Notes under the pieces: model-generated
Told to the model about the DNA's origin: nothing
Databases searched by the model: none
Seen by the model: only the letters and a program-made list of their open reading frames with translations
Made by a program: the position numbers and the translations under genes
In this document: positions 1-64,000 of the stretch, in pieces
How the letters are laid out: each line of letters starts with the position of its first letter
Position numbering within the stretch: position 1 is the stretch's first letter
Assembly (NCBI GenBank): GCA_963558185.1
Contig: CAUWFE010000004.1
Coordinates: 2,395-66,394 of the forward strand
Length of the DNA: 64,000 nt
From: an uncultured Clostridia bacterium
Lineage (GTDB): Bacteria; Bacillota; Clostridia; TANB77; CAG-508
Direction: 5' to 3'

Positions 1-1
1 C

Positions 2-1027
2 AAAAAAGCCGTATCAAACCAGTTAGAAGTTGTATCTCAAGCAATAGAAAACTTAGCAGACGAATTGCAACAAAATAATAAGGAAAATGAAGAAGCATTT
101 TCAATACAAAAAAAAGAAATAAAACAAATATTAGCACAAAAAAATATTTTAATAGAAAATATAGATATTGAAAAACAAAAAAATGGAAGAATGCAAATAA
201 AGTTATACACAAAAACTTGTGAAAATGTGGAAAACTCATGTCCAGATATAAAAAAAGTTGCTAAAATTTTATCTAAAATATGTGGAGAAGAATTAACATT
301 GCAAAAGCAAGAATGTGGAATACGTAATCATAATGAGAAATGTATTTTTACATTTTTATCTCAAGATAAGCACAGCTTGCAAATAGGAATTGCAAAAGCA
401 ACAAAAGAAAACTCATTAATATCAGGAGACACAAACTTACAAGTAAAACTTGATGATGGAAAATACTTAATAGCATTAAGTGATGGAATGGGCTCAGGAG
501 AAAAAGCAAGAAAAACAAGTAAAATGGCAATAAGCATGTTAGAAAAATTATTATCATCAGGCTTTGATAAAGATACTTCATTAAAATTAATAAATAGTGC
601 AATTCATAGTATATATAACAATGGAAATGAAGAAATGTATGCAACATTAGATATAGAAATATTAGACTTGTATGCAGAAAAATTAGAATTTATGAAAAAT
701 GGAGCATGTCCTACATTTATAAAACATAATAAAGATGTACAAGTACTAAAAACAATTTCATTACCAACAGGGATATTAAGTGATATAGATTTAATTGTAT
801 ATGATAGAGATATACAAAAAGGAGATATAATAGTAATATGCAGTGATGGAATATTAGAATCAACAACAGAATATACAAACAAAGAACTATGGCTTAAATT
901 TTTATTAGAAGATATAGAAACAGAAGATGTACAGAAAATAGCTGATTTAATTTTACAAGAAGCTATAGATAATAGTTATGGCGTAAAAAAAGACGATATG
1001 ACAGTAATAGTAGCAAAAATTAAATAA
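2..1027 (+). CDS. spoIIE: Stage II sporulation protein E, C-terminal PP2C phosphatase part. The 5' end lies outside the window.
   Basis: The reading frame is open from the window edge (codons from nt 2, no stop). The translation carries the SpoIIE/PP2C blocks GDTNLQVKLDDGKYLIALSDGMGSGEKA, ICSDGILE and DDMTVIVAKI. Confidence 0.8.
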   Translation, partial: KKAVSNQLEVVSQAIENLADELQQNNKENEEAFSIQKKEIKQILAQKNILIENIDIEKQKNGRMQIKLYTKTCENVENSCPDIKKVAKILSKICGEELTLQKQECGIRNHNEKCIFTFLSQDKHSLQIGIAKATKENSLISGDTNLQVKLDDGKYLIALSDGMGSGEKARKTSKMAISMLEKLLSSGFDKDTSLKLINSAIHSIYNNGNEEMYATLDIEILDLYAEKLEFMKNGACPTFIKHNKDVQVLKTISLPTGILSDIDLIVYDRDIQKGDIIVICSDGILESTTEYTNKELWLKFLLEDIETEDVQKIADLILQEAIDNSYGVKKDDMTVIVAKIK

Positions 1028-1117
1028 CAAGTATTGAAAATTTACATAAAATGCAGTACAATATAGGTATTAACTTTAAAAATCCCGTGAATTAATTAAT
1101 TTTAAAGGAGGAATATC

Positions 1118-1471
1118 ATGAAAAAATATTATCAAGCTGAATTGCGGTTTTTTGACGAAAACGACAAAGTATATTGCTATACAGAAGGAATTGTAAGAAA
1201 TGAAAATGGAATAATAGAAGGTTCTTTTGATGAAATATGTTATTACATTTTGTTACAAACCTCAGAAACAAGAATGGAAGGATTCCTAGTAGATTTTGAT
1301 AATTATGCAATAATATCAATAAATGATAAAGTTGACTTTTTTGAAATACCAGGAAAATATCTTATAGAAAAAGAAAATGTAAAGTTTTCATTTTCTATAA
1401 ATTACCAAATTAAAGATAGGAATATATTAGAAAAATTTGAAGATATTGTTAAAGAAATTAAAATGGAATGA
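1118..1471 (+). CDS. Hypothetical protein (117 aa)
   Basis: ORF with GGAGG a few nt upstream of the ATG, followed immediately by an intrinsic terminator. No family recognised. Confidence 0.55.
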   Translation: MKKYYQAELRFFDENDKVYCYTEGIVRNENGIIEGSFDEICYYILLQTSETRMEGFLVDFDNYAIISINDKVDFFEIPGKYLIEKENVKFSFSINYQIKDRNILEKFEDIVKEIKME

Positions 1472-1500
1472 GAGCTTTACTAAAGCTCTCATTCTATTTT
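1470..1500 (+). terminator. Rho-independent terminator
   Basis: gagagcttt / aaagctctc forms a 9-bp stem with a 3-nt loop, followed by the T-rich attctatttt. It overlaps the stop codon of the 1118 ORF. Confidence 0.7.
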
Positions 1501-1539
1501 AATATAATAGGAAAGTTCTCCAAACTTTCCTATTATATT
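1501..1539. repeat. Perfect 17-bp inverted repeat (AT-rich hairpin), function unknown
   Basis: aatataataggaaagtt (1501-1517) pairs perfectly with aactttcctattatatt (1523-1539) around a 5-nt loop. No flanking T-run on either strand. Confidence 0.6.
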
Positions 1540-1593
1540 AAAAGCTTTCGCTAAACATTCCACACAAATTTTATTTTATAAAATTTGGCGGGC

Positions 1594-1658
1594 GAACAAA
1601 GACGAGGCATGAAAAGTCATTAAAAATGTTGAAAATATTAATCATGCCTCTTTTGTTC
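1594..1658. other. Long imperfect hairpin in an otherwise unassigned intergenic region
   Basis: gaacaaagacgaggcatga (1594-1612) pairs with tcatgcctcttttgttc (1642-1658): 7 + 9 bp with a small bulge and a 29-nt loop. It is preceded by a locally GC-rich ggcgggcg. Confidence 0.4.
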
Positions 1659-1791
1659 TAATATTTATTGCAATTTAGTAATATGTAATTCTAAGTAAAA
1701 AGATATATATTATTTTTTTAATACTACAGTATAGCTTTTTAAATAATTCTATGATATAGTATAATAGAAAAATTGAAAGGAATGAACCAAT

Positions 1792-3309
1792 ATGAGTAGA
1801 GGAAAAAGATATAACGGAGAAAAAAAATTAAACATGAAAAAAGTATGGGCAGTAATTATTGCAATATTAGTAATTATAATGTTTTTTGCAATTATTGGTA
1901 GCCTATTAAATGAAGATGACTCAAAAATAAAAGAAAAAACCTTTGCAATTGGATATTATCCAGTATTAGAAAATGGAAAATGGGGAGTAATAGATACAAA
2001 TCAAAAAATAGTAATAGAGCCACAATACAGTGAAATGATTGTTGTGCCAGATAATACAAAACCTGTATTTGTAGTTATTTCAAATGTCGACTATCAAACA
2101 GGAAACTTCGAATCAAAAGTAGTTGATAAAAATAATAATCAATTATATACAAATTATCAAAAAGTAGAAGTAATATATAATCATGATAAAAATAATAATT
2201 TGTGGTACGAAGAAAATGTACTAAAAGTAAAAAATAATGAAAAATACGGGTTAGTAAATATAGATGGAAAAGAATTACTTGCATGTGAATATGATGATAT
2301 ATTACCAATCGAAGGAATAAAAAAATCATATATAACAATAAAAAATGGAAAAAAAGGTTTAGTAGATAATACAGGAATGATTATAGCAGATAATATTTAT
2401 CAAAATATAGAAGCTTTAACAGATAAATATGAAGACGGCTATATAGTAACAAGCGAAAATGGAAAAAAAGGAGTAATAAAATCAAACAAATCTTTAGTGT
2501 TAGAACCAAAATATGAAGAAATAGAGCATGTATATGGAAATAACTGCTATTCTGTAAAAGAAAATGGAAATTTAAAAATAGTAAATGAAAAAAAAGAAAC
2601 ATTTTTAGAAGGAAAATATAATAAAGTCAAAGAAATAAATGGAGAAAACATAATATATGAAAAAGAAGGAAAATATGGCATAATGAACTTACAAGGGGAA
2701 GAAAAAATATCACTAGAATATGATGATATAAGTTTTGCTTTTTCAGAATATTATATTGCAAAAAAAGGTGATAAATATGGAATTATATCATTAACTGAAG
2801 AAACAAAATTAGACTTTATATATTCGTATATATCATACCAAAAAGAAGCAGATTTTATACAAGCACAAATGCAAAATTTAGAAACAAGTTTACTAGATAG
2901 AAATTTTGAAGTAAAAGCTAAAGGTGTTGTTTCAGAAATAAATACAAATAAAAATTATATACGCGTAAGAGATGGCGAAAATTATAAATACTATAACTTT
3001 AAGTTAGAAGAAAAATCAAACACAGAAATACTACAAGGAAATACACTTTTCTTAAGTAAAAAAGATGGAAAATATGGATATGTAGATGAAAAAGGAAAAG
3101 TTATAGTAAATTATATATATGATGATGCTACAGAACAAAATAAATATGGATATGTAAGTGTAAAAAAAGATGGAAAATGGGGTTCATTAAATCAAAAAGG
3201 AGAAACAATATTAGAACCAACATATACATTAGAAAATAACCTAATAATAGATTTTATAGGAAAATGGCATTTATCAGAAGATATGAATGCATATTACTAT
3301 ACAAAGTAA
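1792..3309 (+). CDS. WG-repeat (KWG-type) protein with an N-terminal membrane anchor
   Basis: N-terminal TM segment (VWAVIIAILVIIMFFAIIGSLL). This is followed by more than 10 repeats of the G(K)(W/Y)G(V/L/I)(I/V)(D/N)..G..(V/I)(I/L)...Y(D/E)... type, e.g. GKWGVIDTNQKIVIEPQYSEM, EKYGLVNIDGKELLACEYDDI, GKYGYVDEKGKVIVNYIYDD. Confidence 0.75.
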   Translation: MSRGKRYNGEKKLNMKKVWAVIIAILVIIMFFAIIGSLLNEDDSKIKEKTFAIGYYPVLENGKWGVIDTNQKIVIEPQYSEMIVVPDNTKPVFVVISNVDYQTGNFESKVVDKNNNQLYTNYQKVEVIYNHDKNNNLWYEENVLKVKNNEKYGLVNIDGKELLACEYDDILPIEGIKKSYITIKNGKKGLVDNTGMIIADNIYQNIEALTDKYEDGYIVTSENGKKGVIKSNKSLVLEPKYEEIEHVYGNNCYSVKENGNLKIVNEKKETFLEGKYNKVKEINGENIIYEKEGKYGIMNLQGEEKISLEYDDISFAFSEYYIAKKGDKYGIISLTEETKLDFIYSYISYQKEADFIQAQMQNLETSLLDRNFEVKAKGVVSEINTNKNYIRVRDGENYKYYNFKLEEKSNTEILQGNTLFLSKKDGKYGYVDEKGKVIVNYIYDDATEQNKYGYVSVKKDGKWGSLNQKGETILEPTYTLENNLIIDFIGKWHLSEDMNAYYYTK

Positions 3310-3386
3310 AAAAATAGGAGAAGACCTAAAAAATAATTATAATTTTTTACAACAAGATTTGTGTCTTAGGAAGGAATGAAATAAAA

Positions 3387-4601
3387 ATGGAACGAAGGAC
3401 GAAATATCAATATACTTATTTTATACATCCATTTATCATAGAAGAAGAAAAATACGAAAATTATATTTTGAAATTAATGAAAGATAAAAGATGTGAATTA
3501 AAAATATTTACAAAAGAAAAAGATTTAAACTTATATACATATTTCATGCCAAAAATAAGAGATTACTTATTTTGGTCAATATCATATGGTCAAAAACAAA
3601 TAAAAACATTCAACGAATTAGATATAAAATTAAAGGCAAGAATGTTAGCACAAAAACAATGTATAATGTTTAATTTTAATATGGGTGAATATATACAAGG
3701 CAAAGTAGGAGAAAAGAACGGTATATTCTTTGATATACCTAAAATAGAAATAATATGTTTTAAAACAGGAGTATGTTTTTTACTAATAAAAACAATATTA
3801 AGTGATGAGAGTCAGATGAATGAAATATTAAATTTCAACTATAAATTTCGTGATATAAATTCAGATTACTCAAAATTACAAGAATATGAAAATATTAAAA
3901 TTCAAACAAATCGCTTTCAATATGTTAAAGACTTACAACAAATTGTAAAAGAAATAACAGGTGAGAATGACTTAACTAAAAAAATAAATGTTGAAAGTGA
4001 AAGATTTTTAACATACACATATGTATGTTTAGATCAAGAATTTTGGAATGAAAATAAAAGTTTTGAAGAAGTTGAAAATGATTTTGTAAAACTAAAAAAT
4101 GTATTGCCAGCAAAAACACAAATGAATATAGATATAAATTCAAGTCAATCAATTACATTATCAACTTTGCAATATGTAAAAATAGGAATAACAAAGCAGG
4201 CAATAGCTTTATTAACATCAAGTATAAATACAGCAAATTATACTAAAATACCACATATATTTGAAAACGAATATTTATATACATATATATTTGCATTATA
4301 TCAAAAAATATTTTTAGAAAAAATAAAATATGAATTTAAAGAAAAAAGTTTTTCAAAGGTGGAAAAAAGCTTTGTTGAATTTACAGAAAGTGTATGGAAT
4401 GAAGATATTACATCAAATGTAGATGGCTCAATGCTATATAAAGAAATGCATAAAAATTATGATATTGAAAAAGATTATCAATCAGCAAAAAGTAGATATG
4501 AAATTGCCAATAAAAAGAATAACAGTAAAAGAATAAGAGATATATCATATATATTATTAGTACTATTTTTAATTATAATAGCAAAAATATTATTTTTTTA
4601 A
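3387..4601 (+). CDS. Hypothetical protein (404 aa) with a C-terminal transmembrane tail
   Basis: Intact ORF. The only hydrophobic segment is at the extreme C-terminus (ISYILLVLFLIIIAKILFF). No family recognised. Confidence 0.55.
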   Translation: MERRTKYQYTYFIHPFIIEEEKYENYILKLMKDKRCELKIFTKEKDLNLYTYFMPKIRDYLFWSISYGQKQIKTFNELDIKLKARMLAQKQCIMFNFNMGEYIQGKVGEKNGIFFDIPKIEIICFKTGVCFLLIKTILSDESQMNEILNFNYKFRDINSDYSKLQEYENIKIQTNRFQYVKDLQQIVKEITGENDLTKKINVESERFLTYTYVCLDQEFWNENKSFEEVENDFVKLKNVLPAKTQMNIDINSSQSITLSTLQYVKIGITKQAIALLTSSINTANYTKIPHIFENEYLYTYIFALYQKIFLEKIKYEFKEKSFSKVEKSFVEFTESVWNEDITSNVDGSMLYKEMHKNYDIEKDYQSAKSRYEIANKKNNSKRIRDISYILLVLFLIIIAKILFF

Positions 4602-4614
4602 GAAAGGGATATCT

Positions 4615-4990
4615 ATGAAAATTAAGTGTGGAACAGATATTATAGAAGTACCAAGAATACAAGAATCAATAGAAAATATTGGTGATGCATTTTTAAATAG
4701 AGTTTTTACAGATAAAGAAATTAAGTATTGTAAATCAAAGAAAAACATGCAATATCAGCACTTTGCAGCAAGGTTTGCTGCAAAAGAAGCCGTTTTTAAA
4801 GCAATATCAGATTATTTTGAGAATAAATATGATATATCTTGGAAAAATATAGAAATATTAAATGATAAAAAACGGAAAACCTTATGTACAATTTGTAGGA
4901 ATAACTTTAAATGATATACAAGATATAGATATTAGCTTGTCACATTTAAAAGAGTATGCTATAGCAACATGTAGTATACTTACAAAATAG
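4615..4990 (+). pseudogene. acpS: Holo-[acyl-carrier-protein] synthase interrupted by a +1 frameshift (or an assembly indel)
   Basis: The N-terminal part (GTDIIEVPRI, FAARFAAKEAVFKA) is typical AcpS. After the A6 run at 4867-4872 the frame gives RKTLCTICRNNFK*. The +1 frame instead gives NGKPYVQFVGITLNDIQDIDISLSHLKEYAIATCSILTK*, the expected AcpS C-terminus. Confidence 0.8.
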
Positions 4991-4999
4991 GAGGCAAAA

Positions 5000-5786
5000 T
5001 TGGAATTTTTTGATACACATAGTCATTATAATGATGAAAAATTTGATGTAAATAGAGAAGAAATAATAAATCAAACTTATAATGAAAATATAACGAAATT
5101 TACTTGTTGTGGATATAATGAAGAATCATCAATAAAAGCAGTAGAATTGGCAAAAAAATATCCATATATATATGCTATATGTGGAATTTCACCACAAGAA
5201 GCACCGCGGAGAAAAATGTGAAATAAGTGAAAGAATAAATAAAATAGAGCAACTTTTAAAACAAGATAAACAGCACAATATAGTAGCAGTAGGAGAAATA
5301 GGGTTAGATTATTATTGGGTAAAAGATAATAAAGAAATACAAAAAGAATTATTTATAAAGCAAATAGAATTAGCAAATACATATAAATTACCTATTGTTA
5401 TACATACAAGAGAAGCAGTTATGGATACTATACAAATAATAAAAGAAAATAAGCCACAAAAACAAGGTATAATTCATTGCTGTGCATTTAATAGAGAACT
5501 AGTAAAAGAAGCATTAAAACTAGGATTTTATATCTCATTTGCAGGTCCAGTAACTTTTAAAAATGCAAAAAATGCAGAAGAAATTGTAAACATGGTACCA
5601 TTAGATAAATTATTAATAGAAACAGACAGCCCATATTTAGCACCAGAACCTAAAAGAGGAACTCGCAATAATTCTATAAATGTAAAATATATAGCAGAAA
5701 AAATAGCAATTTTTAGAAAAATGCAATTACAGGACATAGCCAAAATAACATATGGAAATGCAAAAAATATATTTCAAATTAAATAA
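5000..5786 (+). pseudogene. tatD: TatD-family metal-dependent hydrolase split by a single-base frameshift (or an assembly indel)
   Basis: TTG start after AGGAGG. The N-terminal ORF has FDTHSHYND. The second ORF continues with VAVGEIGLDYYW, PIVIHTREA, IIHCCAF and ETDSPYLAP. The two frames join around ccgcggagaaaaatg (5205-5217), where removing one base restores a single ORF. Confidence 0.8.
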
Positions 5787-5918
5787 TAAAAGTATAAATA
5801 TAATATATAATAAACAAAAGTAAAAAGGAAAAGAAAAAATGAAAAAAATAAACGGGCAAAGCCTTGGGAGAGTATATATATCGACAAATGTAGTAAAATA
5901 AAAATAAATAAAAAAGAG

Positions 5919-5971
5919 GATAGTAAAACAAAATCTGTAATAGATACAGGTTAGTTTTGCTATCTTTTTTT
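5919..5971 (+). terminator. Rho-independent terminator, probably ending the acpS-tatD transcript
   Basis: gatagtaaaac (5919-5929) pairs with gttttgctatc (5954-5964) using one G-U pair. It is followed by T7 (5965-5971). Confidence 0.75.
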
Positions 5972-6010
5972 CATGGATTAGCTTTTAATAAAATAATTAT
6001 TGAAATAAAA

Positions 6011-6067
6011 ATGTAATAAATATGTAACAAAAATGTAATTGAATTAAATTAAAGGTTAATATATAAT
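6011..6067 (+). promoter_or_regulatory. Promoter cassette copy A: three ATGTAAY heptads at 11-bp phasing plus TTGAAT-17-TATAAT
   Basis: ATGTAAT 6011-6017, ATGTAAC 6022-6028, ATGTAAT 6033-6039. The -35 TTGAAT is at 6039-6044, followed by a 17-nt spacer and the -10 TATAAT at 6062-6067. Identical at 61 of 66 positions to 35022-35087. Confidence 0.6.
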
Positions 6068-6102
6068 ATAAATAAGGAAAAAAGAATGCAAGGAGGAAGA
6101 AA

Positions 6103-9100
6103 ATGGAGGAAATACCAATATTAAAAAAAGATATAAAGAATAATATAATAGAAGAAAAATCTATAAACAAAAATAAAAAACATAGGGAAAAGGAAAAAGG
6201 GATAACACTAATAGCATTAGTAGTAACAATAGTAATATTAGTAATATTATCAGCAACAGCAATAACCATGATAATAGGGGAAAATGGACTATTTGACCAA
6301 GCAAAATGGGGAAGCTTTAGTAGTAGATTTGCAGACGTAGAAGAAATAAGGAACATATATGAAGCAAGTAAAGAAATGGAAGAAATACAAAGTCAAACAA
6401 AGCTAAAAATAGAAGAAAAGAAAGGGCTAACAGGAGAAGTAAGCAAAGAAGAAAAAGAAGAAATAGAAAAAAATAATAAAACCCTAAAAATAAAAATGGA
6501 AGAACTAAGTGGAAAACCACTAGAAGAACTAAAAATATATTGGATAGACAACAAAAAAATAGGAACACAAGTAAAAGAAAAATATGTAATAGACGTAGAA
6601 ACAAACCAAATATATCAATATAAAGGGGAAAAAATCTACGGAAAGATATGGCATACATTAGATGACGGAATAGGAGAAAATGACGGAACAATAGAAGACG
6701 AAGATAAAGAAAACTTTGAAGGGTGGATAAAACTAACATTAAACTATCCAGAAAACTCAACAGACTGGAAATGGAGACTAGTGGCAGTAGGAGAAGTAAG
6801 AAATGATCCAGAATTAATATGGAAAGAGTACACAGGACCAATATGGGTAAGAATCCAAGATGTAGAAAACGTATGGATGAGATATAAAATGAACGGAGAA
6901 GACGTAATAGTAGCACCAGAAGGAAGAGTAGTAGTAGATATAGAAGCAGATAGCTATTATCCAGACCTAAGAGAAAAAGTAAAAGTAAAAATAAACTATG
7001 ATAAAGGAGCAGAAATAAAAGAATATAAAGTAGGAAATGGAGAGTGGAAAGAATACCAAGGAGAATTCTATGTAACAGAAAATACACTAATAGAAGCAAG
7101 AGCAAAGAAAACAGAAAGAATATTAAATGAATTTGGAGAAGTAGAATCAGAAACAGAAAGCTGGGGAAGAGACAATTTATATATAGGAAATATAGGAATA
7201 GAAGAAACAGAATTACCAGCACCAAGAATAATAAAAAAAGAAGGAGGAACAGGAGAAGTAGCCAAAGTAGCAATAGAATATCCACAGGAAGCTCAAGGAG
7301 GAAAACAAATATATAAATTAGACTATGGAGAAGAACAAGAATATAATGGAGAAGTAGGAATAGAAAAAAATGGAACATATGTAATAGCATATTACTATAA
7401 CCAAGAAGGAAAAAGAAGTAAATCAACAAGTATAAAAATAATAGAAAATGGAGAAAGCCAAGGAGGAGAATATATACCAAATAAACCAGGGATAAACGGA
7501 GAAAATGGAGAAAGTAACCCAACAAAGCCAAGCTATAAAATACCAGGCCCCGTAATAAGTGAAAATGGAGGAAATGTAAGTATAAGCTTGCCAGCACAAA
7601 CAACAAATAAAGAAGCAAAAGAGAACAAAATATATTATAAAATATTAGGACAAGGAGGTTACAAAAGGTATACGGCATCATTTAAAGTAGAAATGACATG
7701 TACAATAGCCTCATACTATATAACAGAGAAAGGTGAAATATCAGAAACAACATATAAAGATGTATATATAGCAGAACCAGGAATGCCAAAAGTAACAATC
7801 CAATTAAAACCAAGTGAATATGAAGTAAAATATAATGCAGGAAAAGTAGAAGTAACAATAAAAGCTCAAGACAGTGAAAAAATAGAATATAGCTTTAACA
7901 AAGTAGAATGGAAAGAATACACAAAACCAATAGAAGTAACAAAAAACTGTAGAATATATGCAAGAGGAACAAATAGTAATGGAGAAACGATAGAATATAA
8001 AGACATAACAAACCTAGGAGCACAGCCAGAAATACCAGACACATTATCAGTAAACATAAGCACAAAAGATATTCAAGGGCAAACAGGAAAAGTAGAAAAA
8101 GTAAAAGTAAGTATAGGATATGATGGAAGAGCACAAAGGAAATACTATAAAATAGGACAAACAGGAGAAATAAAAGAATATACAGGAGCCTTTGAAGTAG
8201 ATAAAAACTGTACAATATATGCATATGCAATATCAGAAAAAGGATATGGAGAAGCCCAAAAAGGAATAGATAGTATAGAAAAAGGAATAGATAGTATAGA
8301 AAAAGGAATAATGGACCCAATAATAACAGTAAAACCAAATGAAAACTATCAAGCATCAAAAGTAAAAGTAGAAATACAATATGATAAAAATGTGACACAA
8401 AAGAAATATAGAATAAATAAAGGACAATATAAAGACTATACAGAAAGCTTTGAGGTAGAAGAGAATTGTGAAATAGAAGCATATAGTACAAATGCAAAAG
8501 GAAAAATAGGAAAAAGCACATATAGAATAACAAATATAATAAAAGAAGATGTAATAACAGTAATAGACCAAGGAGATTACTATATAATAAGACTAAGCTA
8601 TCCACCAACAGCAATAAATAAAGAATATAAATGGCAAGAAAAAGGAACATGGAAACCATATCATAATACAGGAATACTATTAGCTAAAGAAAAAATAAAA
8701 CAGCAAGTAGAAGGAGCAGATGTAGTAAAAGTAAAAGATGAAGGAGGAAAAGAAATAACATTTGATAAAGAAGACATCTACTTTATTACAAAACCGGTAA
8801 ATGAATTAATAGAACAAATATATATGAGATGGGATAATAGAACACCAACAATGCCAGAAATAATATTAAGTACAGAAGAACCATGCTTAGAACTAGATGC
8901 AACAATAAAGTATAGTAACACAATAATAGAAAAGAAATATAGAATAGTATATCCAAATGGAGTAATAACAAGTTGGAAAGACTATAAAGATGGAGAAAAA
9001 ATCCATGTAACACAAAAAGGAACAACAATATATGCAAAAGGGCAAGATGAAACAGGAATGTGGACAAAAACAGCATCAAGACAGATTAATAATATAGATG

Positions 9101-10839
9101 AAGAGCCACCAGTAATAAAAGTAGAAGGAGACTTTGATACAGAAACAACGCAATTAGGCCTAAAAATAGGAGTAACAGATGATGTAGGAATAGAAAAGAT
9201 AAAATGGTCAGAAGGAAATCAATTAGAAAGTTACTTTAAAGAAAATGGAGAACTATTATATGAAAAAGAAGGAGAAACACAAAAGAAAGTAGAAAAAGAA
9301 ATAAAAGTAAAAGCAAATGGATATTATACAATATATGCAGAAGATATAGTAGGAAATAGTGGAATATTTACACTACAAGTAGGAAATATAGACTTAATAC
9401 CACCAAAAGTAAGTATAGATGTAAAACCAGAAGAACTAACAACACAAGTAAAAATAAATATAGACTATGAAGATAGTAAAATAAAAGAATATAAAATAGG
9501 AAATAGTGGATGGAATAACTATACAGGAGAAATAACATTAAGTTCATATACAGTAATAACAAATAAATGGATGAATGCAGATGGAACAGTAACAATATAT
9601 GCAAAAGGAATAGACGTAGCAGGAAATGAAACAAACACAGAAAAAACAATAAATAATTTAGATACACAATTACCACAAATGCCAGTAATAAATTCAAATT
9701 ATGGATATCCAATATTAACAGAGTATGGGGTAAAGAAAGATGGAAAAACAACAATAACGTTTGATACAAGTAAAAATGTAACCAATTACTATAAAATAGA
9801 TGAAGGACAATGGATAGAATATACAGGAGAATTTGAAATAGATAAGGAATGTACAATATATGTAAAGAGTGTAAAAAATGATAGTGGATTGGGAGTAAGT
9901 ACAAGTAGAACAATAACATCACCAACAGATGCATTAGGAGAAGCAGCATATGATGGAGATGAAAATACAGGAGATGAATATACTAAAGAAGGAAGCAAGT
10001 ATGTATATGTAGATGAAACAATGCAAGGAAGAAATATTAGAATCAAAATATATGAAAATTATAGTGCAGATGTTGAATTTTATTCTATGACAGGACAAAA
10101 GATTAGTGAATTTCATATTAATGATAATGATAACTATGCAACAGAAAATATAGTAGCAATACCGGAAGGAACAAAAAAAATTGGAATTAAAAGTTTGGCA
10201 GCAGGTGAATCTATATTTAAAACAATAGTATATGAAATACAAGTTTCAAACGAACCGAGATTTACATCGACAAAAGGATACCCATTATTACATGCAGAAG
10301 TAGACAAGCAAATAAAAGAACCATATGAAATGGTAAGTATAAATTATTTTCCAACAAGTGTACAAAGATTGTATAAAATAGGAGATGGAAAATGGATAGA
10401 TTACAAAGATGAAGCCGTATGGGTAAATCAAGGAGAAACAATATATGCAAAAGGAATAGATAAATTTGGAAATGAAACAAGAATAATAAGTTCATATACA
10501 GCAAATGTTTCAAATGCATTAGCGAAAGAAGCATTTGATGGAGATGAAAATACAGGAGATGAATATACTAAAGAAGGAAGCAAGTATGTATATGTAGATG
10601 AAACAATGCAAGGAAGAAATATTAGAATCAAAATATATGAAAATTATAGTGCAGATGTTGAATTTTATTCTATGACAGGACAAAAGATTAGTGAATTTCA
10701 TATTAATGATAATGATAACTATGCAACAGAAAATATAGTAGCAATACCGGAAGGAACAAAAAAAATTGGAATTAAAAGTTTGGCAGCAGGTGAATCTATA
10801 TTTAAAACAATAGTGTATGAAATACAACATTCAAATTAA
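6103..10839 (+). CDS. Giant (1578 aa) repeat-rich surface protein with a prepilin-like (class III signal-peptide-like) N-terminus and two C-terminal lectin-like modules
   Basis: AAGGAGG RBS. The N-terminus ...EKEKGITLIALVVTIVILVILSATAITMIIGENG resembles a pilin leader plus hydrophobic helix. At least 10 repeats of roughly 85-95 aa carry the pattern (K/R)YYKIG.G.W.EYTG.F.V..N.TIYA.., which resembles chitobiase/hexosaminidase C-terminal-type beta-sandwich repeats. The C-terminal module YDGDENTGDEY...IRIKIYENY... is duplicated. Confidence 0.85.
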   Translation: MEEIPILKKDIKNNIIEEKSINKNKKHREKEKGITLIALVVTIVILVILSATAITMIIGENGLFDQAKWGSFSSRFADVEEIRNIYEASKEMEEIQSQTKLKIEEKKGLTGEVSKEEKEEIEKNNKTLKIKMEELSGKPLEELKIYWIDNKKIGTQVKEKYVIDVETNQIYQYKGEKIYGKIWHTLDDGIGENDGTIEDEDKENFEGWIKLTLNYPENSTDWKWRLVAVGEVRNDPELIWKEYTGPIWVRIQDVENVWMRYKMNGEDVIVAPEGRVVVDIEADSYYPDLREKVKVKINYDKGAEIKEYKVGNGEWKEYQGEFYVTENTLIEARAKKTERILNEFGEVESETESWGRDNLYIGNIGIEETELPAPRIIKKEGGTGEVAKVAIEYPQEAQGGKQIYKLDYGEEQEYNGEVGIEKNGTYVIAYYYNQEGKRSKSTSIKIIENGESQGGEYIPNKPGINGENGESNPTKPSYKIPGPVISENGGNVSISLPAQTTNKEAKENKIYYKILGQGGYKRYTASFKVEMTCTIASYYITEKGEISETTYKDVYIAEPGMPKVTIQLKPSEYEVKYNAGKVEVTIKAQDSEKIEYSFNKVEWKEYTKPIEVTKNCRIYARGTNSNGETIEYKDITNLGAQPEIPDTLSVNISTKDIQGQTGKVEKVKVSIGYDGRAQRKYYKIGQTGEIKEYTGAFEVDKNCTIYAYAISEKGYGEAQKGIDSIEKGIDSIEKGIMDPIITVKPNENYQASKVKVEIQYDKNVTQKKYRINKGQYKDYTESFEVEENCEIEAYSTNAKGKIGKSTYRITNIIKEDVITVIDQGDYYIIRLSYPPTAINKEYKWQEKGTWKPYHNTGILLAKEKIKQQVEGADVVKVKDEGGKEITFDKEDIYFITKPVNELIEQIYMRWDNRTPTMPEIILSTEEPCLELDATIKYSNTIIEKKYRIVYPNGVITSWKDYKDGEKIHVTQKGTTIYAKGQDETGMWTKTASRQINNIDEEPPVIKVEGDFDTETTQLGLKIGVTDDVGIEKIKWSEGNQLESYFKENGELLYEKEGETQKKVEKEIKVKANGYYTIYAEDIVGNSGIFTLQVGNIDLIPPKVSIDVKPEELTTQVKINIDYEDSKIKEYKIGNSGWNNYTGEITLSSYTVITNKWMNADGTVTIYAKGIDVAGNETNTEKTINNLDTQLPQMPVINSNYGYPILTEYGVKKDGKTTITFDTSKNVTNYYKIDEGQWIEYTGEFEIDKECTIYVKSVKNDSGLGVSTSRTITSPTDALGEAAYDGDENTGDEYTKEGSKYVYVDETMQGRNIRIKIYENYSADVEFYSMTGQKISEFHINDNDNYATENIVAIPEGTKKIGIKSLAAGESIFKTIVYEIQVSNEPRFTSTKGYPLLHAEVDKQIKEPYEMVSINYFPTSVQRLYKIGDGKWIDYKDEAVWVNQGETIYAKGIDKFGNETRIISSYTANVSNALAKEAFDGDENTGDEYTKEGSKYVYVDETMQGRNIRIKIYENYSADVEFYSMTGQKISEFHINDNDNYATENIVAIPEGTKKIGIKSLAAGESIFKTIVYEIQHSN
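8260..8310 (+). repeat. In-frame 21-bp tandem repeat, about 2.4 copies
   Basis: aaaggaatagatagtatagaa occurs at 8260-8280 and 8281-8301, then a partial aaaggaata at 8302-8310. It encodes KGIDSIE KGIDSIE KGI. Confidence 0.85.
9952..10826 (+). repeat. 585-bp-period tandem duplication inside the giant gene, with a 290-bp almost identical core
   Basis: 9952-10241 and 10537-10826 are identical by eye except one position (10230 A versus 10815 G). The first halves of the two 195-aa units are strongly diverged. Confidence 0.85.
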
Positions 10840-10904
10840 CACAAAATATAAAAAATAAAAGAAAGGAATAGGTGCCTAAACTAAAACACCTCAAGGTATA
10901 AAAA

Positions 10905-11327
10905 ATGAAAAAACAAGAAAAAAGAATAATATTACTACTAGTAATAATAACAATAATAGTAATAGGAATATTTATATTCACAAGAAGTGGAAATAAGCAA
11001 GAAGAAAATAAAACAGAAACAATCCAAGAAGGAAATACAACATATGTACAAGTAACAGATAAAGAAGTAGATGAAATAGAAGTTACAAATATAGAAATAA
11101 CAGAAGAAAATGGAGATGCAGTAGTAACAGCAAATGTAACAAATAATACAAAGCAAGAAAAAGAAGAATTTACAGTAAAAATAAAACTAAAAAATGAAAA
11201 AGGAAAAATAATTCAAGAACTAGGAGCATTAATAGGAAAAACACAACCAGGAGAAACAAGACAAATAAGAGCAATAGTAGGAGGAGTAAATATAAATGAA
11301 ATAAAAGATATAGAAATAATAAAATAA
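10905..11327 (+). CDS. Small N-terminally anchored protein (140 aa), paralog 1
   Basis: N-terminal TM (IILLLVIITIIVIGIFIF), a polar linker, then a roughly 90-aa ectodomain of alternating beta-strand character (VTANVTNNTKQEKEEFTVKIKLKNEKGKII...). Same architecture as the next ORF. Confidence 0.65.
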   Translation: MKKQEKRIILLLVIITIIVIGIFIFTRSGNKQEENKTETIQEGNTTYVQVTDKEVDEIEVTNIEITEENGDAVVTANVTNNTKQEKEEFTVKIKLKNEKGKIIQELGALIGKTQPGETRQIRAIVGGVNINEIKDIEIIK

Positions 11328-11376
11328 AGAAGGAGGAGAAGAGCATCTTAAAAAAATAAGATGCTCCAAATAAAAA

Positions 11377-11754
11377 ATGGATAAAAAGAAGTTAATATTA
11401 ATAATAATAGCAATATTGTTAGTAATAGGAGTAATTGCAATAATAGCAAATATGGGAAATAAAAAGGAAAGTCAAGAAGAAGGAAAAGTAGTAATAAACG
11501 AAATAGAATTTAGCAATATAAGCAAAGAATATAGTGGAGGAATAACAACAGTAAGAGCAACAGTAAAAAATAATACAGAAGAAACAAAAAACATAAATGT
11601 AAAAGTAATATTAAAAGATAAAGAAGGAAAAGTGCTAATAGAAACAAAGCAAAAATTAGAAAATATAGAATCCGGAAGAAAAAAACTATTAGCAGCAGGA
11701 ATAATGGGAGATTACAGTAATGCAGATAAAATAGAATTAAAAGAAATCAAATAA
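11377..11754 (+). CDS. Small N-terminally anchored protein (125 aa), paralog 2
   Basis: N-terminal TM (LILIIIAILLVIGVIAIIA) and an ectodomain TVRATVKNNTEETKNINVKVILKDKEGKVL... that parallels the 10905 product. No obvious SD next to the ATG. Confidence 0.6.
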   Translation: MDKKKLILIIIAILLVIGVIAIIANMGNKKESQEEGKVVINEIEFSNISKEYSGGITTVRATVKNNTEETKNINVKVILKDKEGKVLIETKQKLENIESGRKKLLAAGIMGDYSNADKIELKEIK

Positions 11755-11757
11755 TAT

Positions 11758-11793
11758 AAAACTCTTTATGATAAATATCATAAAGAGTTTTTG
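11758..11793 (+). terminator. Rho-independent terminator at the end of locus A
   Basis: actctttatgat (11761-11772) pairs with atcataaagagt (11777-11788) around a 4-nt loop, followed by ttttt. Confidence 0.75.
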
Positions 11794-11837
11794 CAATAGT
11801 AAAAAAGTTAATGATAGTGTGAATTAATGTGAATAAA

Positions 11838-12755
11838 TTATCTTAAATTCTCTAATGCTTCTATTCTATCTTCAATAGAAGGGTGAGTTGAAAATAAGTT
11901 TTTACTTCTTTTTATTTTTTTACCATTAGAATCAATGGCATCTTTCTTAAATGGACATACAATAAACATATTAGCAGTAGAACGGTTAGCAGTTCTTAGC
12001 TCATTTGAATCACCATCTAATTTTTTTAAAGCAGAAATTAAACCATCTGGATTACGTGTAAATTGAACTGAAGTAGCATCTGCTAAAAATTCTCTTCTCC
12101 TAGATAATGCAAGTTGCATAAGTTGAGAAAAAATAGGGGAAAGAATTAGAAAAACAAAACCAACTAAAAATATAATTACATTTGCATTTCCACTATCATT
12201 ATCATCATCTCTTATACCTCCCCAGAATAAAGCTCTAGTAACAATATCAGCTAACATCACAACTAATCCCACCATTACAGAAACTACAGCAGAAAGGCGT
12301 ATATCATAATTTTTTATATGTGCAAGTTCATGCCCAATAACACCTTCTAATTCATAATAATCTAATTTTTCAAGTAAACCAGTAGTAACACATATAACGG
12401 AATTTTGAGGATTTCTACCAGTAGCAAAAGCATTAGGTTGAGCATCATCTACAACATACAATTTAGGTGTATGCTCTAAACCAGAAGCAATCACTAAAGA
12501 ATTTAGAATATTACATAACTTTTGATCTTCCTCTTTAGTAGCAGGTCTTGCACGATTAAGAGAAAGTACTATCTTATCACTATAGTAGTAAGAACCCCAA
12601 GCAGATAATATAGAAAAAGTTAAAGCAATAACTACAGAAACTGCACCCAAATCTAACATCTGGCAGATAAAGTAAATTAATAAAGTAATAACTACAATAA
12701 AAGCAGAAACAATAAAACCAGATTTCCATTTATTCTTTTTTATATCATCATACAT
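11838..12755 (-). CDS. htpX: M48-family zinc metalloprotease HtpX
   Basis: HELAHIKNYD (HExxH) lies between hydrophobic segments. The start was moved to the ATG at 12755, which has GGAGG 6 nt upstream. The longer ORF start at 12779 lacks an SD. Confidence 0.8.
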   Translation of the reverse strand: MYDDIKKNKWKSGFIVSAFIVVITLLIYFICQMLDLGAVSVVIALTFSILSAWGSYYYSDKIVLSLNRARPATKEEDQKLCNILNSLVIASGLEHTPKLYVVDDAQPNAFATGRNPQNSVICVTTGLLEKLDYYELEGVIGHELAHIKNYDIRLSAVVSVMVGLVVMLADIVTRALFWGGIRDDDNDSGNANVIIFLVGFVFLILSPIFSQLMQLALSRRREFLADATSVQFTRNPDGLISALKKLDGDSNELRTANRSTANMFIVCPFKKDAIDSNGKKIKRSKNLFSTHPSIEDRIEALENLR

Positions 12756-12811
12756 AATAAACCTCCATAAATAAAGCACAAAGGAAGAAGACCTTTGTGC
12801 TAAAAATAATA

Positions 12812-13363
12812 TTAACTAAAATCTACTTTTACATTTTTTCTAGCTTCTTCATTATCTACATTAAATAAACTTTCTGCTTTAAAATTAAACATAGAAGCAA
12901 TAATATTTGATGGGAACATTTCTAATTTTGTATTATACATTGTTACACTATCATTATAAAATTGTCTTGCATAAGAAATTTTATTTTCAGTATTACGTAA
13001 TTCTTCTTGTAATTCAGAAAAGTTTTGATTTGCTTGTAATTCTGGATAATTTTCAGAAACAGACATAATTGTTTTTAAAGTACTAGATAAAGCATTTTCT
13101 AAACCAGCTTTTTCTTCTACAGTTGTAGCATTAGCCCATGCAGTACGTAATTGGGCTATATCAGTTAAAACTTTTTCTTCATGTTTCATGTAACCTTTTA
13201 CAGTATCAACAAGATTAGGAATTAAATCAAATCTTCTTTGTAATTGTACATCTATTTGACTCCATGCATTTTTCACTTTTAATCTAGCTTGAACTAAATT
13301 ATTGTACATAACAATAAGAGCAATAACAAGTACAACAACGATACCTAAAATAATCCAACCCAT
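12812..13363 (-). CDS. lemA: LemA family membrane protein
   Basis: N-terminal TM, then NLVQARLKVKNAWSQIDVQLQRRFDLIPNLV...ENYPELQANQNF, which is typical of LemA. The start at 13363 has GGAGG 9 nt upstream. It forms a likely operon with htpX. Confidence 0.8.
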   Translation of the reverse strand: MGWIILGIVVVLVIALIVMYNNLVQARLKVKNAWSQIDVQLQRRFDLIPNLVDTVKGYMKHEEKVLTDIAQLRTAWANATTVEEKAGLENALSSTLKTIMSVSENYPELQANQNFSELQEELRNTENKISYARQFYNDSVTMYNTKLEMFPSNIIASMFNFKAESLFNVDNEEARKNVKVDFS

Positions 13364-13499
13364 AAAAATAATCCTCCTTTTAAAAAACATTTAAGTAATA
13401 AAATATTTATATCATATTTTTTGTGTATATACAATAGTTATATTGTGAATTTTTATTGAAAAGTTAATAATTAATGGTTTCTGTAAATTAATATAAATA

Positions 13500-13681
13500 A
13501 TGCCTTGAAATATAAGCTTTTAATTACATTCCTTAGGCTTACTACGAAATTTAAGAAATTCTAATTTATTTTATGGCACCCTTCCACTAAAGTGAACTCT
13601 TTCCATAAAATGGCACAGAATTTCTAAAATTTCTTCGTAAACATTCGTTATTTTATTAAAAGCTTATATTTCAAGGCGTTC
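13500..13681 (+). ncRNA. Candidate rod-shaped structured RNA of about 180 nt (6S-like architecture); identity and strand are tentative
   Basis: A perfect 23-bp closing stem (13503-13525 with 13656-13678) can be extended by 3 pairs on the + strand only, through a U-G pair. A large internal loop follows (18 nt at 13526-13543 opposite 15 nt at 13641-13655). Further stems are tacgaa/ttcgta, agaaattct/agaatttct and ttttatgg/ccataaaa, with a 26-nt apical region. Confidence 0.35.
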
Positions 13682-13845
13682 TAGTAAAAAATGATTTGAA
13701 ATAATTAAATAATAATATTGAAAAAGTAATAAATTGGGTACAAGCCACATATAATTAAGTATACAGCCATTGATAATATAAAACCAATTAGACAACAATT
13801 TATAAATTACTAGAGCAGAGCCATATTAAAAAAACTAGCCAAAAT

Positions 13846-13875
13846 TTGACAAAATTAGTATAAACATGTTATAAT
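13846..13875 (+). promoter_or_regulatory. Sigma-A-type promoter for the 13911 gene
   Basis: TTGACA at 13846-13851, an 18-nt spacer ending in TG, and TATAAT at 13870-13875. Confidence 0.6.
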
Positions 13876-13910
13876 AAGGTTGTTGTAAAAATAAGGAGGA
13901 AAAAATTTTT

Positions 13911-14921
13911 ATGAAAAAAGATGATAGAGCATCGATATCACTAATAAAGATTTTAGCAATATGTTTAATTGTTATTACTTTAACTAGCGTAAGTGTTATG
14001 GCAACAAGTACACAAATATCGAATGTAAAAATTATACTTTCTAATGATTACGAAATGTCAATAGTAACAGCTAATAAAAAAGTAGCAGATATTTTAGAAG
14101 AAAATAATATCGAACTTGCAGAAGATGAAGTTGTTACACCAGATTTAGAAGAAGAACTTTCAGACAACAAAACAATAAAAATATCTAAAGCAGATGACCA
14201 AGAAAATGTAGTTGCAGAAAAGGAAAAAGTTATTTCACAAGAAGAAATATTACAAGGATATAATACTATTACAGAAAAAATAATAGTAGAACAAATTGTA
14301 ATTCCATTTGAAACAATTACAAAAGAAGCAACAGATTCAGCTAAAAGTGGAACAAAACAAAATAAAGTAGTTCAAAAAGGTGAAAATGGTCTAAAAGAAG
14401 TTACTTATAAAGTAAAATATCAAAATAATCAAGAAATTGAAAGAAATCAAATTTCAGAAGTAATTGTTAAAGAACCAGTAAACAAAATAGTAGAAGTAAG
14501 AACAGTACAACTTACTTCAAGAAGTAGTGGTTCAAGAGTAACAAGCTATGGAAATGGAAAATGGTCTTATTCAGCATCAGAAATGGATTTATTATGTGCA
14601 ATTACAGCTCAAGAAGCAAGCTCTAGTTATGAAGCATCATTAGCAGTTATTACATGTGCAGCAAATAGGGCAGCAAGTAGCAGATGGAGAAAATATGGAA
14701 CAGATCCATTAAGCCAATATAAAGCACCAAATCAATTTTGCTACTCAATAGATAATCATTGGAAAAAAAGATTAAATGGTAATTATCCATCACATGTAAA
14801 AAGAGCTGTTCAAGATGCATTAAATGGAAAAAGAAATCATAGATACTTATCTTTTAGATCAGCAAGAACTGGAATATCAGGAGTAAAAATAGGTGGAAAT
14901 GTATATTTTAATCCAATGTAA
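13911..14921 (+). CDS. Membrane-anchored DUF348-G5 protein with a SleB/CwlJ-like cell-wall hydrolase C-terminal domain
   Basis: N-terminal TM. A DUF348-like segment (VKIILSNDYEMSIVTANKKVADILEENNIEL...DNKTIKISKA). A G5-like segment (FETITKE...VVQKGENGLKEVTYKVKYQNNQEIERNQISEVIVKEPVNKIVEV). The C-terminus LLCAITAQEASSSYEASLAVITCAANR...PNQF resembles the Hydrolase_2 (SleB) family. Confidence 0.65.
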   Translation: MKKDDRASISLIKILAICLIVITLTSVSVMATSTQISNVKIILSNDYEMSIVTANKKVADILEENNIELAEDEVVTPDLEEELSDNKTIKISKADDQENVVAEKEKVISQEEILQGYNTITEKIIVEQIVIPFETITKEATDSAKSGTKQNKVVQKGENGLKEVTYKVKYQNNQEIERNQISEVIVKEPVNKIVEVRTVQLTSRSSGSRVTSYGNGKWSYSASEMDLLCAITAQEASSSYEASLAVITCAANRAASSRWRKYGTDPLSQYKAPNQFCYSIDNHWKKRLNGNYPSHVKRAVQDALNGKRNHRYLSFRSARTGISGVKIGGNVYFNPM

Positions 14922-14936
14922 AATTATGTGCAATAT

Positions 14937-14966
14937 AAAAGGCGAATGTAAATTCGCCTTTTATAT
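14937..14966 (+). terminator. Rho-independent terminator
   Basis: ggcgaat (14941-14947) pairs with attcgcc (14952-14958) around loop gtaa, followed by tttt. Confidence 0.7.
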
Positions 14967-14990
14967 TGCTAAAAAGAAGGGAGAATTTAA

Positions 14991-15746
14991 ATGAAATTAA
15001 TATCATGGAATGTAAATGGAATAAGAGCAGCACTAAATAAAGGATTTATGGATTTTTTTGAAAACAGTAAAGCTGATATATTTTGTATCCAGGAAACAAA
15101 AATGCAAGAAGGTCAAGCAACATTAAACTTAGAAGGATATGAACAATATTGGAATAGTGCAGAAAGAAAAGGATATTCAGGAACGGCAGTATTTACCAAA
15201 ATAAAACCTATAAAAGTAACATATGGAATAGGAAAAGAAGAACATGATAAAGAAGGAAGAATAATTACATTAGAATTTGAAAAATTTTTCTTAGTAAATT
15301 GTTATACTCCAAATTCAAAACGTGAATTAGAAAGATTAGACTATAGACAAACTTGGGAAGATGAAATAAAAGAATACCTAAAAAAATTAGATAACAAAAA
15401 GCCAGTTATATATTGCGGAGATTTAAATGTAGCACATAAAGAAATTGACTTAAAAAATCCAAAAACAAACACAAAAAATGCAGGATTTACAATAGAAGAA
15501 AGAACAAAAATGACAAATTTATTAGAAGCAGGATTTACAGATACATTTAGATATCTATATCCTGAAAAAGAAAATGCATATTCATGGTGGTCATATATGG
15601 GACATGCAAGAGAAAAAAATGTAGGCTGGAGAATAGATTATTTTATTACCTCAAATAGTATAAAAGAAAAAATAAAAGAGGCCATTATTTATGATGAAAT
15701 ATTAGGAAGTGACCATTGCCCAGTAGGTCTGGAAATTGAAATTTAA
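14991..15746 (+). CDS. xth: Exodeoxyribonuclease III
   Basis: MKLISWNVNGIRA N-terminus, ...CIQETK..., ...GDLNVAH..., and C-terminal SDHCPV. These are the hallmarks of the ExoIII/AP endonuclease family. Confidence 0.85.
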   Translation: MKLISWNVNGIRAALNKGFMDFFENSKADIFCIQETKMQEGQATLNLEGYEQYWNSAERKGYSGTAVFTKIKPIKVTYGIGKEEHDKEGRIITLEFEKFFLVNCYTPNSKRELERLDYRQTWEDEIKEYLKKLDNKKPVIYCGDLNVAHKEIDLKNPKTNTKNAGFTIEERTKMTNLLEAGFTDTFRYLYPEKENAYSWWSYMGHAREKNVGWRIDYFITSNSIKEKIKEAIIYDEILGSDHCPVGLEIEI

Positions 15747-15758
15747 GGGGGAACATAC

Positions 15759-16922
15759 ATGGAAAATAAAGAAAAAAAATTAACAAAATGGTTATATTAT
15801 TTTTCAATAGGTGCAGCAATAGTATTAGTATATAAAACAATTGATAATTTTATGTATATAACAGATGGCTTAGGGGAATTTCTTAAAATAATAGCACCAT
15901 TTTTTGTAGGAATATTAATTGCATATATATTATATATTCCATCAAGAAAAGTAGAAAGTTTTTTGGTTAAACAAAAGAAAAGTAAAATATTAAGGAAAAA
16001 AGCAAGACCAGTTAGTGTAATTACTGTATATATAATAGCCGTATTACTTATAATTATGTTATTTACAGTTATTATTCCACCAGTGGCACAAAGCATAATT
16101 GATTTAGCAAATAATTTTCAACAATATTTCAATATGGCAGTAAATCAAATAGAACAAATGCCAGAAGACTCTTTTATAAAAAGCCAAGTCTTAACAAGAA
16201 TAGTCGAATTTGTTAAAAATATCAACATAAAAGAACTAATTAATTTTGAAAGAATATCACAATATGCTCAGGGAGCAATTAGTTTCTTTAATGGAATAGT
16301 AAACACATTTGTAGCTGTTATCGTATCTGTATATATATTAATAAGTAGAAGAGAAATATTGAATTTCTTTAAAAAATTAGCAGAAGCAATATTCAAACAA
16401 AGAGCTTATAATAATATAGATAAATATTTTAACCGTTCAAATGATATATTTTTTAAATTTTTATCAGGACAAATAATAGATGCATTTGTAGTAGGAATCT
16501 TAAGTTCAATTGCAATGAGTATAATGGGAATAAAATATTCTGTATTATTAGGATTTATGATAGGTTTCTTTAATATCATACCATATATAGGGGCAATAAT
16601 AGCAGTTGTAATAGCAGGTATAATTACATTCTTCACAGGAGGATTAAACCAAGCAATATGGATGTTAATTGTAGTTATAATATTACAACAAATAGATGCT
16701 AATATAATAAATCCAAAAATTATTGGAAATTCATTAAAAATTAATCCTTTATTGGTATTACTTGCAATAACAATAGGTGGGGCATGTTTTGGAATGCTAG
16801 GCATATTCCTTTCAGTTCCAATTGCAGCAATTGTAAAATTATTAGTAGATGACTTTATATCATATAGAAATCGTAAAAAAATGCAAAAAGTAACTTTACA
16901 AGAAGAAAACAAACAGGTATAA
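15759..16922 (+). CDS. AI-2E family (PerM/UPF0118) transporter
   Basis: A polytopic membrane protein of about 390 aa with the family-typical central loop and C-terminal ...IIPYIGAIIAVVIA..., ...NIINPKIIGNSLKINPLLVLLA.... Confidence 0.7.
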   Translation: MENKEKKLTKWLYYFSIGAAIVLVYKTIDNFMYITDGLGEFLKIIAPFFVGILIAYILYIPSRKVESFLVKQKKSKILRKKARPVSVITVYIIAVLLIIMLFTVIIPPVAQSIIDLANNFQQYFNMAVNQIEQMPEDSFIKSQVLTRIVEFVKNINIKELINFERISQYAQGAISFFNGIVNTFVAVIVSVYILISRREILNFFKKLAEAIFKQRAYNNIDKYFNRSNDIFFKFLSGQIIDAFVVGILSSIAMSIMGIKYSVLLGFMIGFFNIIPYIGAIIAVVIAGIITFFTGGLNQAIWMLIVVIILQQIDANIINPKIIGNSLKINPLLVLLAITIGGACFGMLGIFLSVPIAAIVKLLVDDFISYRNRKKMQKVTLQEENKQV

Positions 16923-16999
16923 TATACAAGAAAAAACAAAAGCAAAGGAATAAAGCGGTTGAAAAATTTTTTACAGTCGCATTTATACCTTTAGAAAGG

Positions 17000-17947
17000 A
17001 TGAAATTAAATATGAAAAAACTTGCAGATTACATTATGCACTTAATACAAGGTTTTTGTATGGCTTTAGCAGATAGTGTTCCAGGAGTATCAGGAGGAAC
17101 AATAGCATTTTTATTAGGATTTTATGATAAATTCATAAATTCATTAGGAAATCTAATGAAAGGAACAAAAAATGCTACAAAAGAAGAGAAAAGAAAAGAA
17201 AAAAAGGATGCAATTATATTTTTATTAAAATTAGGAATTGGATGGATAATAGGATTTACATCAGCTGTATTGGTCTTATCTAGTGTATTTGAAAGCCACA
17301 TATATAGTGTAAGTTCATTATTCTTAGGGTTTATCATATTTGCAATTCCAATTGTTATACTAGAAGAAAAAGACTGCTTAAAAGGAAAATGGAAAAACTT
17401 AATTTTCGTAGCAATAGGAATAGCAGTAGTAGTAGCAATTACATTATTAAATCCAGTATCTGGCGAAAACAATGCAGTAGATTTAACTAATTTAAACTTT
17501 GGACTTGGTATTTATATTTTTGTAGTAGCAATGGTTGCAATATCAGCGATGATATTACCAGGAATTTCAGGTTCTACACTATTATTAATATTTGGACTAT
17601 ATATGCCAATTATATCTGGAATAAAAGAATTATTACATTTAAACTTTGCATATTTTCCAGCAATATTCATCTTTGGACTAGGAATATTAGCAGGAATAGC
17701 AATAGTAATAAAAACAATACAAAAATGCTTAGAAAAGTATAGATCACAAACAATATATTGCATAATAGGTCTAATGATAGGTTCATTATATTCTATAGTA
17801 ATGGGGCCAACAACATTAGAAGTACCACAAGCAGCAATGTCATTACAAACATTTAATATATTATTCTTTATATTAGGTGGAGTAATAATAGCAGGATTAC
17901 AAGCAATGAAAGTATTTATAGAAAAGAAAAAAAGAATAGAAGAGTAA
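17000..17947 (+). CDS. DUF368 family membrane protein (family reported as an undecaprenyl-phosphate translocase, PopT-type)
   Basis: The motif ADSVPGVSGGTIAFLLGFYDKF and its internal repeat ILPGISGSTLLLIFGLY are typical of DUF368. The start could also be the ATG at 17012. Confidence 0.7.
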   Translation: MKLNMKKLADYIMHLIQGFCMALADSVPGVSGGTIAFLLGFYDKFINSLGNLMKGTKNATKEEKRKEKKDAIIFLLKLGIGWIIGFTSAVLVLSSVFESHIYSVSSLFLGFIIFAIPIVILEEKDCLKGKWKNLIFVAIGIAVVVAITLLNPVSGENNAVDLTNLNFGLGIYIFVVAMVAISAMILPGISGSTLLLIFGLYMPIISGIKELLHLNFAYFPAIFIFGLGILAGIAIVIKTIQKCLEKYRSQTIYCIIGLMIGSLYSIVMGPTTLEVPQAAMSLQTFNILFFILGGVIIAGLQAMKVFIEKKKRIEE

Positions 17948-17952
17948 AAAAT

Positions 17953-17990
17953 AAAAACCTTATTTGATAAATTTAAAATAAGGTTTTTTT
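17953..17990 (+). terminator. Rho-independent terminator
   Basis: accttattt (17957-17965) pairs with aaataaggt (17976-17984), followed by T7. Confidence 0.75.
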
Positions 17991-18003
17991 ATGCAAAAAA
18001 TCC

Positions 18004-18033
18004 TTGACAAGCAATATAAAAGTATTGTATACT
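18004..18033 (+). promoter_or_regulatory. Strong sigma-A-type promoter about 400 nt upstream of rpoB
   Basis: TTGACA at 18004-18009, an 18-nt spacer ending in TG, and TATACT at 18028-18033. Confidence 0.6.
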
Positions 18034-18165
18034 AATATATGAATGGAGTTTTATCACCAAAAGAAATAGATAAAACAAACTTATTAACTCCAAGCCATTA
18101 TAAATAGTGGGGTTGGTAATTAATATATGAGAATAATTAATTATAAAAAATAATCAAACAAAAGC

Positions 18166-18214
18166 AAAGGTTAGTTAGCAAAAAAATGTAAAGTTGCTAG
18201 CTTACCTTTTTATT
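18166..18214 (+). terminator. Terminator-like hairpin inside the rpoB upstream region (attenuator, or the end of a small transcript)
   Basis: aaaggttagttagcaa (18166-18181) pairs with ttgctagcttaccttt (18194-18209): 16 positions with 1 mismatch and 1 G-U. The T-run ctttttatt runs into and beyond the 3' arm. Confidence 0.5.
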
Positions 18215-18435
18215 GCCTAAATTTAATTTGTATAAAAGTAAAAGAAAGAGGAATTATACTTATTTTTTTAGAAAAATACATAGTTTTGTATAAGCAGAAA
18301 ACGAAATATTTTTCTAAGAAAATAAGAAAATAAGAAGGACTTTCTTTTCTAAAATAAATTTTTTCACAAAAGCACTAAACTTAAGTAAAGTTTAAAAATT
18401 TTTTTCTGCTTAAATTTATTAAGGGGTGAGTTGTT

Positions 18436-21400
18436 TTGGTAAAAGATATCAAACATGAAAAATGTTCACGTAAGACATTTGCAAAAATTGGCGATTTTAT
18501 AGAAATGCCAAACTTAATTAAAGTTCAAAAAGATTCTTATGACTGGTTTATTGAAGAAGGATTAGGAGAAGTATTAAAAGATATTTCACCAATTGTAGAC
18601 TATTCAGGGAATTTAGTTCTTGAATTTTTCGATTACTACATGGAAGATAAAACAAAATACACAGTAGAAGAAGCAAAAGAAAGAGATGCAACATATTCTA
18701 CAAGATTACACGTAAAAGTACGTTTAATAAATCGTGAAACTGCTGAAATTAAAGAACAAGAAATCTACTTAGGTGATTTCCCATTAATGACAGATAGTGG
18801 AACATTTATTATAAATGGTGCAGAAAGAGTTGTAGTAAGCCAGTTAGTACGTTCACCAGGTTGCTATTATGCATCTGATTACGATAAAGTAGGAAAAAAA
18901 CTATTTACAGCAACAGTTATGCCAATTCGTGGTGCATGGTTAGAATATGAAACAGATGGAAATGATGTATTCTGGGCAAGAGTTGATAGAACAAGAAAAA
19001 TACCTGTAACTACATTATTAAGAGCAATTGGCTTAGAAACAGATGAACAGATGATAGACTTATTTGGAGAAGAACCTAAATTATTAGCAACAATTCAAAA
19101 AGATCCTATCAAAACAGTAGACGAAGCATTAATAGAAATTTACAAAAAATTAAGACCAGGAGAACTTCCTACAGTTGAAGCAGCTAGAAGTTTATTCACA
19201 GGATTACTATTTGATGAAAGAAGATATGACTTAGCAAAAGTAGGTAGATACAAATATAATAAAAAATTAAATTTAGCAAATAGAATTACTGGATATGTTG
19301 CTTTTGATGATATCATGGATCCATCTACTGGAGAAGTTTTAGTAGAAAAAGATAATATCATTACAGAAGAGATTGCCAATGAAATTCAAAATTCAGGAAT
19401 TAACATTGTAGATATCAAAGTAAATGATAAAAAAGTAAGAATTATAGGAAATGGAACAGTAAATATACACAATGTAGTAACAAACATTGATATTTCTGAT
19501 TTACATTTTAAAGAAGAAGTAAACTATGCAGTATTACAATCAATACTAGAATCAACAGAAGAAAAAGACTTACATAAAGTATTAAAAGAAAGAAAAGGGG
19601 AATTAATTCCAAAACACGTAACAAACGAAGATATAATTGCATCAATAAACTACTTATTTAACTTAGACCATGGAATTGGTGTAATGGAAGACATAGACCA
19701 TTTAGGAAATAGACGTATTAGATGCGTTGGAGAATTATTACAAAATCAATTTAGAATTGGATTAACAAGATTAGAAAGAGTTGTTCGTGAAAGAATGACA
19801 ATTCAAGATTTAGATGTTGTAACACCACAAACATTAATAAATACAAAACCAATAACATCATCTATTCGTGAATTCTTTGGAAGTTCACAATTATCTCAAT
19901 TTATGGATCAAACAAATCCTCTTTCTGAATTAACACATAAAAGAAGAATTTCAGCATTAGGACCTGGAGGTTTATCAAGAGAAAGAGCTGGATTCGAAGT
20001 TAGAGATATTCACTATACACACTATGGTAGACTTTGCCCTGTAGAATCACCAGAAGGACCAAACATAGGACTTATTTCAGCATTATCATCATTTGCCATG
20101 ATAAATGAATATGGATTTATTGAAACACCATATAGAAAAGTAGACCATGAAACAGGTAAAGTAACAGATGAAGTTGTATACATGCCAGCAGATGAAGAAG
20201 ATAAATATATAATCGCACAAGCATCAGAACCATTAGACGAAGAAAATAAATTTATAAATAAAAGAATTCGTGTACGTAATAAAGCAGAAATTACAGAAGT
20301 TGATAAAGAACAAGTAGACTATGTAGATGTTTCTCCAAAACAATTAGTTTCTGTAGCAGCAGCAATGATACCTTTCTTAGAGCATGATGACGTAAAACGT
20401 TCATTAATGGGGTCAAACATGCAACGTCAAGCAGTTCCATTATTAATGCCTGAAACTCCAATAGTAGGGACAGGAATTGAATATAGAGCAGCAAAAGACT
20501 CTGGAATTACAGTTACAGCTAAAAATGAAGGTGTTGTTGAAAAAGTAACAGCAGACCAAATTTTAGTAAGAAATAAAAAGAATGAAATAGATACATACAA
20601 ATTACGTAAATTCAAAAGAACAAATGGTGGAACATGTATAAATCAAAGACCAGTTGTAACAAGAGGCGAAATAGTAAAAGAAGGAGACATCTTAGCAGAT
20701 GGTCCATCTACAAAAAATGGGGAAATGGCATTAGGTAGAAACGTACTAATAGCATTTACAACATGGGAAGGTTACAACTATGAGGATGCTGTATTAATAA
20801 GTGAAAGACTAGTAAAAGAAGACGTATATACATCTATACATATAGAAGAATATGACTGTGAATGTAGAGATACAAAATTAGGTCCAGAAGAAATTACACG
20901 TGATATACCAAACGTTGGTGATGATGGATTAAAAGACTTAGACGAAAACGGTATAATTAGAATAGGTGCAGAAGTTAGACCAGGAGATATATTAGTTGGA
21001 AAAGTTACTCCAAAAGGAGAAACAGAATTAACAGCAGAAGAAAGATTACTAAGAGCTATATTTGGTGAAAAATCAAGAGAAGTAAGAGATACATCATTAA
21101 GAGTACCACATGGAGAAGCAGGAACAATAGTAGATGTTAAAATCTTTACAAGAGATAATTCAGATGAATTAGGTCCTGGTGTAAATCAAGTAATTCGTTG
21201 TTATATTGCAACAAAAAGAAAAATCTCAGTAGGAGATAAAATGGCTGGTCGTCACGGAAATAAAGGTGTTATTTCTAGAATTTTACCAGTAGAAGATATG
21301 CCATTTATGCCAGATGGAACACCAGTAGATATAGTATTAAACCCAATGGGTATACCTTCTCGTATGAACCTAGGACAGGTGCTAGAAGTTCATTTAGGTA

Positions 21401-22143
21401 TGGCAGCAAGAGCTTTAGGATGGAAAGTAGCAACACCAGTATTTGATGGTGCTACAGATAAAGAAATTGAAGACTTATTAGAAGAAGCTGGACTAAGTAG
21501 AGATGGAAAAACCACACTATATGATGGTAGAACAGGAGATCCATTTGATCACCCAATTACAGTAGGTGTTATGTATATGTTAAAATTACATCACTTAGTA
21601 GATGACAAAATCCATGCTCGTTCAACAGGACCATACTCATTAGTAACACAACAACCACTTGGAGGTAAAGCACAATTTGGTGGACAACGTTTCGGAGAGA
21701 TGGAAGTTTGGGCATTAGAGGCATATGGTGCAGCATACACACTACAAGAAATGTTAACAGTAAAATCAGATGATGTGGTAGGCCGTGTTAAAACTTATGA
21801 AGCAATTGTTAAAGGTGAAAATGTTCCAGAACCAGGAGTTCCAGAATCATTTAAAGTATTAATTAAAGAACTTCAATCTTTAGGATTAGACATTCGTCTA
21901 TATTCAGAAGATAACCAAGAACTTGAATTAAAAGAACATATTGATGAAGGAATTGACTACGAAGAAAGTAAAAATAAAGTGGGAACAGATGTATTAAATG
22001 AAAGTGAATTAGAAGATAGTTATATATCAGCAGACGAAGATGCAGAAGATATGTTATTAGATGAAGTAGAAGAAACAGAAAACTACGAAGATAATGATGA
22101 GCTATTTGAAGGCTTTGATGATGAAGATGATATGAATTTCTAA
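18436..22143 (+). CDS. rpoB: DNA-directed RNA polymerase subunit beta
   Basis: Full-length RpoB with conserved blocks ([55 protein letters not shown]). TTG start after AAGGGG. Acidic C-terminal extension of about 70 aa. Confidence 0.95.
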
Positions 22144-22177
22144 AAAACATTAAAAATTGAATAGTGCAAGAAAGTAG

Positions 22178-22227
22178 CAAAAATGCATATCATGATGGAA
22201 TTGTACAACAAAAGTTATGCATTTTTG
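22178..22227 (+). other. 12-bp hairpin in the rpoB-rpoC spacer
   Basis: caaaaatgcata (22178-22189) pairs perfectly with tatgcatttttg (22216-22227) around a 26-nt loop. It lies in a 133-nt intergenic spacer. Confidence 0.5.
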
Positions 22228-22276
22228 TAAAATCGGCCATTAGAGGATAATAAAATAAAGTCAGGGGGAACCTTAA

Positions 22277-25200
22277 GTGGACGAATTAGAAATGTTTGAT
22301 AAAATCAAAATAGGATTAGCATCAGATGAAAAAATTAGAGAATGGTCAAAAGGAGAAGTAAAAAAACCAGAGACTATTAACTATAGAACACTAAAACCAG
22401 AAAAAGATGGTTTATTTTGTGAAAGAATATTTGGACCAACAAAAGACTGGGAATGTCATTGTGGAAAATATAAAAGAGTAAGATATAAAGGAATTGTCTG
22501 TGATAGATGTGGTGTAGAAGTTACAAAATCTAAAGTAAGACGTGAAAGAATGGGTCATATTGAACTTGCAGCACCAGTTGCACATATTTGGTATTTTAAA
22601 GGAATCCCAAGTAGAATTGCTTTAGTATTAGATGTATCACCAAGAAATATAGAAAAAGTAATTTATTTTGCTTCATATATAGTTACAGATAAAGGTACAT
22701 CAGGGTTATTAAAAACTCAAGTACTAACAGAAAAAGAATATCATGAAGCTGTTGAAAAATATGGTGAAGGTAGCTTTAAAGCTGAAATGGGAGCAGAAGC
22801 TATTGAAAAACTTTTAAAAGAAGTAGACTTAGAAAAATTAGCAGAAAAATTAAGAAAAGAGCTTGAAAAAGCTAGTGAGCAAAAAAAAGCAAAATTAATT
22901 AAAAGACTAGATACAGTAGAATCTTTCAGACAATCTGGAAATAGACCAGAATGGATGATTATGAATGTTGTACCAGTTATTCCACCAGATTTAAGACCAA
23001 TGGTACAATTAGATGGTGGTAGATTCGCAACATCTGATTTAAATGATTTATATAGAAGAGTTATAAACAGAAATAACAGATTAAAAAGATTAATTGAATT
23101 AGGAGCTCCAGAAATAATTAAAAGAAATGAAAAAAGAATGTTACAAGAATCTGTAGATGCTCTAATTGATAACTCAAGACGTGGTAGACCAGTAACAGGT
23201 GCTGGAAATAGAGCACTAAAATCTTTATCAGATATGTTAAAAGGAAAACAAGGTAGATTTAGACAAAACCTATTAGGAAAACGTGTTGACTATTCAGGAC
23301 GTTCAGTTATCGTAGTAGGTCCAGAACTTAAAATTTATCAATGTGGTGTTCCAAAAGAAATGGCAGTAGAATTATTCAAACCATTTGTTATGAGAGAATT
23401 AGTAGGAAGAAATATTGCACATAACATAAAAAATGCAAAAAGAATGGTAGAAAAGCTTCGTCCAGAAGTATGGGATATATTAGAAGATGTTATAAAAGAC
23501 CATCCAGTTATGTTAAACCGTGCTCCTACACTACATAGACTTGGTATACAAGCTTTTGAGCCAGTATTAGTAGAAGGTAGAGCTATAAAGCTTCACCCAC
23601 TTGTATGTACAGCGTTCAATGCTGACTTTGATGGTGACCAAATGGCTATACACGTACCTTTATCACCAGAAGCACAAGCAGAAGCAAGATATTTAATGTT
23701 ATCTCAAAATAACCTTTTAAAACCACAAGATGGTATGCCAGTAACAGTTCCTTCACAAGATATGATATTAGGTGCATATTGTTTAACAATGGAAGTAGAA
23801 GGAGAAAAAGGAGAAGGAAATTATTTCTCATCTCCAGAAGAAGCAATTATTGCATATGAAAATAAAGAAGTAGGAATGCATTGCTTCATAAATGTAAGAA
23901 TGTCTAAAAAAGATGAAGAAGGAAATGAAAGACATAAATTTGTAAAAACAACAGTAGGAAGAATAATATACAACAAAGGAATTCCACAAGACTTAGGATT
24001 TGTAGATAGAACAAACCCAGAAACTGAATTTGAACCAGAAGTTAACTTTGTAGTTAAAAAGAAAAATCTTGGAAAAATAATAGAAAGATGTATAAATCAA
24101 CATGGATTAGACAGAACAGGAGAATTACTAGACTATATAAAAGCAACAGGTTTCAAATATTCTACATTAGGTGGAGTTACAGTTTCTATTGATGATGTTA
24201 AAGTTCCAGAAGAGAAAAAGACAATATTAGAGCAAGCATCTCAAGATGTTGAAAAAGTATTAAAACAATATAAACGTGGTTTAATAACAGAAGAAGAAAG
24301 ATATTTATCTGTTATCAAAATCTGGGAAAAAGCAACAGACGACGTAAAAATTGCAATGAAAAATAACTTTGAAACAGAAAACCCAATGTACATGATGTCA
24401 GAGTCTGGAGCCAGAGGTAACTTAGACCAGTTAAAACAAATTGCAGGTATGCGTGGACTTATGGCTAGTACAACTGGTAAAACAGTAGAAATACCAATTA
24501 AATCTTCATTCCGTGAAGGATTAGATGCCCTAGAATACTTCATTTCAGCACACGGTGCTCGTAAAGGACTTTCAGATACAGCTTTAAGAACAGCCGACTC
24601 TGGATATTTAACAAGAAGATTAGTAGATGTTTCACAAGATATTATCGTAAGAGAAGATGACTGTGGAACACAAGATGGAATTGAATTAACAGCAATTAGA
24701 GATGGAAATCAAGAAATTGAATCATTACAAGAAAGATTAATAGGAAGATATCCATTACATAATATTAATAATCCACAAACAGGTGAGTTAATTGTGGATA
24801 CAGACACAATGATAAATGATAAAATTGCAGATAAAATTGTAGAAGCAGGAATTGAAAAAGTAAGAGTACGTAGCGTATTTGGATGTAGAACTAAAAATGG
24901 TGTATGTTCAAAATGTTATGGTATGGGCTTAGCAAGTAGAGAAAAAGCAACAATAGGTGAAGCTGTAGGTATTATAGCAGCACAATCTATTGGTGAGCCA
25001 GGTACACAGCTTACAATGAGAACTATCCACTCTGGTGGTGTTGCCGGTGTAGCAGATATTACACAAGGTCTTCCTAGAGTTGAAGAGTTATTTGAAGCAA
25101 GAAAACCAAAGGGACTTGCAATTATTTCTGAAATTAATGGTACAGTTAAAATTTCTGATGAAAAGAAGAGAAGAGAAGTAATAGTTACTTCAAGTGATGA

Positions 25201-25780
25201 TAGTAAAACATATGTTATTCCATTTGGTTCAAAACTAAAAGTAAAAGATGGAATGCAAGTTGAAGCAGGAGAACCATTAACAGAAGGTTCTATAAATCCA
25301 AATGAATTATTATTAATAAAAGGACCGGAAGGAGTATATAACTATATAGTACAAGAAGTACAAAAAGTATATAGAAACCAAGGTGTTGACATTAATGATA
25401 AACATATAGAAGTAATAGGAAGACAAATGCTTAAGAGAGTAAGAGTAGAAGATCCAGGAGACACAAAATTCTTTGCAGGTTCATTAGTTGATATGTATGA
25501 ATTTAAAGACGAAAATGAATTAATGGAACAAGAAGGAAAACGTGTAGCAACAGGAAAACGAGTATTACTTGGTATAACAAAAGCATCACTTGCAACAGAT
25601 AGCTTCTTATCAGCAGCATCATTCCAAGAAACAACAAGAGTATTAACAGAAGCAGCAATAAAAGGCAAAGTAGACGAACTAGTAGGATTAAAAGAAAATG
25701 TAATAATTGGTAAATTAATCCCAGCAGGTACAGGACTTGCAAAATATAAAAGCACACAAATAGAAGTAGAAGAACAATAA
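22277..25780 (+). CDS. rpoC: DNA-directed RNA polymerase subunit beta-prime
   Basis: Zn-binding [23 protein letters not shown], catalytic [12 protein letters not shown], and [20 protein letters not shown] start after GGGGGA. Confidence 0.95.
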
Positions 25781-25834
25781 AAAAATAGTTTTTTCTAAAT
25801 TGTGCATATTATAAAAATAATCTAAAAATATAGT

Positions 25835-25873
25835 AAAAATGAACTTTAGGCACTCTTAAAGTTCATTTTTTTT
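25835..25873 (+). terminator. Rho-independent terminator after rpoC
   Basis: aaaaatgaacttta pairs with taaagttcattttt around an 8-nt loop, followed by an extended T-run. Confidence 0.75.
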
Positions 25874-25965
25874 CCTTTACTTTCACTAATATTTATGCTA
25901 TAATATACCTTGCAATATAGCGTAAAACTTAAGCTATAATAATAAAAAGAAAGAGGAATAATAAT

Positions 25966-28002
25966 ATGCCAAGCAATAAAAAAGTGTTTGATAAATTAGT
26001 TTCAAAAACCAAAATTTATCTAATAATAATAGCAATTTTATTAATAGTATTATGCATATATGAAATAAACTTCATAACTCCATCAATCATCTTATATGTA
26101 ATAATATTAATGTATGCATATTGGACAAATAATAAAAGAAAAGTAGAACTTTCAGAACATATCAAAGATTTAACATTAACAGTTGATAATGCAGCAAAAG
26201 GAACCTTAATAAACTCACCATTTCCATTAGTAATAATAGAAACAGATGGAAATATAATTTGGAAAAGTTCAAAATTTATACATACATTTGCAAACATAGA
26301 TATAAATAATTACTTAAATAATATAGTAAAAGAATTAAAATTAGAGATAAAAAATGGAAGTGAAGAAAACAAAAAAGAGCTAGAAGAATTAATAAAAAAA
26401 CAAGTAAAAATAGGAGATAGAACATATAAAGTAGTAGGAGAATATGTTAAATCAAAAGACAAAACAAAAGACAAAGTAAAAGAAGACGAATACATGGCTA
26501 CATTATACTTTATAGACGAAACACAACATTTTAAGCTTCAAGAAATATATAATAACTCTAAAATATGTGTAGGAATCATAATGATAGATAATTATGAAGA
26601 AATAATGCAAAGAATTTCAGATGAAGATAAGCCACAAATAATAGCAAAAATAGAAAAAGTAATTTATGACTGGGCAGGAGAGCTAGAAGCATTAATAATA
26701 AAACAAGATAGAGATACATTTGTAGTGATAATGGAACAAAAACATATTACACAATTAGAGGAAAATAAATTTAATATACTAGATACAATAAAAGAAATTA
26801 ATATTCCAGGAAAGATGCAATCAACATTAAGTATAGCAATTACGGAAGAAGGAGAATCAAACTATCAAAAATATAAAATGGCTCAAGCAACAATAGATAT
26901 AGCATTAGGTAGGGGTGGAGACCAAGCTATCTTAAGAAAGAATGGAAAATATACATTTTTTGGAGGAAGAACACAAGAAGTAGAAAAACGTACTAAAGTA
27001 AAAGCAAGAATAGTAGCACATGCTTTAGAAGAATTAATAAATGAATCAAAAAATGTTATAATAATGGGACATACAAATACTGATATAGATGCAATGGGCT
27101 CAGCATTTGGAATTTACCGTTTTGCAAAAACTATGGGAAAAGAAGATGTTAATATAGTAAATGATACTTATGGATTAAGTTTGCAAAACTTTTTACAAGA
27201 AGTTGAAAAAGTAGAAGAATACAAAAATGCAATTATAACAAAAGAAACAGCATTATCAAAAATATCAGAAGAAACATTATTAGTAATAGTAGATACTCAT
27301 AAAGAAAATTATGTAGAAGCACCAGAATTATTAGAAAAAACAAATAAAATAGTAATAATAGACCATCATAGAAGAAGTACAGACTTCATAAAAAATTCAA
27401 TATTAACTTTTCAAGAAGTATATGCATCTTCAGCAGCAGAATTAGTAACAGAGCTAATAGAATATTCAGAACAAGACATAAAATTAACAGAAATTGAAAC
27501 TGAAAGTTTGTATGCTGGAATTATGATGGATACAAAAAACTTTACATTTAAAACAGGGGTAAGAACATTTGAAGCAGCAGCATATTTAAGAAAATGTGGA
27601 GTAGATATAATAAAAGTAAAAAAATGGTTCCAAAGTGATTTAGATACACATAATAAAATATCAGAAATAATATCAAAAACAGAATTAGTAAATCAAACTA
27701 TAGGTATTTCTATATATGAAAAAGAGGATATAAATAGTAACATTATATGTGCAAAAGCAGCAGATGAACTATTAACAATAAGTAATATTACCGCTTCATT
27801 TGTAATTGGCAAAATGGGAGAAAAAGTTTGCATTAGTGGACGTTCAATAGGAGATATAAATGTGCAACTAATATTAGAAAAATTAGGCGGTGGAGGTCAT
27901 ATAACATTAGCAGGTGCACAAGTAGAAGGTATGACTATTTTAGAAGTAAAACAAGAATTAATAAATCGTATAAATGAATATTTTAGCGAAATAGAAGGTT
28001 AG
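25966..28002 (+). CDS. gdpP: GdpP/YybT-type DHH-DHHA1 phosphodiesterase (c-di-AMP phosphodiesterase family)
   Basis: Two N-terminal TM helices, a PAS-like and degenerate GGDEF-like middle region, DHH motifs (GHTNTDIDAMGS, IIDHHRRS) and a DHHA1 GGGH. It keeps the conserved gdpP-rplI-dnaB synteny known from Bacillus. Confidence 0.8.
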   Translation: MPSNKKVFDKLVSKTKIYLIIIAILLIVLCIYEINFITPSIILYVIILMYAYWTNNKRKVELSEHIKDLTLTVDNAAKGTLINSPFPLVIIETDGNIIWKSSKFIHTFANIDINNYLNNIVKELKLEIKNGSEENKKELEELIKKQVKIGDRTYKVVGEYVKSKDKTKDKVKEDEYMATLYFIDETQHFKLQEIYNNSKICVGIIMIDNYEEIMQRISDEDKPQIIAKIEKVIYDWAGELEALIIKQDRDTFVVIMEQKHITQLEENKFNILDTIKEINIPGKMQSTLSIAITEEGESNYQKYKMAQATIDIALGRGGDQAILRKNGKYTFFGGRTQEVEKRTKVKARIVAHALEELINESKNVIIMGHTNTDIDAMGSAFGIYRFAKTMGKEDVNIVNDTYGLSLQNFLQEVEKVEEYKNAIITKETALSKISEETLLVIVDTHKENYVEAPELLEKTNKIVIIDHHRRSTDFIKNSILTFQEVYASSAAELVTELIEYSEQDIKLTEIETESLYAGIMMDTKNFTFKTGVRTFEAAAYLRKCGVDIIKVKKWFQSDLDTHNKISEIISKTELVNQTIGISIYEKEDINSNIICAKAADELLTISNITASFVIGKMGEKVCISGRSIGDINVQLILEKLGGGGHITLAGAQVEGMTILEVKQELINRINEYFSEIEG

Positions 28003-28017
28003 AAAAGAGGAAATTTT

Positions 28018-28464
28018 ATGAAAGTAATATTATTAGACAATATAAAAGGGGTAGGCAAAAAAGATGAAATTATAAATGCAAGTGATGGATATGCTAGAAA
28101 TTTTTTATTTCCAAAAAATTTAGCATTAGAAGCAAATAAAGAAAATTTATCAAAATTACAAGCAAAACAAAGCTCAAAACAATTTAAAAAAGATACAGAA
28201 AAAGAAGAAGCATTAAAAATTTCTGAAAAATTAAGGAAAATAACATTAAAAATTGAAGTTAAAGCTGGAGAAAATGGGAAAATATTCGGAGGAATTACAG
28301 CAAAAGAAATAGCAGAAGCTTTAAAATCAAACTATCAAATAGAAGTAGATAAAAAGAAAATAATGCTAGAAGAAAATATAAAAACATTAGGAACAACAAA
28401 TGTAACAATAAAGTTATTTGAAGGTGTAATGGGAACAGTAAAAGTACAGGCAGTAAGTAAATAA
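28018..28464 (+). CDS. rplI: 50S ribosomal protein L9
   Basis: [36 protein letters not shown] is the canonical L9 N-terminal domain. Confidence 0.9.
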
Positions 28465-28492
28465 TATAAAATAGAAAAGGAAGAGAGCAGTA

Positions 28493-29824
28493 ATGGAACT
28501 AGGAAAAGTGCCACCACATGATACAGAAGCAGAGCAAGCTGTTATTGGAAGTATGTTAACAGATAAAGATGCTATAATATCAGCAATAGAAGTGCTAAAA
28601 GAAGATTATTTTTATAGAGAAGATAACAAAATAATTTTTTCTGCCATTGTAAATTTATATAATCGTTCAGAGCCAGTTGATATCATTACTGTAAAATCGG
28701 AATTATCTTCTATTGGAAAGTTAGAAGCAGTAGGAGGGCTAGAATATTTAGCAGAACTTCCAGAAAAAGTACCTACTACAGCAAACGTAGAAAAATATAT
28801 AAAAATAGTAGAAGAAAAGGCAATTTTAAGAAATCTTATAAAAACAGCAAATGATATAATAAGCATGGGGTATGATGAAACACAAGAAGTTGATACAATA
28901 ATGGACCAAGCAGAAAAGAAAATTTTTGATACTATACAATCAAGAAATCAAACTGGATATAGTTCTATAAAAGATATTTTAGTAGATACATTTATAGAAT
29001 TAGAACAGTTATATAATCAAAAACAACACGTAACAGGAATCACAACAGGCTTTATAGATTTAGACGAAAAAACAGCAGGACTTCACAATTCAGATTTAAT
29101 ATTAGTAGCTGCAAGACCAGCAATGGGAAAATCAGCATTTGCAATTAATTTAGCTACAAATGCAGCATTAAAAGGAAATGTAGGAGTCGCATACTTTAGT
29201 TTAGAAATGTCTAAAGAGCAGGTAACAAGTAGAATTTTATGTAGTGAAGCTATGGTAGATAGTAATAAAGTAAGAACAGGAACAATAGATGATGAAGAAT
29301 GGACAAAACTTGCAAATGCATCAGGTGAGCTATCAGAAACTAAAATATATATTGATGATACACCAGGTATAAGTATAATGGAAATTAGGGCAAAATGTAG
29401 AAAACTAAAATTAGAAAAAGACATAGGATTAGTTGTAATTGATTATTTACAATTAGTACAAGGGTCAGGAAAACGAGGAGCAAGCCGTGAACAAGAAATT
29501 GCAGAAATAAGTAGGTCTTTAAAAATTTTAGCAAAAGAAATAAATGTACCAGTAATTGCTTTATCACAGCTATCAAGAGCTCCAGAGCAACGTCCAGACC
29601 ATAGACCTATGTTATCAGACCTTCGTGAATCTGGTTCTATAGAACAAGATGCTGATATTGTTATATTTTTATATCGTGATGACTATTATAATGAAGATAG
29701 CGAAAAAAAGAATATAGCAGAAGTAATACTTGCAAAACACCGTGGAGGTTCTACAGGTACAGTAGAATTATTATGGCTTGGAAATTATACAAAATTTGCA
29801 AATATAGAAAAATATAGAGATTAA
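28493..29824 (+). CDS. dnaB: Replicative DNA helicase
   Basis: PPHDTEAEQAVIGSML N-terminus, Walker A ARPAMGKSAFA, IDYLQL, and SQLSRAPEQRPDHRPMLSDLRESGSIEQDAD. Confidence 0.9.
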   Translation: MELGKVPPHDTEAEQAVIGSMLTDKDAIISAIEVLKEDYFYREDNKIIFSAIVNLYNRSEPVDIITVKSELSSIGKLEAVGGLEYLAELPEKVPTTANVEKYIKIVEEKAILRNLIKTANDIISMGYDETQEVDTIMDQAEKKIFDTIQSRNQTGYSSIKDILVDTFIELEQLYNQKQHVTGITTGFIDLDEKTAGLHNSDLILVAARPAMGKSAFAINLATNAALKGNVGVAYFSLEMSKEQVTSRILCSEAMVDSNKVRTGTIDDEEWTKLANASGELSETKIYIDDTPGISIMEIRAKCRKLKLEKDIGLVVIDYLQLVQGSGKRGASREQEIAEISRSLKILAKEINVPVIALSQLSRAPEQRPDHRPMLSDLRESGSIEQDADIVIFLYRDDYYNEDSEKKNIAEVILAKHRGGSTGTVELLWLGNYTKFANIEKYRD

Positions 29825-29848
29825 TTTTCCACATAAAAGGAGTAAAAT

Positions 29849-30898
29849 GTGAATAAACAATTAAGTAAAAGAGCAATACTCGAAAAAGATATAGTAAAAA
29901 AAGTGAATAATACAATTAAAAAGTATGAAATGATACAAAATGGAGATACTATTATTGTAGGTGTTTCTGGCGGGCCTGATTCTATGGCCCTTTTACACAT
30001 TTTATGGAAAATGCAAAAAGAGAATCATTTTACATTAGTAGTAGCACATTTTAATCATTGCATTAGAAAAGAAGCTGATGAAGAAACAAAATATGTAGAA
30101 GAATTTTGTAAATCCCATGAAATTCTTTGCTATATAAAAAAACAAGATGTAGTAAAATATGCTAAAGAGCATAAAATAGGAACAGAAGAAGCTGGTAGAA
30201 AGCTACGTTATGCATTTTTTGAAGAAGTAGCACAAAAACAACATACAAAGAACATAAAAATAGCAACAGCACATCAAGCAAATGATAATGCAGAAACAGT
30301 ATTTATGAATATATTAAGAGGAACCGGAACATCAGGATTAAAGGGAATAGAGCCTATTAGAGATAATTATTATATACGACCACTTATATATGTACAAAGG
30401 AATGAAATTGAAGAATACTGTGATAGAGAAAAATTATTTCCTAAATTAGATAGTTCAAATAAAGAAAATAAATATACAAGAAATAAAGTACGAAATTTAT
30501 TATTTCCATTCATAGAGCAAAACTTTGATACTAATATAGTAAATGCATGTAATAGAATGTCACAAATTTGTATGGAAGAAAATGAGTACATAGAAAATAT
30601 TGCAAAAAATGAATTAAATAAAATACAAGAAAACTTAGGGAATGACGAGTTACAAGGTAAAAATGATGTAATTTTATCATTAAAAAAGTTTAATAGTGAA
30701 GAAAAAGTTTTGCAAAAAAGAATAATAGTACTAGCAATATCTAAAGTGTTAGGGAATAGCCAAGAAATTGCAAAAATTAATATAGAAGATATAGTAACAA
30801 TGTGCAATAAAGCTATAGGAAATAAATATATAATGCCAAATAAATACATAAAAATAAAAATACAAGATAAAAAAATTTTTTTCGAAAAGATAAAATAA
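29849..30898 (+). CDS. tilS: tRNA(Ile)-lysidine synthase (short form, 349 aa)
   Basis: PP-loop VGVSGGPDSMALLH, then HFNHCIR and AHQANDNAET. GTG start after AAGGAG. Confidence 0.8.
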   Translation: MNKQLSKRAILEKDIVKKVNNTIKKYEMIQNGDTIIVGVSGGPDSMALLHILWKMQKENHFTLVVAHFNHCIRKEADEETKYVEEFCKSHEILCYIKKQDVVKYAKEHKIGTEEAGRKLRYAFFEEVAQKQHTKNIKIATAHQANDNAETVFMNILRGTGTSGLKGIEPIRDNYYIRPLIYVQRNEIEEYCDREKLFPKLDSSNKENKYTRNKVRNLLFPFIEQNFDTNIVNACNRMSQICMEENEYIENIAKNELNKIQENLGNDELQGKNDVILSLKKFNSEEKVLQKRIIVLAISKVLGNSQEIAKINIEDIVTMCNKAIGNKYIMPNKYIKIKIQDKKIFFEKIK

Positions 30899-30970
30899 AG
30901 GTAACGTAACGTTCCGTAGCTGAAACGCTTATATATCAGTATATCCGACAAAAAAACTTAAAAAAATCTA

Positions 30971-30999
30971 TTGCAAAACAAAGTAATATGTGTTATATT
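30971..30999 (+). promoter_or_regulatory. Sigma-A-type promoter for ftsH
   Basis: TTGCAA at 30971-30976, a 17-nt spacer with TGn, and TATATT at 30994-30999. Confidence 0.55.
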
Positions 31000-31045
31000 T
31001 CAAAGGTAAATGAAAAGGAAAAAAATACCATAAGGAGGAAAAATT

Positions 31046-32851
31046 TTGAAAAGTAGTATTAAAACTATAGCTATGTGGCTTATAATATTAGTAATAGCCA
31101 TTGTAGTAGTAACATCAATATTAGAAAATAGTGATAACAAATTGGCATACTCAGATTTAGTAGCCAAAATTGAAGCAGGAGAAGTAAAAGAAGTTGAGAT
31201 TGAAGCAGATGGTAAAAAAGCAACAGTAACATTAAAAAATGAAAATTTACCAAAAACAGTTAATATTCCAAGTATGGATAACTTAATGGAAGTTGCATCA
31301 GATTCTATGAAAGCAGGAACTATTAGCATAACAGAAAAATCAGAATCTTTCTTTATTGTTCTATTAAGTTTATTAACTCCATTTGGTATATTAATTATCT
31401 TCTTATTATTCTGGTTCTTCTTAATGTCAGGAAGCCAAGGTGGAGCTGGAAGTAAAACAATGACTTTTGGAAAAAGTAAAGCAAAAGTAATAAATCCACA
31501 AGATAAAGCAAAAGTTACATTTAAAGATGTAGCAGGTGTAGACGAAGAAAAAGAAGAATTAGAAGAAATAGTAGAATTCTTAAAAAATCCAAAGAAATTC
31601 ACAGATATGGGTGCTAGAATTCCAAAAGGAGTTTTATTAGTAGGTCAACCAGGAACAGGTAAAACATTACTTGCTAAAGCAGTAGCAGGAGAAGCAGGGG
31701 TACCATTCTTTATAATCAGTGGTTCTGACTTTGTAGAAATGTTTGTTGGTGTTGGTGCTTCACGTGTAAGAGATTTATTTGAAGAAGCAAAGAAAAAGGC
31801 ACCATGTATAATATTTATAGATGAAATAGATGCAGTTGGACGTCAAAGAGGAGCAGGCCTTGGTGGTGGCCATGATGAAAGAGAGCAAACTCTAAACCAA
31901 TTATTAGTTGAAATGGATGGATTTGCAGAAAATGAAGGCGTAATTGTACTTGCAGCAACTAACAGACCAGATATCTTAGACAAAGCCTTATTAAGACCAG
32001 GAAGATTTGACAGACAAATAGTAGTAGGAGCTCCAGATGTTAAAGCAAGAGAGCAAATATTAGAAGTACACTCAAGAAGAAAAAGACTTGCTGATGATGT
32101 TGATTTAAGAGTAATAGCAAAAAATACATCAGGATTTGCAGGAGCAGATTTAGAGAATATATTAAATGAAGCAGCATTACTTGCAGCAAGACGAAACTTA
32201 ATGGAAATTGGAGAACGTGAGATAGAAGATGCTATGGTTAAAGTAACTATGGGACCTGAAAAAAGAACAAGAGTTAGAAGTGAAAAAGAAAATAAACTTG
32301 TAGCATATCATGAAGCAGGTCATGCAGTAGTAAGTAGATTTTTACCAACACAAGATCCAGTACATGAAATATCAATTGTACCAAGAGGAATGGCAGGAGG
32401 ATACACAATGTATCGTCCAACAGAAGATAAAAACTTTATGTCAAAATCAGAAATGGAAGAAAATATTATTTCTTTATTAGGCGGAAGAGTAGCAGAACAA
32501 TTAATACTAAATGATGTATCTACTGGAGCTAGCAATGATATTGAAAGAGCAACTAAAATAGCAAAAGGTATGGTAACAAAATATGGTATGAGTGATAGAA
32601 TAGGAACAATATTGTTAGGTTCAAATCAAGAAGAAGTATTTATAGGAAGAGACTTTGCACAAGCAAAAGAATACTCAGAAGAAACAGCTGGAATTATAGA
32701 TGAAGAAGTAAAAAGAATTATTGATACAGCATATAATAGAGCAGCTCAAATCTTAAGTGATAATATAGACAAATTACACGCAGTGGCTAAAATATTATTA
32801 GAAAAAGAAAAAATTACAGGAGAAGAATTTGACAAAATATTTGGAAACTAA
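31046..32851 (+). CDS. ftsH: ATP-dependent zinc metalloprotease FtsH
   Basis: Two TM helices, AAA Walker [25 protein letters not shown], and the protease motif [11 protein letters not shown] start after AAGGAGG. Confidence 0.95.
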
Positions 32852-32909
32852 CTTTATAAAAAATAAAAGTCAAGAGGAGAAAAAGCCTTTTACTAAATTA
32901 AATAACCTA

Positions 32910-32945
32910 AATAAGCTTGCATCTAATTGATGCAAGCTTATTATA
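32910..32945 (+). terminator. Rho-independent terminator after ftsH
   Basis: taagcttgcatc (32912-32923) pairs perfectly with gatgcaagctta (32929-32940), followed by ttataatt. Confidence 0.7.
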
Positions 32946-33025
32946 ATTAGAGGAATTACCATATTAATAAAGAAACAATAAGTTTAAAAAACTAAAATTA
33001 TACATTGAGAAAGGCGGAAATTAAA

Positions 33026-34231
33026 ATGAAAAAATTTGAATTAGTATCAGCAAATCCACAAAATAAAAAATGGGATAACATAATAAAAAGAGAACAGCAA
33101 ATGTATAAAAGACAAGAAGATTTGCGTTCAGAATTTGAAAGAGATGCCAATAGAATTAGCCATTGTAACGGATATAAAAGATTAAAAAATAAAACACAGG
33201 TATTTTTTGCCCCAACAAATGACCATATTTGTACTCGAAGTGAACATGTAATTCATGTAGACAATATTAGTTATACAATAGCAAATTACTTAGGATTAAA
33301 CACAGAATTGACAAAAGCAATAGCTATTGCACATGACATAGGACATACACCTTTTGGACATGAGGGTGAACGAATATTATCAAAAATTTCTGAAGAAAAA
33401 TTAGGAAAGACGATATGGCATGAAAAAAATGGCTTGCATTTTGTAGATGACATAGAATTACTAGAAGATACTGAAGGCAAGATGAAAAACCTTAATCTTA
33501 CATATGCAGTAAGAGATGGAATAATATCACATTGTGGTGAAATAGATGAAAATAGTGTATATCCAAGAGAAGAAGTAATTGATTTAAATAATGATTATAC
33601 TAAACCAAATGAATATATGCCATATACATGGGAAGCTTGTGTTGTAAAAGTAGTAGATAAAATATCATATATAGGAAGAGATATAGAAGATGCTATCAGA
33701 TTAAATATTTTAACAAAAGATAAATTAGAAGAATTGAATAATATTCTAAAAAACTTTAATAATAAATTAAACAATACAAATATTATACATGAACTTGTAT
33801 ATGATATTTGCACAAACAGCTCAATTGAAAATGGTATATGTTTTACAAAAGAAAAATTAGAACTATTAGATACTATAAAAAGATTTAATTACAAAAATAT
33901 ATATAAAAATGAAAGAATTGAGCCATCAAGAGATTATTTTAATTTAGTAATAAATCAAATTTTTAATACATTATATAATTTTTATGATGGAATGGATACA
34001 CATAATAAGCTAAAACAAAAAATGTATATATATCCTAATATGATAACAGATTTTTTAAGATGGCTTATGAATTATTCAAACCTAAAATCAAGAGAAAACA
34101 CAAATTTAGAAAATAAAGTATTATATAATTTAGAAAATGAAAAAGATTACATACAAGCAATTATAGATTATATTGCAGGTATGACAGATAAATTTGCAAT
34201 GGAATGTTATACTGAAATAATTAGCTTTTAA
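33026..34231 (+). CDS. dGTPase-like HD-domain triphosphohydrolase (Dgt family)
   Basis: RSEFERDANRISHCNGYKRLKNKTQVF, the HD region IAHDIGHTPFGHEGE, and C-terminal DYIAGMTDKFA. The ATG at 33026 is preferred over the TTG at 33005. Confidence 0.75.
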   Translation: MKKFELVSANPQNKKWDNIIKREQQMYKRQEDLRSEFERDANRISHCNGYKRLKNKTQVFFAPTNDHICTRSEHVIHVDNISYTIANYLGLNTELTKAIAIAHDIGHTPFGHEGERILSKISEEKLGKTIWHEKNGLHFVDDIELLEDTEGKMKNLNLTYAVRDGIISHCGEIDENSVYPREEVIDLNNDYTKPNEYMPYTWEACVVKVVDKISYIGRDIEDAIRLNILTKDKLEELNNILKNFNNKLNNTNIIHELVYDICTNSSIENGICFTKEKLELLDTIKRFNYKNIYKNERIEPSRDYFNLVINQIFNTLYNFYDGMDTHNKLKQKMYIYPNMITDFLRWLMNYSNLKSRENTNLENKVLYNLENEKDYIQAIIDYIAGMTDKFAMECYTEIISF

Positions 34232-34248
34232 GTAAAGGAGGAAAAAAT

Positions 34249-35023
34249 ATGTTAGCACTTATTACACGGAGCTTCTTCAGGAATAGGGCGAGATATGGCT
34301 AAATATTTATATAAACTTGGATATGATATTATAATTACAGCAAGAGAAGAAGGAAAATTAGAAGAATTAAAAAGTGAATTACAAATGACAAATAATTCAC
34401 AAATAGTGCATGTAATAACAGCTGATTTAAGTGATGAAAAGCAAGTACTAAATTTATATGAAGAAATAAGAAATAAATTTAAAAATATAGATGTAGTAAT
34501 AAACAATGCTGGTTTTGGACTATTTGGAAAATTTGTACAAACCGACTTACAAACTGAATTAAATATGATACACACAAATGTAATTGCAGTTCATATGTTA
34601 ACAAAATTATTTTTGCAAGATATGGTATTAAAAGATAGTGGAAGAATATTAAATGTAGCATCAGTAGCTGGATTTATGCCAGGGCCACTAATGACAACAT
34701 ATTATTCAACTAAAAATTATGTATTTCGTATGTCTGAAGCAATAAATAAAGAACTAAAAAAGATGAATTCAAATGTAAAAATAAGTGTATTATGCCCAGG
34801 ACCAGTAAATACTAATTTTAATAATGTGGCAAAAGTAAAATTTAATTTAAGGCAAGCATCAAGTGAAAAAATAGCTAAATATGCAATAGATAAAATGCTA
34901 AAAAATAAATTTAAAATAATACCAGGAATCGATATAAAAATAGCAAGATTCGGAAGCAAAATACTGCCAGATTCAATATTAGCAGAAATATGTTATCATA
35001 TGCAAGAAAGAAAAAATAGATAA
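34249..35023 (+). pseudogene. Short-chain dehydrogenase/reductase with a single-base frameshift in the cofactor-binding motif (or an assembly indel)
   Basis: The ATG at 34249 after AGGAGG gives MLALIT, then runs out of frame. Deleting one base at 34266/34267 gives MLALITGASSGIGRDMAKYLYKLG, which continues into the 34295 ORF (NNAG, YYSTK). Confidence 0.8.
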
Positions 35024-35029
35024 ATAAAA

Positions 35030-35086
35030 ATGTAATAAATATGTAACCAAAATGTAATTGAATTAAGACAAAGGTTAATGTATAAT
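35030..35086 (+). promoter_or_regulatory. Promoter cassette copy B: three ATGTAAY heptads plus TTGAAT-17-TATAAT
   Basis: ATGTAAT 35030-35036, ATGTAAC 35041-35047, ATGTAAT 35052-35058. TTGAAT at 35058-35063, a 17-nt spacer, and TATAAT at 35081-35086. Identical at 61 of 66 positions to 6003-6068. Confidence 0.6.
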
Positions 35087-35114
35087 AAATATAGATACGT
35101 ATTAGGAGGGAAAA

Positions 35115-36507
35115 ATGAAAGAAAATAATCAAGGAATAACTTTAATTGCATTAGTAGTTACAATAATAATATTAGTAATATTGGTGTCTGTAAGCATAAC
35201 AATAATTTTAGGGAATAATGGAATAATAAAACAAGCACAACAAGGGGCAGAGTCTATGAAAGAATCAGAGGCGAAGGTAGAATTAGAAATTGCATTGCTA
35301 GAATTGGAATCAGAAAAAATATTAAATGAAAAATATAATCAAAATGAATATATAGATCAATATTTAATACAAAAGAAAATGATCGTGAGAAAAAATATAG
35401 TAATAGTGGATGGAAATTTGAAATAGATAGAAGTGTGCCAAAAATAATAAATTCACTAGGAAAAGAAGATAAAATTGTAGATACAGAAATATATACATTA
35501 GAAGACTTAATAAAATTTGCTCAAGAAGTAAACAATGGTAAAACTTTTGAAGATAAAACAATTAAATTAATGAATGATATAGATTTACAAGGAAATGAAA
35601 ATAATCAATGGGTACCAATAGGAAATGATTCTAACTATTTTGCAGGAATATTTAAAGGAAATAATCATATAATAAATAATCTATATATAAAAGATTCTAA
35701 CAAGGAAAAATTAGCTCTATTTGGAAACTGTAATAATGCACAAGTAGAAAATTTACAAGTAAATGGATATATAAGTGGTGGTAAAAATATAGCAGGAATA
35801 ATAGCTATAGCAGAAGGGACAAATATTATAAATTGTATTAACGGTGTAGAAGTTATAGGTACTGGAAATAATATAGCAGGAATTGTGGCATATGCCAGTA
35901 ATTCATATATTGAAAAATGTATAAATAATGCAAATGTTACAGGTAATGCATCATGTAATGGGGGAATAGCAGCTGTTACAGAAAGTACTGATATTGTAGA
36001 ATGTTGTAATTTAAATGTAATTACAGGAAATGCAGCAATAGGAGGTATAGTTGGACAGGCACATGCTAAACAAGCAAATGCTAAAATAGAATTTTGCTAT
36101 AATATTGGAAGTGTAATTTCAATAAAAGGAAATTCCAACAATAGGGCATATGTTGGAGGAATTCTTGGAATGGCAACTGAAGGTGAAACAGCTATAAATT
36201 ATAGTTATAATATAGGTGATGTACAAAAAAAGTAGCAGAAGCTAAATGCTCTGGTGGAATAATAGGAGGAGTTTCAAAAGAATATGAAACAAAATTAACT
36301 GTTAGGAATGTTTTTACAACTGATGAATCATATAAACCATATTTGAGTTCATCAGAACCTGTATATAGTGGAGTAAATATGGATTTAACGAAAGAACAAT
36401 TAATAAATTGGAATCAAGAAGATATAGATAAATACTTAACAAATAAATTTATAGAAACTACAGATGTAAATTCAGGTTTTCCAATATTAGCATGGCAAAA
36501 TAAATAA
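35115..36507 (+). pseudogene. Pilin-leader GLUG-repeat surface protein broken by two -1 frameshifts at A-tracts (or assembly indels)
   Basis: The N-terminus MKENNQGITLIALVVTIIILVILVSVSITIILGNNG matches the leader of the 6103 gene. The frame continues in the -1 frame after the A4 run at 35371-35374 (...ENDREKKYSNSGWKFEIDRSVPKII...). The middle ORF has GLUG-type repeats (NIAGIIAIAEG, NIAGIVAYASN, NGGIAAVTES, IGGIVGQ, VGGILGMA). After A7 at 36225-36231 the next frame continues KVAEAKCSGGIIGGVSKE...GFPILAWQNK*. Confidence 0.75.
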
Positions 36508-36592
36508 AACCACCTATTCCCTAGTAAAAAGCCCCAAATATTACAAAAAAAAGACAAATTATTACAAAAATGTAATATAAAATTAAAAAAAC

Positions 36593-36640
36593 TTGAGAAG
36601 TGAAGAACCGTAAAGGAACATCACTTCTCAAATTTTTTAA
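36593..36640 (+). terminator. Rho-independent terminator after the GLUG gene
   Basis: ttgagaagtga (36593-36603) pairs with tcacttctcaa (36621-36631), followed by attttttaa. Confidence 0.7.
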
Positions 36641-36729
36641 GAAAAATTTACCATTGTATTAAAATATATAAGATGCTAAAATTTATATATATATTAATTT
36701 TTATAGGTAAAAAAGGAGCATAAACAAAT

Positions 36730-39700
36730 ATGAAAAAAACTAGAATTTTATTTTGTATTATAATTATTAGCATTTTAATATTTATAATTGGTGGAACAAT
36801 TGTAAATTCTATGCAAGTAGTTAGTTTACAAACAAGACAGCAACCAGTTATAGATATTGTTTTAACAAAAAATAAATCTAAAGTAGATATATCTAACTTT
36901 GAAAAAGATTTAAAGGCAGAGCTTGAAAAACAAAATATAGATCCAGAAAAAGTAAATGTACAAGAAATACAAACAGAGGACTTTTCAAGCAATTCAGCAG
37001 ATGCAGCAGATATACTAAATAACTGGGGTAGAGTGGGCTATCCAGGAGATTGGCATTATTCAGGAAATGAAGTAATAAACAGAGAAAATACTAATGATTT
37101 AACAGGTTTTTATTATCCTGATAATTTTGGATTTGATGATATAGATTTTTCATATGAGAATATGAGTGATAATTCTGATGATGATATAATGGGATCAATG
37201 TTTAGATTTAATGTAAATGAAAACGGAACTGTAACCACATATTTGTTACTATTAAATAAAAGAGATAATAGTGGAGGATTTAATTATGAAAATGGATTAT
37301 ATAAAATTACAAATAATCAATTTTCATTATCAAACCTACAATTATTACAAAAAACAAATGCAACATGGACTAGAAATACATGGTCTAAATACCATATATT
37401 AGCAAAGGGAAATAACATAAAAGTATATCAAAATGATAACTTAATTATAGATTACACAGATCCAGATCCTATATATACAGGTTCATATGGAATATTTTCA
37501 TGTAGCCAACCATATGCAAGATATAGAAATATAGGCTTAACGGTCACAAACTATAAAAATTTCTTAGAAGTATTACAACAAGCTAAATGGAAAGATGATG
37601 CATTAAGATTAATAGTAAATGTAGAAGATAAAATAAATAAAGATTTAGAAGATGAAGGAGTTTTAAGTCAAGCAATATCTAGATTTTTAAGTCAAGATAT
37701 TCATTATGTGGGATGGGGAACTTCTGAAAATGCAGAACAAATACAAAATATAGTAAACAAAAATGATAATAAAGGAACATTTATAGAAAATATAAATTAT
37801 GAACAAGCAATACAAGAAACAGTAAAATACATAAAAAGCTTATTAGAATCATATCCAACAAATCAAAATTTAATAATAAATGAACCTATAGATATGCAAG
37901 TAACACCAGAAAATTTAAAAAATAATACAATAAATGCAGCATATCCAAATGGAAGATGGAAAGCAATCCATAATGAAAATTTCTATGAAAATAGTAATGG
38001 AAAATATATAAATAGTGGAAACTTTCAAGATGCAATAATGGAAGAATTTGAAAATGTAGGAAAATATGATATATATTTTGAAAACCAATTAATAAAAGAA
38101 TTATATTTACATAGAAGACCAATAGCAATAATAACAAGTAAAATAGAAAATGGTAAAATTACACTAAGTTCAGAAAAATCATATGATTTAGATAGACAAT
38201 CAGCATATAATGGAATATCAGAGGAAAAATGGTTTTATAAAAAAGTAGAAGATAAAGAATGGACAGAAGGAAAATTAGAAACAATACAAGAGGGAGAAAA
38301 TTATTTAGTAAAGCTTATAGTAAAAGATCATCAAGATACATGGAGTAAAGATGCAGTACAATATATATCAACAAGTGCAACAAAACCTATTGCTCAATTT
38401 GAAGTTGTAAAAAGTGAAATTACTGTATATGAAAATTTACAATTAATAGATACTTCATATGATCCAGTAGGTAAAGCAATAGTAGAACATAATTGGAAAT
38501 TATATAAAGGAAAAGATGAAATATATAGTGGACAAGAAGCACCTGTTAACTATCAACAATATGGAGAAGGAACATATAGAATAGTATTAAAAGTAAAAAA
38601 TGTAGATGGACTTGAATCAGATGCATTTGAAAGAGAAATTACAGTTCAAGAAGATAAAATAGCGCCTAAAGTGCATGTAGAACCTTCTGAACAAAGAAAT
38701 ATGCATGAAAATATTTCTGTAAATTTAAGTTTTATAGATATAGGTGGTAGTGGATTTAAGTCATATAAATATGCAATAACAAATGATAAAAATGCAAATG
38801 TAGAATATAGTGATTGGATTAATAATATAAATGATACAATTAAAATTAATCAAAGTGGGGCGAATTATTTACATATAAAAACTGTAGACAATGCAGGAAA
38901 TGAAAGCGAAGATTTAGTGTTTGGTCCATATACAATAGAAGAAGAAAGAATTCCAATACAAATTAATGCTGTTGATAAAGAAGACAATAGTGTAAAACTA
39001 GGAGGTTTACAATTCGAAATAGTTGAACCAAAAGTAAATGAACAAGAAGAAGACAAAAGAATAAATTATGAAACAGATGAAAATGGAAAAGCAGATGGTT
39101 TAATAGATGTAATGAAAACAAATGGTAAATACACATATATTTTGAAAGAAGTAAATACACCTAGTAGTTACAATTCTATAGGAGAAACAAGCTTAACAGT
39201 AGATATACAAAATGGAAAAATAGTATTTATAAACAGTAGTAATCCAAATGTTCAAGCAGAAATTACAGCAGACTATAAAATAAATATAATATGTAAATAC
39301 GCAAAAGTAGAAAAACCTTTTTATAATTTTGTAATACACACAATAGATAAAAATAGTGAAAGTATAAAAGTAAAAGATGCAAAATATAATGTAGAAGTGT
39401 ATTCAAACAATTCAGAAATAATAAAAAAAGAACTTGTAACAAATCAAGATGGTATAGCACAAATAGATAAATTAGCAGGAAGTGGAGAAATCAGTTTCGT
39501 AATCAATCAAATAGCTACAAATAATGGATATAAAATTCAAGGTAATGAAATTGTAGTTACAATAAATAGAGATAAAAATACAAATAAAATTTCTGGAGTT
39601 GCAAATAAAACAAGTAAAAATGCAGAAGTATATATAGACAATAAAAGACAAGAAATTAGTCTAGTTATAGCAAATGACAAAAAGGTAGAAAAAAATGCCA

Positions 39701-42700
39701 TCAGAATAGAATTAATAGGTGAAGCAAATGAAAATTTAGAGAACATAAAGGTAAAACTTGAACAACCTTTAGATTTAGGAATTATAGAGGCAACAACAAA
39801 TACAGAAGGTTTAGCAAATATAGATAAAATACAATATCCAGGAGAGGGAGAATTTTCATATATAATAAAGGGTGATTCAAATAATATATACGAATTCCCA
39901 GATGTAAAATTACCAGTTACATTTAAAAATAAATTAATAAAATCAGTTAAGCAATATGAAAATGCACAAGTAATAAAAGAAGAAAATGATGAAGAAGTAA
40001 TACATACATTACATGTAAAAATAAAAGCAAAATTAAAAGAAGAATATAAAATTACTCAACAATTTAAAATTAAGAAAGAAAATTTACAAGCTGAGTTATT
40101 ACCTGGAATTATGTATAGAGTTACTATAAAATCAGATAATTTTGTAAAAACAATAAAAACACAAACAGATAAAAATGGAGAAATTTCTGTTCCACTATGG
40201 AATAGTGAAAAATTAGAAATAACAGTAAAGGAATTAAAAACATTAGAAGGATATAAATTGGATCCTACTGAAAAGAAAATTGTTTTAGTAAAAGGTGAGA
40301 ATAATCAATATAATATTAATACAGAAGAAAGTGCAAAAAATGTAACTAAAGATGAAGTAACAGGAGATATAATTTTAAAAGAAATAAATGAAAAAAAGGC
40401 AGAATCTATTGAAAAAGCTAATATATGTTTCTTTTTAACAAAAAAAGATAAATTGGGAAATCTTTTAGGAAATACTGAATTTAAATTAAGAGCAGAATAT
40501 GGAGATAATAGAAGTAAAGAATATATACTAAAAACAGATGAAAATGGATATGTAGAATTGCATGATTTTAAAGTTAAAGAATTAGGCAAATATACATTCT
40601 ATATACAAGAGCTATCACCAGTACCAGGATATGAAATTATATCTGAACCTATACAATTACGAGTTGATTATGAACAAAATGATAAGGGAGAAATAAAAAC
40701 AAGCACAATATTAGTGGAAAAAGGATATAGAGACATAGAATACAAAAGATGTGATGAATACGAAACAGATGAAAATTATCAATTAGATGTACATATGACA
40801 ATTATTGACAAATTTAAAAAGCCAAATTATAAAATTGAATTTGAAAAAATAGGTGCGAAAAATGAAATTTTAACAAAAACTGAATTTGAAGTTATATTAA
40901 AATATGATAATGGAGGATCAGTAAAAACAAAAGGAAATGCAAAGGAAATAGCACAATTCTTTAGTAATTTAAATATTCCTAACGGAAATATAGAAGTTAA
41001 AATAATAGAAACAAAAGCAGAGCCAGGTTATCAATTAGACTCTACACCAAAAGTAGGAATATTAAAAAATACTGGTAAAGGCTTAGAAATTGTAGAAGAT
41101 AAAAGTAATATTTTTAAAGAAGATAATAAAAATATAAAAATTCAAATACAAAATAGCCTTATAAATAGTAATGGTGATGGAAGTAATATAACAGATGTAG
41201 AAGATACTTATTTTGCACTAGAAGTAATTAATGAAAATATCCATAATGATAAAGCAAGTATTATTGGCTCTAAATTTAATGCCAAACTAATTCAAAATGG
41301 AACTATTATAATGAATAGAACTAGAGGAATCGGAAATATTGGAAACAAATCAATATTTGAATATATATTTGCATCAGGAGATTTGAAATTTGAAATAACA
41401 CAAACTAAAGCACCATTACATCATAAAATAAATAATAAAACATATGTAGTTTCATTTAATAGAGATAAAAATACAGAAAAAATAGTAATAGATGAAAAAA
41501 ATACAGATGAAGAATTAGAAGTAGAAATAGATGAAGTTAATCATAAAATTATTGTAACAATAAAAAATGAATTAGCATATTTAACAATGGGAATTATAAC
41601 AGTAGATAAAACTGACACATCACTTAGACTAGCAAATGCAGGTTTTTATGTTAGTAAATATCGCGATCCAAGCAGTGAGGATTACAAGACCTATGGATAT
41701 GGAGTAACAGATAATACAGGAACAGTTATGATACCAATGTATACATATATAACAAATGGATCTGCTATATATGAAGTAAATCAAAAAAAGGCTCCAACAG
41801 GATATTATGCACAAGAAGAAATTGGACTTAATATAACAACAGATAAAGAAGGAAACATAACAAATGCAAAATTACACCAAGATGATATTTATCTTCCAGG
41901 TGAATGTAAGATAAATAAAATAGAAGGAAACTATATTGAAATTATAGTTGAAAATGAAAGAAAACCTGAGCCAACATACAAAGTAATTATTGAGCCATAT
42001 AATAAATATAATCCTATAATATCAATAGATGATGTAAAATTTGATGTAGAAATAAAACAAGAAATAGGAACAAATTTAAGAACAATTGCAACATCATCAG
42101 AAGGAAATGCTACAATAAATGGATTAACTGGTCAAGGTGAAATACAAATAAATCTACAAGAAATAAGTATTCCTAATCAATATTTATTAGATACACAAAT
42201 AAGAACAGTATTTGTAAATAGAGAGATTAAACAACAAGTTAGTTCACAAGGGGGAAATGTATATTATAAAAAATTACAACTTTCAGATAAAACTGATAAA
42301 AATGTAGAAGTAACTGTAAATAATACAAAACAAGAAATATGTATTAGAATTCCATGTATTCCTAAAGCAGGTATTGAAATAAATAAAGTAGGAAGTGTAG
42401 ATAATGACATAAAATTAGAAAAAGTAGAATTCGGAATTTACAAAGGGAAACAACTTGTAGGAAATTTAAATACAGATAATAGAGGAAGAGCATTTTTCTC
42501 ATTTGGAAGTATTATACCAAACTCAACAGAAGTATATACAATAAAAGAAGTAAAAACTCAAGACGGATATAAACTTCTTCCAGAAGATATAGAAATAACT
42601 GTAATATATGATTCAAAAGGAAATGTGCAAGAAGCATATATAACGAAAGGAAAAGAATATGCTAGTGTACAAAAGTATAATAATCAGCCAAATATAAAAT

Positions 42701-45700
42701 TAACAATAGAAAATAAAGAAGAAGAAGGAAACGGCTCTGGAGATGACCATAAAAGAAAAGATATAACATTAAAAATTGAAAAGCAAACTACAGAGAACAA
42801 AAACATAAAAGTTGAAGGAGTTACTTTCCAAATAAGAGCAGAATCAGAAGATGGAAAAGTACTTAATGCAATAAAAAAGACAGATAAAAAAGGAGAAATA
42901 AATTTAAATAGGATTCCTGGAAAAGGCAAAATAAAAATAACATTAAAAGAAATTGCAACAAACGATAATTATACTTTAGATGAAAAAGAAAGAGTAATTA
43001 TATTAGTAAGAGAAAAGAATGAAGATGGAGAAGAGGAAGTAAAATTTATTGCAGAAGAAAGTGCAAAAGATATAAATATATATTTTGATGATAATGCATG
43101 GGAATTAGGAGTAAGAATTCCAAATGAAATTTCTGATAGAGTAATAGGATTTGCAATATTTAAGGAAGATAGCGAAGATGAATTAAAACTATTAAAAGCA
43201 AGTTTTAAAATAAAGGATAAAGAAACAAATACAGAGTATGATGTATTGGCAGATGGAGGTGAAGGAGGATTAATAGGATTACCATTAAAAGATAAAGGAA
43301 CATATCAATATGAAATTACAGAAATTCAGCAACCAAATGGATATCAAAAAATAAATGACCCTATTATTTTGCAAGTAACATATAGGCAACTAGGAGAAAT
43401 AGAAAAAGCAGAAATAATAAAAGGTGGAGAAATTTGTAGAATTGATAATCAAACAGATAATTATATAGAACTACATATAAAAAATGTCCCAAGTGACAGT
43501 GAAATATTACCATATGATATAAAAGTAGTAAAAGTGGATATTGATGATATAGAAATAACATTACCAGGAGCTGAATTAGATATACAAGTAAAAAATGAAA
43601 TTGGTATGACTAACTTAAGTAAACAAGCAATTACAGATCAAAATGGTGAAATATGGATTAAAAATATAAAAGGTAGTGGAAAGATTAATATAGATATTGA
43701 AGAAATTGTTCCTCCACCAGGAAGAAAATTTGATACTAAGCCAAAACAAGTAGAAATAAACTGTGATCAAGAAACAGGAAGATTAAAGCTTGTAGATTCA
43801 ACAAATGTAGATACAATTATAGATAATAATAAAAGATTAGTAACAGTACTTGTAAGAAATGAATTAGGAGACGGTCTTTATGAAATAGTATTAAATAAAA
43901 AAGACAAAAATAATTCAAATATAAGTTTGCAAAATGTTCATATGAAAGTAAAAATGCCGGGAGAAAAAGTTGCAAGAGAATTAGTTACTGATGTAAAAGG
44001 AAGAATAGTAATAGCAAACTTAATAATGCCAACTGCTGGAGAGTATGAATATATTGTAGAAGAAATAAAAACTCAAGATGGATATAAATTAATAGATAAA
44101 CCAATGAAATTTAAAATACAATTTGCTAATAAAAATGGTAAAACTTATATACAAAGTGTAAAAAAAGTGACTGATTCTAATAATGTTGAAGTATCAAAGG
44201 TATCTGATAATTGTGTATTAGTAAATGTTTTAAATGAACACAGGGAAAATTTACCTACTGAAAATTTATATAAAATTAAACTAAAAAAAGTAGATAAAGA
44301 AAAAACAAATATAGGAATAAGCAATGTAAAAATTAAAATATCAATTAAACAAAATGATGGACAATCAAAACAAGCAGTTGTCTATACAGATGCAAATGGA
44401 GAAATACTGTTAGATAATTTAGTTATAACAGACAATGGAAAGATTATAATTGAAGAAATTGAAACACCTAAAGGATATGACTTGGATTCTACTCCAAAAG
44501 AAATTCAATATATTATTAAAAATGGAAAAATTGTATTAACTAAAATTGATGATAGTATAATAGCAAATACAAGTGGTTCACAAGTAGACATTACCGTAAA
44601 AAATAATGCAAACGGAGAAACTACAGATTTACATCCAGAAAAATTTGTAAGTAAAATAAATAATCAAGAGGTAAGCGGAACTGAACCTACTATAATAAAA
44701 CAACCAGATGGAAGTATTGTATATCAAAGTAGTAATATAATCCATAATGTTAAGTATAATGATATTATTGAATATACAATAAGAATATACAATAGTGGAT
44801 TAGAAAGTGGATACGCAGGTTATATATTTGATAAAGTTCCAGACGGATTAAAATTTATAGAAGATAACGAAATAAACAAACAATATAAATGGGAAAAAGT
44901 AGATGGAGGATACAAAACAACAATATTAGCTAGTGGCAAAGAAAATGAAATACAAGGATATGACAAAAATACTATGCAACAACCAGATTACAAAGAAGTA
45001 AAAATTGTATTTCAAGTAATTGAAAAGATTGAAACTCAAAATCCTTCAACGAAAAACATTGTAATTGTGGGAAAAAATGAAGAAGAACAAAAAGAACCAG
45101 GAAGATATGAAGAAGACAATGAAAGTGACAGTGAGGTAAATGTACAATATGTAAAATTAGAAACTAATAAATATGTTACATCTGTTAAACTAAATGGTGA
45201 AGACAAAAAAGTGGATATACAGAAAACAGAATCAGGAGATATTTATAAAATTGAGATTGTAGGAAGAAAAATAAAGAATTCTACAGTAATTGTACAATAT
45301 CAAATAGAAGTTTCTAATAAAGGAACAAAAGAAGGAATGGTAAATGAAATTAAAGATTATATTCCAGAGAACATGGTATTCTTAGAAAAAGAAAATCCAG
45401 GCTGGATAAAAAAAGAAAATTATGTATATATTCCAATTAATCAAACATTAAAACCAGGAGAAAAACTTACTAGAACAATTACATTACGTTGGTATGGAAA
45501 TAAAAATGAAATGGGACTTATTTCTAATATGGCAATTACAAATGGAGAAGAAAATATAAGTCCAAACCAACAAGATAAAGCAGATATAACAATATCAGTA
45601 AAAACAGGTATTATTACCAATATAGTATTAGTAATAATAGCATTAGTAATAATCAGTGGAGGAACGTACTTTATTAAAAAATATGTTATAGTAAATGAAG

Positions 45701-45714
45701 ATAAACAAAAGTAG
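36730..45714 (+). CDS. Giant (2994 aa) cell-surface protein: signal/anchor, LamG/DUF1080-like N-terminal module, about 18 SpaA/Cna-B (prealbumin-fold)-like repeats, DUF11-like repeats and a C-terminal sorting-signal-like anchor
   Basis: AAGGAG RBS and a hydrophobic N-terminus. The jelly-roll-like WSKYHILAKGNNIKVYQNDNLIIDYTDP.. module comes first. Many repeats follow the pattern ..F.I......TDENG.......G.Y.I.E...P.GY.L... Near the end are DUF11-like IEYTIRIYNSGLESGYAGYIFDKVPDGLKFI. The C-terminus is SVKTG, then 20 hydrophobic residues, then KKY. Confidence 0.85.
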   Translation: MKKTRILFCIIIISILIFIIGGTIVNSMQVVSLQTRQQPVIDIVLTKNKSKVDISNFEKDLKAELEKQNIDPEKVNVQEIQTEDFSSNSADAADILNNWGRVGYPGDWHYSGNEVINRENTNDLTGFYYPDNFGFDDIDFSYENMSDNSDDDIMGSMFRFNVNENGTVTTYLLLLNKRDNSGGFNYENGLYKITNNQFSLSNLQLLQKTNATWTRNTWSKYHILAKGNNIKVYQNDNLIIDYTDPDPIYTGSYGIFSCSQPYARYRNIGLTVTNYKNFLEVLQQAKWKDDALRLIVNVEDKINKDLEDEGVLSQAISRFLSQDIHYVGWGTSENAEQIQNIVNKNDNKGTFIENINYEQAIQETVKYIKSLLESYPTNQNLIINEPIDMQVTPENLKNNTINAAYPNGRWKAIHNENFYENSNGKYINSGNFQDAIMEEFENVGKYDIYFENQLIKELYLHRRPIAIITSKIENGKITLSSEKSYDLDRQSAYNGISEEKWFYKKVEDKEWTEGKLETIQEGENYLVKLIVKDHQDTWSKDAVQYISTSATKPIAQFEVVKSEITVYENLQLIDTSYDPVGKAIVEHNWKLYKGKDEIYSGQEAPVNYQQYGEGTYRIVLKVKNVDGLESDAFEREITVQEDKIAPKVHVEPSEQRNMHENISVNLSFIDIGGSGFKSYKYAITNDKNANVEYSDWINNINDTIKINQSGANYLHIKTVDNAGNESEDLVFGPYTIEEERIPIQINAVDKEDNSVKLGGLQFEIVEPKVNEQEEDKRINYETDENGKADGLIDVMKTNGKYTYILKEVNTPSSYNSIGETSLTVDIQNGKIVFINSSNPNVQAEITADYKINIICKYAKVEKPFYNFVIHTIDKNSESIKVKDAKYNVEVYSNNSEIIKKELVTNQDGIAQIDKLAGSGEISFVINQIATNNGYKIQGNEIVVTINRDKNTNKISGVANKTSKNAEVYIDNKRQEISLVIANDKKVEKNAIRIELIGEANENLENIKVKLEQPLDLGIIEATTNTEGLANIDKIQYPGEGEFSYIIKGDSNNIYEFPDVKLPVTFKNKLIKSVKQYENAQVIKEENDEEVIHTLHVKIKAKLKEEYKITQQFKIKKENLQAELLPGIMYRVTIKSDNFVKTIKTQTDKNGEISVPLWNSEKLEITVKELKTLEGYKLDPTEKKIVLVKGENNQYNINTEESAKNVTKDEVTGDIILKEINEKKAESIEKANICFFLTKKDKLGNLLGNTEFKLRAEYGDNRSKEYILKTDENGYVELHDFKVKELGKYTFYIQELSPVPGYEIISEPIQLRVDYEQNDKGEIKTSTILVEKGYRDIEYKRCDEYETDENYQLDVHMTIIDKFKKPNYKIEFEKIGAKNEILTKTEFEVILKYDNGGSVKTKGNAKEIAQFFSNLNIPNGNIEVKIIETKAEPGYQLDSTPKVGILKNTGKGLEIVEDKSNIFKEDNKNIKIQIQNSLINSNGDGSNITDVEDTYFALEVINENIHNDKASIIGSKFNAKLIQNGTIIMNRTRGIGNIGNKSIFEYIFASGDLKFEITQTKAPLHHKINNKTYVVSFNRDKNTEKIVIDEKNTDEELEVEIDEVNHKIIVTIKNELAYLTMGIITVDKTDTSLRLANAGFYVSKYRDPSSEDYKTYGYGVTDNTGTVMIPMYTYITNGSAIYEVNQKKAPTGYYAQEEIGLNITTDKEGNITNAKLHQDDIYLPGECKINKIEGNYIEIIVENERKPEPTYKVIIEPYNKYNPIISIDDVKFDVEIKQEIGTNLRTIATSSEGNATINGLTGQGEIQINLQEISIPNQYLLDTQIRTVFVNREIKQQVSSQGGNVYYKKLQLSDKTDKNVEVTVNNTKQEICIRIPCIPKAGIEINKVGSVDNDIKLEKVEFGIYKGKQLVGNLNTDNRGRAFFSFGSIIPNSTEVYTIKEVKTQDGYKLLPEDIEITVIYDSKGNVQEAYITKGKEYASVQKYNNQPNIKLTIENKEEEGNGSGDDHKRKDITLKIEKQTTENKNIKVEGVTFQIRAESEDGKVLNAIKKTDKKGEINLNRIPGKGKIKITLKEIATNDNYTLDEKERVIILVREKNEDGEEEVKFIAEESAKDINIYFDDNAWELGVRIPNEISDRVIGFAIFKEDSEDELKLLKASFKIKDKETNTEYDVLADGGEGGLIGLPLKDKGTYQYEITEIQQPNGYQKINDPIILQVTYRQLGEIEKAEIIKGGEICRIDNQTDNYIELHIKNVPSDSEILPYDIKVVKVDIDDIEITLPGAELDIQVKNEIGMTNLSKQAITDQNGEIWIKNIKGSGKINIDIEEIVPPPGRKFDTKPKQVEINCDQETGRLKLVDSTNVDTIIDNNKRLVTVLVRNELGDGLYEIVLNKKDKNNSNISLQNVHMKVKMPGEKVARELVTDVKGRIVIANLIMPTAGEYEYIVEEIKTQDGYKLIDKPMKFKIQFANKNGKTYIQSVKKVTDSNNVEVSKVSDNCVLVNVLNEHRENLPTENLYKIKLKKVDKEKTNIGISNVKIKISIKQNDGQSKQAVVYTDANGEILLDNLVITDNGKIIIEEIETPKGYDLDSTPKEIQYIIKNGKIVLTKIDDSIIANTSGSQVDITVKNNANGETTDLHPEKFVSKINNQEVSGTEPTIIKQPDGSIVYQSSNIIHNVKYNDIIEYTIRIYNSGLESGYAGYIFDKVPDGLKFIEDNEINKQYKWEKVDGGYKTTILASGKENEIQGYDKNTMQQPDYKEVKIVFQVIEKIETQNPSTKNIVIVGKNEEEQKEPGRYEEDNESDSEVNVQYVKLETNKYVTSVKLNGEDKKVDIQKTESGDIYKIEIVGRKIKNSTVIVQYQIEVSNKGTKEGMVNEIKDYIPENMVFLEKENPGWIKKENYVYIPINQTLKPGEKLTRTITLRWYGNKNEMGLISNMAITNGEENISPNQQDKADITISVKTGIITNIVLVIIALVIISGGTYFIKKYVIVNEDKQK

Positions 45715-45725
45715 AATATAATACA

Positions 45726-45772
45726 TAAAAAACCTTAAAGCAAACATAATGTTATGCTTTAAGGTTTTTTTA
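45726..45772. terminator. Bidirectional rho-independent terminator between convergent genes
   Basis: aaccttaaagca (45731-45742) pairs with tgctttaaggtt (45755-45766). It is flanked by an A-run upstream and a T-run downstream, so it can serve both the 36730 gene and the minus-strand PBP gene. Confidence 0.75.
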
Positions 45773-45848
45773 TGTACTAGATAATTATGCTGTTACTGAG
45801 ATTTTTTTAAAATTTGCATTTACTAGAAAATATTTTAGATATGCTTTA

Positions 45849-48254
45849 TTAATGTGCATCTTCTGAATATGGTTGTAATTTAACACTAATTACTGTACCT
45901 TCTTCAACAGAAGTACCAGCCATAGGCTCTTGACTAACTACTTGCCCTGTACCAGAAGCATGTATATTTAAATTTTTAGCTTTTAATAAACTAATAGCAG
46001 AAGATAATGACTTACCTTTTAAATTTGGAACTTCTTGAGATATTCTAGCTTCATTTCCAGAAGTATATATACATATTGTAGAACCAGAAATTAATGCTGT
46101 ACCAAGTTTTGGAACTTGATCTGTAATAATGCTATTTGTATCAGAGCTAGAAACTTTACAAGAAAAGCCAGCGTCTTCTAAAATCTTCTTGGCCTCAGCT
46201 ACAGTTTTATTTCGTACATCAGGAACTGAAATAGTAGATGTAGAATTTGTATTAGTAGGCTCAGCTGTATCTGAAGGAATACCTAAATAAGGTAAAACTT
46301 CTGTTAAAATTTGAGAAACAACAGGACCAGCAATTTGACCACCCATATGTTTTTCTCCTTGAGGATTATATAAAACAACTAAAACTACAACTTCAGGATT
46401 TTGAGAAGGTGCGATTCCTACAAATGATGCAACATAACCATCTTCAGGACTATCTGGATTAGGTTCAGAAGTACCAGTTTTCCCAGCAATAGTGTACCCA
46501 GAAACAGAACCATAAGAACCACCACCATCAGAAACTACAGATTCTAACATATTAATTAATTGGTCACATGTTTCTTTAGAAACCACTTGTCTTACTTCTT
46601 TTGGCTCAACGGTAGTAATATTACCAGTATCAACATCTTTAAGCTGAGTTACAATACGAGGTTGCATTAAAATACCATCATTTGCAATTGAGGAAACTGC
46701 AGTTATTAATTGAATAGGTGTTATAGTAAATCTTTGACCAAAAGACATTGTAGCAAGTTCAATAGGACCAACATTTTCTAAATTCCAATAATAACTAGAA
46801 GATTCACCTGTTGTTTGTATATTTGTTCTATCAAATAATCCAAATGCATCGTAGTATTTATATAAAGTTTCAGAACCAATTCTTTGACCTAATTGAATCA
46901 TACCAGGGTTACAAGAATTCATTAAAACTTGTCTCATAGTTTCATTACCATGACCATTATTGCTTTGACGCCAACAATGAATTTTAGTACCTGCAACAGT
47001 TTCATAGCCAATACAAGAAAAGTCATTAGGCGTATCAGGTTCTACAATATTTTCTTCTAAACCAATAGCTGCATTAATAACTTTATAAGTCGAACCAGGT
47101 TCATAGCGATGTGATATAGCTTTATTTCCCCACATTTGATTTAGAGCAGTATTTTTCTGAGAGCTATTCATTGTACTCCATTTAGCTTGTAAAGTCTCAT
47201 TAGGCTCAAATGGTGTGTTTAAATTATAATCAGGATAACTAGCCATAGCAAGAACATCACCTGTAGAAGGTTTCATTATAATAACATTTCCACCATCTTT
47301 ACAGTCATTTTCTATTACAGCTTGTTTCAAATATTTTTCAGCAATAGATTGAATATTATAGTCAATACTTAAAGTTATATCACTACCATTTTGTGCTGAA
47401 ATATAAGTAGAATCTTTATCTGGAACTAAATCATAAGCAACATCAGTAGTAGAAACAATTTTACCAGGTGTACCAGCAAGTACATCATCCCAATATGATT
47501 CTATTCCCCATAAACCTTGACCATCAGTACCACAAAATCCAATTAAGTTAGAAGCTAAGTTATTATAAGGGTAATATCTTTTGGTATCTGGATCAATATT
47601 TATACCCACTGAAATTTCAGTTTCTTTCATCCAATTTTTTAAATTATCTATCTTATCTTTTTCAACCTTTTTAGCAATAATTTCTGTATCACTAGTACTA
47701 TCTAATTGTTTACGAACATTAGTAACATCTAATGTAAATATGTCAGCAAAGGCTTGAGCAATCTTATCTTTTTTTGCATTTGTCTCAACTTCATTTATTG
47801 TTCCATCATCATTTGTAACATTTAACCTCTTAGGATTAATTGAAACAGTATCCACATTAGCACTAATGGCAAGAGCTTTTCCAGTAGAATCATAAATTGC
47901 GCCTCTTTGAGAAGGAATTGTTCGATTAGTTGTTTGTTGCCTATTTGCAGATTCTTTTAAAGTAGCGCCATCAACAAACTGAATAAATATAAGTCTAACT
48001 GCTAATAGAAAAAACACTAATACAAATACTGAAAGATACTTAAATAAAGACTGTGCTTTAATCATATTTTTTTCTTCAGCCATATTACTAATTTTATTAG
48101 AATACCTTTTTTTATTAGAGGATTCAGCATAATAAATTTTATTTAAATTATTATCTATATTAAAATCTTCTGTATTTTTAGGCATTTTTGTAATATTATT
48201 CTTTTTTACAGATTGTTTTTTTATTGTTTTTTTCTTATTATTTTTCTTGTTCAT
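45849..48254 (-). CDS. Class B penicillin-binding protein (SpoVD/PBP2B/FtsI type) with two C-terminal PASTA domains
   Basis: Lys/Asn-rich cytoplasmic N-terminus and a single TM. Transpeptidase motifs STYK, SCN and KTGT. Two PASTA-like repeats (VPDVRNKTVAEAKKILEDAGF..., VPNLKGKSLSSAISLLKAKNL...). Confidence 0.85.
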   Translation of the reverse strand: MNKKNNKKKTIKKQSVKKNNITKMPKNTEDFNIDNNLNKIYYAESSNKKRYSNKISNMAEEKNMIKAQSLFKYLSVFVLVFFLLAVRLIFIQFVDGATLKESANRQQTTNRTIPSQRGAIYDSTGKALAISANVDTVSINPKRLNVTNDDGTINEVETNAKKDKIAQAFADIFTLDVTNVRKQLDSTSDTEIIAKKVEKDKIDNLKNWMKETEISVGINIDPDTKRYYPYNNLASNLIGFCGTDGQGLWGIESYWDDVLAGTPGKIVSTTDVAYDLVPDKDSTYISAQNGSDITLSIDYNIQSIAEKYLKQAVIENDCKDGGNVIIMKPSTGDVLAMASYPDYNLNTPFEPNETLQAKWSTMNSSQKNTALNQMWGNKAISHRYEPGSTYKVINAAIGLEENIVEPDTPNDFSCIGYETVAGTKIHCWRQSNNGHGNETMRQVLMNSCNPGMIQLGQRIGSETLYKYYDAFGLFDRTNIQTTGESSSYYWNLENVGPIELATMSFGQRFTITPIQLITAVSSIANDGILMQPRIVTQLKDVDTGNITTVEPKEVRQVVSKETCDQLINMLESVVSDGGGSYGSVSGYTIAGKTGTSEPNPDSPEDGYVASFVGIAPSQNPEVVVLVVLYNPQGEKHMGGQIAGPVVSQILTEVLPYLGIPSDTAEPTNTNSTSTISVPDVRNKTVAEAKKILEDAGFSCKVSSSDTNSIITDQVPKLGTALISGSTICIYTSGNEARISQEVPNLKGKSLSSAISLLKAKNLNIHASGTGQVVSQEPMAGTSVEEGTVISVKLQPYSEDAH

Positions 48255-48445
48255 TTGTCACCAACTTTTTCTATAGATTAAGGATAAAATATCCACAAAT
48301 TTGATAATAATATTGTATATTATGCAAAGTTAAAAATCAATAGAAAATAAATAAATTTGTAACTGTTTAGTTACTATTTTGTGGATTTTGTAAATAAATC
48401 TAAGGAATGCATTGAAATATTATGGTAAAAAACATAAAAAAATCT

Positions 48446-48484
48446 TACGGAAACATTGACTTTTTAACGATTTCCGTATATTAT
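48446..48484 (+). promoter_or_regulatory. minD promoter bracketed by an 8-bp inverted repeat (candidate operator)
   Basis: TTGACT at 48456-48461, a 17-nt spacer, and TATTAT at 48479-48484. The arms tacggaaa (48446-48453) and tttccgta (48471-48478) flank the -35 and the spacer. Confidence 0.5.
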
Positions 48485-48548
48485 ATATGTATTAAAAATA
48501 TGCATTTTTATAAAAAAATGAACTAAAAAGTTCAAGGAGGAAAAAAGT

Positions 48549-49343
48549 ATGGGAGAGGTTATTGTCATAACATCTGGAAAAGGTGGAGTCGGAAAAACAA
48601 CAACAACAGCAAATCTTGGTTCAGCTTTAGCTTTAAAAGGTAAAAAAGTAGCTTTAGTAGATACAGACATAGGGTTACGTAACTTAGATGTTGTAATGGG
48701 ACTTGAAAATAGAATAGTATATGACATAGTAGATGTAGTAGAAGAAAAATGTAAATTAAGACAAGCTCTAATAAAAGATAAACGTTTTAATGAACTTTTT
48801 TTACTTCCAGCAGCTCAAACAAGAGATAAAAGTGCAGTAAATGAAGAACAAATGAGAGATTTGACAGAAAAATTAAAAGAAGATTTTGATTACATATTAG
48901 TAGATTGCCCAGCAGGTATAGAACAAGGTTTCAAAAATGCTGTTGCAGGTGCAGATAGAGCAATTGTAGTAACAACGGCAGAAATATCTGCAATTCGTGA
49001 TGCTGATAGAATTATAGGATTATTAGAATCTTCAGATATCAAAAATCCAGAATTAGTAGTAAATAGATTAAGACCAAATATGGTAAAAAAAGGCGAAATG
49101 ATGGATGTTGAAGATATAGTAGATTTATTATCTATAGATTTAATAGGAGTAGTTCCAGATGATGAATATATTATTACACAAACTAATAGAGGCGAACCAG
49201 TAGTTTCAAATAGTAAAGCACCTTCTGGAAGATCATATATGGAAATAGCAAGAAGAATTTTAGGAGAAAATGTAGAAGTTACCATTCCTGGTAGAGAAAA
49301 AGGTTTTATGGCAAAAATTAAAAGAATCTTTTCAAAAAAATAG
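48549..49343 (+). CDS. minD: Septum site-determining ATPase MinD
   Basis: Deviant Walker A SGKGGVGKTTTTANL, LVDCPAG, and a C-terminal amphipathic tail (GFMAKIKRIFSKK). Confidence 0.9.
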   Translation: MGEVIVITSGKGGVGKTTTTANLGSALALKGKKVALVDTDIGLRNLDVVMGLENRIVYDIVDVVEEKCKLRQALIKDKRFNELFLLPAAQTRDKSAVNEEQMRDLTEKLKEDFDYILVDCPAGIEQGFKNAVAGADRAIVVTTAEISAIRDADRIIGLLESSDIKNPELVVNRLRPNMVKKGEMMDVEDIVDLLSIDLIGVVPDDEYIITQTNRGEPVVSNSKAPSGRSYMEIARRILGENVEVTIPGREKGFMAKIKRIFSKK

Positions 49344-49364
49344 ACAAAGCGGAGGGAAAATAGG

Positions 49365-49871
49365 ATGTTTGAAAATGTAGTAAAGTTTTTCAAAAAATTC
49401 TCTAAAGAAAATAAAGAGAATGCTAAAGATTCAAAAGATACAGCAAAAGAAAGACTACATCTTGTATTAATGCAAGATAGAGCAAATGTATCAGCAGACT
49501 TTCTAGAATTAATGAAACAAGAAATTATAGAAGTTATAAAAAAATATATAGATGTTGATGAAAATCAAATAGATGTAAGATTAACAAATAAAGTTAATAG
49601 TGATGGAACTAATGGAGCACCAGCATTATATGCAAACATTCCTATTATGAGTATAAAAGACGAAACAAGAAAAATGACAATTCAAAAAGATACAGGAAAA
49701 CATATTGAAGAAGAAGTAAAAGAAGAAAATCTAGAAGAAAAAGAAACTGAAATAAAAGAAGTTGAGAAAAAAGAGGAAAAAAAAGAAGATAACCAAGAAG
49801 AAGAAATAATAAATAAAGAAGATGAAGATACATCTTGTGTAGAAACAGAAGAAAAACAAAAAGAAGCATAA
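49365..49871 (+). CDS. minE: Cell division topological specificity factor MinE with a long E/K-rich C-terminal extension
   Basis: A MinE-like core (AKERLHLVLMQDRANVSADFLELMKQEIIEVIKKYIDVD...IDVRL) is followed by about 70 extra low-complexity acidic/lysine-rich residues. Confidence 0.8.
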   Translation: MFENVVKFFKKFSKENKENAKDSKDTAKERLHLVLMQDRANVSADFLELMKQEIIEVIKKYIDVDENQIDVRLTNKVNSDGTNGAPALYANIPIMSIKDETRKMTIQKDTGKHIEEEVKEENLEEKETEIKEVEKKEEKKEDNQEEEIINKEDEDTSCVETEEKQKEA

Positions 49872-49895
49872 AAGCTTTATTCAAGAAGGTGAAAA

Positions 49896-51002
49896 ATGAG
49901 AAAAAGAATATTTAAAAATATAGAATGGTCAATTTTAATTTGTACCATTTTATTAATTACAATAGGCTTTGTTGCATTGTTTTCAGCAACACAAGAAACA
50001 AATCATGAAGAATTACAAAAACAAATAATGTGGTTAATTATTAGCATACCAGTAGTAATAGTAGTAATTTGTATTGACTATGAAACAATTGCAAAAATTT
50101 CTCCAATATTTTATGGAATTATATTAATATTATTAGTAGGTGTATTATTTACAGAACCGGTAAATGGTGCGACAAGTTGGTTTAATCTTGGACCATTTTC
50201 AATACAACCATCAGAATTTGCAAAAATATTTGTAATAATAATGTTCGCTTTTGTAATAACAAAAATTCAAAGAAATGGTAAAGATGAAATAAGTAGACCT
50301 ACAAGATTATTATTGGCATTGTTAGTAGCAGTAGTACCAATATTGCTTATAATAAAACAACCAGACTATGGTACAGCACTTGCATTTTTTGTGGCAATTG
50401 CATTAATGCTATATGTTGCAGGAATAAAAAAGAGATATATTATCACATCATTACTTTTAGTTGCAATTGCTTTGCCAATTTTATACTTCTTTATTTTACC
50501 ACCACATGCTAAAACAAGAATAGATGTATTTTTAAATCCAAACTTAGATCCAAGAGGAGATGGATATAATATAATTCAATCAAAATTAGCAATTGGTGCA
50601 GGCGAATTATTTGGAATGGGATTATTAAAAGGAAATCAAACTCAATTAGGATTTTTATATCCAAAAACAACAGACTTTATATTTTCAGTAATAGGTGAAG
50701 AATTAGGATTTGTTGCAACAGCAGGAATTGTAATTTTATATGTAATATTAATTACAAAAGCTATTTATATAGCAAAAACAGCAAAAGACGATTTAGGTTC
50801 ATATATAGCCATGGGAATTGCAGGAATATTTTTATTTCATATGGTAGAAAATATAGGAATGACAATTGGACTTTTACCAATAACAGGTGTACCACTTCCT
50901 TTTGTGAGTTATGGAGGAAGCTCATTACTAACAAATTTAATTTTAATTGCATTATTATTAAATATAAGTGGAAGAAGGCAAAAAGCAATTTTTATAGATT
51001 AA
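49896..51002 (+). CDS. rodA: SEDS-family peptidoglycan polymerase (RodA/FtsW/SpoVE type)
   Basis: Polytopic membrane protein with SEDS blocks (QPSEFAKI, QPDYGTAL, TDFIFSVIGEELGF, LPITGVPLPFVSYGGSS). It follows minDE, as rodA does in Clostridia. Confidence 0.8.
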   Translation: MRKRIFKNIEWSILICTILLITIGFVALFSATQETNHEELQKQIMWLIISIPVVIVVICIDYETIAKISPIFYGIILILLVGVLFTEPVNGATSWFNLGPFSIQPSEFAKIFVIIMFAFVITKIQRNGKDEISRPTRLLLALLVAVVPILLIIKQPDYGTALAFFVAIALMLYVAGIKKRYIITSLLLVAIALPILYFFILPPHAKTRIDVFLNPNLDPRGDGYNIIQSKLAIGAGELFGMGLLKGNQTQLGFLYPKTTDFIFSVIGEELGFVATAGIVILYVILITKAIYIAKTAKDDLGSYIAMGIAGIFLFHMVENIGMTIGLLPITGVPLPFVSYGGSSLLTNLILIALLLNISGRRQKAIFID

Positions 51003-51118
51003 AGATAAAGGCGAGCAAAATTAACATATTGTTATTTTAGTTCGTCTTAAAATTTGATATTGTAGAAAGTGTGGGAATAATTACAATTTTCAAACTCAAA
51101 TTTGTGGATATAGGGGGA

Positions 51119-52102
51119 ATGAAACAAAAAATGGATTATATAAAAAAATTAAAAATAGGAAATGTAGAATTAGAAAATAATGTATTACTAGCACCAATGG
51201 CAGGGATAACTGATAAAGCATATAGAATTATAGCAAAACAGTATGGAGCAGGCTTAGTGTATACAGAAATGGTAAGTAGTAAAGGTTTATACTATAATGA
51301 TGAAAAAACAAAACTACTATTAGATACACAAGGAGAACAAAAACCAATTGCCATGCAAATTTTTGGAAGTGATGTAGAAACAATAAGCTATTCTGCAAAT
51401 TATGTTTCAAAATTAGCAGATATCGTAGATATAAATATGGGATGTCCAGCTCCGAAAATTGTCAAAAATGGAGATGGAAGTAAACTACTATTAGATTTGC
51501 AATTAGTAGGAAAATTAGTAGAAACCGCAGTAAAAAATTCATCTAAACCAGTAACTGTTAAAATTCGTAAAGGTTGGGATAAAGAACATATTGTAGCAGT
51601 AGAAGCAGCAAAAATAATTGAACAAGCAGGAGCATCAGCCATTACAATACATGGAAGAACAAGAAGTGAATTTTATTCAGGAATAGCAGATTGGGATATA
51701 ATAAAAAAAGTAAAAGAAGCAGTAAACATTCCAGTAATAGGGAATGGAGATATAAAAACAAAAGAAGATGCAAAAAAAATAATAGAACATACAAATGTTG
51801 ATGGAATCATGATAGGAAGAGCAAGTATGGGAAATCCATGGATTTTTGAAGAGATTATTAATTTTTTACAAGAAAAACCACAAAGAGAAATTAAAGATGA
51901 AGAAAGATTAGAAACTATATTAAAACATATTGAATTAGAAGTAAAAGAAAAAGGAGAAGTAACAGGAATAAAAGAATTAAGAAAAATTATGTCTGCATAT
52001 ATAAAAAATAAAAAAGATGCATCTACAATGAGAGAAAAGATTAATAAAATTCAAACAAAACACGAATTAGAAAAAGAACTTATAAACTTTTTCAATGAAT
52101 AA
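51119..52102 (+). CDS. dusB: tRNA-dihydrouridine synthase
   Basis: LAPMAGITDKAYR, DINMGCPAPKI, ITIHGRTR and IGNGDI. The start is uncertain (GTG 51071, ATG 51119 or ATG 51131). Confidence 0.85.
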   Translation: MKQKMDYIKKLKIGNVELENNVLLAPMAGITDKAYRIIAKQYGAGLVYTEMVSSKGLYYNDEKTKLLLDTQGEQKPIAMQIFGSDVETISYSANYVSKLADIVDINMGCPAPKIVKNGDGSKLLLDLQLVGKLVETAVKNSSKPVTVKIRKGWDKEHIVAVEAAKIIEQAGASAITIHGRTRSEFYSGIADWDIIKKVKEAVNIPVIGNGDIKTKEDAKKIIEHTNVDGIMIGRASMGNPWIFEEIINFLQEKPQREIKDEERLETILKHIELEVKEKGEVTGIKELRKIMSAYIKNKKDASTMREKINKIQTKHELEKELINFFNE

Positions 52103-52114
52103 ATTTATAATGAG

Positions 52115-52152
52115 AGAATAGATTAAAAATAGAGAAATCTATTCTTTTTTTG
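52115..52152 (+). terminator. Rho-independent terminator after dusB
   Basis: agaatagat (52115-52123) pairs with atctattct (52137-52145), followed by T7. Confidence 0.7.
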
Positions 52153-52166
52153 TAGGGGGAAAGTTT

Positions 52167-52775
52167 ATGAAAACAAAAAAGTTTTTTTTAATTGGTGTAA
52201 TCATAATTATAATAGCCATAGCAGGATTTTTTATATATTCAAGTTATAATTCTTCAAAAACAGGAAATACTACTATTAACAAAACAGAGGAACAATTGAT
52301 ACAAGATGTATTAAATATTAGTTTTTATAAAGCAAAGTTAAAAGTAAAGGTAACAAGTAATAAAAATGAAAATCAATATATTATAAAACAAGAAGTAAAC
52401 AAAAATGTTTCTACACAAGAAGTATTGCAACCAGAAAATATTTCAGGAATAGTTACTACATATGAAAATGGAAAATTAACATTATTTAATTCAAAGTTAA
52501 ATTTGAGTCAAATATATGAAGAATATTCATATATAGCAAATAATGATTTATGGTTAAATTCTTTTGTGAAAGAATATAAAGAAAATGAAGGAAATACAAA
52601 AATTTCTTATGAAGGAAATAACATAATATTAGAAGTACAAAAACAAGAAAAATATCACAATTCAAAAAAATTATACATAGATAAAAAAAGTGGAAAACCT
52701 GTAAAATTAATCGTACAAGATAATAACCAAAAGGAAACAATTTGCATAGAATATACTGAATTAGAAATTCTATAA
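52167..52775 (+). CDS. Hypothetical N-terminally anchored extracytoplasmic protein (202 aa)
   Basis: N-terminal TM (FFLIGVIIIIIAIAGFFIY) followed by a soluble domain. No family confidently recognised. Confidence 0.55.
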   Translation: MKTKKFFLIGVIIIIIAIAGFFIYSSYNSSKTGNTTINKTEEQLIQDVLNISFYKAKLKVKVTSNKNENQYIIKQEVNKNVSTQEVLQPENISGIVTTYENGKLTLFNSKLNLSQIYEEYSYIANNDLWLNSFVKEYKENEGNTKISYEGNNIILEVQKQEKYHNSKKLYIDKKSGKPVKLIVQDNNQKETICIEYTELEIL

Positions 52776-52844
52776 ATAGAAACTAATCAAAAATATATCA
52801 AAATATCAACCTTTAAATATACAAATAGTAGGAGTGATACACAT

Positions 52845-53195
52845 ATGGTAATAAAAAGAGGAGATATGTTTTATGCAGATTTAAGTCCAGTTGTAGGTTC
52901 TGAACAAGGAGGTATAAGACCTGTAGTAATAATACAAAATAATGTTGGAAATAAACATAGCCCAACAGTAATTGCAGCAGCAGTTACATCACAAACAGGG
53001 AAAAGTAAATTACCAACACATATAGAACTTGCATCAAATGGAAGTGGACTAAAAGAAGATTCTATAATACTTGCAGAACAAATAAGAACAATAGATAAAA
53101 GTAGATTAAAAGAGAAAATAGGGCATATAGATGATAATAAAATAATGAATCAAATAAATAATGCATTAGGAGTAAGCTTTGGATTAGATGATTAA
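52845..53195 (+). CDS. mazF: MazF/PemK/EndoA-family endoribonuclease toxin
   Basis: IKRGDMFYADLSPVVGSEQGGIRPVVIIQNNVGNKHSPTVIAAAVTSQ...AEQIRTIDKSRL closely resembles Bacillus EndoA (NdoA)/MazF. Confidence 0.85.
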   Translation: MVIKRGDMFYADLSPVVGSEQGGIRPVVIIQNNVGNKHSPTVIAAAVTSQTGKSKLPTHIELASNGSGLKEDSIILAEQIRTIDKSRLKEKIGHIDDNKIMNQINNALGVSFGLDD

Positions 53196-53202
53196 TTAAA
53201 AG

Positions 53203-53240
53203 AAAAATAGCAACCAACCCTTGCTATTTTTTCCTTTTTA
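53203..53240 (+). terminator. Rho-independent terminator after mazF
   Basis: aaaaatagcaa (53203-53213) pairs with ttgctattttt (53221-53231), followed by a T-rich tail. Confidence 0.7.
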
Positions 53241-53300
53241 TAGTACAATAGCCATGTGCAAAAGAGAATAAAATGTAGTAAATTAAAAGGAGCAAAAAAT

Positions 53301-54707
53301 ATGAAAATATATGCTAAATTAGCAGTAGGAATAATAATATTCATAATTGCCATATTTATACACACAACATGTTTTGCAAAAACAGTAACAGTAGATACTG
53401 ATACATTAAAACTAAGAGATGAGCCATCAACAGATTCGGCAGTAATTAGGTTATTATCAATAGGAGATAAATTAACATATATAGAAGAAGTAGAAGGATG
53501 GGTTAAAATAAAATTTGAAGGTTCTACAGGATATGTAAGTAAAGATTACGTAAAAATAGAAGGCGAAGAAAAACCAGAAGAAATACCAACTGGCAACGAT
53601 GAGCAAAAGCCAACAGAAGCACCAACTCAAAAACCAGCAGAAACACCAACTGATAATAGTAAGCCAAATTCAGAAGAAGGAACTACTGGGGAACAAACTC
53701 CAGCAACAAATAATGAACCTGATTCAGAAGGTGAAACAAATTCAACAACTAACAGCACAAAGTCATATCAAGTAAAAAGTGAAACAACATTATACATTTT
53801 GCCATTAATCAATTCTAGCAAACTAGTAACAATAAAAGAAAACACAAACTGTAATATTATTACAGAGCAAAATGGATGGGTATATATTCAAACAGATGAA
53901 ATAGATGCATGGGCAAGAAAAGATAATATAATAGAAATTGATGGTGTATCTAAAGATAATAATAACCCACAAAATGAGCCAGGAGATGATGAGCAAACAC
54001 CAAAAACACCAGATACAAATAATAATACAAATGATACGACAAGTTATAAAGAAAAAACAATGTATGTGTCAGAAGATTCAATATTTGTAAGAAGTGGTGC
54101 TGGAACAAATTTTGAAATTGTCGAATATTTATCTAAGGATGATAAAGTAACAGTAACAGGAGAAGAAGGCGACTGGTACATAATATCAATTGATGGGAAA
54201 AAAGGTTATGTTGCAAAATGGCTATTAACAGAAAATGCACCTACACTAACTTCAAGAAGTGATGTACATAGAGAAGAAGCACCAGCAAAAGTAGAAGAAA
54301 CAGCAAAACAAGAGTTAGCTACATCATTAGGAGTTGGAGAACAAGTAGTAGAATATGCAAAACAATTTTTAGGTTTACCATATGTATATGGAGGTTCTGG
54401 ACCAAAAAATTTTGACTGTTCTGGTTTTACAATGTATGTATATAAAAACTTTGGAGTATCATTAACACACTCTGCAACAGCACAGTCATTAAAAGGAACA
54501 TATGTAGCAAAAGAAAATTTACAACCAGGAGATTTAGTATTTTTTAAAGATTATGAAACAATGGAAGGGATAGGACATTGTGGAATATATATAGGAGAAG
54601 GAAATTTTATACATGCATCTTCAGGGACAGGATATTGCGTGAAAATTTCTACTTTATTAACAGGAAGTTACAATACAAGATATGAAACAGCAAAAAGAAT
54701 TATTTAA
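53301..54707 (+). CDS. SH3b-repeat NlpC/P60 (C40) peptidoglycan endopeptidase
   Basis: Signal/anchor, then three SH3b-like modules (LKLRDEPSTDS...GWVKIKFEGSTGYVSKDYV and others) separated by P/T/E-rich linkers. The C-terminal catalytic domain has DCSGFTMYVYKNFG and GHCGIYIGEGNFIHAS. The ATG at 53301 has AAAGGAG upstream. Confidence 0.85.
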   Translation: MKIYAKLAVGIIIFIIAIFIHTTCFAKTVTVDTDTLKLRDEPSTDSAVIRLLSIGDKLTYIEEVEGWVKIKFEGSTGYVSKDYVKIEGEEKPEEIPTGNDEQKPTEAPTQKPAETPTDNSKPNSEEGTTGEQTPATNNEPDSEGETNSTTNSTKSYQVKSETTLYILPLINSSKLVTIKENTNCNIITEQNGWVYIQTDEIDAWARKDNIIEIDGVSKDNNNPQNEPGDDEQTPKTPDTNNNTNDTTSYKEKTMYVSEDSIFVRSGAGTNFEIVEYLSKDDKVTVTGEEGDWYIISIDGKKGYVAKWLLTENAPTLTSRSDVHREEAPAKVEETAKQELATSLGVGEQVVEYAKQFLGLPYVYGGSGPKNFDCSGFTMYVYKNFGVSLTHSATAQSLKGTYVAKENLQPGDLVFFKDYETMEGIGHCGIYIGEGNFIHASSGTGYCVKISTLLTGSYNTRYETAKRII

Positions 54708-54735
54708 AAAACAGGGGCTTTAGGAAAGGCTAAAT

Positions 54736-57109
54736 ATGACATTATTTTATATTACAATTTCATATGTAATAGGAATTATTTGGGGACTATATGTGAAAAT
54801 CACAATAGTTCCACTTTTTATTTTAGGAATCATAGTATATAAATTTTTACCACACAAAATAAAAAGATATATAAAAGTATGTATACCAATAAATATAATT
54901 ATAATATGTATGATTTCATCTTTAATATCAAATACAATAATTATGTATAAAGAAAATACTTTTATAAACTTATATAAAAATATAAATCAAGAAGATGAAA
55001 TAGAAGTATTAGCAAAGATAGCAGGAGAAGCAAAAGAAAAAGAATATTATTATACATACGATATAGAAGTACAAGAACTTAATTCAAAAATTAAATCAGT
55101 AAAAGGAACACATCTATTATTAAAAGTAAAAAAAGAAGATAAAATATATCAATATGGAGACATAATTTTAATAAAGGGCAAATGGCAAGAGCCACAAGGA
55201 AAAAGAAATTATGGGGGATTTGATTATAAACATTATTTAAAAACACAAAATATATATGGAATAATCGAAACTAAACAAGAACAAATAAAAATAATAAAGC
55301 ATACAGATAGCATAATAAAACAAATAAATAAGTTAGCAAAAAAAATAAAAGAAAACATACATAAGATATTACCAGAAGAAGAGGCAAGTACATTAATTGG
55401 AATTGTAATAGGGGATACACAAAACTTAAACGAAGATATAAAACAAAACTTTAGAGATAGTAGCCTATCACATATGTTAGCTGTATCTGGAAGCCATATA
55501 GCATATGTAATTATATCAATTATGCTTGTTTTAAAATTAATAAAGTTCCCTAAAAGAGGAAGTTATTACATATTAATAATAGGGTTAATATTTTTTTCAT
55601 TACTAACAGGAGCAACAGCACCTGTGCTAAGAGCTTGTTTAATGGCTGGATATATTCAAATATCAGCATTATTATATAAAAAACCAGATTTTCTTACCAA
55701 TTTAAGTTTTTCAATATTATTACTTATAATAGTAAATCCATATAATGTATATAACATAGGGCTTCAGCTTTCATTTGCAGGAACTGTAGGCATTGTATTA
55801 GGTACAAAATATTTTAAACTTCCGCAAAGAAAGCATAAAATTTCAAACAAAATACAAGAGATGTTATGGATAACACTTTCAGCCAATTCTTTAATAATTC
55901 CAATAACAGCATATCACTTTCATACAACTTCATTCACTTTTTTAATATCAAATTTATTAGCATCAATAATAATAGAAATAATTACAATATTAGGTTTTTT
56001 AATTACCATATTATCATTTATATCTATTGAAATTGCTAAAATAGTTGTGATTCCAGAGAGTTTTTTAATAAAAATATTTTTAAATATAGCAAATTTTGTA
56101 GCAAATATGCCATTTTCAAAAATATGGATAGTAAGACCTAAAATAATTCAAATAATTAGTTATTATCTCATAATAACAATAATTATCTTTAAACAATTTA
56201 CAAAATCGAAAAAAATATTAAAAAAATATCAAAAATATATTTTAAATCACAGCAAGAAAATAATAATTACATTAATAATTATTATAATAATACCAATAAT
56301 TAAAATACCCAATAATAATCTATATATTCACTTTATAGATGTTGGGCAAGGTGATTCTACACTAATAAAAACGCAAAATAATAAAACTTTTTTAATAGAT
56401 GGAGGTGGAAGTAAAGATACTAAAAGCTTTGATGTGGGAGAACAAACACTAATGCCATATCTTTTAGATATGGGATTTAGAAAAATAAATTATATGATAA
56501 TTTCTCATTTTGATGCAGACCATGTTCGGTGGATTATTAACAATTTTAGAAAATTTAATAGTAGAAGAAGTGTGGATTTCAAAACAAGGAAAAAACTCAG
56601 AGAATTATGAAAAATTTTTGCAAATAGTAAAGCAAAAAAATATAAAAATAAAAATTTTAAAAGCAGGTGATAAAAACGAAATTGATGATATAAAATTTGA
56701 AGTTTTATGGCCAGAAAAAGAGCAAATTTCAGAAAATATATTAAATAATAATTCATTAGTAATAAAAATGAATTATAAAAAAATCTCTATACTATTTACA
56801 GGAGATATAGAAGCAATTGCAGAAAAAGAAATAATAAAAAAATATGGAAATAAATTAAAAAGCACTATTTTAAAAGTAGCACATCATGGCTCAAAAGGTT
56901 CAAGTATAGAAGAGTTTATACAATTAGTAAAACCTAAAATAGCAATAATAGGAGTAGGAGCAAATAATACCTTTGGTCACCCAGGAGAGATAGTACTACA
57001 AAGATTAAAAGAAAGTAATTGCAAAATTTATAGAACAGATATAAATGGAGAAATTATAATAAAAATAAATAAAAATAGCGAAGTTTCAGTTGATAAGATG
57101 ATAAAATAA
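54736..57109 (+). pseudogene. comEC: DNA internalization competence protein ComEC/Rec2 with a single-base frameshift in the metallo-beta-lactamase domain (or an assembly indel)
   Basis: The polytopic competence domain (SLSHMLAVSGSHIAYV) and the MBL start HFIDVGQGDSTLI, ISHFDADH lie in ORF 1. At catgttcggtgg (56521-56532) the frame slips. Removing one base gives DADHVGGLLTILENL, continuing into the 56510 ORF (VAHHGSKGS). Confidence 0.8.
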
Positions 57110-57186
57110 CTACTAAAATGTATAAATTAGTAAAAAATTACCATACTAAGTATAAGTAAACAATAAAGAAGGAAGATGATATTAAC

Positions 57187-57783
57187 ATGAAAAAATGGAT
57201 AATTTCATTAACAACAATTATGATGGTAATAATTTTAGGAGTTATTATAGGTGTTTTTATAGGTAATAAAGAAGCAGAAGAATCTAATATAGATAAAGAA
57301 AAAATTTTAGCAAAAACAAATATTGAAAATACGAATTCCCAAATTGCTAGTAATACAGTTATTGCAACTTCAAGTAATGAAGAAAAAACAACACCAAGTA
57401 CTATATGGGAAACAAAAATTGTGTATAACGACTGTGGACATACTATAGAAGAAAAAGGAGAAATACCTATAATATATGTTAATTTAACAGAAAAAGAATT
57501 AAAAGAAGAATTAAAAAATGAATGGGATATAAAAAATTTTTCAAAAGAAAATGTATCATTATTTAAATATCAACATGGAATTTGTAAAGAACACTATGTA
57601 TTAAAAGAAAAAGATGGATATATAGCAATTTATACATTAGATAAATATGGAAATGAGCATTTATCAGAAATAACAGATATTTCAGTTCAATATTTGCCAG
57701 AATTAGATTTAAAAAATTTAAAGGAAGGAATTAAAGTAATTGGAAAAGAAGCACTTAATGAAGCAATAGAAGATTATGAATAA
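57187..57783 (+). CDS. N-terminally anchored protein with a BofC C-terminal-like domain (tentative)
   Basis: N-terminal TM. The C-terminal half (...KDGYIAIYTLDKYGNEHLSEITDISVQYLPELDLKNLKEGIKVIGKEALNEAIEDY) parallels the layout of the Bacillus BofC C-terminal domain. Assigned from memory only. Confidence 0.4.
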   Translation: MKKWIISLTTIMMVIILGVIIGVFIGNKEAEESNIDKEKILAKTNIENTNSQIASNTVIATSSNEEKTTPSTIWETKIVYNDCGHTIEEKGEIPIIYVNLTEKELKEELKNEWDIKNFSKENVSLFKYQHGICKEHYVLKEKDGYIAIYTLDKYGNEHLSEITDISVQYLPELDLKNLKEGIKVIGKEALNEAIEDYE

Positions 57784-57879
57784 GAAAAGTGGCTTCGCCA
57801 CATGTGCATTTTGCTTTGCAAATATGCACAGGCTAAGGAAACTTAACCTTGTAATATAGCAAAAATCTTCGATTTTCCT

Positions 57880-57913
57880 ATATTATAAGAAAGGTATCCG
57901 TTTAAGGATACCT
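57880..57913 (-). terminator. Hairpin terminator for the 57920-58552 gene
   Basis: aggtatcc (57892-57899) pairs with ggatacct (57906-57913). The downstream sequence on the minus strand is T-rich. Confidence 0.5.
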
Positions 57914-57919
57914 AAAAAT

Positions 57920-58552
57920 TTATAAGATATTATAGCCAGTTAAATCAGGTTTGGCTACATCTTTATCTGTTAATTTATTAAATTCAAAGTTAGAAAATTC
58001 TACAGTACTAATAGTTTCTTTACCATCAATATCTGAATTTGAAACAGATTTTACTAAAGTACCATTTTCTTTATTGAAATATTGAACATTAGCGTTATTA
58101 ACTATCTTATAGCAGTCTTTACCATTCACCATTTCAGAAGAGATAAAAGATGAAAAAGTTAAAGTTATTTTGTCACTTCCCATAGTAGGTAATGGCATCA
58201 TTATAAAGTCCTCTCTAATTGCAGTAGTAGCAGTTTTTTCGGTTAGTGAAATAGTAATCATTTCATTAGATTTACTATTATACCATGTTAGTGAGCTACT
58301 ATCATTATTGGTAACTTTAAATGTATAATTGCCATCTTTGAATGCATAATCAATAGTTATAGGTTGAGAGTGATTGACATAACTTTTGGTTGTAAAAGAA
58401 TAATTTGTATAATTTTTAAATGTAGCTTGCTTATTAAAAATGTCATTAATTATACAATAATTTCGAAGGTAATAAATACCTACAATTAATAGAATTGATA
58501 GTAGAACGATTAAAATAATTACACTTAATTTTACTTTCTTTTTTTCTTTCAT
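57920..58552 (-). CDS. Hypothetical N-terminally anchored extracytoplasmic protein (210 aa)
   Basis: N-terminal TM (LSVIILIVLLSILLIVGIYYL), then a soluble beta-rich domain. No family recognised. Confidence 0.55.
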   Translation of the reverse strand: MKEKKKVKLSVIILIVLLSILLIVGIYYLRNYCIINDIFNKQATFKNYTNYSFTTKSYVNHSQPITIDYAFKDGNYTFKVTNNDSSSLTWYNSKSNEMITISLTEKTATTAIREDFIMMPLPTMGSDKITLTFSSFISSEMVNGKDCYKIVNNANVQYFNKENGTLVKSVSNSDIDGKETISTVEFSNFEFNKLTDKDVAKPDLTGYNIL

Positions 58553-58763
58553 AAAATAACCACCTTTCTATATTATAATCAAATCGTTTTAAAAATAATA
58601 TAACAAAGATAAAAAAATCAATATCTAAAAAAATTTTCCAACAAATTTCCAAAAATTTTGCAAAAAATATGTTGTATAATAAATAAGTATTTGAAACATT
58701 TAAATACATTAGAAGGGATATACATCATAAGAAAAGAAGATTCCAAAAGGAATCTCCTTTTCT

Positions 58764-59303
58764 TTAACTTTTCTTTTTTAAATATCCTTGTTTGAAAAAT
58801 GCTTGGAAGTACATAACAAGGGAAAATAATGTAGCAAATATAGCAACATAATAAATATAAATATCAAAATTAGTAGTCCAATTAAAGAACCTAATTGATA
58901 AAGAACAACCAATTGCAATGTAAAATAATACAGTAGCTAATTTGCCATACCAACGGCTAGATACAACTAAATCTTTTCCATAAAGGAAAGAAGCACCAGC
59001 AATCATAAAAACTTCTTTTAAAAATACAATAATAATCATCCAAATTGGTATAATTTCTTTAATAGTCAAAGAAACTAATATAGCAATTTGAGTCACTTTA
59101 TCTGCTAAAGGATCCATTAATTTACCAAAATCAGTAATCAAATTATATTTTCTAGCAATTGTACCATCTAATACATCTGTTAAGCCAGAAGCAATTAATA
59201 TAATTACAGCAGCTAAGTATTTTTCTTGCATAATTAAAATATAGATTATTGGAACTAAAATAAATCTTACAATAGTTAATAAATTTGGTATATGTTTTAA
59301 CAT
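58764..59303 (-). CDS. pgsA: CDP-diacylglycerol-glycerol-3-phosphate 3-phosphatidyltransferase
   Basis: PNLLTIVRFILVP N-terminus and the CDP-alcohol phosphatidyltransferase motif DVLDGTIARKYNLITDFGKLMDPLADKV. Confidence 0.8.
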   Translation of the reverse strand: MLKHIPNLLTIVRFILVPIIYILIMQEKYLAAVIILIASGLTDVLDGTIARKYNLITDFGKLMDPLADKVTQIAILVSLTIKEIIPIWMIIIVFLKEVFMIAGASFLYGKDLVVSSRWYGKLATVLFYIAIGCSLSIRFFNWTTNFDIYIYYVAIFATLFSLVMYFQAFFKQGYLKKKS

Positions 59304-59334
59304 TTTTTATTCCCCCTAAAAGTATGTTAAATAA

Positions 59335-61707
59335 TTAATTTTTTGTTGTGAATTTTAGTTTATTATCATTTAAATCACAGTAAACAGTTTGTCCATTTTT
59401 CAAAATAGACATTAAAATCATATCAGAAAGTTCATCTTCTACATATCTTTGAATTGCCCTTCTCAAAGGACGTGCACCATATTTTAAATCAGTACCTTTT
59501 GAAAGTAGATATTTCTTTGCATCTTCAGAAATTTCTAAAATAATATCTTTATTTGCAAGAGCTTTTTTAGTATCTAACAACATTAAATCTACAATTTGTA
59601 ATAATTGTGTATCAGATAAATTCTTAAAGCAAACAATTTCATCTACACGATTTAAAAATTCTGGTCTGAAAGTTTCCTTTAATGCATCAAATATTTTATT
59701 TTTTTGTGAAGCTTCTGCATTTCCAAAACCAATAGAGTTTACATTTTGTGCAGAACCTGCATTTGATGTCATAATAATAATTGTATTTTCAAAACTTACA
59801 GTATTCCCTTGAGAATCAGTTAATCTACCATCATCTAATATTTGTAATAATATATTAAATACATCAGGATGAGCTTTTTCGATTTCATCTAGTAAAACTA
59901 TAGAATATGGTTTACGTTTAACTTTTTCTGTTAATTGGCCTGCATCATCATAACCAACATAACCTGGAGGTGAACCAATAAGTTTTGAAGTTGAATGACT
60001 TTCCATATATTCGGACATATCTATTCTAATAATAGAATCTTCATTGCCAAACATTTCATAAGCTAAACTTTTAGCAAGTTCGGTTTTTCCAACACCAGTA
60101 GGTCCAACAAAAATGAAAGAAGGTGGTCTTTTTGTACTTTTTAGGCCAGCACGGTTTCTTCTAATTGCTCTTGAAACTGCTTCTACTGCTTCATCTTGTC
60201 CTATAACACGTTTATGAAGATTTTTTTCTAAATTTAGTAACTTAATAGTTTCTTCTTCAGTTATTTTTTGAACTGGAATTTTTGTCCAACTTTCAATTAC
60301 ACCAGCAATATCTTCAGTATTTAATTGCATAGGTTTTAAATTAGCTTGAAGAGTATTAAATTTTTCTGTCAAATTACATTCTTTAGCCTTTAATTCAGCA
60401 ATTTTTTTATAATTTTCATCAGAGGTATTTTCGTCAGAAGTTGTTTTATCTTCTAAACTAGCAAGTTCTTCTTTTAATTCATTAAGAGCCTTTTTAGTAA
60501 TTTCTAATTCATATAATTCTTTATTACCTAAATTGATACGAGAACATGCTTCATCTAAAATATCTATTGCTTTATCAGGTAAAAATCTATCATGAATATA
60601 TTTTTCAGACATTATAACAGTTTGACGAATAATATCTGTAGATATTTTTACTTTATGATATTCCTCATAATATTTTTTTACACCTTCTAAAATATCTATA
60701 GTGTCAGAAATTGAAGGTTCTTCAACTATTACTGGTTGAAATCTTCTTTCTAAAGCACTGTCTTTTTCAATATATTTACGATATTCTTTTAAAGTAGTAG
60801 TACCAATTAATTGAATATCTCCATTAGAAAGAGAAGGTTTTAATATATTTGCAGCATTCATTGAATGTTCGCCATCACCAGCACCAATAATATTATGAAT
60901 TTCATCTATAACTAATATTATATTTCCTGCATCTTTACACTCGTCTATAATAGATTTCATTCTAGCTTCAAATTGACCTCTAAATTGTGTACCAGCAATT
61001 ACAGCAGTCATATCTAATAAATATACTTCTTTATCTAAAAGTTTAACAGGTACATTATTATTAGCAATACGTATAGCTAAACCTTGAGCAATTGCAGTTT
61101 TACCTACACCAGGTTCACCAATTAAACAAGGGTTATTCTTAGAACGGCGATTTAAAATTTGAACAATTCTTTCAATTTCTCTATCACGACCAATTACAAT
61201 GTCTAATTGATTATTTTTAGCTTTTAAAGTTAAATTGGTACCATAAGTTTCAAGAGTTTTTCTCTTTTTCTCTTTTTTAGTATTTTCTTTTTTAACTTTT
61301 TTATCATTTTTTGAAGAATCATTTTTTTCAGAATCTTTATTATCTGATTTATCTCCTAACATATTTGAAAATATAGCACCTATAGGAATAGCAGTAGCAC
61401 TAAACATGTTTTTCATCTCCTCAGGGTCTATATTATTAAGTTCTTCTAAATCTTCCTTACTGATATCATCAAGTTCATCTATATTTAAATTATTGGTTAC
61501 ATTATTCAACATATTTTGGATTTGACTTGTCATATTTTGAAGGTCTTTTTCAGATAAATTTATACTTGCAACTCCGCCTTGAAGAGGATTAATTCCTTTT
61601 TCTTTAGCACAACTTTCACAAATTCCTTCTGTTGCAGTAGAACCATCTGCTAATTTTTTATTAATAAAAATAGTGGCTTCATTTTTTTTACATATTGAAC
61701 ATAACAT
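59335..61707 (-). CDS. clpE: Clp/Hsp100 AAA+ ATPase with an N-terminal zinc-ribbon (ClpE type)
   Basis: N-terminal CSICKKNEATIF...GICESCAKEKG (Cys4) as in ClpE. Two AAA modules with Walker A GEPGVGKTA and GPTGVGKTE, and the Clp signature DEIHNIIGAG. Confidence 0.8.
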   Translation of the reverse strand: MLCSICKKNEATIFINKKLADGSTATEGICESCAKEKGINPLQGGVASINLSEKDLQNMTSQIQNMLNNVTNNLNIDELDDISKEDLEELNNIDPEEMKNMFSATAIPIGAIFSNMLGDKSDNKDSEKNDSSKNDKKVKKENTKKEKKRKTLETYGTNLTLKAKNNQLDIVIGRDREIERIVQILNRRSKNNPCLIGEPGVGKTAIAQGLAIRIANNNVPVKLLDKEVYLLDMTAVIAGTQFRGQFEARMKSIIDECKDAGNIILVIDEIHNIIGAGDGEHSMNAANILKPSLSNGDIQLIGTTTLKEYRKYIEKDSALERRFQPVIVEEPSISDTIDILEGVKKYYEEYHKVKISTDIIRQTVIMSEKYIHDRFLPDKAIDILDEACSRINLGNKELYELEITKKALNELKEELASLEDKTTSDENTSDENYKKIAELKAKECNLTEKFNTLQANLKPMQLNTEDIAGVIESWTKIPVQKITEEETIKLLNLEKNLHKRVIGQDEAVEAVSRAIRRNRAGLKSTKRPPSFIFVGPTGVGKTELAKSLAYEMFGNEDSIIRIDMSEYMESHSTSKLIGSPPGYVGYDDAGQLTEKVKRKPYSIVLLDEIEKAHPDVFNILLQILDDGRLTDSQGNTVSFENTIIIMTSNAGSAQNVNSIGFGNAEASQKNKIFDALKETFRPEFLNRVDEIVCFKNLSDTQLLQIVDLMLLDTKKALANKDIILEISEDAKKYLLSKGTDLKYGARPLRRAIQRYVEDELSDMILMSILKNGQTVYCDLNDNKLKFTTKN

Positions 61708-61749
61708 TATATTTTTATTGCTCCTTTTTTATATTAATTTCGTGTGTAT

Positions 61750-61778
61750 ATCATACATTAAAAATAGTAAATAGTCAA
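61750..61778 (-). promoter_or_regulatory. Sigma-A-type promoter for clpE
   Basis: On the minus strand: TTGACT (61778-61773), a 17-nt spacer, and TATGAT (61755-61750). Confidence 0.5.
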
Positions 61779-61830
61779 TAAAAATGGAAAAATATAAGCT
61801 TACAGAATGGTAAGATTATTAAAAACTTTC

Positions 61831-61859
61831 TTGCATTTAACAATTCATCATGTTATAAT
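61831..61859 (+). promoter_or_regulatory. Sigma-A-type promoter with an extended -10 for the 61891 gene
   Basis: TTGCAT at 61831-61836, a 17-nt spacer ending TGt, and TATAAT at 61854-61859. Confidence 0.6.
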
Positions 61860-61890
61860 TTGAAATGTAAAAGAAAGAGGGAGAAAGCCA

Positions 61891-62751
61891 ATGAAAAAAA
61901 ATTATATATTATATATTGTTATAAGTATAATATGTGTAATAAGTATAGGAATAGCAGTATATTATCAAATGTTTATAGCAAATGAAGAAGAGGAATTTTT
62001 ACCAGAAAATATTATAAATACAGAAGGTAATAATAATATAAGTGATGAGCCTGAAATGGAAAGGGTAAAAGCACAATTTAATGAATTATTTAAAAATAAT
62101 ATAAACTTTCAAAAAAATACAGTAACAGGGGTAAAAAAGATATATGATGACAAAGAAATAGTATATACAGCACATGTAATAGACCAAGAAAAAGACGGAA
62201 AATATGATGTAAATATTAATATACCAGTAGTTAATATACAAGGAGAAATACCATCAGAGTTTAATAATATAACACAAGAAGTATTTGCGAACAAAGCAGC
62301 AGATGTATTAAATAATTCAAAAGAATTTACAGTATATAATGTAGATTATAGTGCATATATTAATGGAAATATATTATCAATAGCAATAAAATCAACATTA
62401 AAAGAAGAACGTAGTGCACAAAGAGTAATAGTACAAACATATAATTATGATTTACAAACTGGTAAAAAAGTATCATTAAATGAAGTTTTAAACTTATATG
62501 GTAAAGATGCAACTAAAGTAAATCAAAAAATAGCAAAAGAAGTAGGAAAAGCAGCAGAACAAGCAGAAGCTTTAGGAGAAGCAATTAGTCAAACAGGACA
62601 AACAATATATAAAAGGGATTTAAACAGTGCAATATATATAACAGACAATGTAAATAATTTCTTTGTAGGAAAAGATGGAGCAATATATGTTATTTATGCA
62701 TATGGAAATTCAAATGCAACATCAGAATTAGATATTATTAAGGTAGACTAG
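61891..62751 (+). CDS. N-terminally anchored protein, possibly DUF4163/DUF3298 (RsiV-like fold) (tentative)
   Basis: N-terminal TM. The ectodomain has segments such as FTVYNVDYSAYINGNILSIAIKS and IVQTYNYDLQTGKKVSLNEVL, reminiscent of DUF3298-type proteins. Not verified. Confidence 0.4.
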   Translation: MKKNYILYIVISIICVISIGIAVYYQMFIANEEEEFLPENIINTEGNNNISDEPEMERVKAQFNELFKNNINFQKNTVTGVKKIYDDKEIVYTAHVIDQEKDGKYDVNINIPVVNIQGEIPSEFNNITQEVFANKAADVLNNSKEFTVYNVDYSAYINGNILSIAIKSTLKEERSAQRVIVQTYNYDLQTGKKVSLNEVLNLYGKDATKVNQKIAKEVGKAAEQAEALGEAISQTGQTIYKRDLNSAIYITDNVNNFFVGKDGAIYVIYAYGNSNATSELDIIKVD

Positions 62752-62792
62752 AGAATTTAATTCTCTAGTTTTAATTAAAGAGGGAAAAAGCT

Positions 62793-64000
62793 ATGGAAAA
62801 AAAACTACTAATTACTGAAAAACCATCAGTAGCAATGGAATTTGCAAAAGTATTAGGAGCAAATGGAAAAAGAAATAATGGATATATAGAATCTGAAAAA
62901 TGGGTTATTACTTGGTGTGTAGGTCATTTAGTTACCATGTCATATCCAGAAGTATATGATGAAAAGCTAAAATATTGGAGATTAGATACACTTCCATTTA
63001 TTCCAAAAGAATGGAAATATGAAGTTATTTCAAATGTGCAAAAACAATATGAAATAATAAAAAGTTTATTACAAAGAGAAGATATAGATTCAATTTATGT
63101 TGCAACAGACTCTGGGCGAGAAGGAGAATATATATTTAGATTAGTAGAAAATCAAATTGGAATAAAAAAGAAAAATAGAAAAAGAGTATGGATTGATTCA
63201 CAAACAGAAGAAGAAATAAAAAGAGGAATAGAAGAAGCAAAAGATTTATCAGAATATGATAGTTTATCAGATAGTGCATATTTAAGAGCAAAAGAAGATT
63301 ATTTAATAGGAATTAATTTTTCTCGTCTATTAACACTAATATATGGAAGAAGAGTAGCCTCACAAATAAATGAAGAAAGAATATCTATTTCAGTTGGAAG
63401 AGTAATGACATGTGTATTAGGAATGGTGGTAGAAAGAGAAAGAGAAATAAGAAATTTTGTAAAAACACCATTTTACAAAATAATAGGTAACTTCGGAGAT
63501 TTAAAAGCAGAATGGAAAGTTAATGAAAAGTCTAAAATGTGGGAATCTACAAAATTATATAATGAAACAGGCTTTAGAAAATTAGAAGATGCAAAGGAAT
63601 TTATACTTTCATTACAAGGTAAAAAAGCAATAATTACAGATATCAAAAAAACAAAACAAAAAGAAAATGCTCCATTATTATTTAATTTAGCAGAAATACA
63701 AAATGAATGTACAAAAAGATTTAAAATAAAGCCAGATGAAACATTAGAGATTATTCAAAATTTATATGAAAATAAATTAGTAACATATCCTAGAACAGAT
63801 GCAAGGGTATTATCAACAGCAGTAGCAAAAGTAATAACTAAAAATTTAAATGGAATTGCAAAAGGATATCAAGATGAAGAAGTACAAAAATATATAAAAA
63901 AGATGTCAGAAGAAAAGTATAAAACAAATTTAATAGGAACAAAATATGTAAACGATAGCAAAATTACAGACCATTATGCAATTATTCCAACAGGACAAGG
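62793..64000 (+). CDS. topB: DNA topoisomerase III (type IA). The 3' end lies outside the window.
   Basis: ATG at 62793. Toprim N-terminus MEKKLLITEKPSVAMEFAKVLG...WCVGHL, DSGREGEYIFR, and the catalytic-Tyr region LVTYPRTDARVLS. The frame is open to the window edge. Confidence 0.85.
   Translation, partial: MEKKLLITEKPSVAMEFAKVLGANGKRNNGYIESEKWVITWCVGHLVTMSYPEVYDEKLKYWRLDTLPFIPKEWKYEVISNVQKQYEIIKSLLQREDIDSIYVATDSGREGEYIFRLVENQIGIKKKNRKRVWIDSQTEEEIKRGIEEAKDLSEYDSLSDSAYLRAKEDYLIGINFSRLLTLIYGRRVASQINEERISISVGRVMTCVLGMVVEREREIRNFVKTPFYKIIGNFGDLKAEWKVNEKSKMWESTKLYNETGFRKLEDAKEFILSLQGKKAIITDIKKTKQKENAPLLFNLAEIQNECTKRFKIKPDETLEIIQNLYENKLVTYPRTDARVLSTAVAKVITKNLNGIAKGYQDEEVQKYIKKMSEEKYKTNLIGTKYVNDSKITDHYAIIPTGQ

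Follow-up and report, generated by a model that had tools for sequence, protein, structure and literature searches.

The window, by which we mean the whole 64,000-nt stretch of DNA analysed here, has a composition of 26% G+C and carries genes for SpoIIE, BofC, a SpoVD-like PBP, MinDE, RodA, rpoB/rpoC, L9, DnaB, FtsH, TatD and ComEC. It is chromosomal DNA from a spore-forming Firmicute, and no Rfam family was matched in it. Two genes of one kind are each preceded by a promoter cassette made of direct repeats, numbered U1 to U4 from the promoter outward, and a core promoter (Table 1).

Table 1. Positions of the two promoter cassettes, their parts and their neighbors in the window
Feature	Position	Strand	Description or basis
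Intrinsic terminator	5912..5971	+	dG -25.9 kcal/mol, z = -6.15, then U-run (RNA fold)
U4 of copy 1	6001..6006	+	Degenerate hexamer (TGAAAT), one period (11 bp) ahead of the first heptad; 1 mismatch to TGTAAY-N5-TGTAAY
Units U3-U1 of copy 1	6011..6039	+	ATGTAAT-AAAT-ATGTAAC-AAAA-ATGTAAT (pattern search)
Core promoter of copy 1 (predicted)	6039..6067	+	-35 TTGAAT 6039-6044, 17-nt spacer, -10 TATAAT 6062-6067
SD sequence of gene 1	6091-6096	+	AGGAGG (sequence)
Gene 1	6103..10839	+	1578-aa surface protein, leader KGITLIALVVTIVILVILS; OmpL47-type/Ig-like repeats, duplicated C-terminal domain
U4 of copy 2	35020..35025	+	Degenerate hexamer ATAAAT; overlaps TAA stop of SDR gene (34295-35023)
Units U3-U1 of copy 2	35030..35058	+	ATGTAAT-AAAT-ATGTAAC-CAAA-ATGTAAT (pattern search)
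Core promoter of copy 2 (predicted)	35058..35086	+	-35 TTGAAT 35058-35063, 17-nt spacer, -10 TATAAT 35081-35086
Gene 2	35115..36507	+	Leader-type (MKENNQGITLIALVVTIIILVIL...); at least 3 ORF pieces: 35115-35426, 35435-36235, 36343-36507

The first-pass annotation described two 66-bp blocks 29 kb apart, and the ungapped comparison of nt 6003-6068 with 35022-35087 indeed finds 61 of 66 positions identical. The four 60-nt segments flanking both blocks match at 15–20 of 60 positions, which is the chance level, and 20,000 random pairs of 66-mers from the window gave a mean of 21 and a maximum of 40 matches in 66. By a repeat search, the blocks belong to a repeat family of 83 nt (5992-6074 versus 35011-35093, 86% identity) with only two copies in the window. 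The 66-bp block as first delimited stops one base beyond the -10.

The heptad series ATGTAAY-N4-ATGTAAY-N4-ATGTAAY, likewise reported at first and now borne out, occurs at exactly two sites in the window. With 3 mismatches allowed, the sole extra match is a shifted one on copy 1, against an expectation of 0.10, and 3 hits were reached in none of 100 shuffles. To these three heptads of 11-bp period we add U4, a degenerate fourth unit upstream, which in copy 1 is in register with the U4 of five other cassettes. The three heptads of each copy hold two overlapping exact matches to TGTAAY-N5-TGTAAY.

The promoter scan also agrees with the first report of TTGAAT-17-TATAAT, which has 10 of 12 consensus matches in both copies, and the last T of the third heptad is the first T of the -35 in each. 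The promoters and transcription start sites (TSSs) are consensus predictions, the latter expected at about 6074 for copy 1 and about 35093 for copy 2. The strong intrinsic terminator ends about 30 nt 5′ of cassette 1, is kept in two other metagenomic sequences (L120 and L126) and is predicted to shield this cassette from upstream transcription.

No inverted repeats flank both copies, as copy 2 is without any and copy 1 has only weak A/T-rich ones. An invertible promoter was rejected on this ground. A MITE or larger dispersed repeat, which had been named as what would overturn the promoter reading, was ruled out as well; there are just two copies of at most 83 nt in the window, with no common inverted repeats and with flanks at chance, and the cassette always lies 5′ of a gene.

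Gene 1 encodes a large, repeat-rich product. Gene 2 resembles it in kind but is disrupted by frameshifts near A-runs, being either a pseudogene or the result of assembly errors. The G[I]TLIALVV leader was found by a six-frame regex at 6199 and 35133 only, so the arrays do precede the only two genes with the GITLIAL leader in the window, as first stated.

The type IV pilin or pseudopilin signal has G at -1, a hydrophobic helix and Glu at +5. The leader here reads G-ITLIALVV with Ala at +5, scores 16–17 bits against the Pfam N_methyl cut-off of 21.2, and gives no NCBIfam prepilin match for the leader genes. The name of pilin leader, given at first, is therefore a weak label, since +5 is Ala rather than Glu and N_methyl stays below its threshold.

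Four further cassettes were found in other metagenomic sequences. One lies on the syntenic contig of a close relative reached via a protein homologue (L120), another was reached via a second protein homologue (L247) and a third via the array pattern (L042). The last, L126, came from the core-promoter pattern, for which this orthologous cassette was the single match in the metagenomes.

Together with the two of the window (W1 and W2), the six cassettes come from at least four taxa and form an ungapped alignment that runs from U4 through the -10. Common to them is the core-promoter motif GAATTAAnnnAAAGGnTAATnTATAAT; the -35 is (T/A)TGAAT or TAGAAT, the spacer GAATTAAAnnAAAGGnTAAT follows and then TATAAT. 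The genes 3′ of all six begin with a GITLIAL, GVTLIAL or AVTLIAL leader.

The 5′UTRs and the upstream flanks of the six gave no alignment. Because of these unalignable surroundings, the cassette is taken to be under selection as a conserved promoter; it is not a mobile repeat. Its conserved 17-nt spacer could be the site of a second factor or could reflect recent common ancestry.

The heptads might be functionless, left by a recent promoter duplication or gene conversion, or they might be 11-bp repeats whose number slips to give phase variation. The window copies are 92% identical, -35/-10 spacer included; the L042 cassette has a degenerate promoter-proximal U1 (CGTAAT) and a -35 altered to TAGAAT; and surface-protein genes lie downstream, with A-runs at the frameshifts of the second. 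However, all six cassettes keep four units in the same register, with one unit degenerate at a position that varies between cassettes, and the same units stand with quantized spacing at unrelated, non-homologous promoters. Moreover, flanking inverted repeats are missing and the units are non-identical, thus a poor substrate for slippage. This account appears very improbable.

The array is not confined to these genes. A scan of bacterial genome contigs with the array pattern gave at least 119 stretches. About half of the matches listed are uncultured gut ‘Clostridia/Clostridium’ MAGs with 25–33% G+C, and equally AT-rich cultured genera are almost absent among them. The MAG arrays have 3–6 units with A-rich spacers, like those in the window.

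The density of the arrays can be judged from secondary ones, that is, those apart from the array that recruited each locus. In 404 kb of related loci there are 10 of them versus 0.55 expected, or about 2.5 per 100 kb, and the window has 2 per 64 kb. This density would correspond to roughly 50 arrays per 2-Mb genome. A mere by-product of AT-richness was rejected, as the hits cluster in one MAG group and the secondary arrays far exceed expectation.

Two other sets of matches were set aside. The viral contigs gave more than 120 matches. These are ATGTAAC iterons of 11 bp whose spacers contain G/C; they are unrelated to the array and uninformative about it. A Streptococcus match (L094) was considered as a known VicR target and rejected, since its downstream genes are not known regulon members.

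The downstream genes fall into at least 29 unrelated families at the 58 low-GC loci listed. Among the matches listed, veg (PF06257) is the most frequent target with 9–10 loci, and a conserved protein of about 105 aa comes second with 8–9. Other targets encode a 360-aa HExxH protein, FIST, GT4 glycosyltransferase and NifS-like proteins, TasA-like proteins with SipW-type signals (L028, L040 and L082), and VanW/G5/PG-binding, SLH, vWA, GDSL and Big_2 proteins. Only VanW/G5 and SLH are clearly wall-related among the families listed, and none of the array targets listed is phosphate-related. Leader-type genes recur at three loci (L042, L047 and L083).

The window itself lacks veg and the other array-associated families known from related loci. 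Its organism appears related to the veg-type MAGs by composition, shared motif and source habitat rather than by phylogeny.

The first-pass annotation took the cassette as the mark of a dedicated regulon in the source organism, made up of the surface-protein family with the pilin leader. This would agree with the pairing of the window's only two arrays with its only two leader genes, with the four orthologous cassettes, and with the other arrays upstream of leader genes at L047 and L083. However, the exclusive pairing in the window arises largely because both promoters are paralogous copies of one cassette, and the copies therefore count as one event.

Moreover, the same arrays stand 5′ of about 29 other families in the related MAGs listed, at the density given above. 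More distant leader genes (L121-L125 and L248-L253) and further leader ORFs of L247 have no array. Nor are exported proteins, recognized by N-terminal hydrophobic segments, significantly enriched (13 of 29 target versus 86 of 241 control families, p = 0.22). Hence dedication to the leader family is not supported, and we regard such a regulon as quite improbable.

The units are conserved beyond the heptads. The spacer positions 8, 10 and 11, left free in the search pattern, are A at frequencies of 0.83, 0.79 and 0.84 in the 59 low-GC arrays listed, versus a background of 0.43. Toward the promoter, the adjoining unit fits TGTAAY at 5 or more of 6 positions in 25% of the same 59 arrays, versus 1.5% in the background. 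This promoter-side unit is often a degenerate copy, and real arrays therefore usually extend to the -35.

The MAG arrays sit 5′ of recognizable TTGACA-17-TATAAT promoters and not within 5′UTRs. All 14 well-scoring promoters located within 60 nt of an array have their best -10 at 21/22, 32/33, 43/44 or 54 nt from the last perfect unit, which makes steps of 11. This 11-bp register could stem in part from degenerate units that bridge the gap to the promoter.

Orientation is biased as well. Among the loci listed, 31 arrays run with the downstream gene versus 7 against it, or about 16 versus 5 by family (binomial p of about 0.013). The reversed arrays are also located just upstream of promoters. 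The arrays at veg extend over the stop codon of the gene before it and stand about 93 nt upstream of the -10, too distant for direct contact with the -35.

Such arrays might need no dedicated protein, if 11-bp-phased A-tracts curved the DNA or if UP-element-like contact with the alpha C-terminal domain boosted a strong promoter. The UP element is an A/T-rich sequence from -38 to -59 that contacts RNA polymerase alpha and is typical of the strongest rRNA, tRNA and r-protein promoters; veg, in turn, has a classic very strong promoter. The strongly A-rich spacers, with A-runs at about -42 to -45 and -53 to -56, which are the positions of the UP subsites, and the occurrence of arrays in both orientations would fit this idea.

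However, TGTAAY is conserved as much as the A-runs, and the arrays reach past -60, up to about -105. In the window and the 404 kb of related loci, no array was found at a promoter of rpoB/rpoC, ribosomal-protein (L9) or tRNA genes, and no tRNA genes lie beside arrays. The near absence of equally AT-rich cultured genera from the matches listed also speaks against it. We consider this explanation improbable.

The proteins that bind such repeats elsewhere offer closer comparisons. The WalR/VicR consensus is TGTWAH-N5-TGTWAH (PMC4168254, PMC9210968), and footprints in S. mutans refine the VicR site to TGTWAHA-N4-TGTWAHA, whose close likeness to the PhoB box has been noted (PMC4168254). Like the WalR/VicR (YycF) sites, the array is composed of hexamer direct repeats with 11-bp center spacing; TGTAAT and TGTAAC are within the consensus, and an A follows the hexamer as in the S. 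mutans form. The sites of both lie upstream of cell-envelope or surface genes on either strand.

WalR usually binds pairs of half-sites, and its regulons are small and consist mostly of genes for peptidoglycan hydrolases and cell-wall metabolism. Here, in contrast, there are 3–6 units, the estimated regulon is much larger, and veg is found among the targets along with many proteins that are cytoplasmic or unknown. The window's sole NlpC/P60 hydrolase gene (NlpC/P60-SH3, 53256-54707) is without a box, and no walRK genes were seen near arrays in the window and the low-GC loci listed. It is thus not established that the array belongs to the WalR regulon proper, given the excessive size and mixture of its target set and the missing box at the window's NlpC/P60 gene.

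The Pho box of E. coli PhoB and B. subtilis PhoP also combines a 7-bp direct repeat with a 4-bp A/T-rich spacer, and occurs as 2–6 boxes in a fixed helical register that abut or replace the -35. The PhoB consensus CTGTCATAWAW (quoted in PMC4168254) and ATGTAAYAWAA here differ at two positions. The half-site of the array is TGTAAY, however, rather than TGTCAY or TTHACA, and its -35 is still recognizable as TTGAAT.

The ArcA and OmpR operators of enterobacteria have 2–6 direct-repeat units with 10–11 bp spacing, which set occupancy and output, but they differ from the array in phylum, half-site and physiology. The half-site, the A-rich spacers, the contact with the -35 and the 11-bp register all fit the OmpR/PhoB-type architecture proposed at first, and this reading appears plausible.

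Genes of the OmpR family (Response_reg + Trans_reg_C) were found beside arrays of three ATGTAAY heptads in three unrelated bacteria. In two of them (L085 and L098) the array and a divergently oriented regulator gene are at most about 70 bp apart, and in the third (L112) the order is response regulator, histidine kinase, array and target. By analogy with these response regulator genes adjoining ATGTAAY arrays, this kind of array is probably used by the OmpR family.

The first-pass annotation noted no candidate regulator in the window, and neither a DNA-binding regulator among its annotated ORFs nor, by tblastn with an approximate WalR probe, an OmpR-type gene was found there. The same search found no OmpR-family regulator gene in the 59 low-GC loci listed, where none of the genes divergent from arrays is a regulator. 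The WalR and RemA probes used here were approximate, and their matches were confirmed with Pfam. Spo0A was rejected as the binder, as L118 has canonical TGTCGAA boxes beside a distinct array.

The main rival is a polymerizing or DNA-wrapping activator, either with RemA as the precedent or as a clade-specific regulator of an undescribed family. RemA, a ring-forming biofilm activator, protects periodic AT-rich direct repeats of 7 bp, at least 6 in number, that lie 5′ of the promoters of matrix genes (PMC8481266). Its B. subtilis promoters (eps and tapA) resemble the array in having several such repeats at sigma-A matrix or surface promoters. One array-bearing MAG locus (L004) also encodes RemA itself (PF04025, E = 1e-36).

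Arrays of 3–6 units exceed the need of one dimer, and some are set back from the promoter by about 100 nt. The targets include TasA-like proteins with SipW-type signals and veg, which is a biofilm stimulator. RemA repeats, however, follow a 10-bp period (7+3), show little conservation and are found far upstream, whereas the array has a strict period of 11 bp and highly conserved heptads, touches the -35 with its last unit in the window, and has a half-site that exactly matches a known winged-helix consensus. We regard this alternative as unlikely, and UP-element contact or curvature, simple paralogy and slippage phase variation as less likely.

WalR-like dimers are favored instead because of the 7+4 layout with the A-rich spacer, the variable number of units and the proximal unit abutting a weak -35. 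The promoter is of the housekeeping, sigma-A type with TTGAAT-17-TATAAT, and its upstream half is an operator of four head-to-tail 11-bp units of consensus AAATGTAAYAW, centered near -38, -49, -60 and -71. A winged-helix response regulator of the OmpR/PhoB type with WalR/VicR-like specificity for the TGTAAY half-site would fill the four units as two head-to-tail dimers. Its promoter-proximal protomer, placed against the imperfect -35, would activate transcription by recruiting RNA polymerase.

The two window copies are paralogues of one cassette conserved at leader-type surface-protein genes of relatives, and the operator is clade-wide in uncultured low-GC gut Clostridia, with an estimated 50 or so promoters per genome. 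We give this account about an even chance of being right as a whole. Points against it are the lack of a regulator gene in the window and the 59 low-GC loci listed, the 7 reversed arrays, the distant arrays at veg and the large, mixed set of targets. The anatomy, the conservation, the register with the -10 and the wide distribution have been shown here; the identity of the binding protein, its activating role and the TSSs are inferred.

More doubtful, though to be taken seriously, is that the AAATGTAAY array is read by an undescribed global regulator restricted to one lineage of uncultured, low-GC gut Clostridia that form spores. Either a WalR-like response regulator whose regulon has expanded greatly or a protein outside the OmpR family, polymerizing on the 3–6 units, could play this part. 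It would coordinate about 50 promoters, including those of veg, the conserved small protein, TasA-like and SLH proteins and giant pilin-leader-like adhesins.

In summary, the array is a clade-wide operator of a familiar type, direct repeats fused to a sigma-A promoter, and not a new mechanism. A single global regulator probably docks there. Our literature searches found no description of it. The organisms that carry it are known from metagenomes only and their gene control is undescribed, so an operator so sharply defined and scannable provides a computational handle on a large regulon, including giant surface proteins that likely mediate contact with the host or food particles. The 44-bp array can serve as bait for finding the regulator.

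The leader (E/R)KGITLIALVVTIVILLILAG...G(D/E)NG(I/L), found behind both cassettes, marks a large protein family of gut metagenomes (P0002-P0034), and most members carry no Pfam annotation. The leader resembles prepilin signals overall but has Ala at +5, where they have Glu. In L247, a locus with an orthologous cassette, five leader-type ORFs lie within 5 kb, some of them truncated, and a partial cassette copy (its 3′ part) sits between two of them. This copy suggests recombination among cassettes or chimeric assembly.

Another leader-type gene, the LRR_5 gene P0015, is immediately preceded by a second LRR_5 surface-protein gene with an upstream (AC)18 microsatellite. The repeat has the same length in three samples (L122, L123, L124), so no phase variation was seen among them. 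Gene 1 itself contains a direct duplication of 300 nt with 98% identity. It encodes two near-identical copies of a C-terminal domain of ~100 aa, which weakly matches a galactose-binding-like domain.

Frameshifts close to A-runs, around 35375-35435 and again past 36235, break gene 2 up into three or more ORFs. Homopolymer assembly errors are as likely as true pseudogenes to account for the breaks, because the window's TatD also appears N-terminally truncated and TatD is in three pieces in L120, a related long-read contig. The gene directly 3′ of the broken gene 2 encodes a 2994-aa surface protein and may share its promoter.

Farther along the window lies an SH3-NlpC/P60 cell-wall hydrolase gene, and no TGTAAY box was found upstream of it. 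Such hydrolases are a classic type of WalR target in Bacilli.

The ATGTAAY arrays of low-GC MAGs very often begin at the preceding gene's stop codon or overlap it, as in L012, L021, L024, L038, L097 and L117, and the window's second copy is likewise placed (35020-35025). Each heptad holds ATG-TAA, so with three units at the 11-bp period each reading frame receives both a stop codon and a start-stop pair.

Not every 11-bp repeat of this kind belongs with the window array. Among the matches listed, ATGTAAC iterons with G/C-containing spacers turn up repeatedly, in many phage contigs and in Bacteroidales MAGs; the loci bearing them are L127-L246 (IMG/VR), L001, L027, L031, L036, L066 and L099. 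They are exemplified by ...GTTATGTAACTATCATGTAACTACCATGTAACTAC... and ...CGTATGTAACAAGTATGTAACGGGTATGTAACACGTATGTAACAAAC..., the latter type occurring also in Phascolarctobacterium (L031). These iterons are families unrelated to the window array.

Coordinates of features in the window and at other loci
Feature	Locus	Position	Context
TatD gene	Window	5172-5786	
Leader segments	Window	6199-6250, 35133-35182	Genes 1 and 2
Direct duplication	Window	9926-10225, 10511-10810	Gene 1
Gene 2	Window	35115-36507	
Surface protein	Window	36730-45714	Own signal peptide, 11 SpaA/prealbumin-fold repeats, DUF11, C-terminal anchor
SH3-NlpC/P60 hydrolase	Window	53256-54707	3′ of MazF toxin gene
Leader-type ORFs	L247	272-5020	
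(AC)18 microsatellite	L122 (also L123, L124)	7765-7800	~175 nt 5′ of LRR_5 surface-protein gene (start 7975)
Array and OmpR-family regulator sites	L085	~4508-4610	
Array and OmpR-family regulator sites	L098	~5841-5925	
Response regulator	L112	6491-7177	
Array	L112	4255-4283	

At three loci, in a Melioribacteraceae MAG (L085), a Pseudomonadota MAG (L098) and an unclassified MAG (L112), arrays of three ATGTAAY units directly adjoin OmpR-family response-regulator genes. There the arrays are probably autoregulatory or target sites. On the reverse strand of L118, another array locus, two canonical Spo0A boxes (TTGTCGAAATTTGTCGAAAG) just 3′ of the array overlap the promoter −35. The same promoter also carries the reversed array, which suggests combined control.

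Follow-up and report, generated by a model that had tools for sequence, protein, structure and literature searches.

A prepilin-type leader with alanine at +5 on a giant modular surface protein of an uncultured Clostridia bacterium

Glutamate at position +5 (Glu5) is regarded as a hallmark of bacterial type IV pilins. The stretch of DNA analysed here, hereafter the window (64,000 nucleotides from an uncultured Clostridia bacterium with a genome of 27% GC, in which I, L, K and N codons are abundant), encodes a 1578-aa protein, the giant, whose N-terminus follows the layout of a pilin leader with alanine in that position. An earlier note on this DNA had drawn attention to the leader and to the lack of pilus machinery nearby. 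The locus thus raises the question of whether this N-terminus is a prepilin-type signal and, if so, which system could serve it.

Architecture and neighbourhood of the giant gene

The features of the locus are listed in Table 1. The sequence AGGAGG precedes the ATG at 6103 with a spacer of 6 nt, and no other in-frame ATG, GTG or TTG occurs upstream of Gly33; the 33-aa leader is therefore the only canonical reading. The leader (MEEIPILKKDIKNNIIEEKSINKNKKHREKEKG33), which is rich in Lys, Glu and Arg ahead of Gly33, is followed by I34-T-L-I-A38. The residue at +5 is Ala38 (codon gca, nt 6214–6216), confirming the substitution for the Glu expected of pilins that the earlier note had read. In the AF2 model, a helix covers model residues 7–33, corresponding to protein residues 32–58, and both sequence and model indicate that the hydrophobic alpha1-N continues into a long alpha1 helix, as in pilins. 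Of the two pilin profiles suggested previously, Pfam N_methyl (PF07963) matched residues 30–53 at 16.0–17.5 bits, below its gathering score of 21.2, and no match to TIGR02532 was reported in the NCBIfam scan.

Table 1. Features of the giant gene and of related genes in the window (positions in the window; residues of the encoded protein)
Feature	Position	Strand	Details and basis
Giant modular pilin-like surface protein gene	6103..10839	+	1578 aa; ORF list; homologues P0001-P0046
Basic leader, residues 1-33; last residue Gly33 (-1, putative prepilin-peptidase site)	6103..6201	+	Sequence; conservation across 113 leader ORFs
Hydrophobic alpha1-N, residues 34-58 (ITLIALVVTIVILVILSATAITMII), Ala38 at +5 for Glu	6202..6276	+	Sequence, AF2, hhalign
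Conserved G-E-N-G helix break (59-62) and amphipathic alpha1-C (63-97)	6277..6393	+	Family conservation; AF2 helix, model residues 38-72
Small alpha/beta module after alpha1, residues ~103-185	6409..6657	+	AF2 pLDDT about 88-94; conserved only in Ala5-type giants
Ig-like / OmpL47-type beta-sandwich array, beginning at conserved WxGWIxLTLxYP domain	6724..9912	+	NCBIfam, homologue alignment, AF2
Two lectin-like (galactose-binding-domain-like) modules	9926..10810	+	Repeat search, weak Pfam matches
Small TM-anchored protein, conserved neighbour of the giant gene	10905..11327	+	140 aa; homologues adjoin giant homologues in L093, L092, L091
Small TM-anchored protein, paralogue of the 140-aa protein, conserved neighbour	11377..11754	+	125 aa; homology
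Second gene with the same leader (MKENNQG followed by ITLIALVVTIIILVIL...), frameshift-split	35115..36235	+	103 + 266 aa ORFs; motif scan, ORFs

The passenger was described previously as approximately 1500 aa of beta-sandwich repeats and two lectin-like modules in place of a pilin head. The repeats and modules were recovered, but a simple replacement was not, since a small alpha/beta module was modelled directly after alpha1. A Foldseek search of the N-terminal AF2 model against the PDB returned only weak fn3/Ig matches, none at E ≤ 0.001, and matched no known pilin fold to this module; in the alignment, Glu5-type homologues bear a different N-terminal module in its place. The beta domain of the model starts at model residue 183, and the NCBIfam profile NF047446 (OmpL47-type beta domain) matched eight stretches of the giant (E = 3e-21). 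The cores of the lectin-like modules form a 300-nt direct repeat (9926–10225 and 10511–10810, 98% identical). Their weak Pfam matches were to GBD_IRG7_N and DUF5000, and homologues of the giant have F5/8 type C domains (PF00754) or carry that name. A search of the full giant sequence against PDB chains gave no match. The combination of a pilin-type alpha1, OmpL47-type Ig-like repeats and lectin-like modules corresponds to the architecture of modular pilins (PMC8179133), provided that the Ala5 leader counts as a pilin moiety.

The earlier statement that no pilus machinery is encoded within the 64 kb was borne out. Searches of the window by tblastn with E. coli HofB, GspE, HofC, GspF and GspO and with the clade-specific PilMN, PilD-like, PilB, PilT, PilC and A24 proteins found no match, and Pfam scans of the other ORFs in the window revealed no pilus-assembly genes, comEC being the only DNA-uptake gene. 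The sampled flanks of the 81-kb contig (ca. 20 kb around the gene and ca. 21 kb at the downstream end of the window) likewise contained no such machinery. The conserved neighbourhood of the giant instead comprised two small TM-anchored proteins, the shorter of which shared 55%, 48% and 40% identity with the neighbours at L093, L091 and L092, respectively. The 11-mer GITLIALVVTI recurred in the window at 35133, in the second leader gene, which is frameshifted at about 35408–35421; such leader genes were scattered among housekeeping genes. The nearest GTDB loci were L051, whose rpoB/rpoC products showed ca. 80–82% amino-acid identity to those of the window, and the syntenic L064, in which the corresponding slot holds an unrelated passenger behind the same leader. 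No pilus operon was found in the sampled loci of these two MAGs.

The Ala5 leader family and pilus operons of related genomes

The earlier note had called for leader proteins to be counted and clustered in relatives, and this revealed a very large family. A 50-column leader profile searched against 1.84 billion proteins, which performed far better than the 103-aa paralogue as a homology query (just 30 candidates), retrieved 31,838 representatives at E ≤ 1e-3. At E ≤ 1e-10, the family comprised 19,427 clusters at 50% identity, almost confined to uncultured, low-GC gut Clostridia. Leader genes occurred at ca. one per 33 kb, and the encoded proteins (median length 432 aa) carried LRR, DUF285, GLUG, FGE-sulfatase-like, GH5 and lectin-type passengers. 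A literature search for the motif ITLIALV and its variants found no paper.

Conservation across 113 leader ORFs was absent ahead of Gly-1, which was itself invariant, and nearly complete from +1 to +21. The search pattern demanded Gly-1 but left +10 to +21 free, and it cannot account for the drop in conservation ahead of Gly-1. Beyond this segment, G26, N28, G29, A34, A37, T41, A44, E48 and L52 were conserved with helical periodicity, so that conservation extended to about +52. The giant has a basic leader ending in Gly and retains the alpha1-N positions that are invariant across the family. Ala occupied +5 in 119 of 121 family ORFs (111 of 113 in a second set), and leaders were 4–70 residues long (median 11). 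The leader of the giant is therefore long, as had been remarked, but not exceptional, and Ala5 is no peculiarity of this protein. Because both traits are found across the family, they are norms of the clade and not oddities of the giant gene. Only 7 of 88 family members reached E < 0.001 with the curated pilin HMM (PF07963). In profile comparison with hhalign, the Ala5 profile aligned with Glu5 leaders at 93.6% (E = 2e-7), in register at Gly-1.

Pilus machinery, which the window and the sampled contig flanks lack, was present in at least seven related MAGs or metagenome contigs. Operons with the order pilMN-like, two or three tandem pilins, PilD-like, two minor pilins, PilB, PilT and PilC were found in six species-level MAGs (L011, L020, L037, L040, L043 and L044); a seventh was located in the metagenome locus L095, of which L096 is a copy from another sample. 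The locus as a whole runs from rsmB to a ROK gene. The operon pilins are small (132–168 aa) and carry exactly the same Ala5 leader with no Glu5, and their alpha1 is nearly identical to that of the giant. These small pilins are presumed to be the major pilins. The model of a small operon-type pilin was poor outside alpha1 (pLDDT 54; head below 50). Among the operon members, the one with Glu5 is a minor pilin (KGFTGIE), in five of six operons. The PilD-like protein contained no recognisable GxGD motif and had no Peptidase_A24 match. Four other MAGs encode a standalone A24 peptidase, located beside pepP/efp, in which both catalytic Asp motifs are present. The operon and scattered leader genes occurred together in the same MAG in CAUWEX (L020, L050) and CALXEW (L040, L070, L075).

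These results support the class III layout recognised at the N-terminus of the giant, which aligns in register with Glu5 leaders and also heads the operon pilins of related MAGs. Judged from sequence comparison, this N-terminus has a pilin origin and constitutes a class III (prepilin-type) signal. Its occurrence on operon pilins also fits the earlier suggestion that the giant is a substrate of a distant pilus system. Given that Ala5 is near-invariant even when the presumed major pilins are included, it marks neither a degenerate signal nor a tip subunit.

Homologues of the giant differ in their N-termini. P0005, P0006, P0015, P0018, P0026, P0031 and P0034 carry canonical KKGFTL(I/V)E leaders, with PF07963 matches recorded for three of them; a PilC and a complete PilD are encoded 7 kb away from P0006. 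Plain signal anchors were found on P0030, P0032, P0035 and P0037, indicating that the passenger can work without a pilin N-terminus. Homologues with other signals had been named in advance as a possible refutation of the pilin reading; such homologues do exist, but the presence of Glu5 prepilin leaders on the former set means that they do not refute it.

Relation to known pilins and pilus-like systems

Modular type IV pilins include Streptococcus sanguinis PilB, with a vWA module, and PilC, with a lectin module, as well as CofB of ETEC, and have been proposed to sit at the pilus tip (PMC8179133, PMC9934059). The giant resembles them in having adhesive modules, some of them lectin-like, grafted onto a class III signal and a pilin alpha1. 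Moreover, the GLUG/M26 and Laminin_G-type passengers listed in an InterPro survey of modular pilins (PMC8179133) occur in the present family too. In contrast, S. sanguinis PilB and PilC have Glu5 and are encoded in a pilus operon, whereas the giant has Ala5 and lies far from any machinery; its genome, moreover, probably contains dozens of genes of this kind. Its 1578 aa are nearly twice the length of the largest modular pilin (860 aa) in that 2021 survey.

Pilins lacking Glu5 are known as capping subunits, namely, the GspK/PilK-type K subunits and S. sanguinis PilA (PMC9934059, PMC10191384). The giant shares with them the lack of Glu at +5, and GspK, a tip subunit, is likewise a large pilin bearing an additional domain. 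In those systems, however, only the first-assembled subunit lacks Glu5, whereas here the presumed major pilins lack it too. The giant is neither the sole Glu5-less subunit nor encoded with H, I and J, its gene lying outside a minor-pilin operon. An assignment as a tip subunit on the grounds of the missing Glu5 was therefore rejected. For major pilins without Glu5, a literature search yielded nothing beyond the work on S. sanguinis.

Canonical type IV pilins of Clostridia have leaders of the KGFTLIELLVV... type (PMC3244431, PMC6916266). The Ala5 leaders match them in register (Gly-1, (F/I)-T-L-(I/V) at +1 to +4 and a hydrophobic helix), and sister homologues of the giant carry the canonical Clostridia-type leader. 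The Ala5 leaders differ in having Ala for Glu5, an invariant Thr9, a G-x-N-G break that spans +26 to +29 and sub-threshold HMM scores. A Tad-like "pilin" cluster (CpaB, TadZ, CpaF/TadA and TadBC) has been described in the uncultured gut order TANB77 (PMC11680825), and it has in common with the present case a pilus gene cluster and proteins resembling pilins, again from uncultured gut Clostridia of low GC. It was rejected as the same system, the machinery being of the Tad type as opposed to the PilMN/PilB/PilT/PilC type. A further parallel is archaeal: the sugar-binding proteins of the Sulfolobus bindosome have class III signals (PMC3047682, PMC4371748), and in archaea such signals without a conserved Glu5 occur on many non-pilin surface proteins, which rely on assembly machinery resembling that of type IV pili. 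The present system is nevertheless bacterial (Clostridia), with PilB/PilT/PilC/PilMN, a bacterial-type A24 N-terminal domain and a different motif, G-ITLIALVxTI....

Alternative readings and biological meaning

The explanation that we favour, with a probability of roughly 0.65, is that the giant is a modular type IV pilin or adhesin of the Ala5 signal family, with the genes for the Glu5-less pilus system that serves it located in another part of the genome. Under this explanation, alpha1-N would insert the protein into the membrane while the basic 33-aa leader stays in the cytoplasm. An A24-family prepilin peptidase would then cut after Gly33, as suggested by the conservation boundary and the A24 genes of relatives. 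The mature giant would begin at Ile34 and be handled by a PilB/PilT/PilC/PilMN machine encoded elsewhere. Its bulk makes loading at the start of assembly, and hence a position at the pilus tip, the most plausible outcome, although it might alternatively remain a surface protein anchored in the membrane in the manner of a pilin. Approximately 1500 residues of Ig-like domains and the two lectin-like modules could thereby be held off the cell to bind glycans or host or dietary surfaces. The conservation outside the membrane as far as L52 argues for the pilin reading, since a plain membrane anchor would not need it.

Several observations count against this explanation. No peptidase, ATPase or platform gene was found in the window or the sampled contig flanks, curated pilin HMMs scored below threshold, and the module after alpha1 had no pilin-fold match. 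The PilD-like protein without GxGD, the plain-anchor homologues of the passenger and the docking role attributed to Glu5 (PMC10191384) also weigh against it. At roughly one leader gene per 33 kb, moreover, not every such protein could be a pilus-tip subunit.

Part of this evidence would suit a protein that merely uses a pilin-derived helix, cleaved or not, as a tether, with the Ig-like stalk spanning the wall and never entering a filament. The dozens of paralogues per genome (median 432 aa, some with enzyme passengers such as GH5), their dispersal among housekeeping genes, the giant homologues with plain N-terminal anchors and a 1545-residue passenger that is very bulky for a filament subunit are all consistent with this. 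Nevertheless, a tether explains neither why ca. 50 residues, those of alpha1-C outside the membrane among them, are nearly invariant in front of unrelated passengers nor why the helix so closely matches that of the operon pilins, and we consider it unlikely. Somewhat less likely still is a general route for display or secretion, along the lines of the archaeal bindosome or a type II secretion pseudopilus, in which the Glu5-less machinery assembles many class III cargoes, the giant included, into a surface structure and not into a classical pilus with a single adhesin. The frequency of leader genes with such varied passengers, the unrelated passenger in the L064 slot and the precedent of the Sulfolobus sugar-binding proteins (PMC3047682) point in this direction. 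However, the PilT-type retraction ATPase and tandem small pilins of the operon are typical of true type IVa pili. A chance resemblance between an AT-rich hydrophobic signal-anchor and a pilin leader might be expected at 27% GC with I/L/K/N-rich codons and would account for the sub-threshold HMM scores, but it is contradicted by the hhalign homology to Glu5 leaders, the linkage to pilus operons and the sharp boundary at Gly-1, and is thus highly improbable.

A broader proposal, which we advance only tentatively and regard as possible rather than probable, is that the pilus of this clade dispenses with Glu5 even in its major pilins, has a divergent PilD-like protein and uses alpha1 as a general surface-display signal, with ca. 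50 cargo proteins per genome, among them adhesins, LRR proteins, glycoside hydrolases and the giant, that the pilus machine would present or pull out of the membrane. If true, the system would be a bacterial equivalent of the archaeal bindosome, with filaments assembled without the salt bridge from Glu5 to the N-terminus.

The giant, at first a puzzling signal without nearby machinery, has thus become a testable assignment as a modular pilin-type adhesin. Glu5 is credited with neutralising the N-terminus of the adjacent subunit and with driving subunits to dock into the filament (PMC10191384). Pilin detection tools depend on Glu5, and S. sanguinis PilA, which lacks it, was missed by all those available, including PilFind (PMC9934059). 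Tens of thousands of protein clusters from abundant uncultured gut Clostridia consistently use Ala5, and this apparently extends to the major pilins of operons with PilT. If Ala5 filaments really assemble, the accepted role of Glu5 would need qualifying, and annotation would be missing a major class of gut-microbiome surface proteins, comprising adhesins, lectins and carbohydrate-active enzymes, that likely mediates attachment to host or dietary glycans.

Signal anatomy of the giant protein and its family

The 1578-aa giant protein begins with M1...KHREKEKG33 / I34-T-L-I-A38-L-V-V-T-I-V-I-L-V-I-L-S-A-T-A-I-T-M-I-I-G59-E-N-G62-L-F-D-Q-A-K-W, i.e., a basic leader, Gly, an (I)TLI box with Ala at +5 and approximately 25 hydrophobic residues. 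AGGAGG precedes the start codon, ATG 6103, by 6 nt, and no other canonical in-frame start was found ahead of Gly33. The earlier note had described this N-terminus as a prepilin-type leader with Ala instead of Glu at +5 and no machinery nearby, and all its factual statements, including the ORF and leader reading, were borne out. In the N_methyl HMM check it proposed, PF07963 aligned to residues 30–53, yet its 16.0–17.5 bits lay below the gathering score of 21.2, and NCBIfam returned only weak matches to pseudopilin-type families and did not report TIGR02532.

Conservation was analysed in 113 distinct ORFs with this type of leader (leader ORFs), out of 1.28 Mb of fetched loci. Ahead of Gly-1, only a basic composition was common to them, with no conserved residues. 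Positions +1 to +21 were near-invariant, ITLIALV(V/I)TI(I/V)(V/I)L(L/I)ILA(G)V(S/T)I, under a search pattern that left +10 onward unconstrained. Beyond the membrane span, G26, N28, G29, I30, A34, A37, T41, A44, E48 and L52 were conserved, the last six with helical periodicity. Such an edge at Gly-1, followed by approximately 50 constrained residues whatever the passenger, is what would be expected of a processed class III signal with a shared alpha1 assembly helix, and would not fit a free-drifting signal anchor. Position +5 was Ala in 119 of 121 leader ORFs and Ser in two. Leaders were 4–70 residues long (median 11), perhaps slightly overestimated because the ORF caller picks the first possible start codon.

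Of 8000 scored candidates in a database clustered at 90% identity, at least 6333 were hit by a 50-column profile built on leader-type N-termini. When 1.84 billion proteins were scanned exhaustively, the profile gave 31,838 representatives (50% identity) at E ≤ 1e-3, of which 19,427 reached E ≤ 1e-10. The peptide GITLIALV[VI] occurred in GTDB species representatives at more than 598 places among the matches listed, nearly all from MAGs labelled uncultured Clostridia or Clostridium sp., with human, rabbit, chicken and deer guts among the sources. At least one member is already labelled ‘type II secretion system protein’ by NCBI; therefore, automated annotation partly recognises the family.

The 45 homologues of the giant had three kinds of N-terminus. 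Most carried the Ala5/Val5 variant, G/I(T/S)L(I/L)(A/V)L; P0005, P0006, P0015, P0018, P0026, P0031 and P0034 had the canonical Glu5 leader KKG/FTL(I/V)EL, with PF07963 matches recorded for three; and P0030, P0032, P0035 and P0037 had an ordinary signal anchor, rich in Lys and leading into poly-Leu. The passenger was common to all three from a conserved W(D/E)GWIxLTLYYP domain on, and the segment between alpha1 and this domain differed between the Ala5 and Glu5 types. In a profile–profile comparison, Ala5 and Glu5 leaders aligned with 93.6% probability (E = 2e-7), Gly-1 on Gly-1, with a 3-residue insertion at the G-x-N-G motif of the Ala5 variant. The core interpretation of the earlier note, a signal of class III (prepilin) type, was right. 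The Glu5-type giant P0006 lies 7 kb from PilC and a PilD with both A24 domains, with further large N_methyl proteins nearby; P0031, also of Glu5 type, is scattered among housekeeping genes like the giant of the window.

Passengers and genomic setting

An AF2 model of residues 26–334 (17-sequence alignment, mean pLDDT 79) gave the N-terminal elements listed in the table; Foldseek of this model against the PDB found nothing at E ≤ 0.001 and only weak fn3/Ig matches. The remainder of the giant consists of OmpL47-type beta domains (eight stretches, E = 3e-21) followed by two lectin-like modules. The lectin-like module was duplicated within the gene very recently, giving a direct repeat through which recombination might alter the length. 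The two small proteins encoded downstream matched no Pfam family. Their homologues adjoin an Ala5-type giant (L093; 141 and 150 aa) as well as Glu5-type giants (L092, lipoproteins of 131 and 133 aa; L091, 134 aa), and the giant and two small genes therefore form a conserved three-gene unit.

The 121 leader ORFs had a median length of 432 aa; 17 were pilin-sized (100–200 aa), and the giant was the largest. In 88 family members with a length of 190 aa or more, passengers included FGE-sulfatase-like (12), BspA-type LRR (8), DUF285 (6), GLUG (5) and GH5 cellulase (2) domains, besides other LRRs, Laminin_G_3, fn3 and F5/8 type C. One additional leader gene was found per 33 kb in the flanks of seed genes, and the window holds two in its 64 kb; extrapolated to a genome of ~2 Mb, this would amount to several tens. 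The related locus L064 (MGYG-HGUT-04539) is syntenic with window positions 65–13390 (WG-repeat protein, 404-aa protein, TatD, slot, M48, LemA), and its slot between TatD and M48/LemA encodes a leader protein of 788 aa. The passenger of this protein is unrelated to that of the giant, and the two proteins align only over giant residues ~30–68, i.e., the leader. Passengers therefore seem to be swapped, cassette-like, behind a constant leader and alpha1.

The second leader gene of the window starts with MKENNQG/ITLIALVVTIIILVILVSVSITIILGNNGIIKQAQQG and is frameshifted at about 35408–35421 (GTGGATGGAAATTT), where its homologues read through as ...IVDGW(E/K)FEI(N/D)RSVP.... Loss of one GGAT from the GGATGGAT tandem would explain the frameshift; candidate readings of the split gene are a pseudogene, slipped-strand switching and an error of assembly. 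In L002–L004, a leader gene copy is likewise truncated (62 aa).

The window (27% GC) is an ordinary chromosome stretch of spore-forming Clostridia, with SpoIIE, TatD, rpoB/rpoC, L9, DnaB, TilS, FtsH, PBP, MinDE, RodA, ComEC and ClpB. E. coli and clade-specific queries for PilB, PilT, PilC, PilD, PilMN and A24 peptidase found no match in its 64 kb, and pilus genes were also absent from the contig flanks beyond it (81.6-kb metagenome contig). The comEC gene carries a frameshift within its metallo-beta-lactamase domain (...SHFDADHV / GGLLTILENL...); the gene calls are split identically on a contig from another sample (L088), which makes a sequencing error in one assembly an unlikely cause. The TatD split is reproduced by the gene calls of the contig (L087) and is therefore another apparent frameshift. 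The SpaA-domain protein has an ordinary N-terminal signal/TM and ends in ...VKTG, a TM segment and a KKY tail; the genome therefore also has a second, non-pilin anchoring route.

Features of the window, the giant protein and related loci (window coordinates unless a locus or residues are named)
Feature	Position	Strand	Remark
TatD DNase frame	5000-5786	+	two overlapping ORFs, 5000-5221 and 5172-5786
Giant gene	6103..10839	+	ORF, 1578 aa
alpha1-N helix	residues 32-58		AF2
Helix break	G59-E-N-G62		AF2
alpha1-C helix	residues 63-97		AF2
Compact alpha/beta module	residues ~103-185		AF2, pLDDT 88-94
Ig-like domain	from residue ~208		AF2
Direct repeat in giant gene	9926-10225, 10511-10810	+	300 nt, 98% identical, spacing 585 nt; cores of lectin-like modules
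Two paralogous small TM-anchored genes	10905-11327, 11377-11754	+	directly downstream of giant
Second leader gene	35115-36235	+	ORFs of 103 aa (35115-35426) and 266 aa, split by frameshift
SpaA-domain surface protein	36730-45714	+	2994 aa, 11 SpaA (prealbumin-like) domains
comEC	54736-57109	+	DUF4131, Competence, metallo-beta-lactamase domains
Leader protein in L064 slot	L064:9992-12358		788 aa
Operon: pilM/N-like gene			~540 aa, PilN domain
Operon: two small membrane proteins			
Operon: 2-3 tandem pilins			132-168 aa; start M(x)NNKG/ITLIALVITIIVLLILAGVSIAMLTG(Q/E)NGIL
Operon: PilD-like protein	L020:10899-11711, L040:10957-11805, L011:10496-11311, L095:8919-9734		270 aa; A24_N_bact, E=2e-29
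Operon: two minor pilins	L020:11724-12146 (Glu5 pilin)		KGFTGIE (Glu5) in 5/6 operons; KGVTLIS
Operon: PilB, PilT, PilC			T2SSE, 544 aa; T2SSE, 365 aa; T2SSF, 448 aa

Pilus operon with Ala5 pilins in related genomes

A tblastn search of 84 loci (L001–L084) with E. coli HofB, GspE, HofC and GspO picked out six species-level MAGs (L011, L020, L037, L040, L043 and L044) that have PilB, PilT and PilC 2–6 kb downstream of a leader gene. ORF maps, Pfam and cross-searches defined a syntenic operon, also present on two independent ENA metagenome contigs (precomputed Pfam labels) with rsmB and a ROK kinase at its sides. Its tandem small pilins have exactly the same leader as the giant and, from their size, position and duplication, are obvious major-pilin candidates. 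Scattered leader genes also occur in operon-bearing MAGs, namely CAUWEX (L020, L050) and CALXEW (L040, L070, L075); leader and machinery co-occur at the level of the clade. The Glu5 minor pilin (MKLRSEKG/FTGIE...) has equivalents in L037, L040, L043 and L044 and is absent from the L011 operon. Whereas in canonical systems the capping subunit alone is without Glu5, the Ala5 operons show the reverse, with one minor pilin having it.

The operon PilD-like protein retains the Zn-finger N-domain (A24_N_bact, Zn-finger/methylase) and the first catalytic Asp (GIDKE), and has neither a GxGD motif nor a Peptidase_A24 match. Asp126 and Asp176/180 are conserved, the second lying ~50 residues downstream of the first in the motif D(T/S)ITLK. 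Four other MAGs (L015, L025, L045 and L082) encode a standalone A24 peptidase (~248 aa), between a HAD phosphatase and pepP/efp, that has the two canonical Asp motifs but not the N-domain. The methylase and peptidase roles may be divided between these two proteins; alternatively, the Ala5 signal and a divergent peptidase may have evolved together.

Probable place of the giant among type IV pilins

The giant is best read, with a probability of roughly 0.65, as an adhesin of modular type IV pilin type that belongs to a Glu5-less pilus system specific to the clade. An A24 peptidase would cleave it after Gly33, PilB/PilC would handle it, it would be placed at the pilus tip or retained in the membrane, and its passenger would bind glycans or surfaces. 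The numerous paralogues, and the anchor-type N-terminus of some homologues, favour a pilin-derived anchor that was never part of a filament, although the conservation of alpha1-C argues against this, and we regard it as unlikely. A general display route, bindosome-like or pseudopilus-like, appears somewhat less probable still. Chance resemblance to a pilin leader is contradicted by the operon linkage, the conservation across the 113 leader ORFs and the profile–profile match to Glu5 leaders, and its likelihood is negligible; the leader is a family signal and no coincidence.

The closest concept to the giant is that of modular pilins (Raynaud et al., PMC8179133), a survey of which, with detection through IPR012902 throughout, counted 264 architectures among > 1200 proteins of up to 860 aa (PMC8179133). 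Glu5 is missing in the capping K subunit and in S. sanguinis PilA, and its absence there is interpreted as pointing to a place at the tip; PilA was missed by all detection tools because it is without Glu5 (PMC9934059, PMC10191384). In the Ala5 clade, the lack of Glu5 is system-wide, a situation reminiscent of class III signals in archaea and of the bindosome of Sulfolobus (PMC3047682). The TANB77 ‘pilin’ cluster (PMC11680825) is Tad-type and different from the present operon. The literature outside subscription journals yielded no paper with the leader motif and no description of a Glu5-less bacterial major pilin. The giant is best classed as a modular pilin of unusual size that carries an Ala5 class III signal. 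More interesting than the giant itself is its wider setting: in uncultured gut Clostridia, a huge family of Ala5 pilin signals and a pilus operon that belongs to this family.
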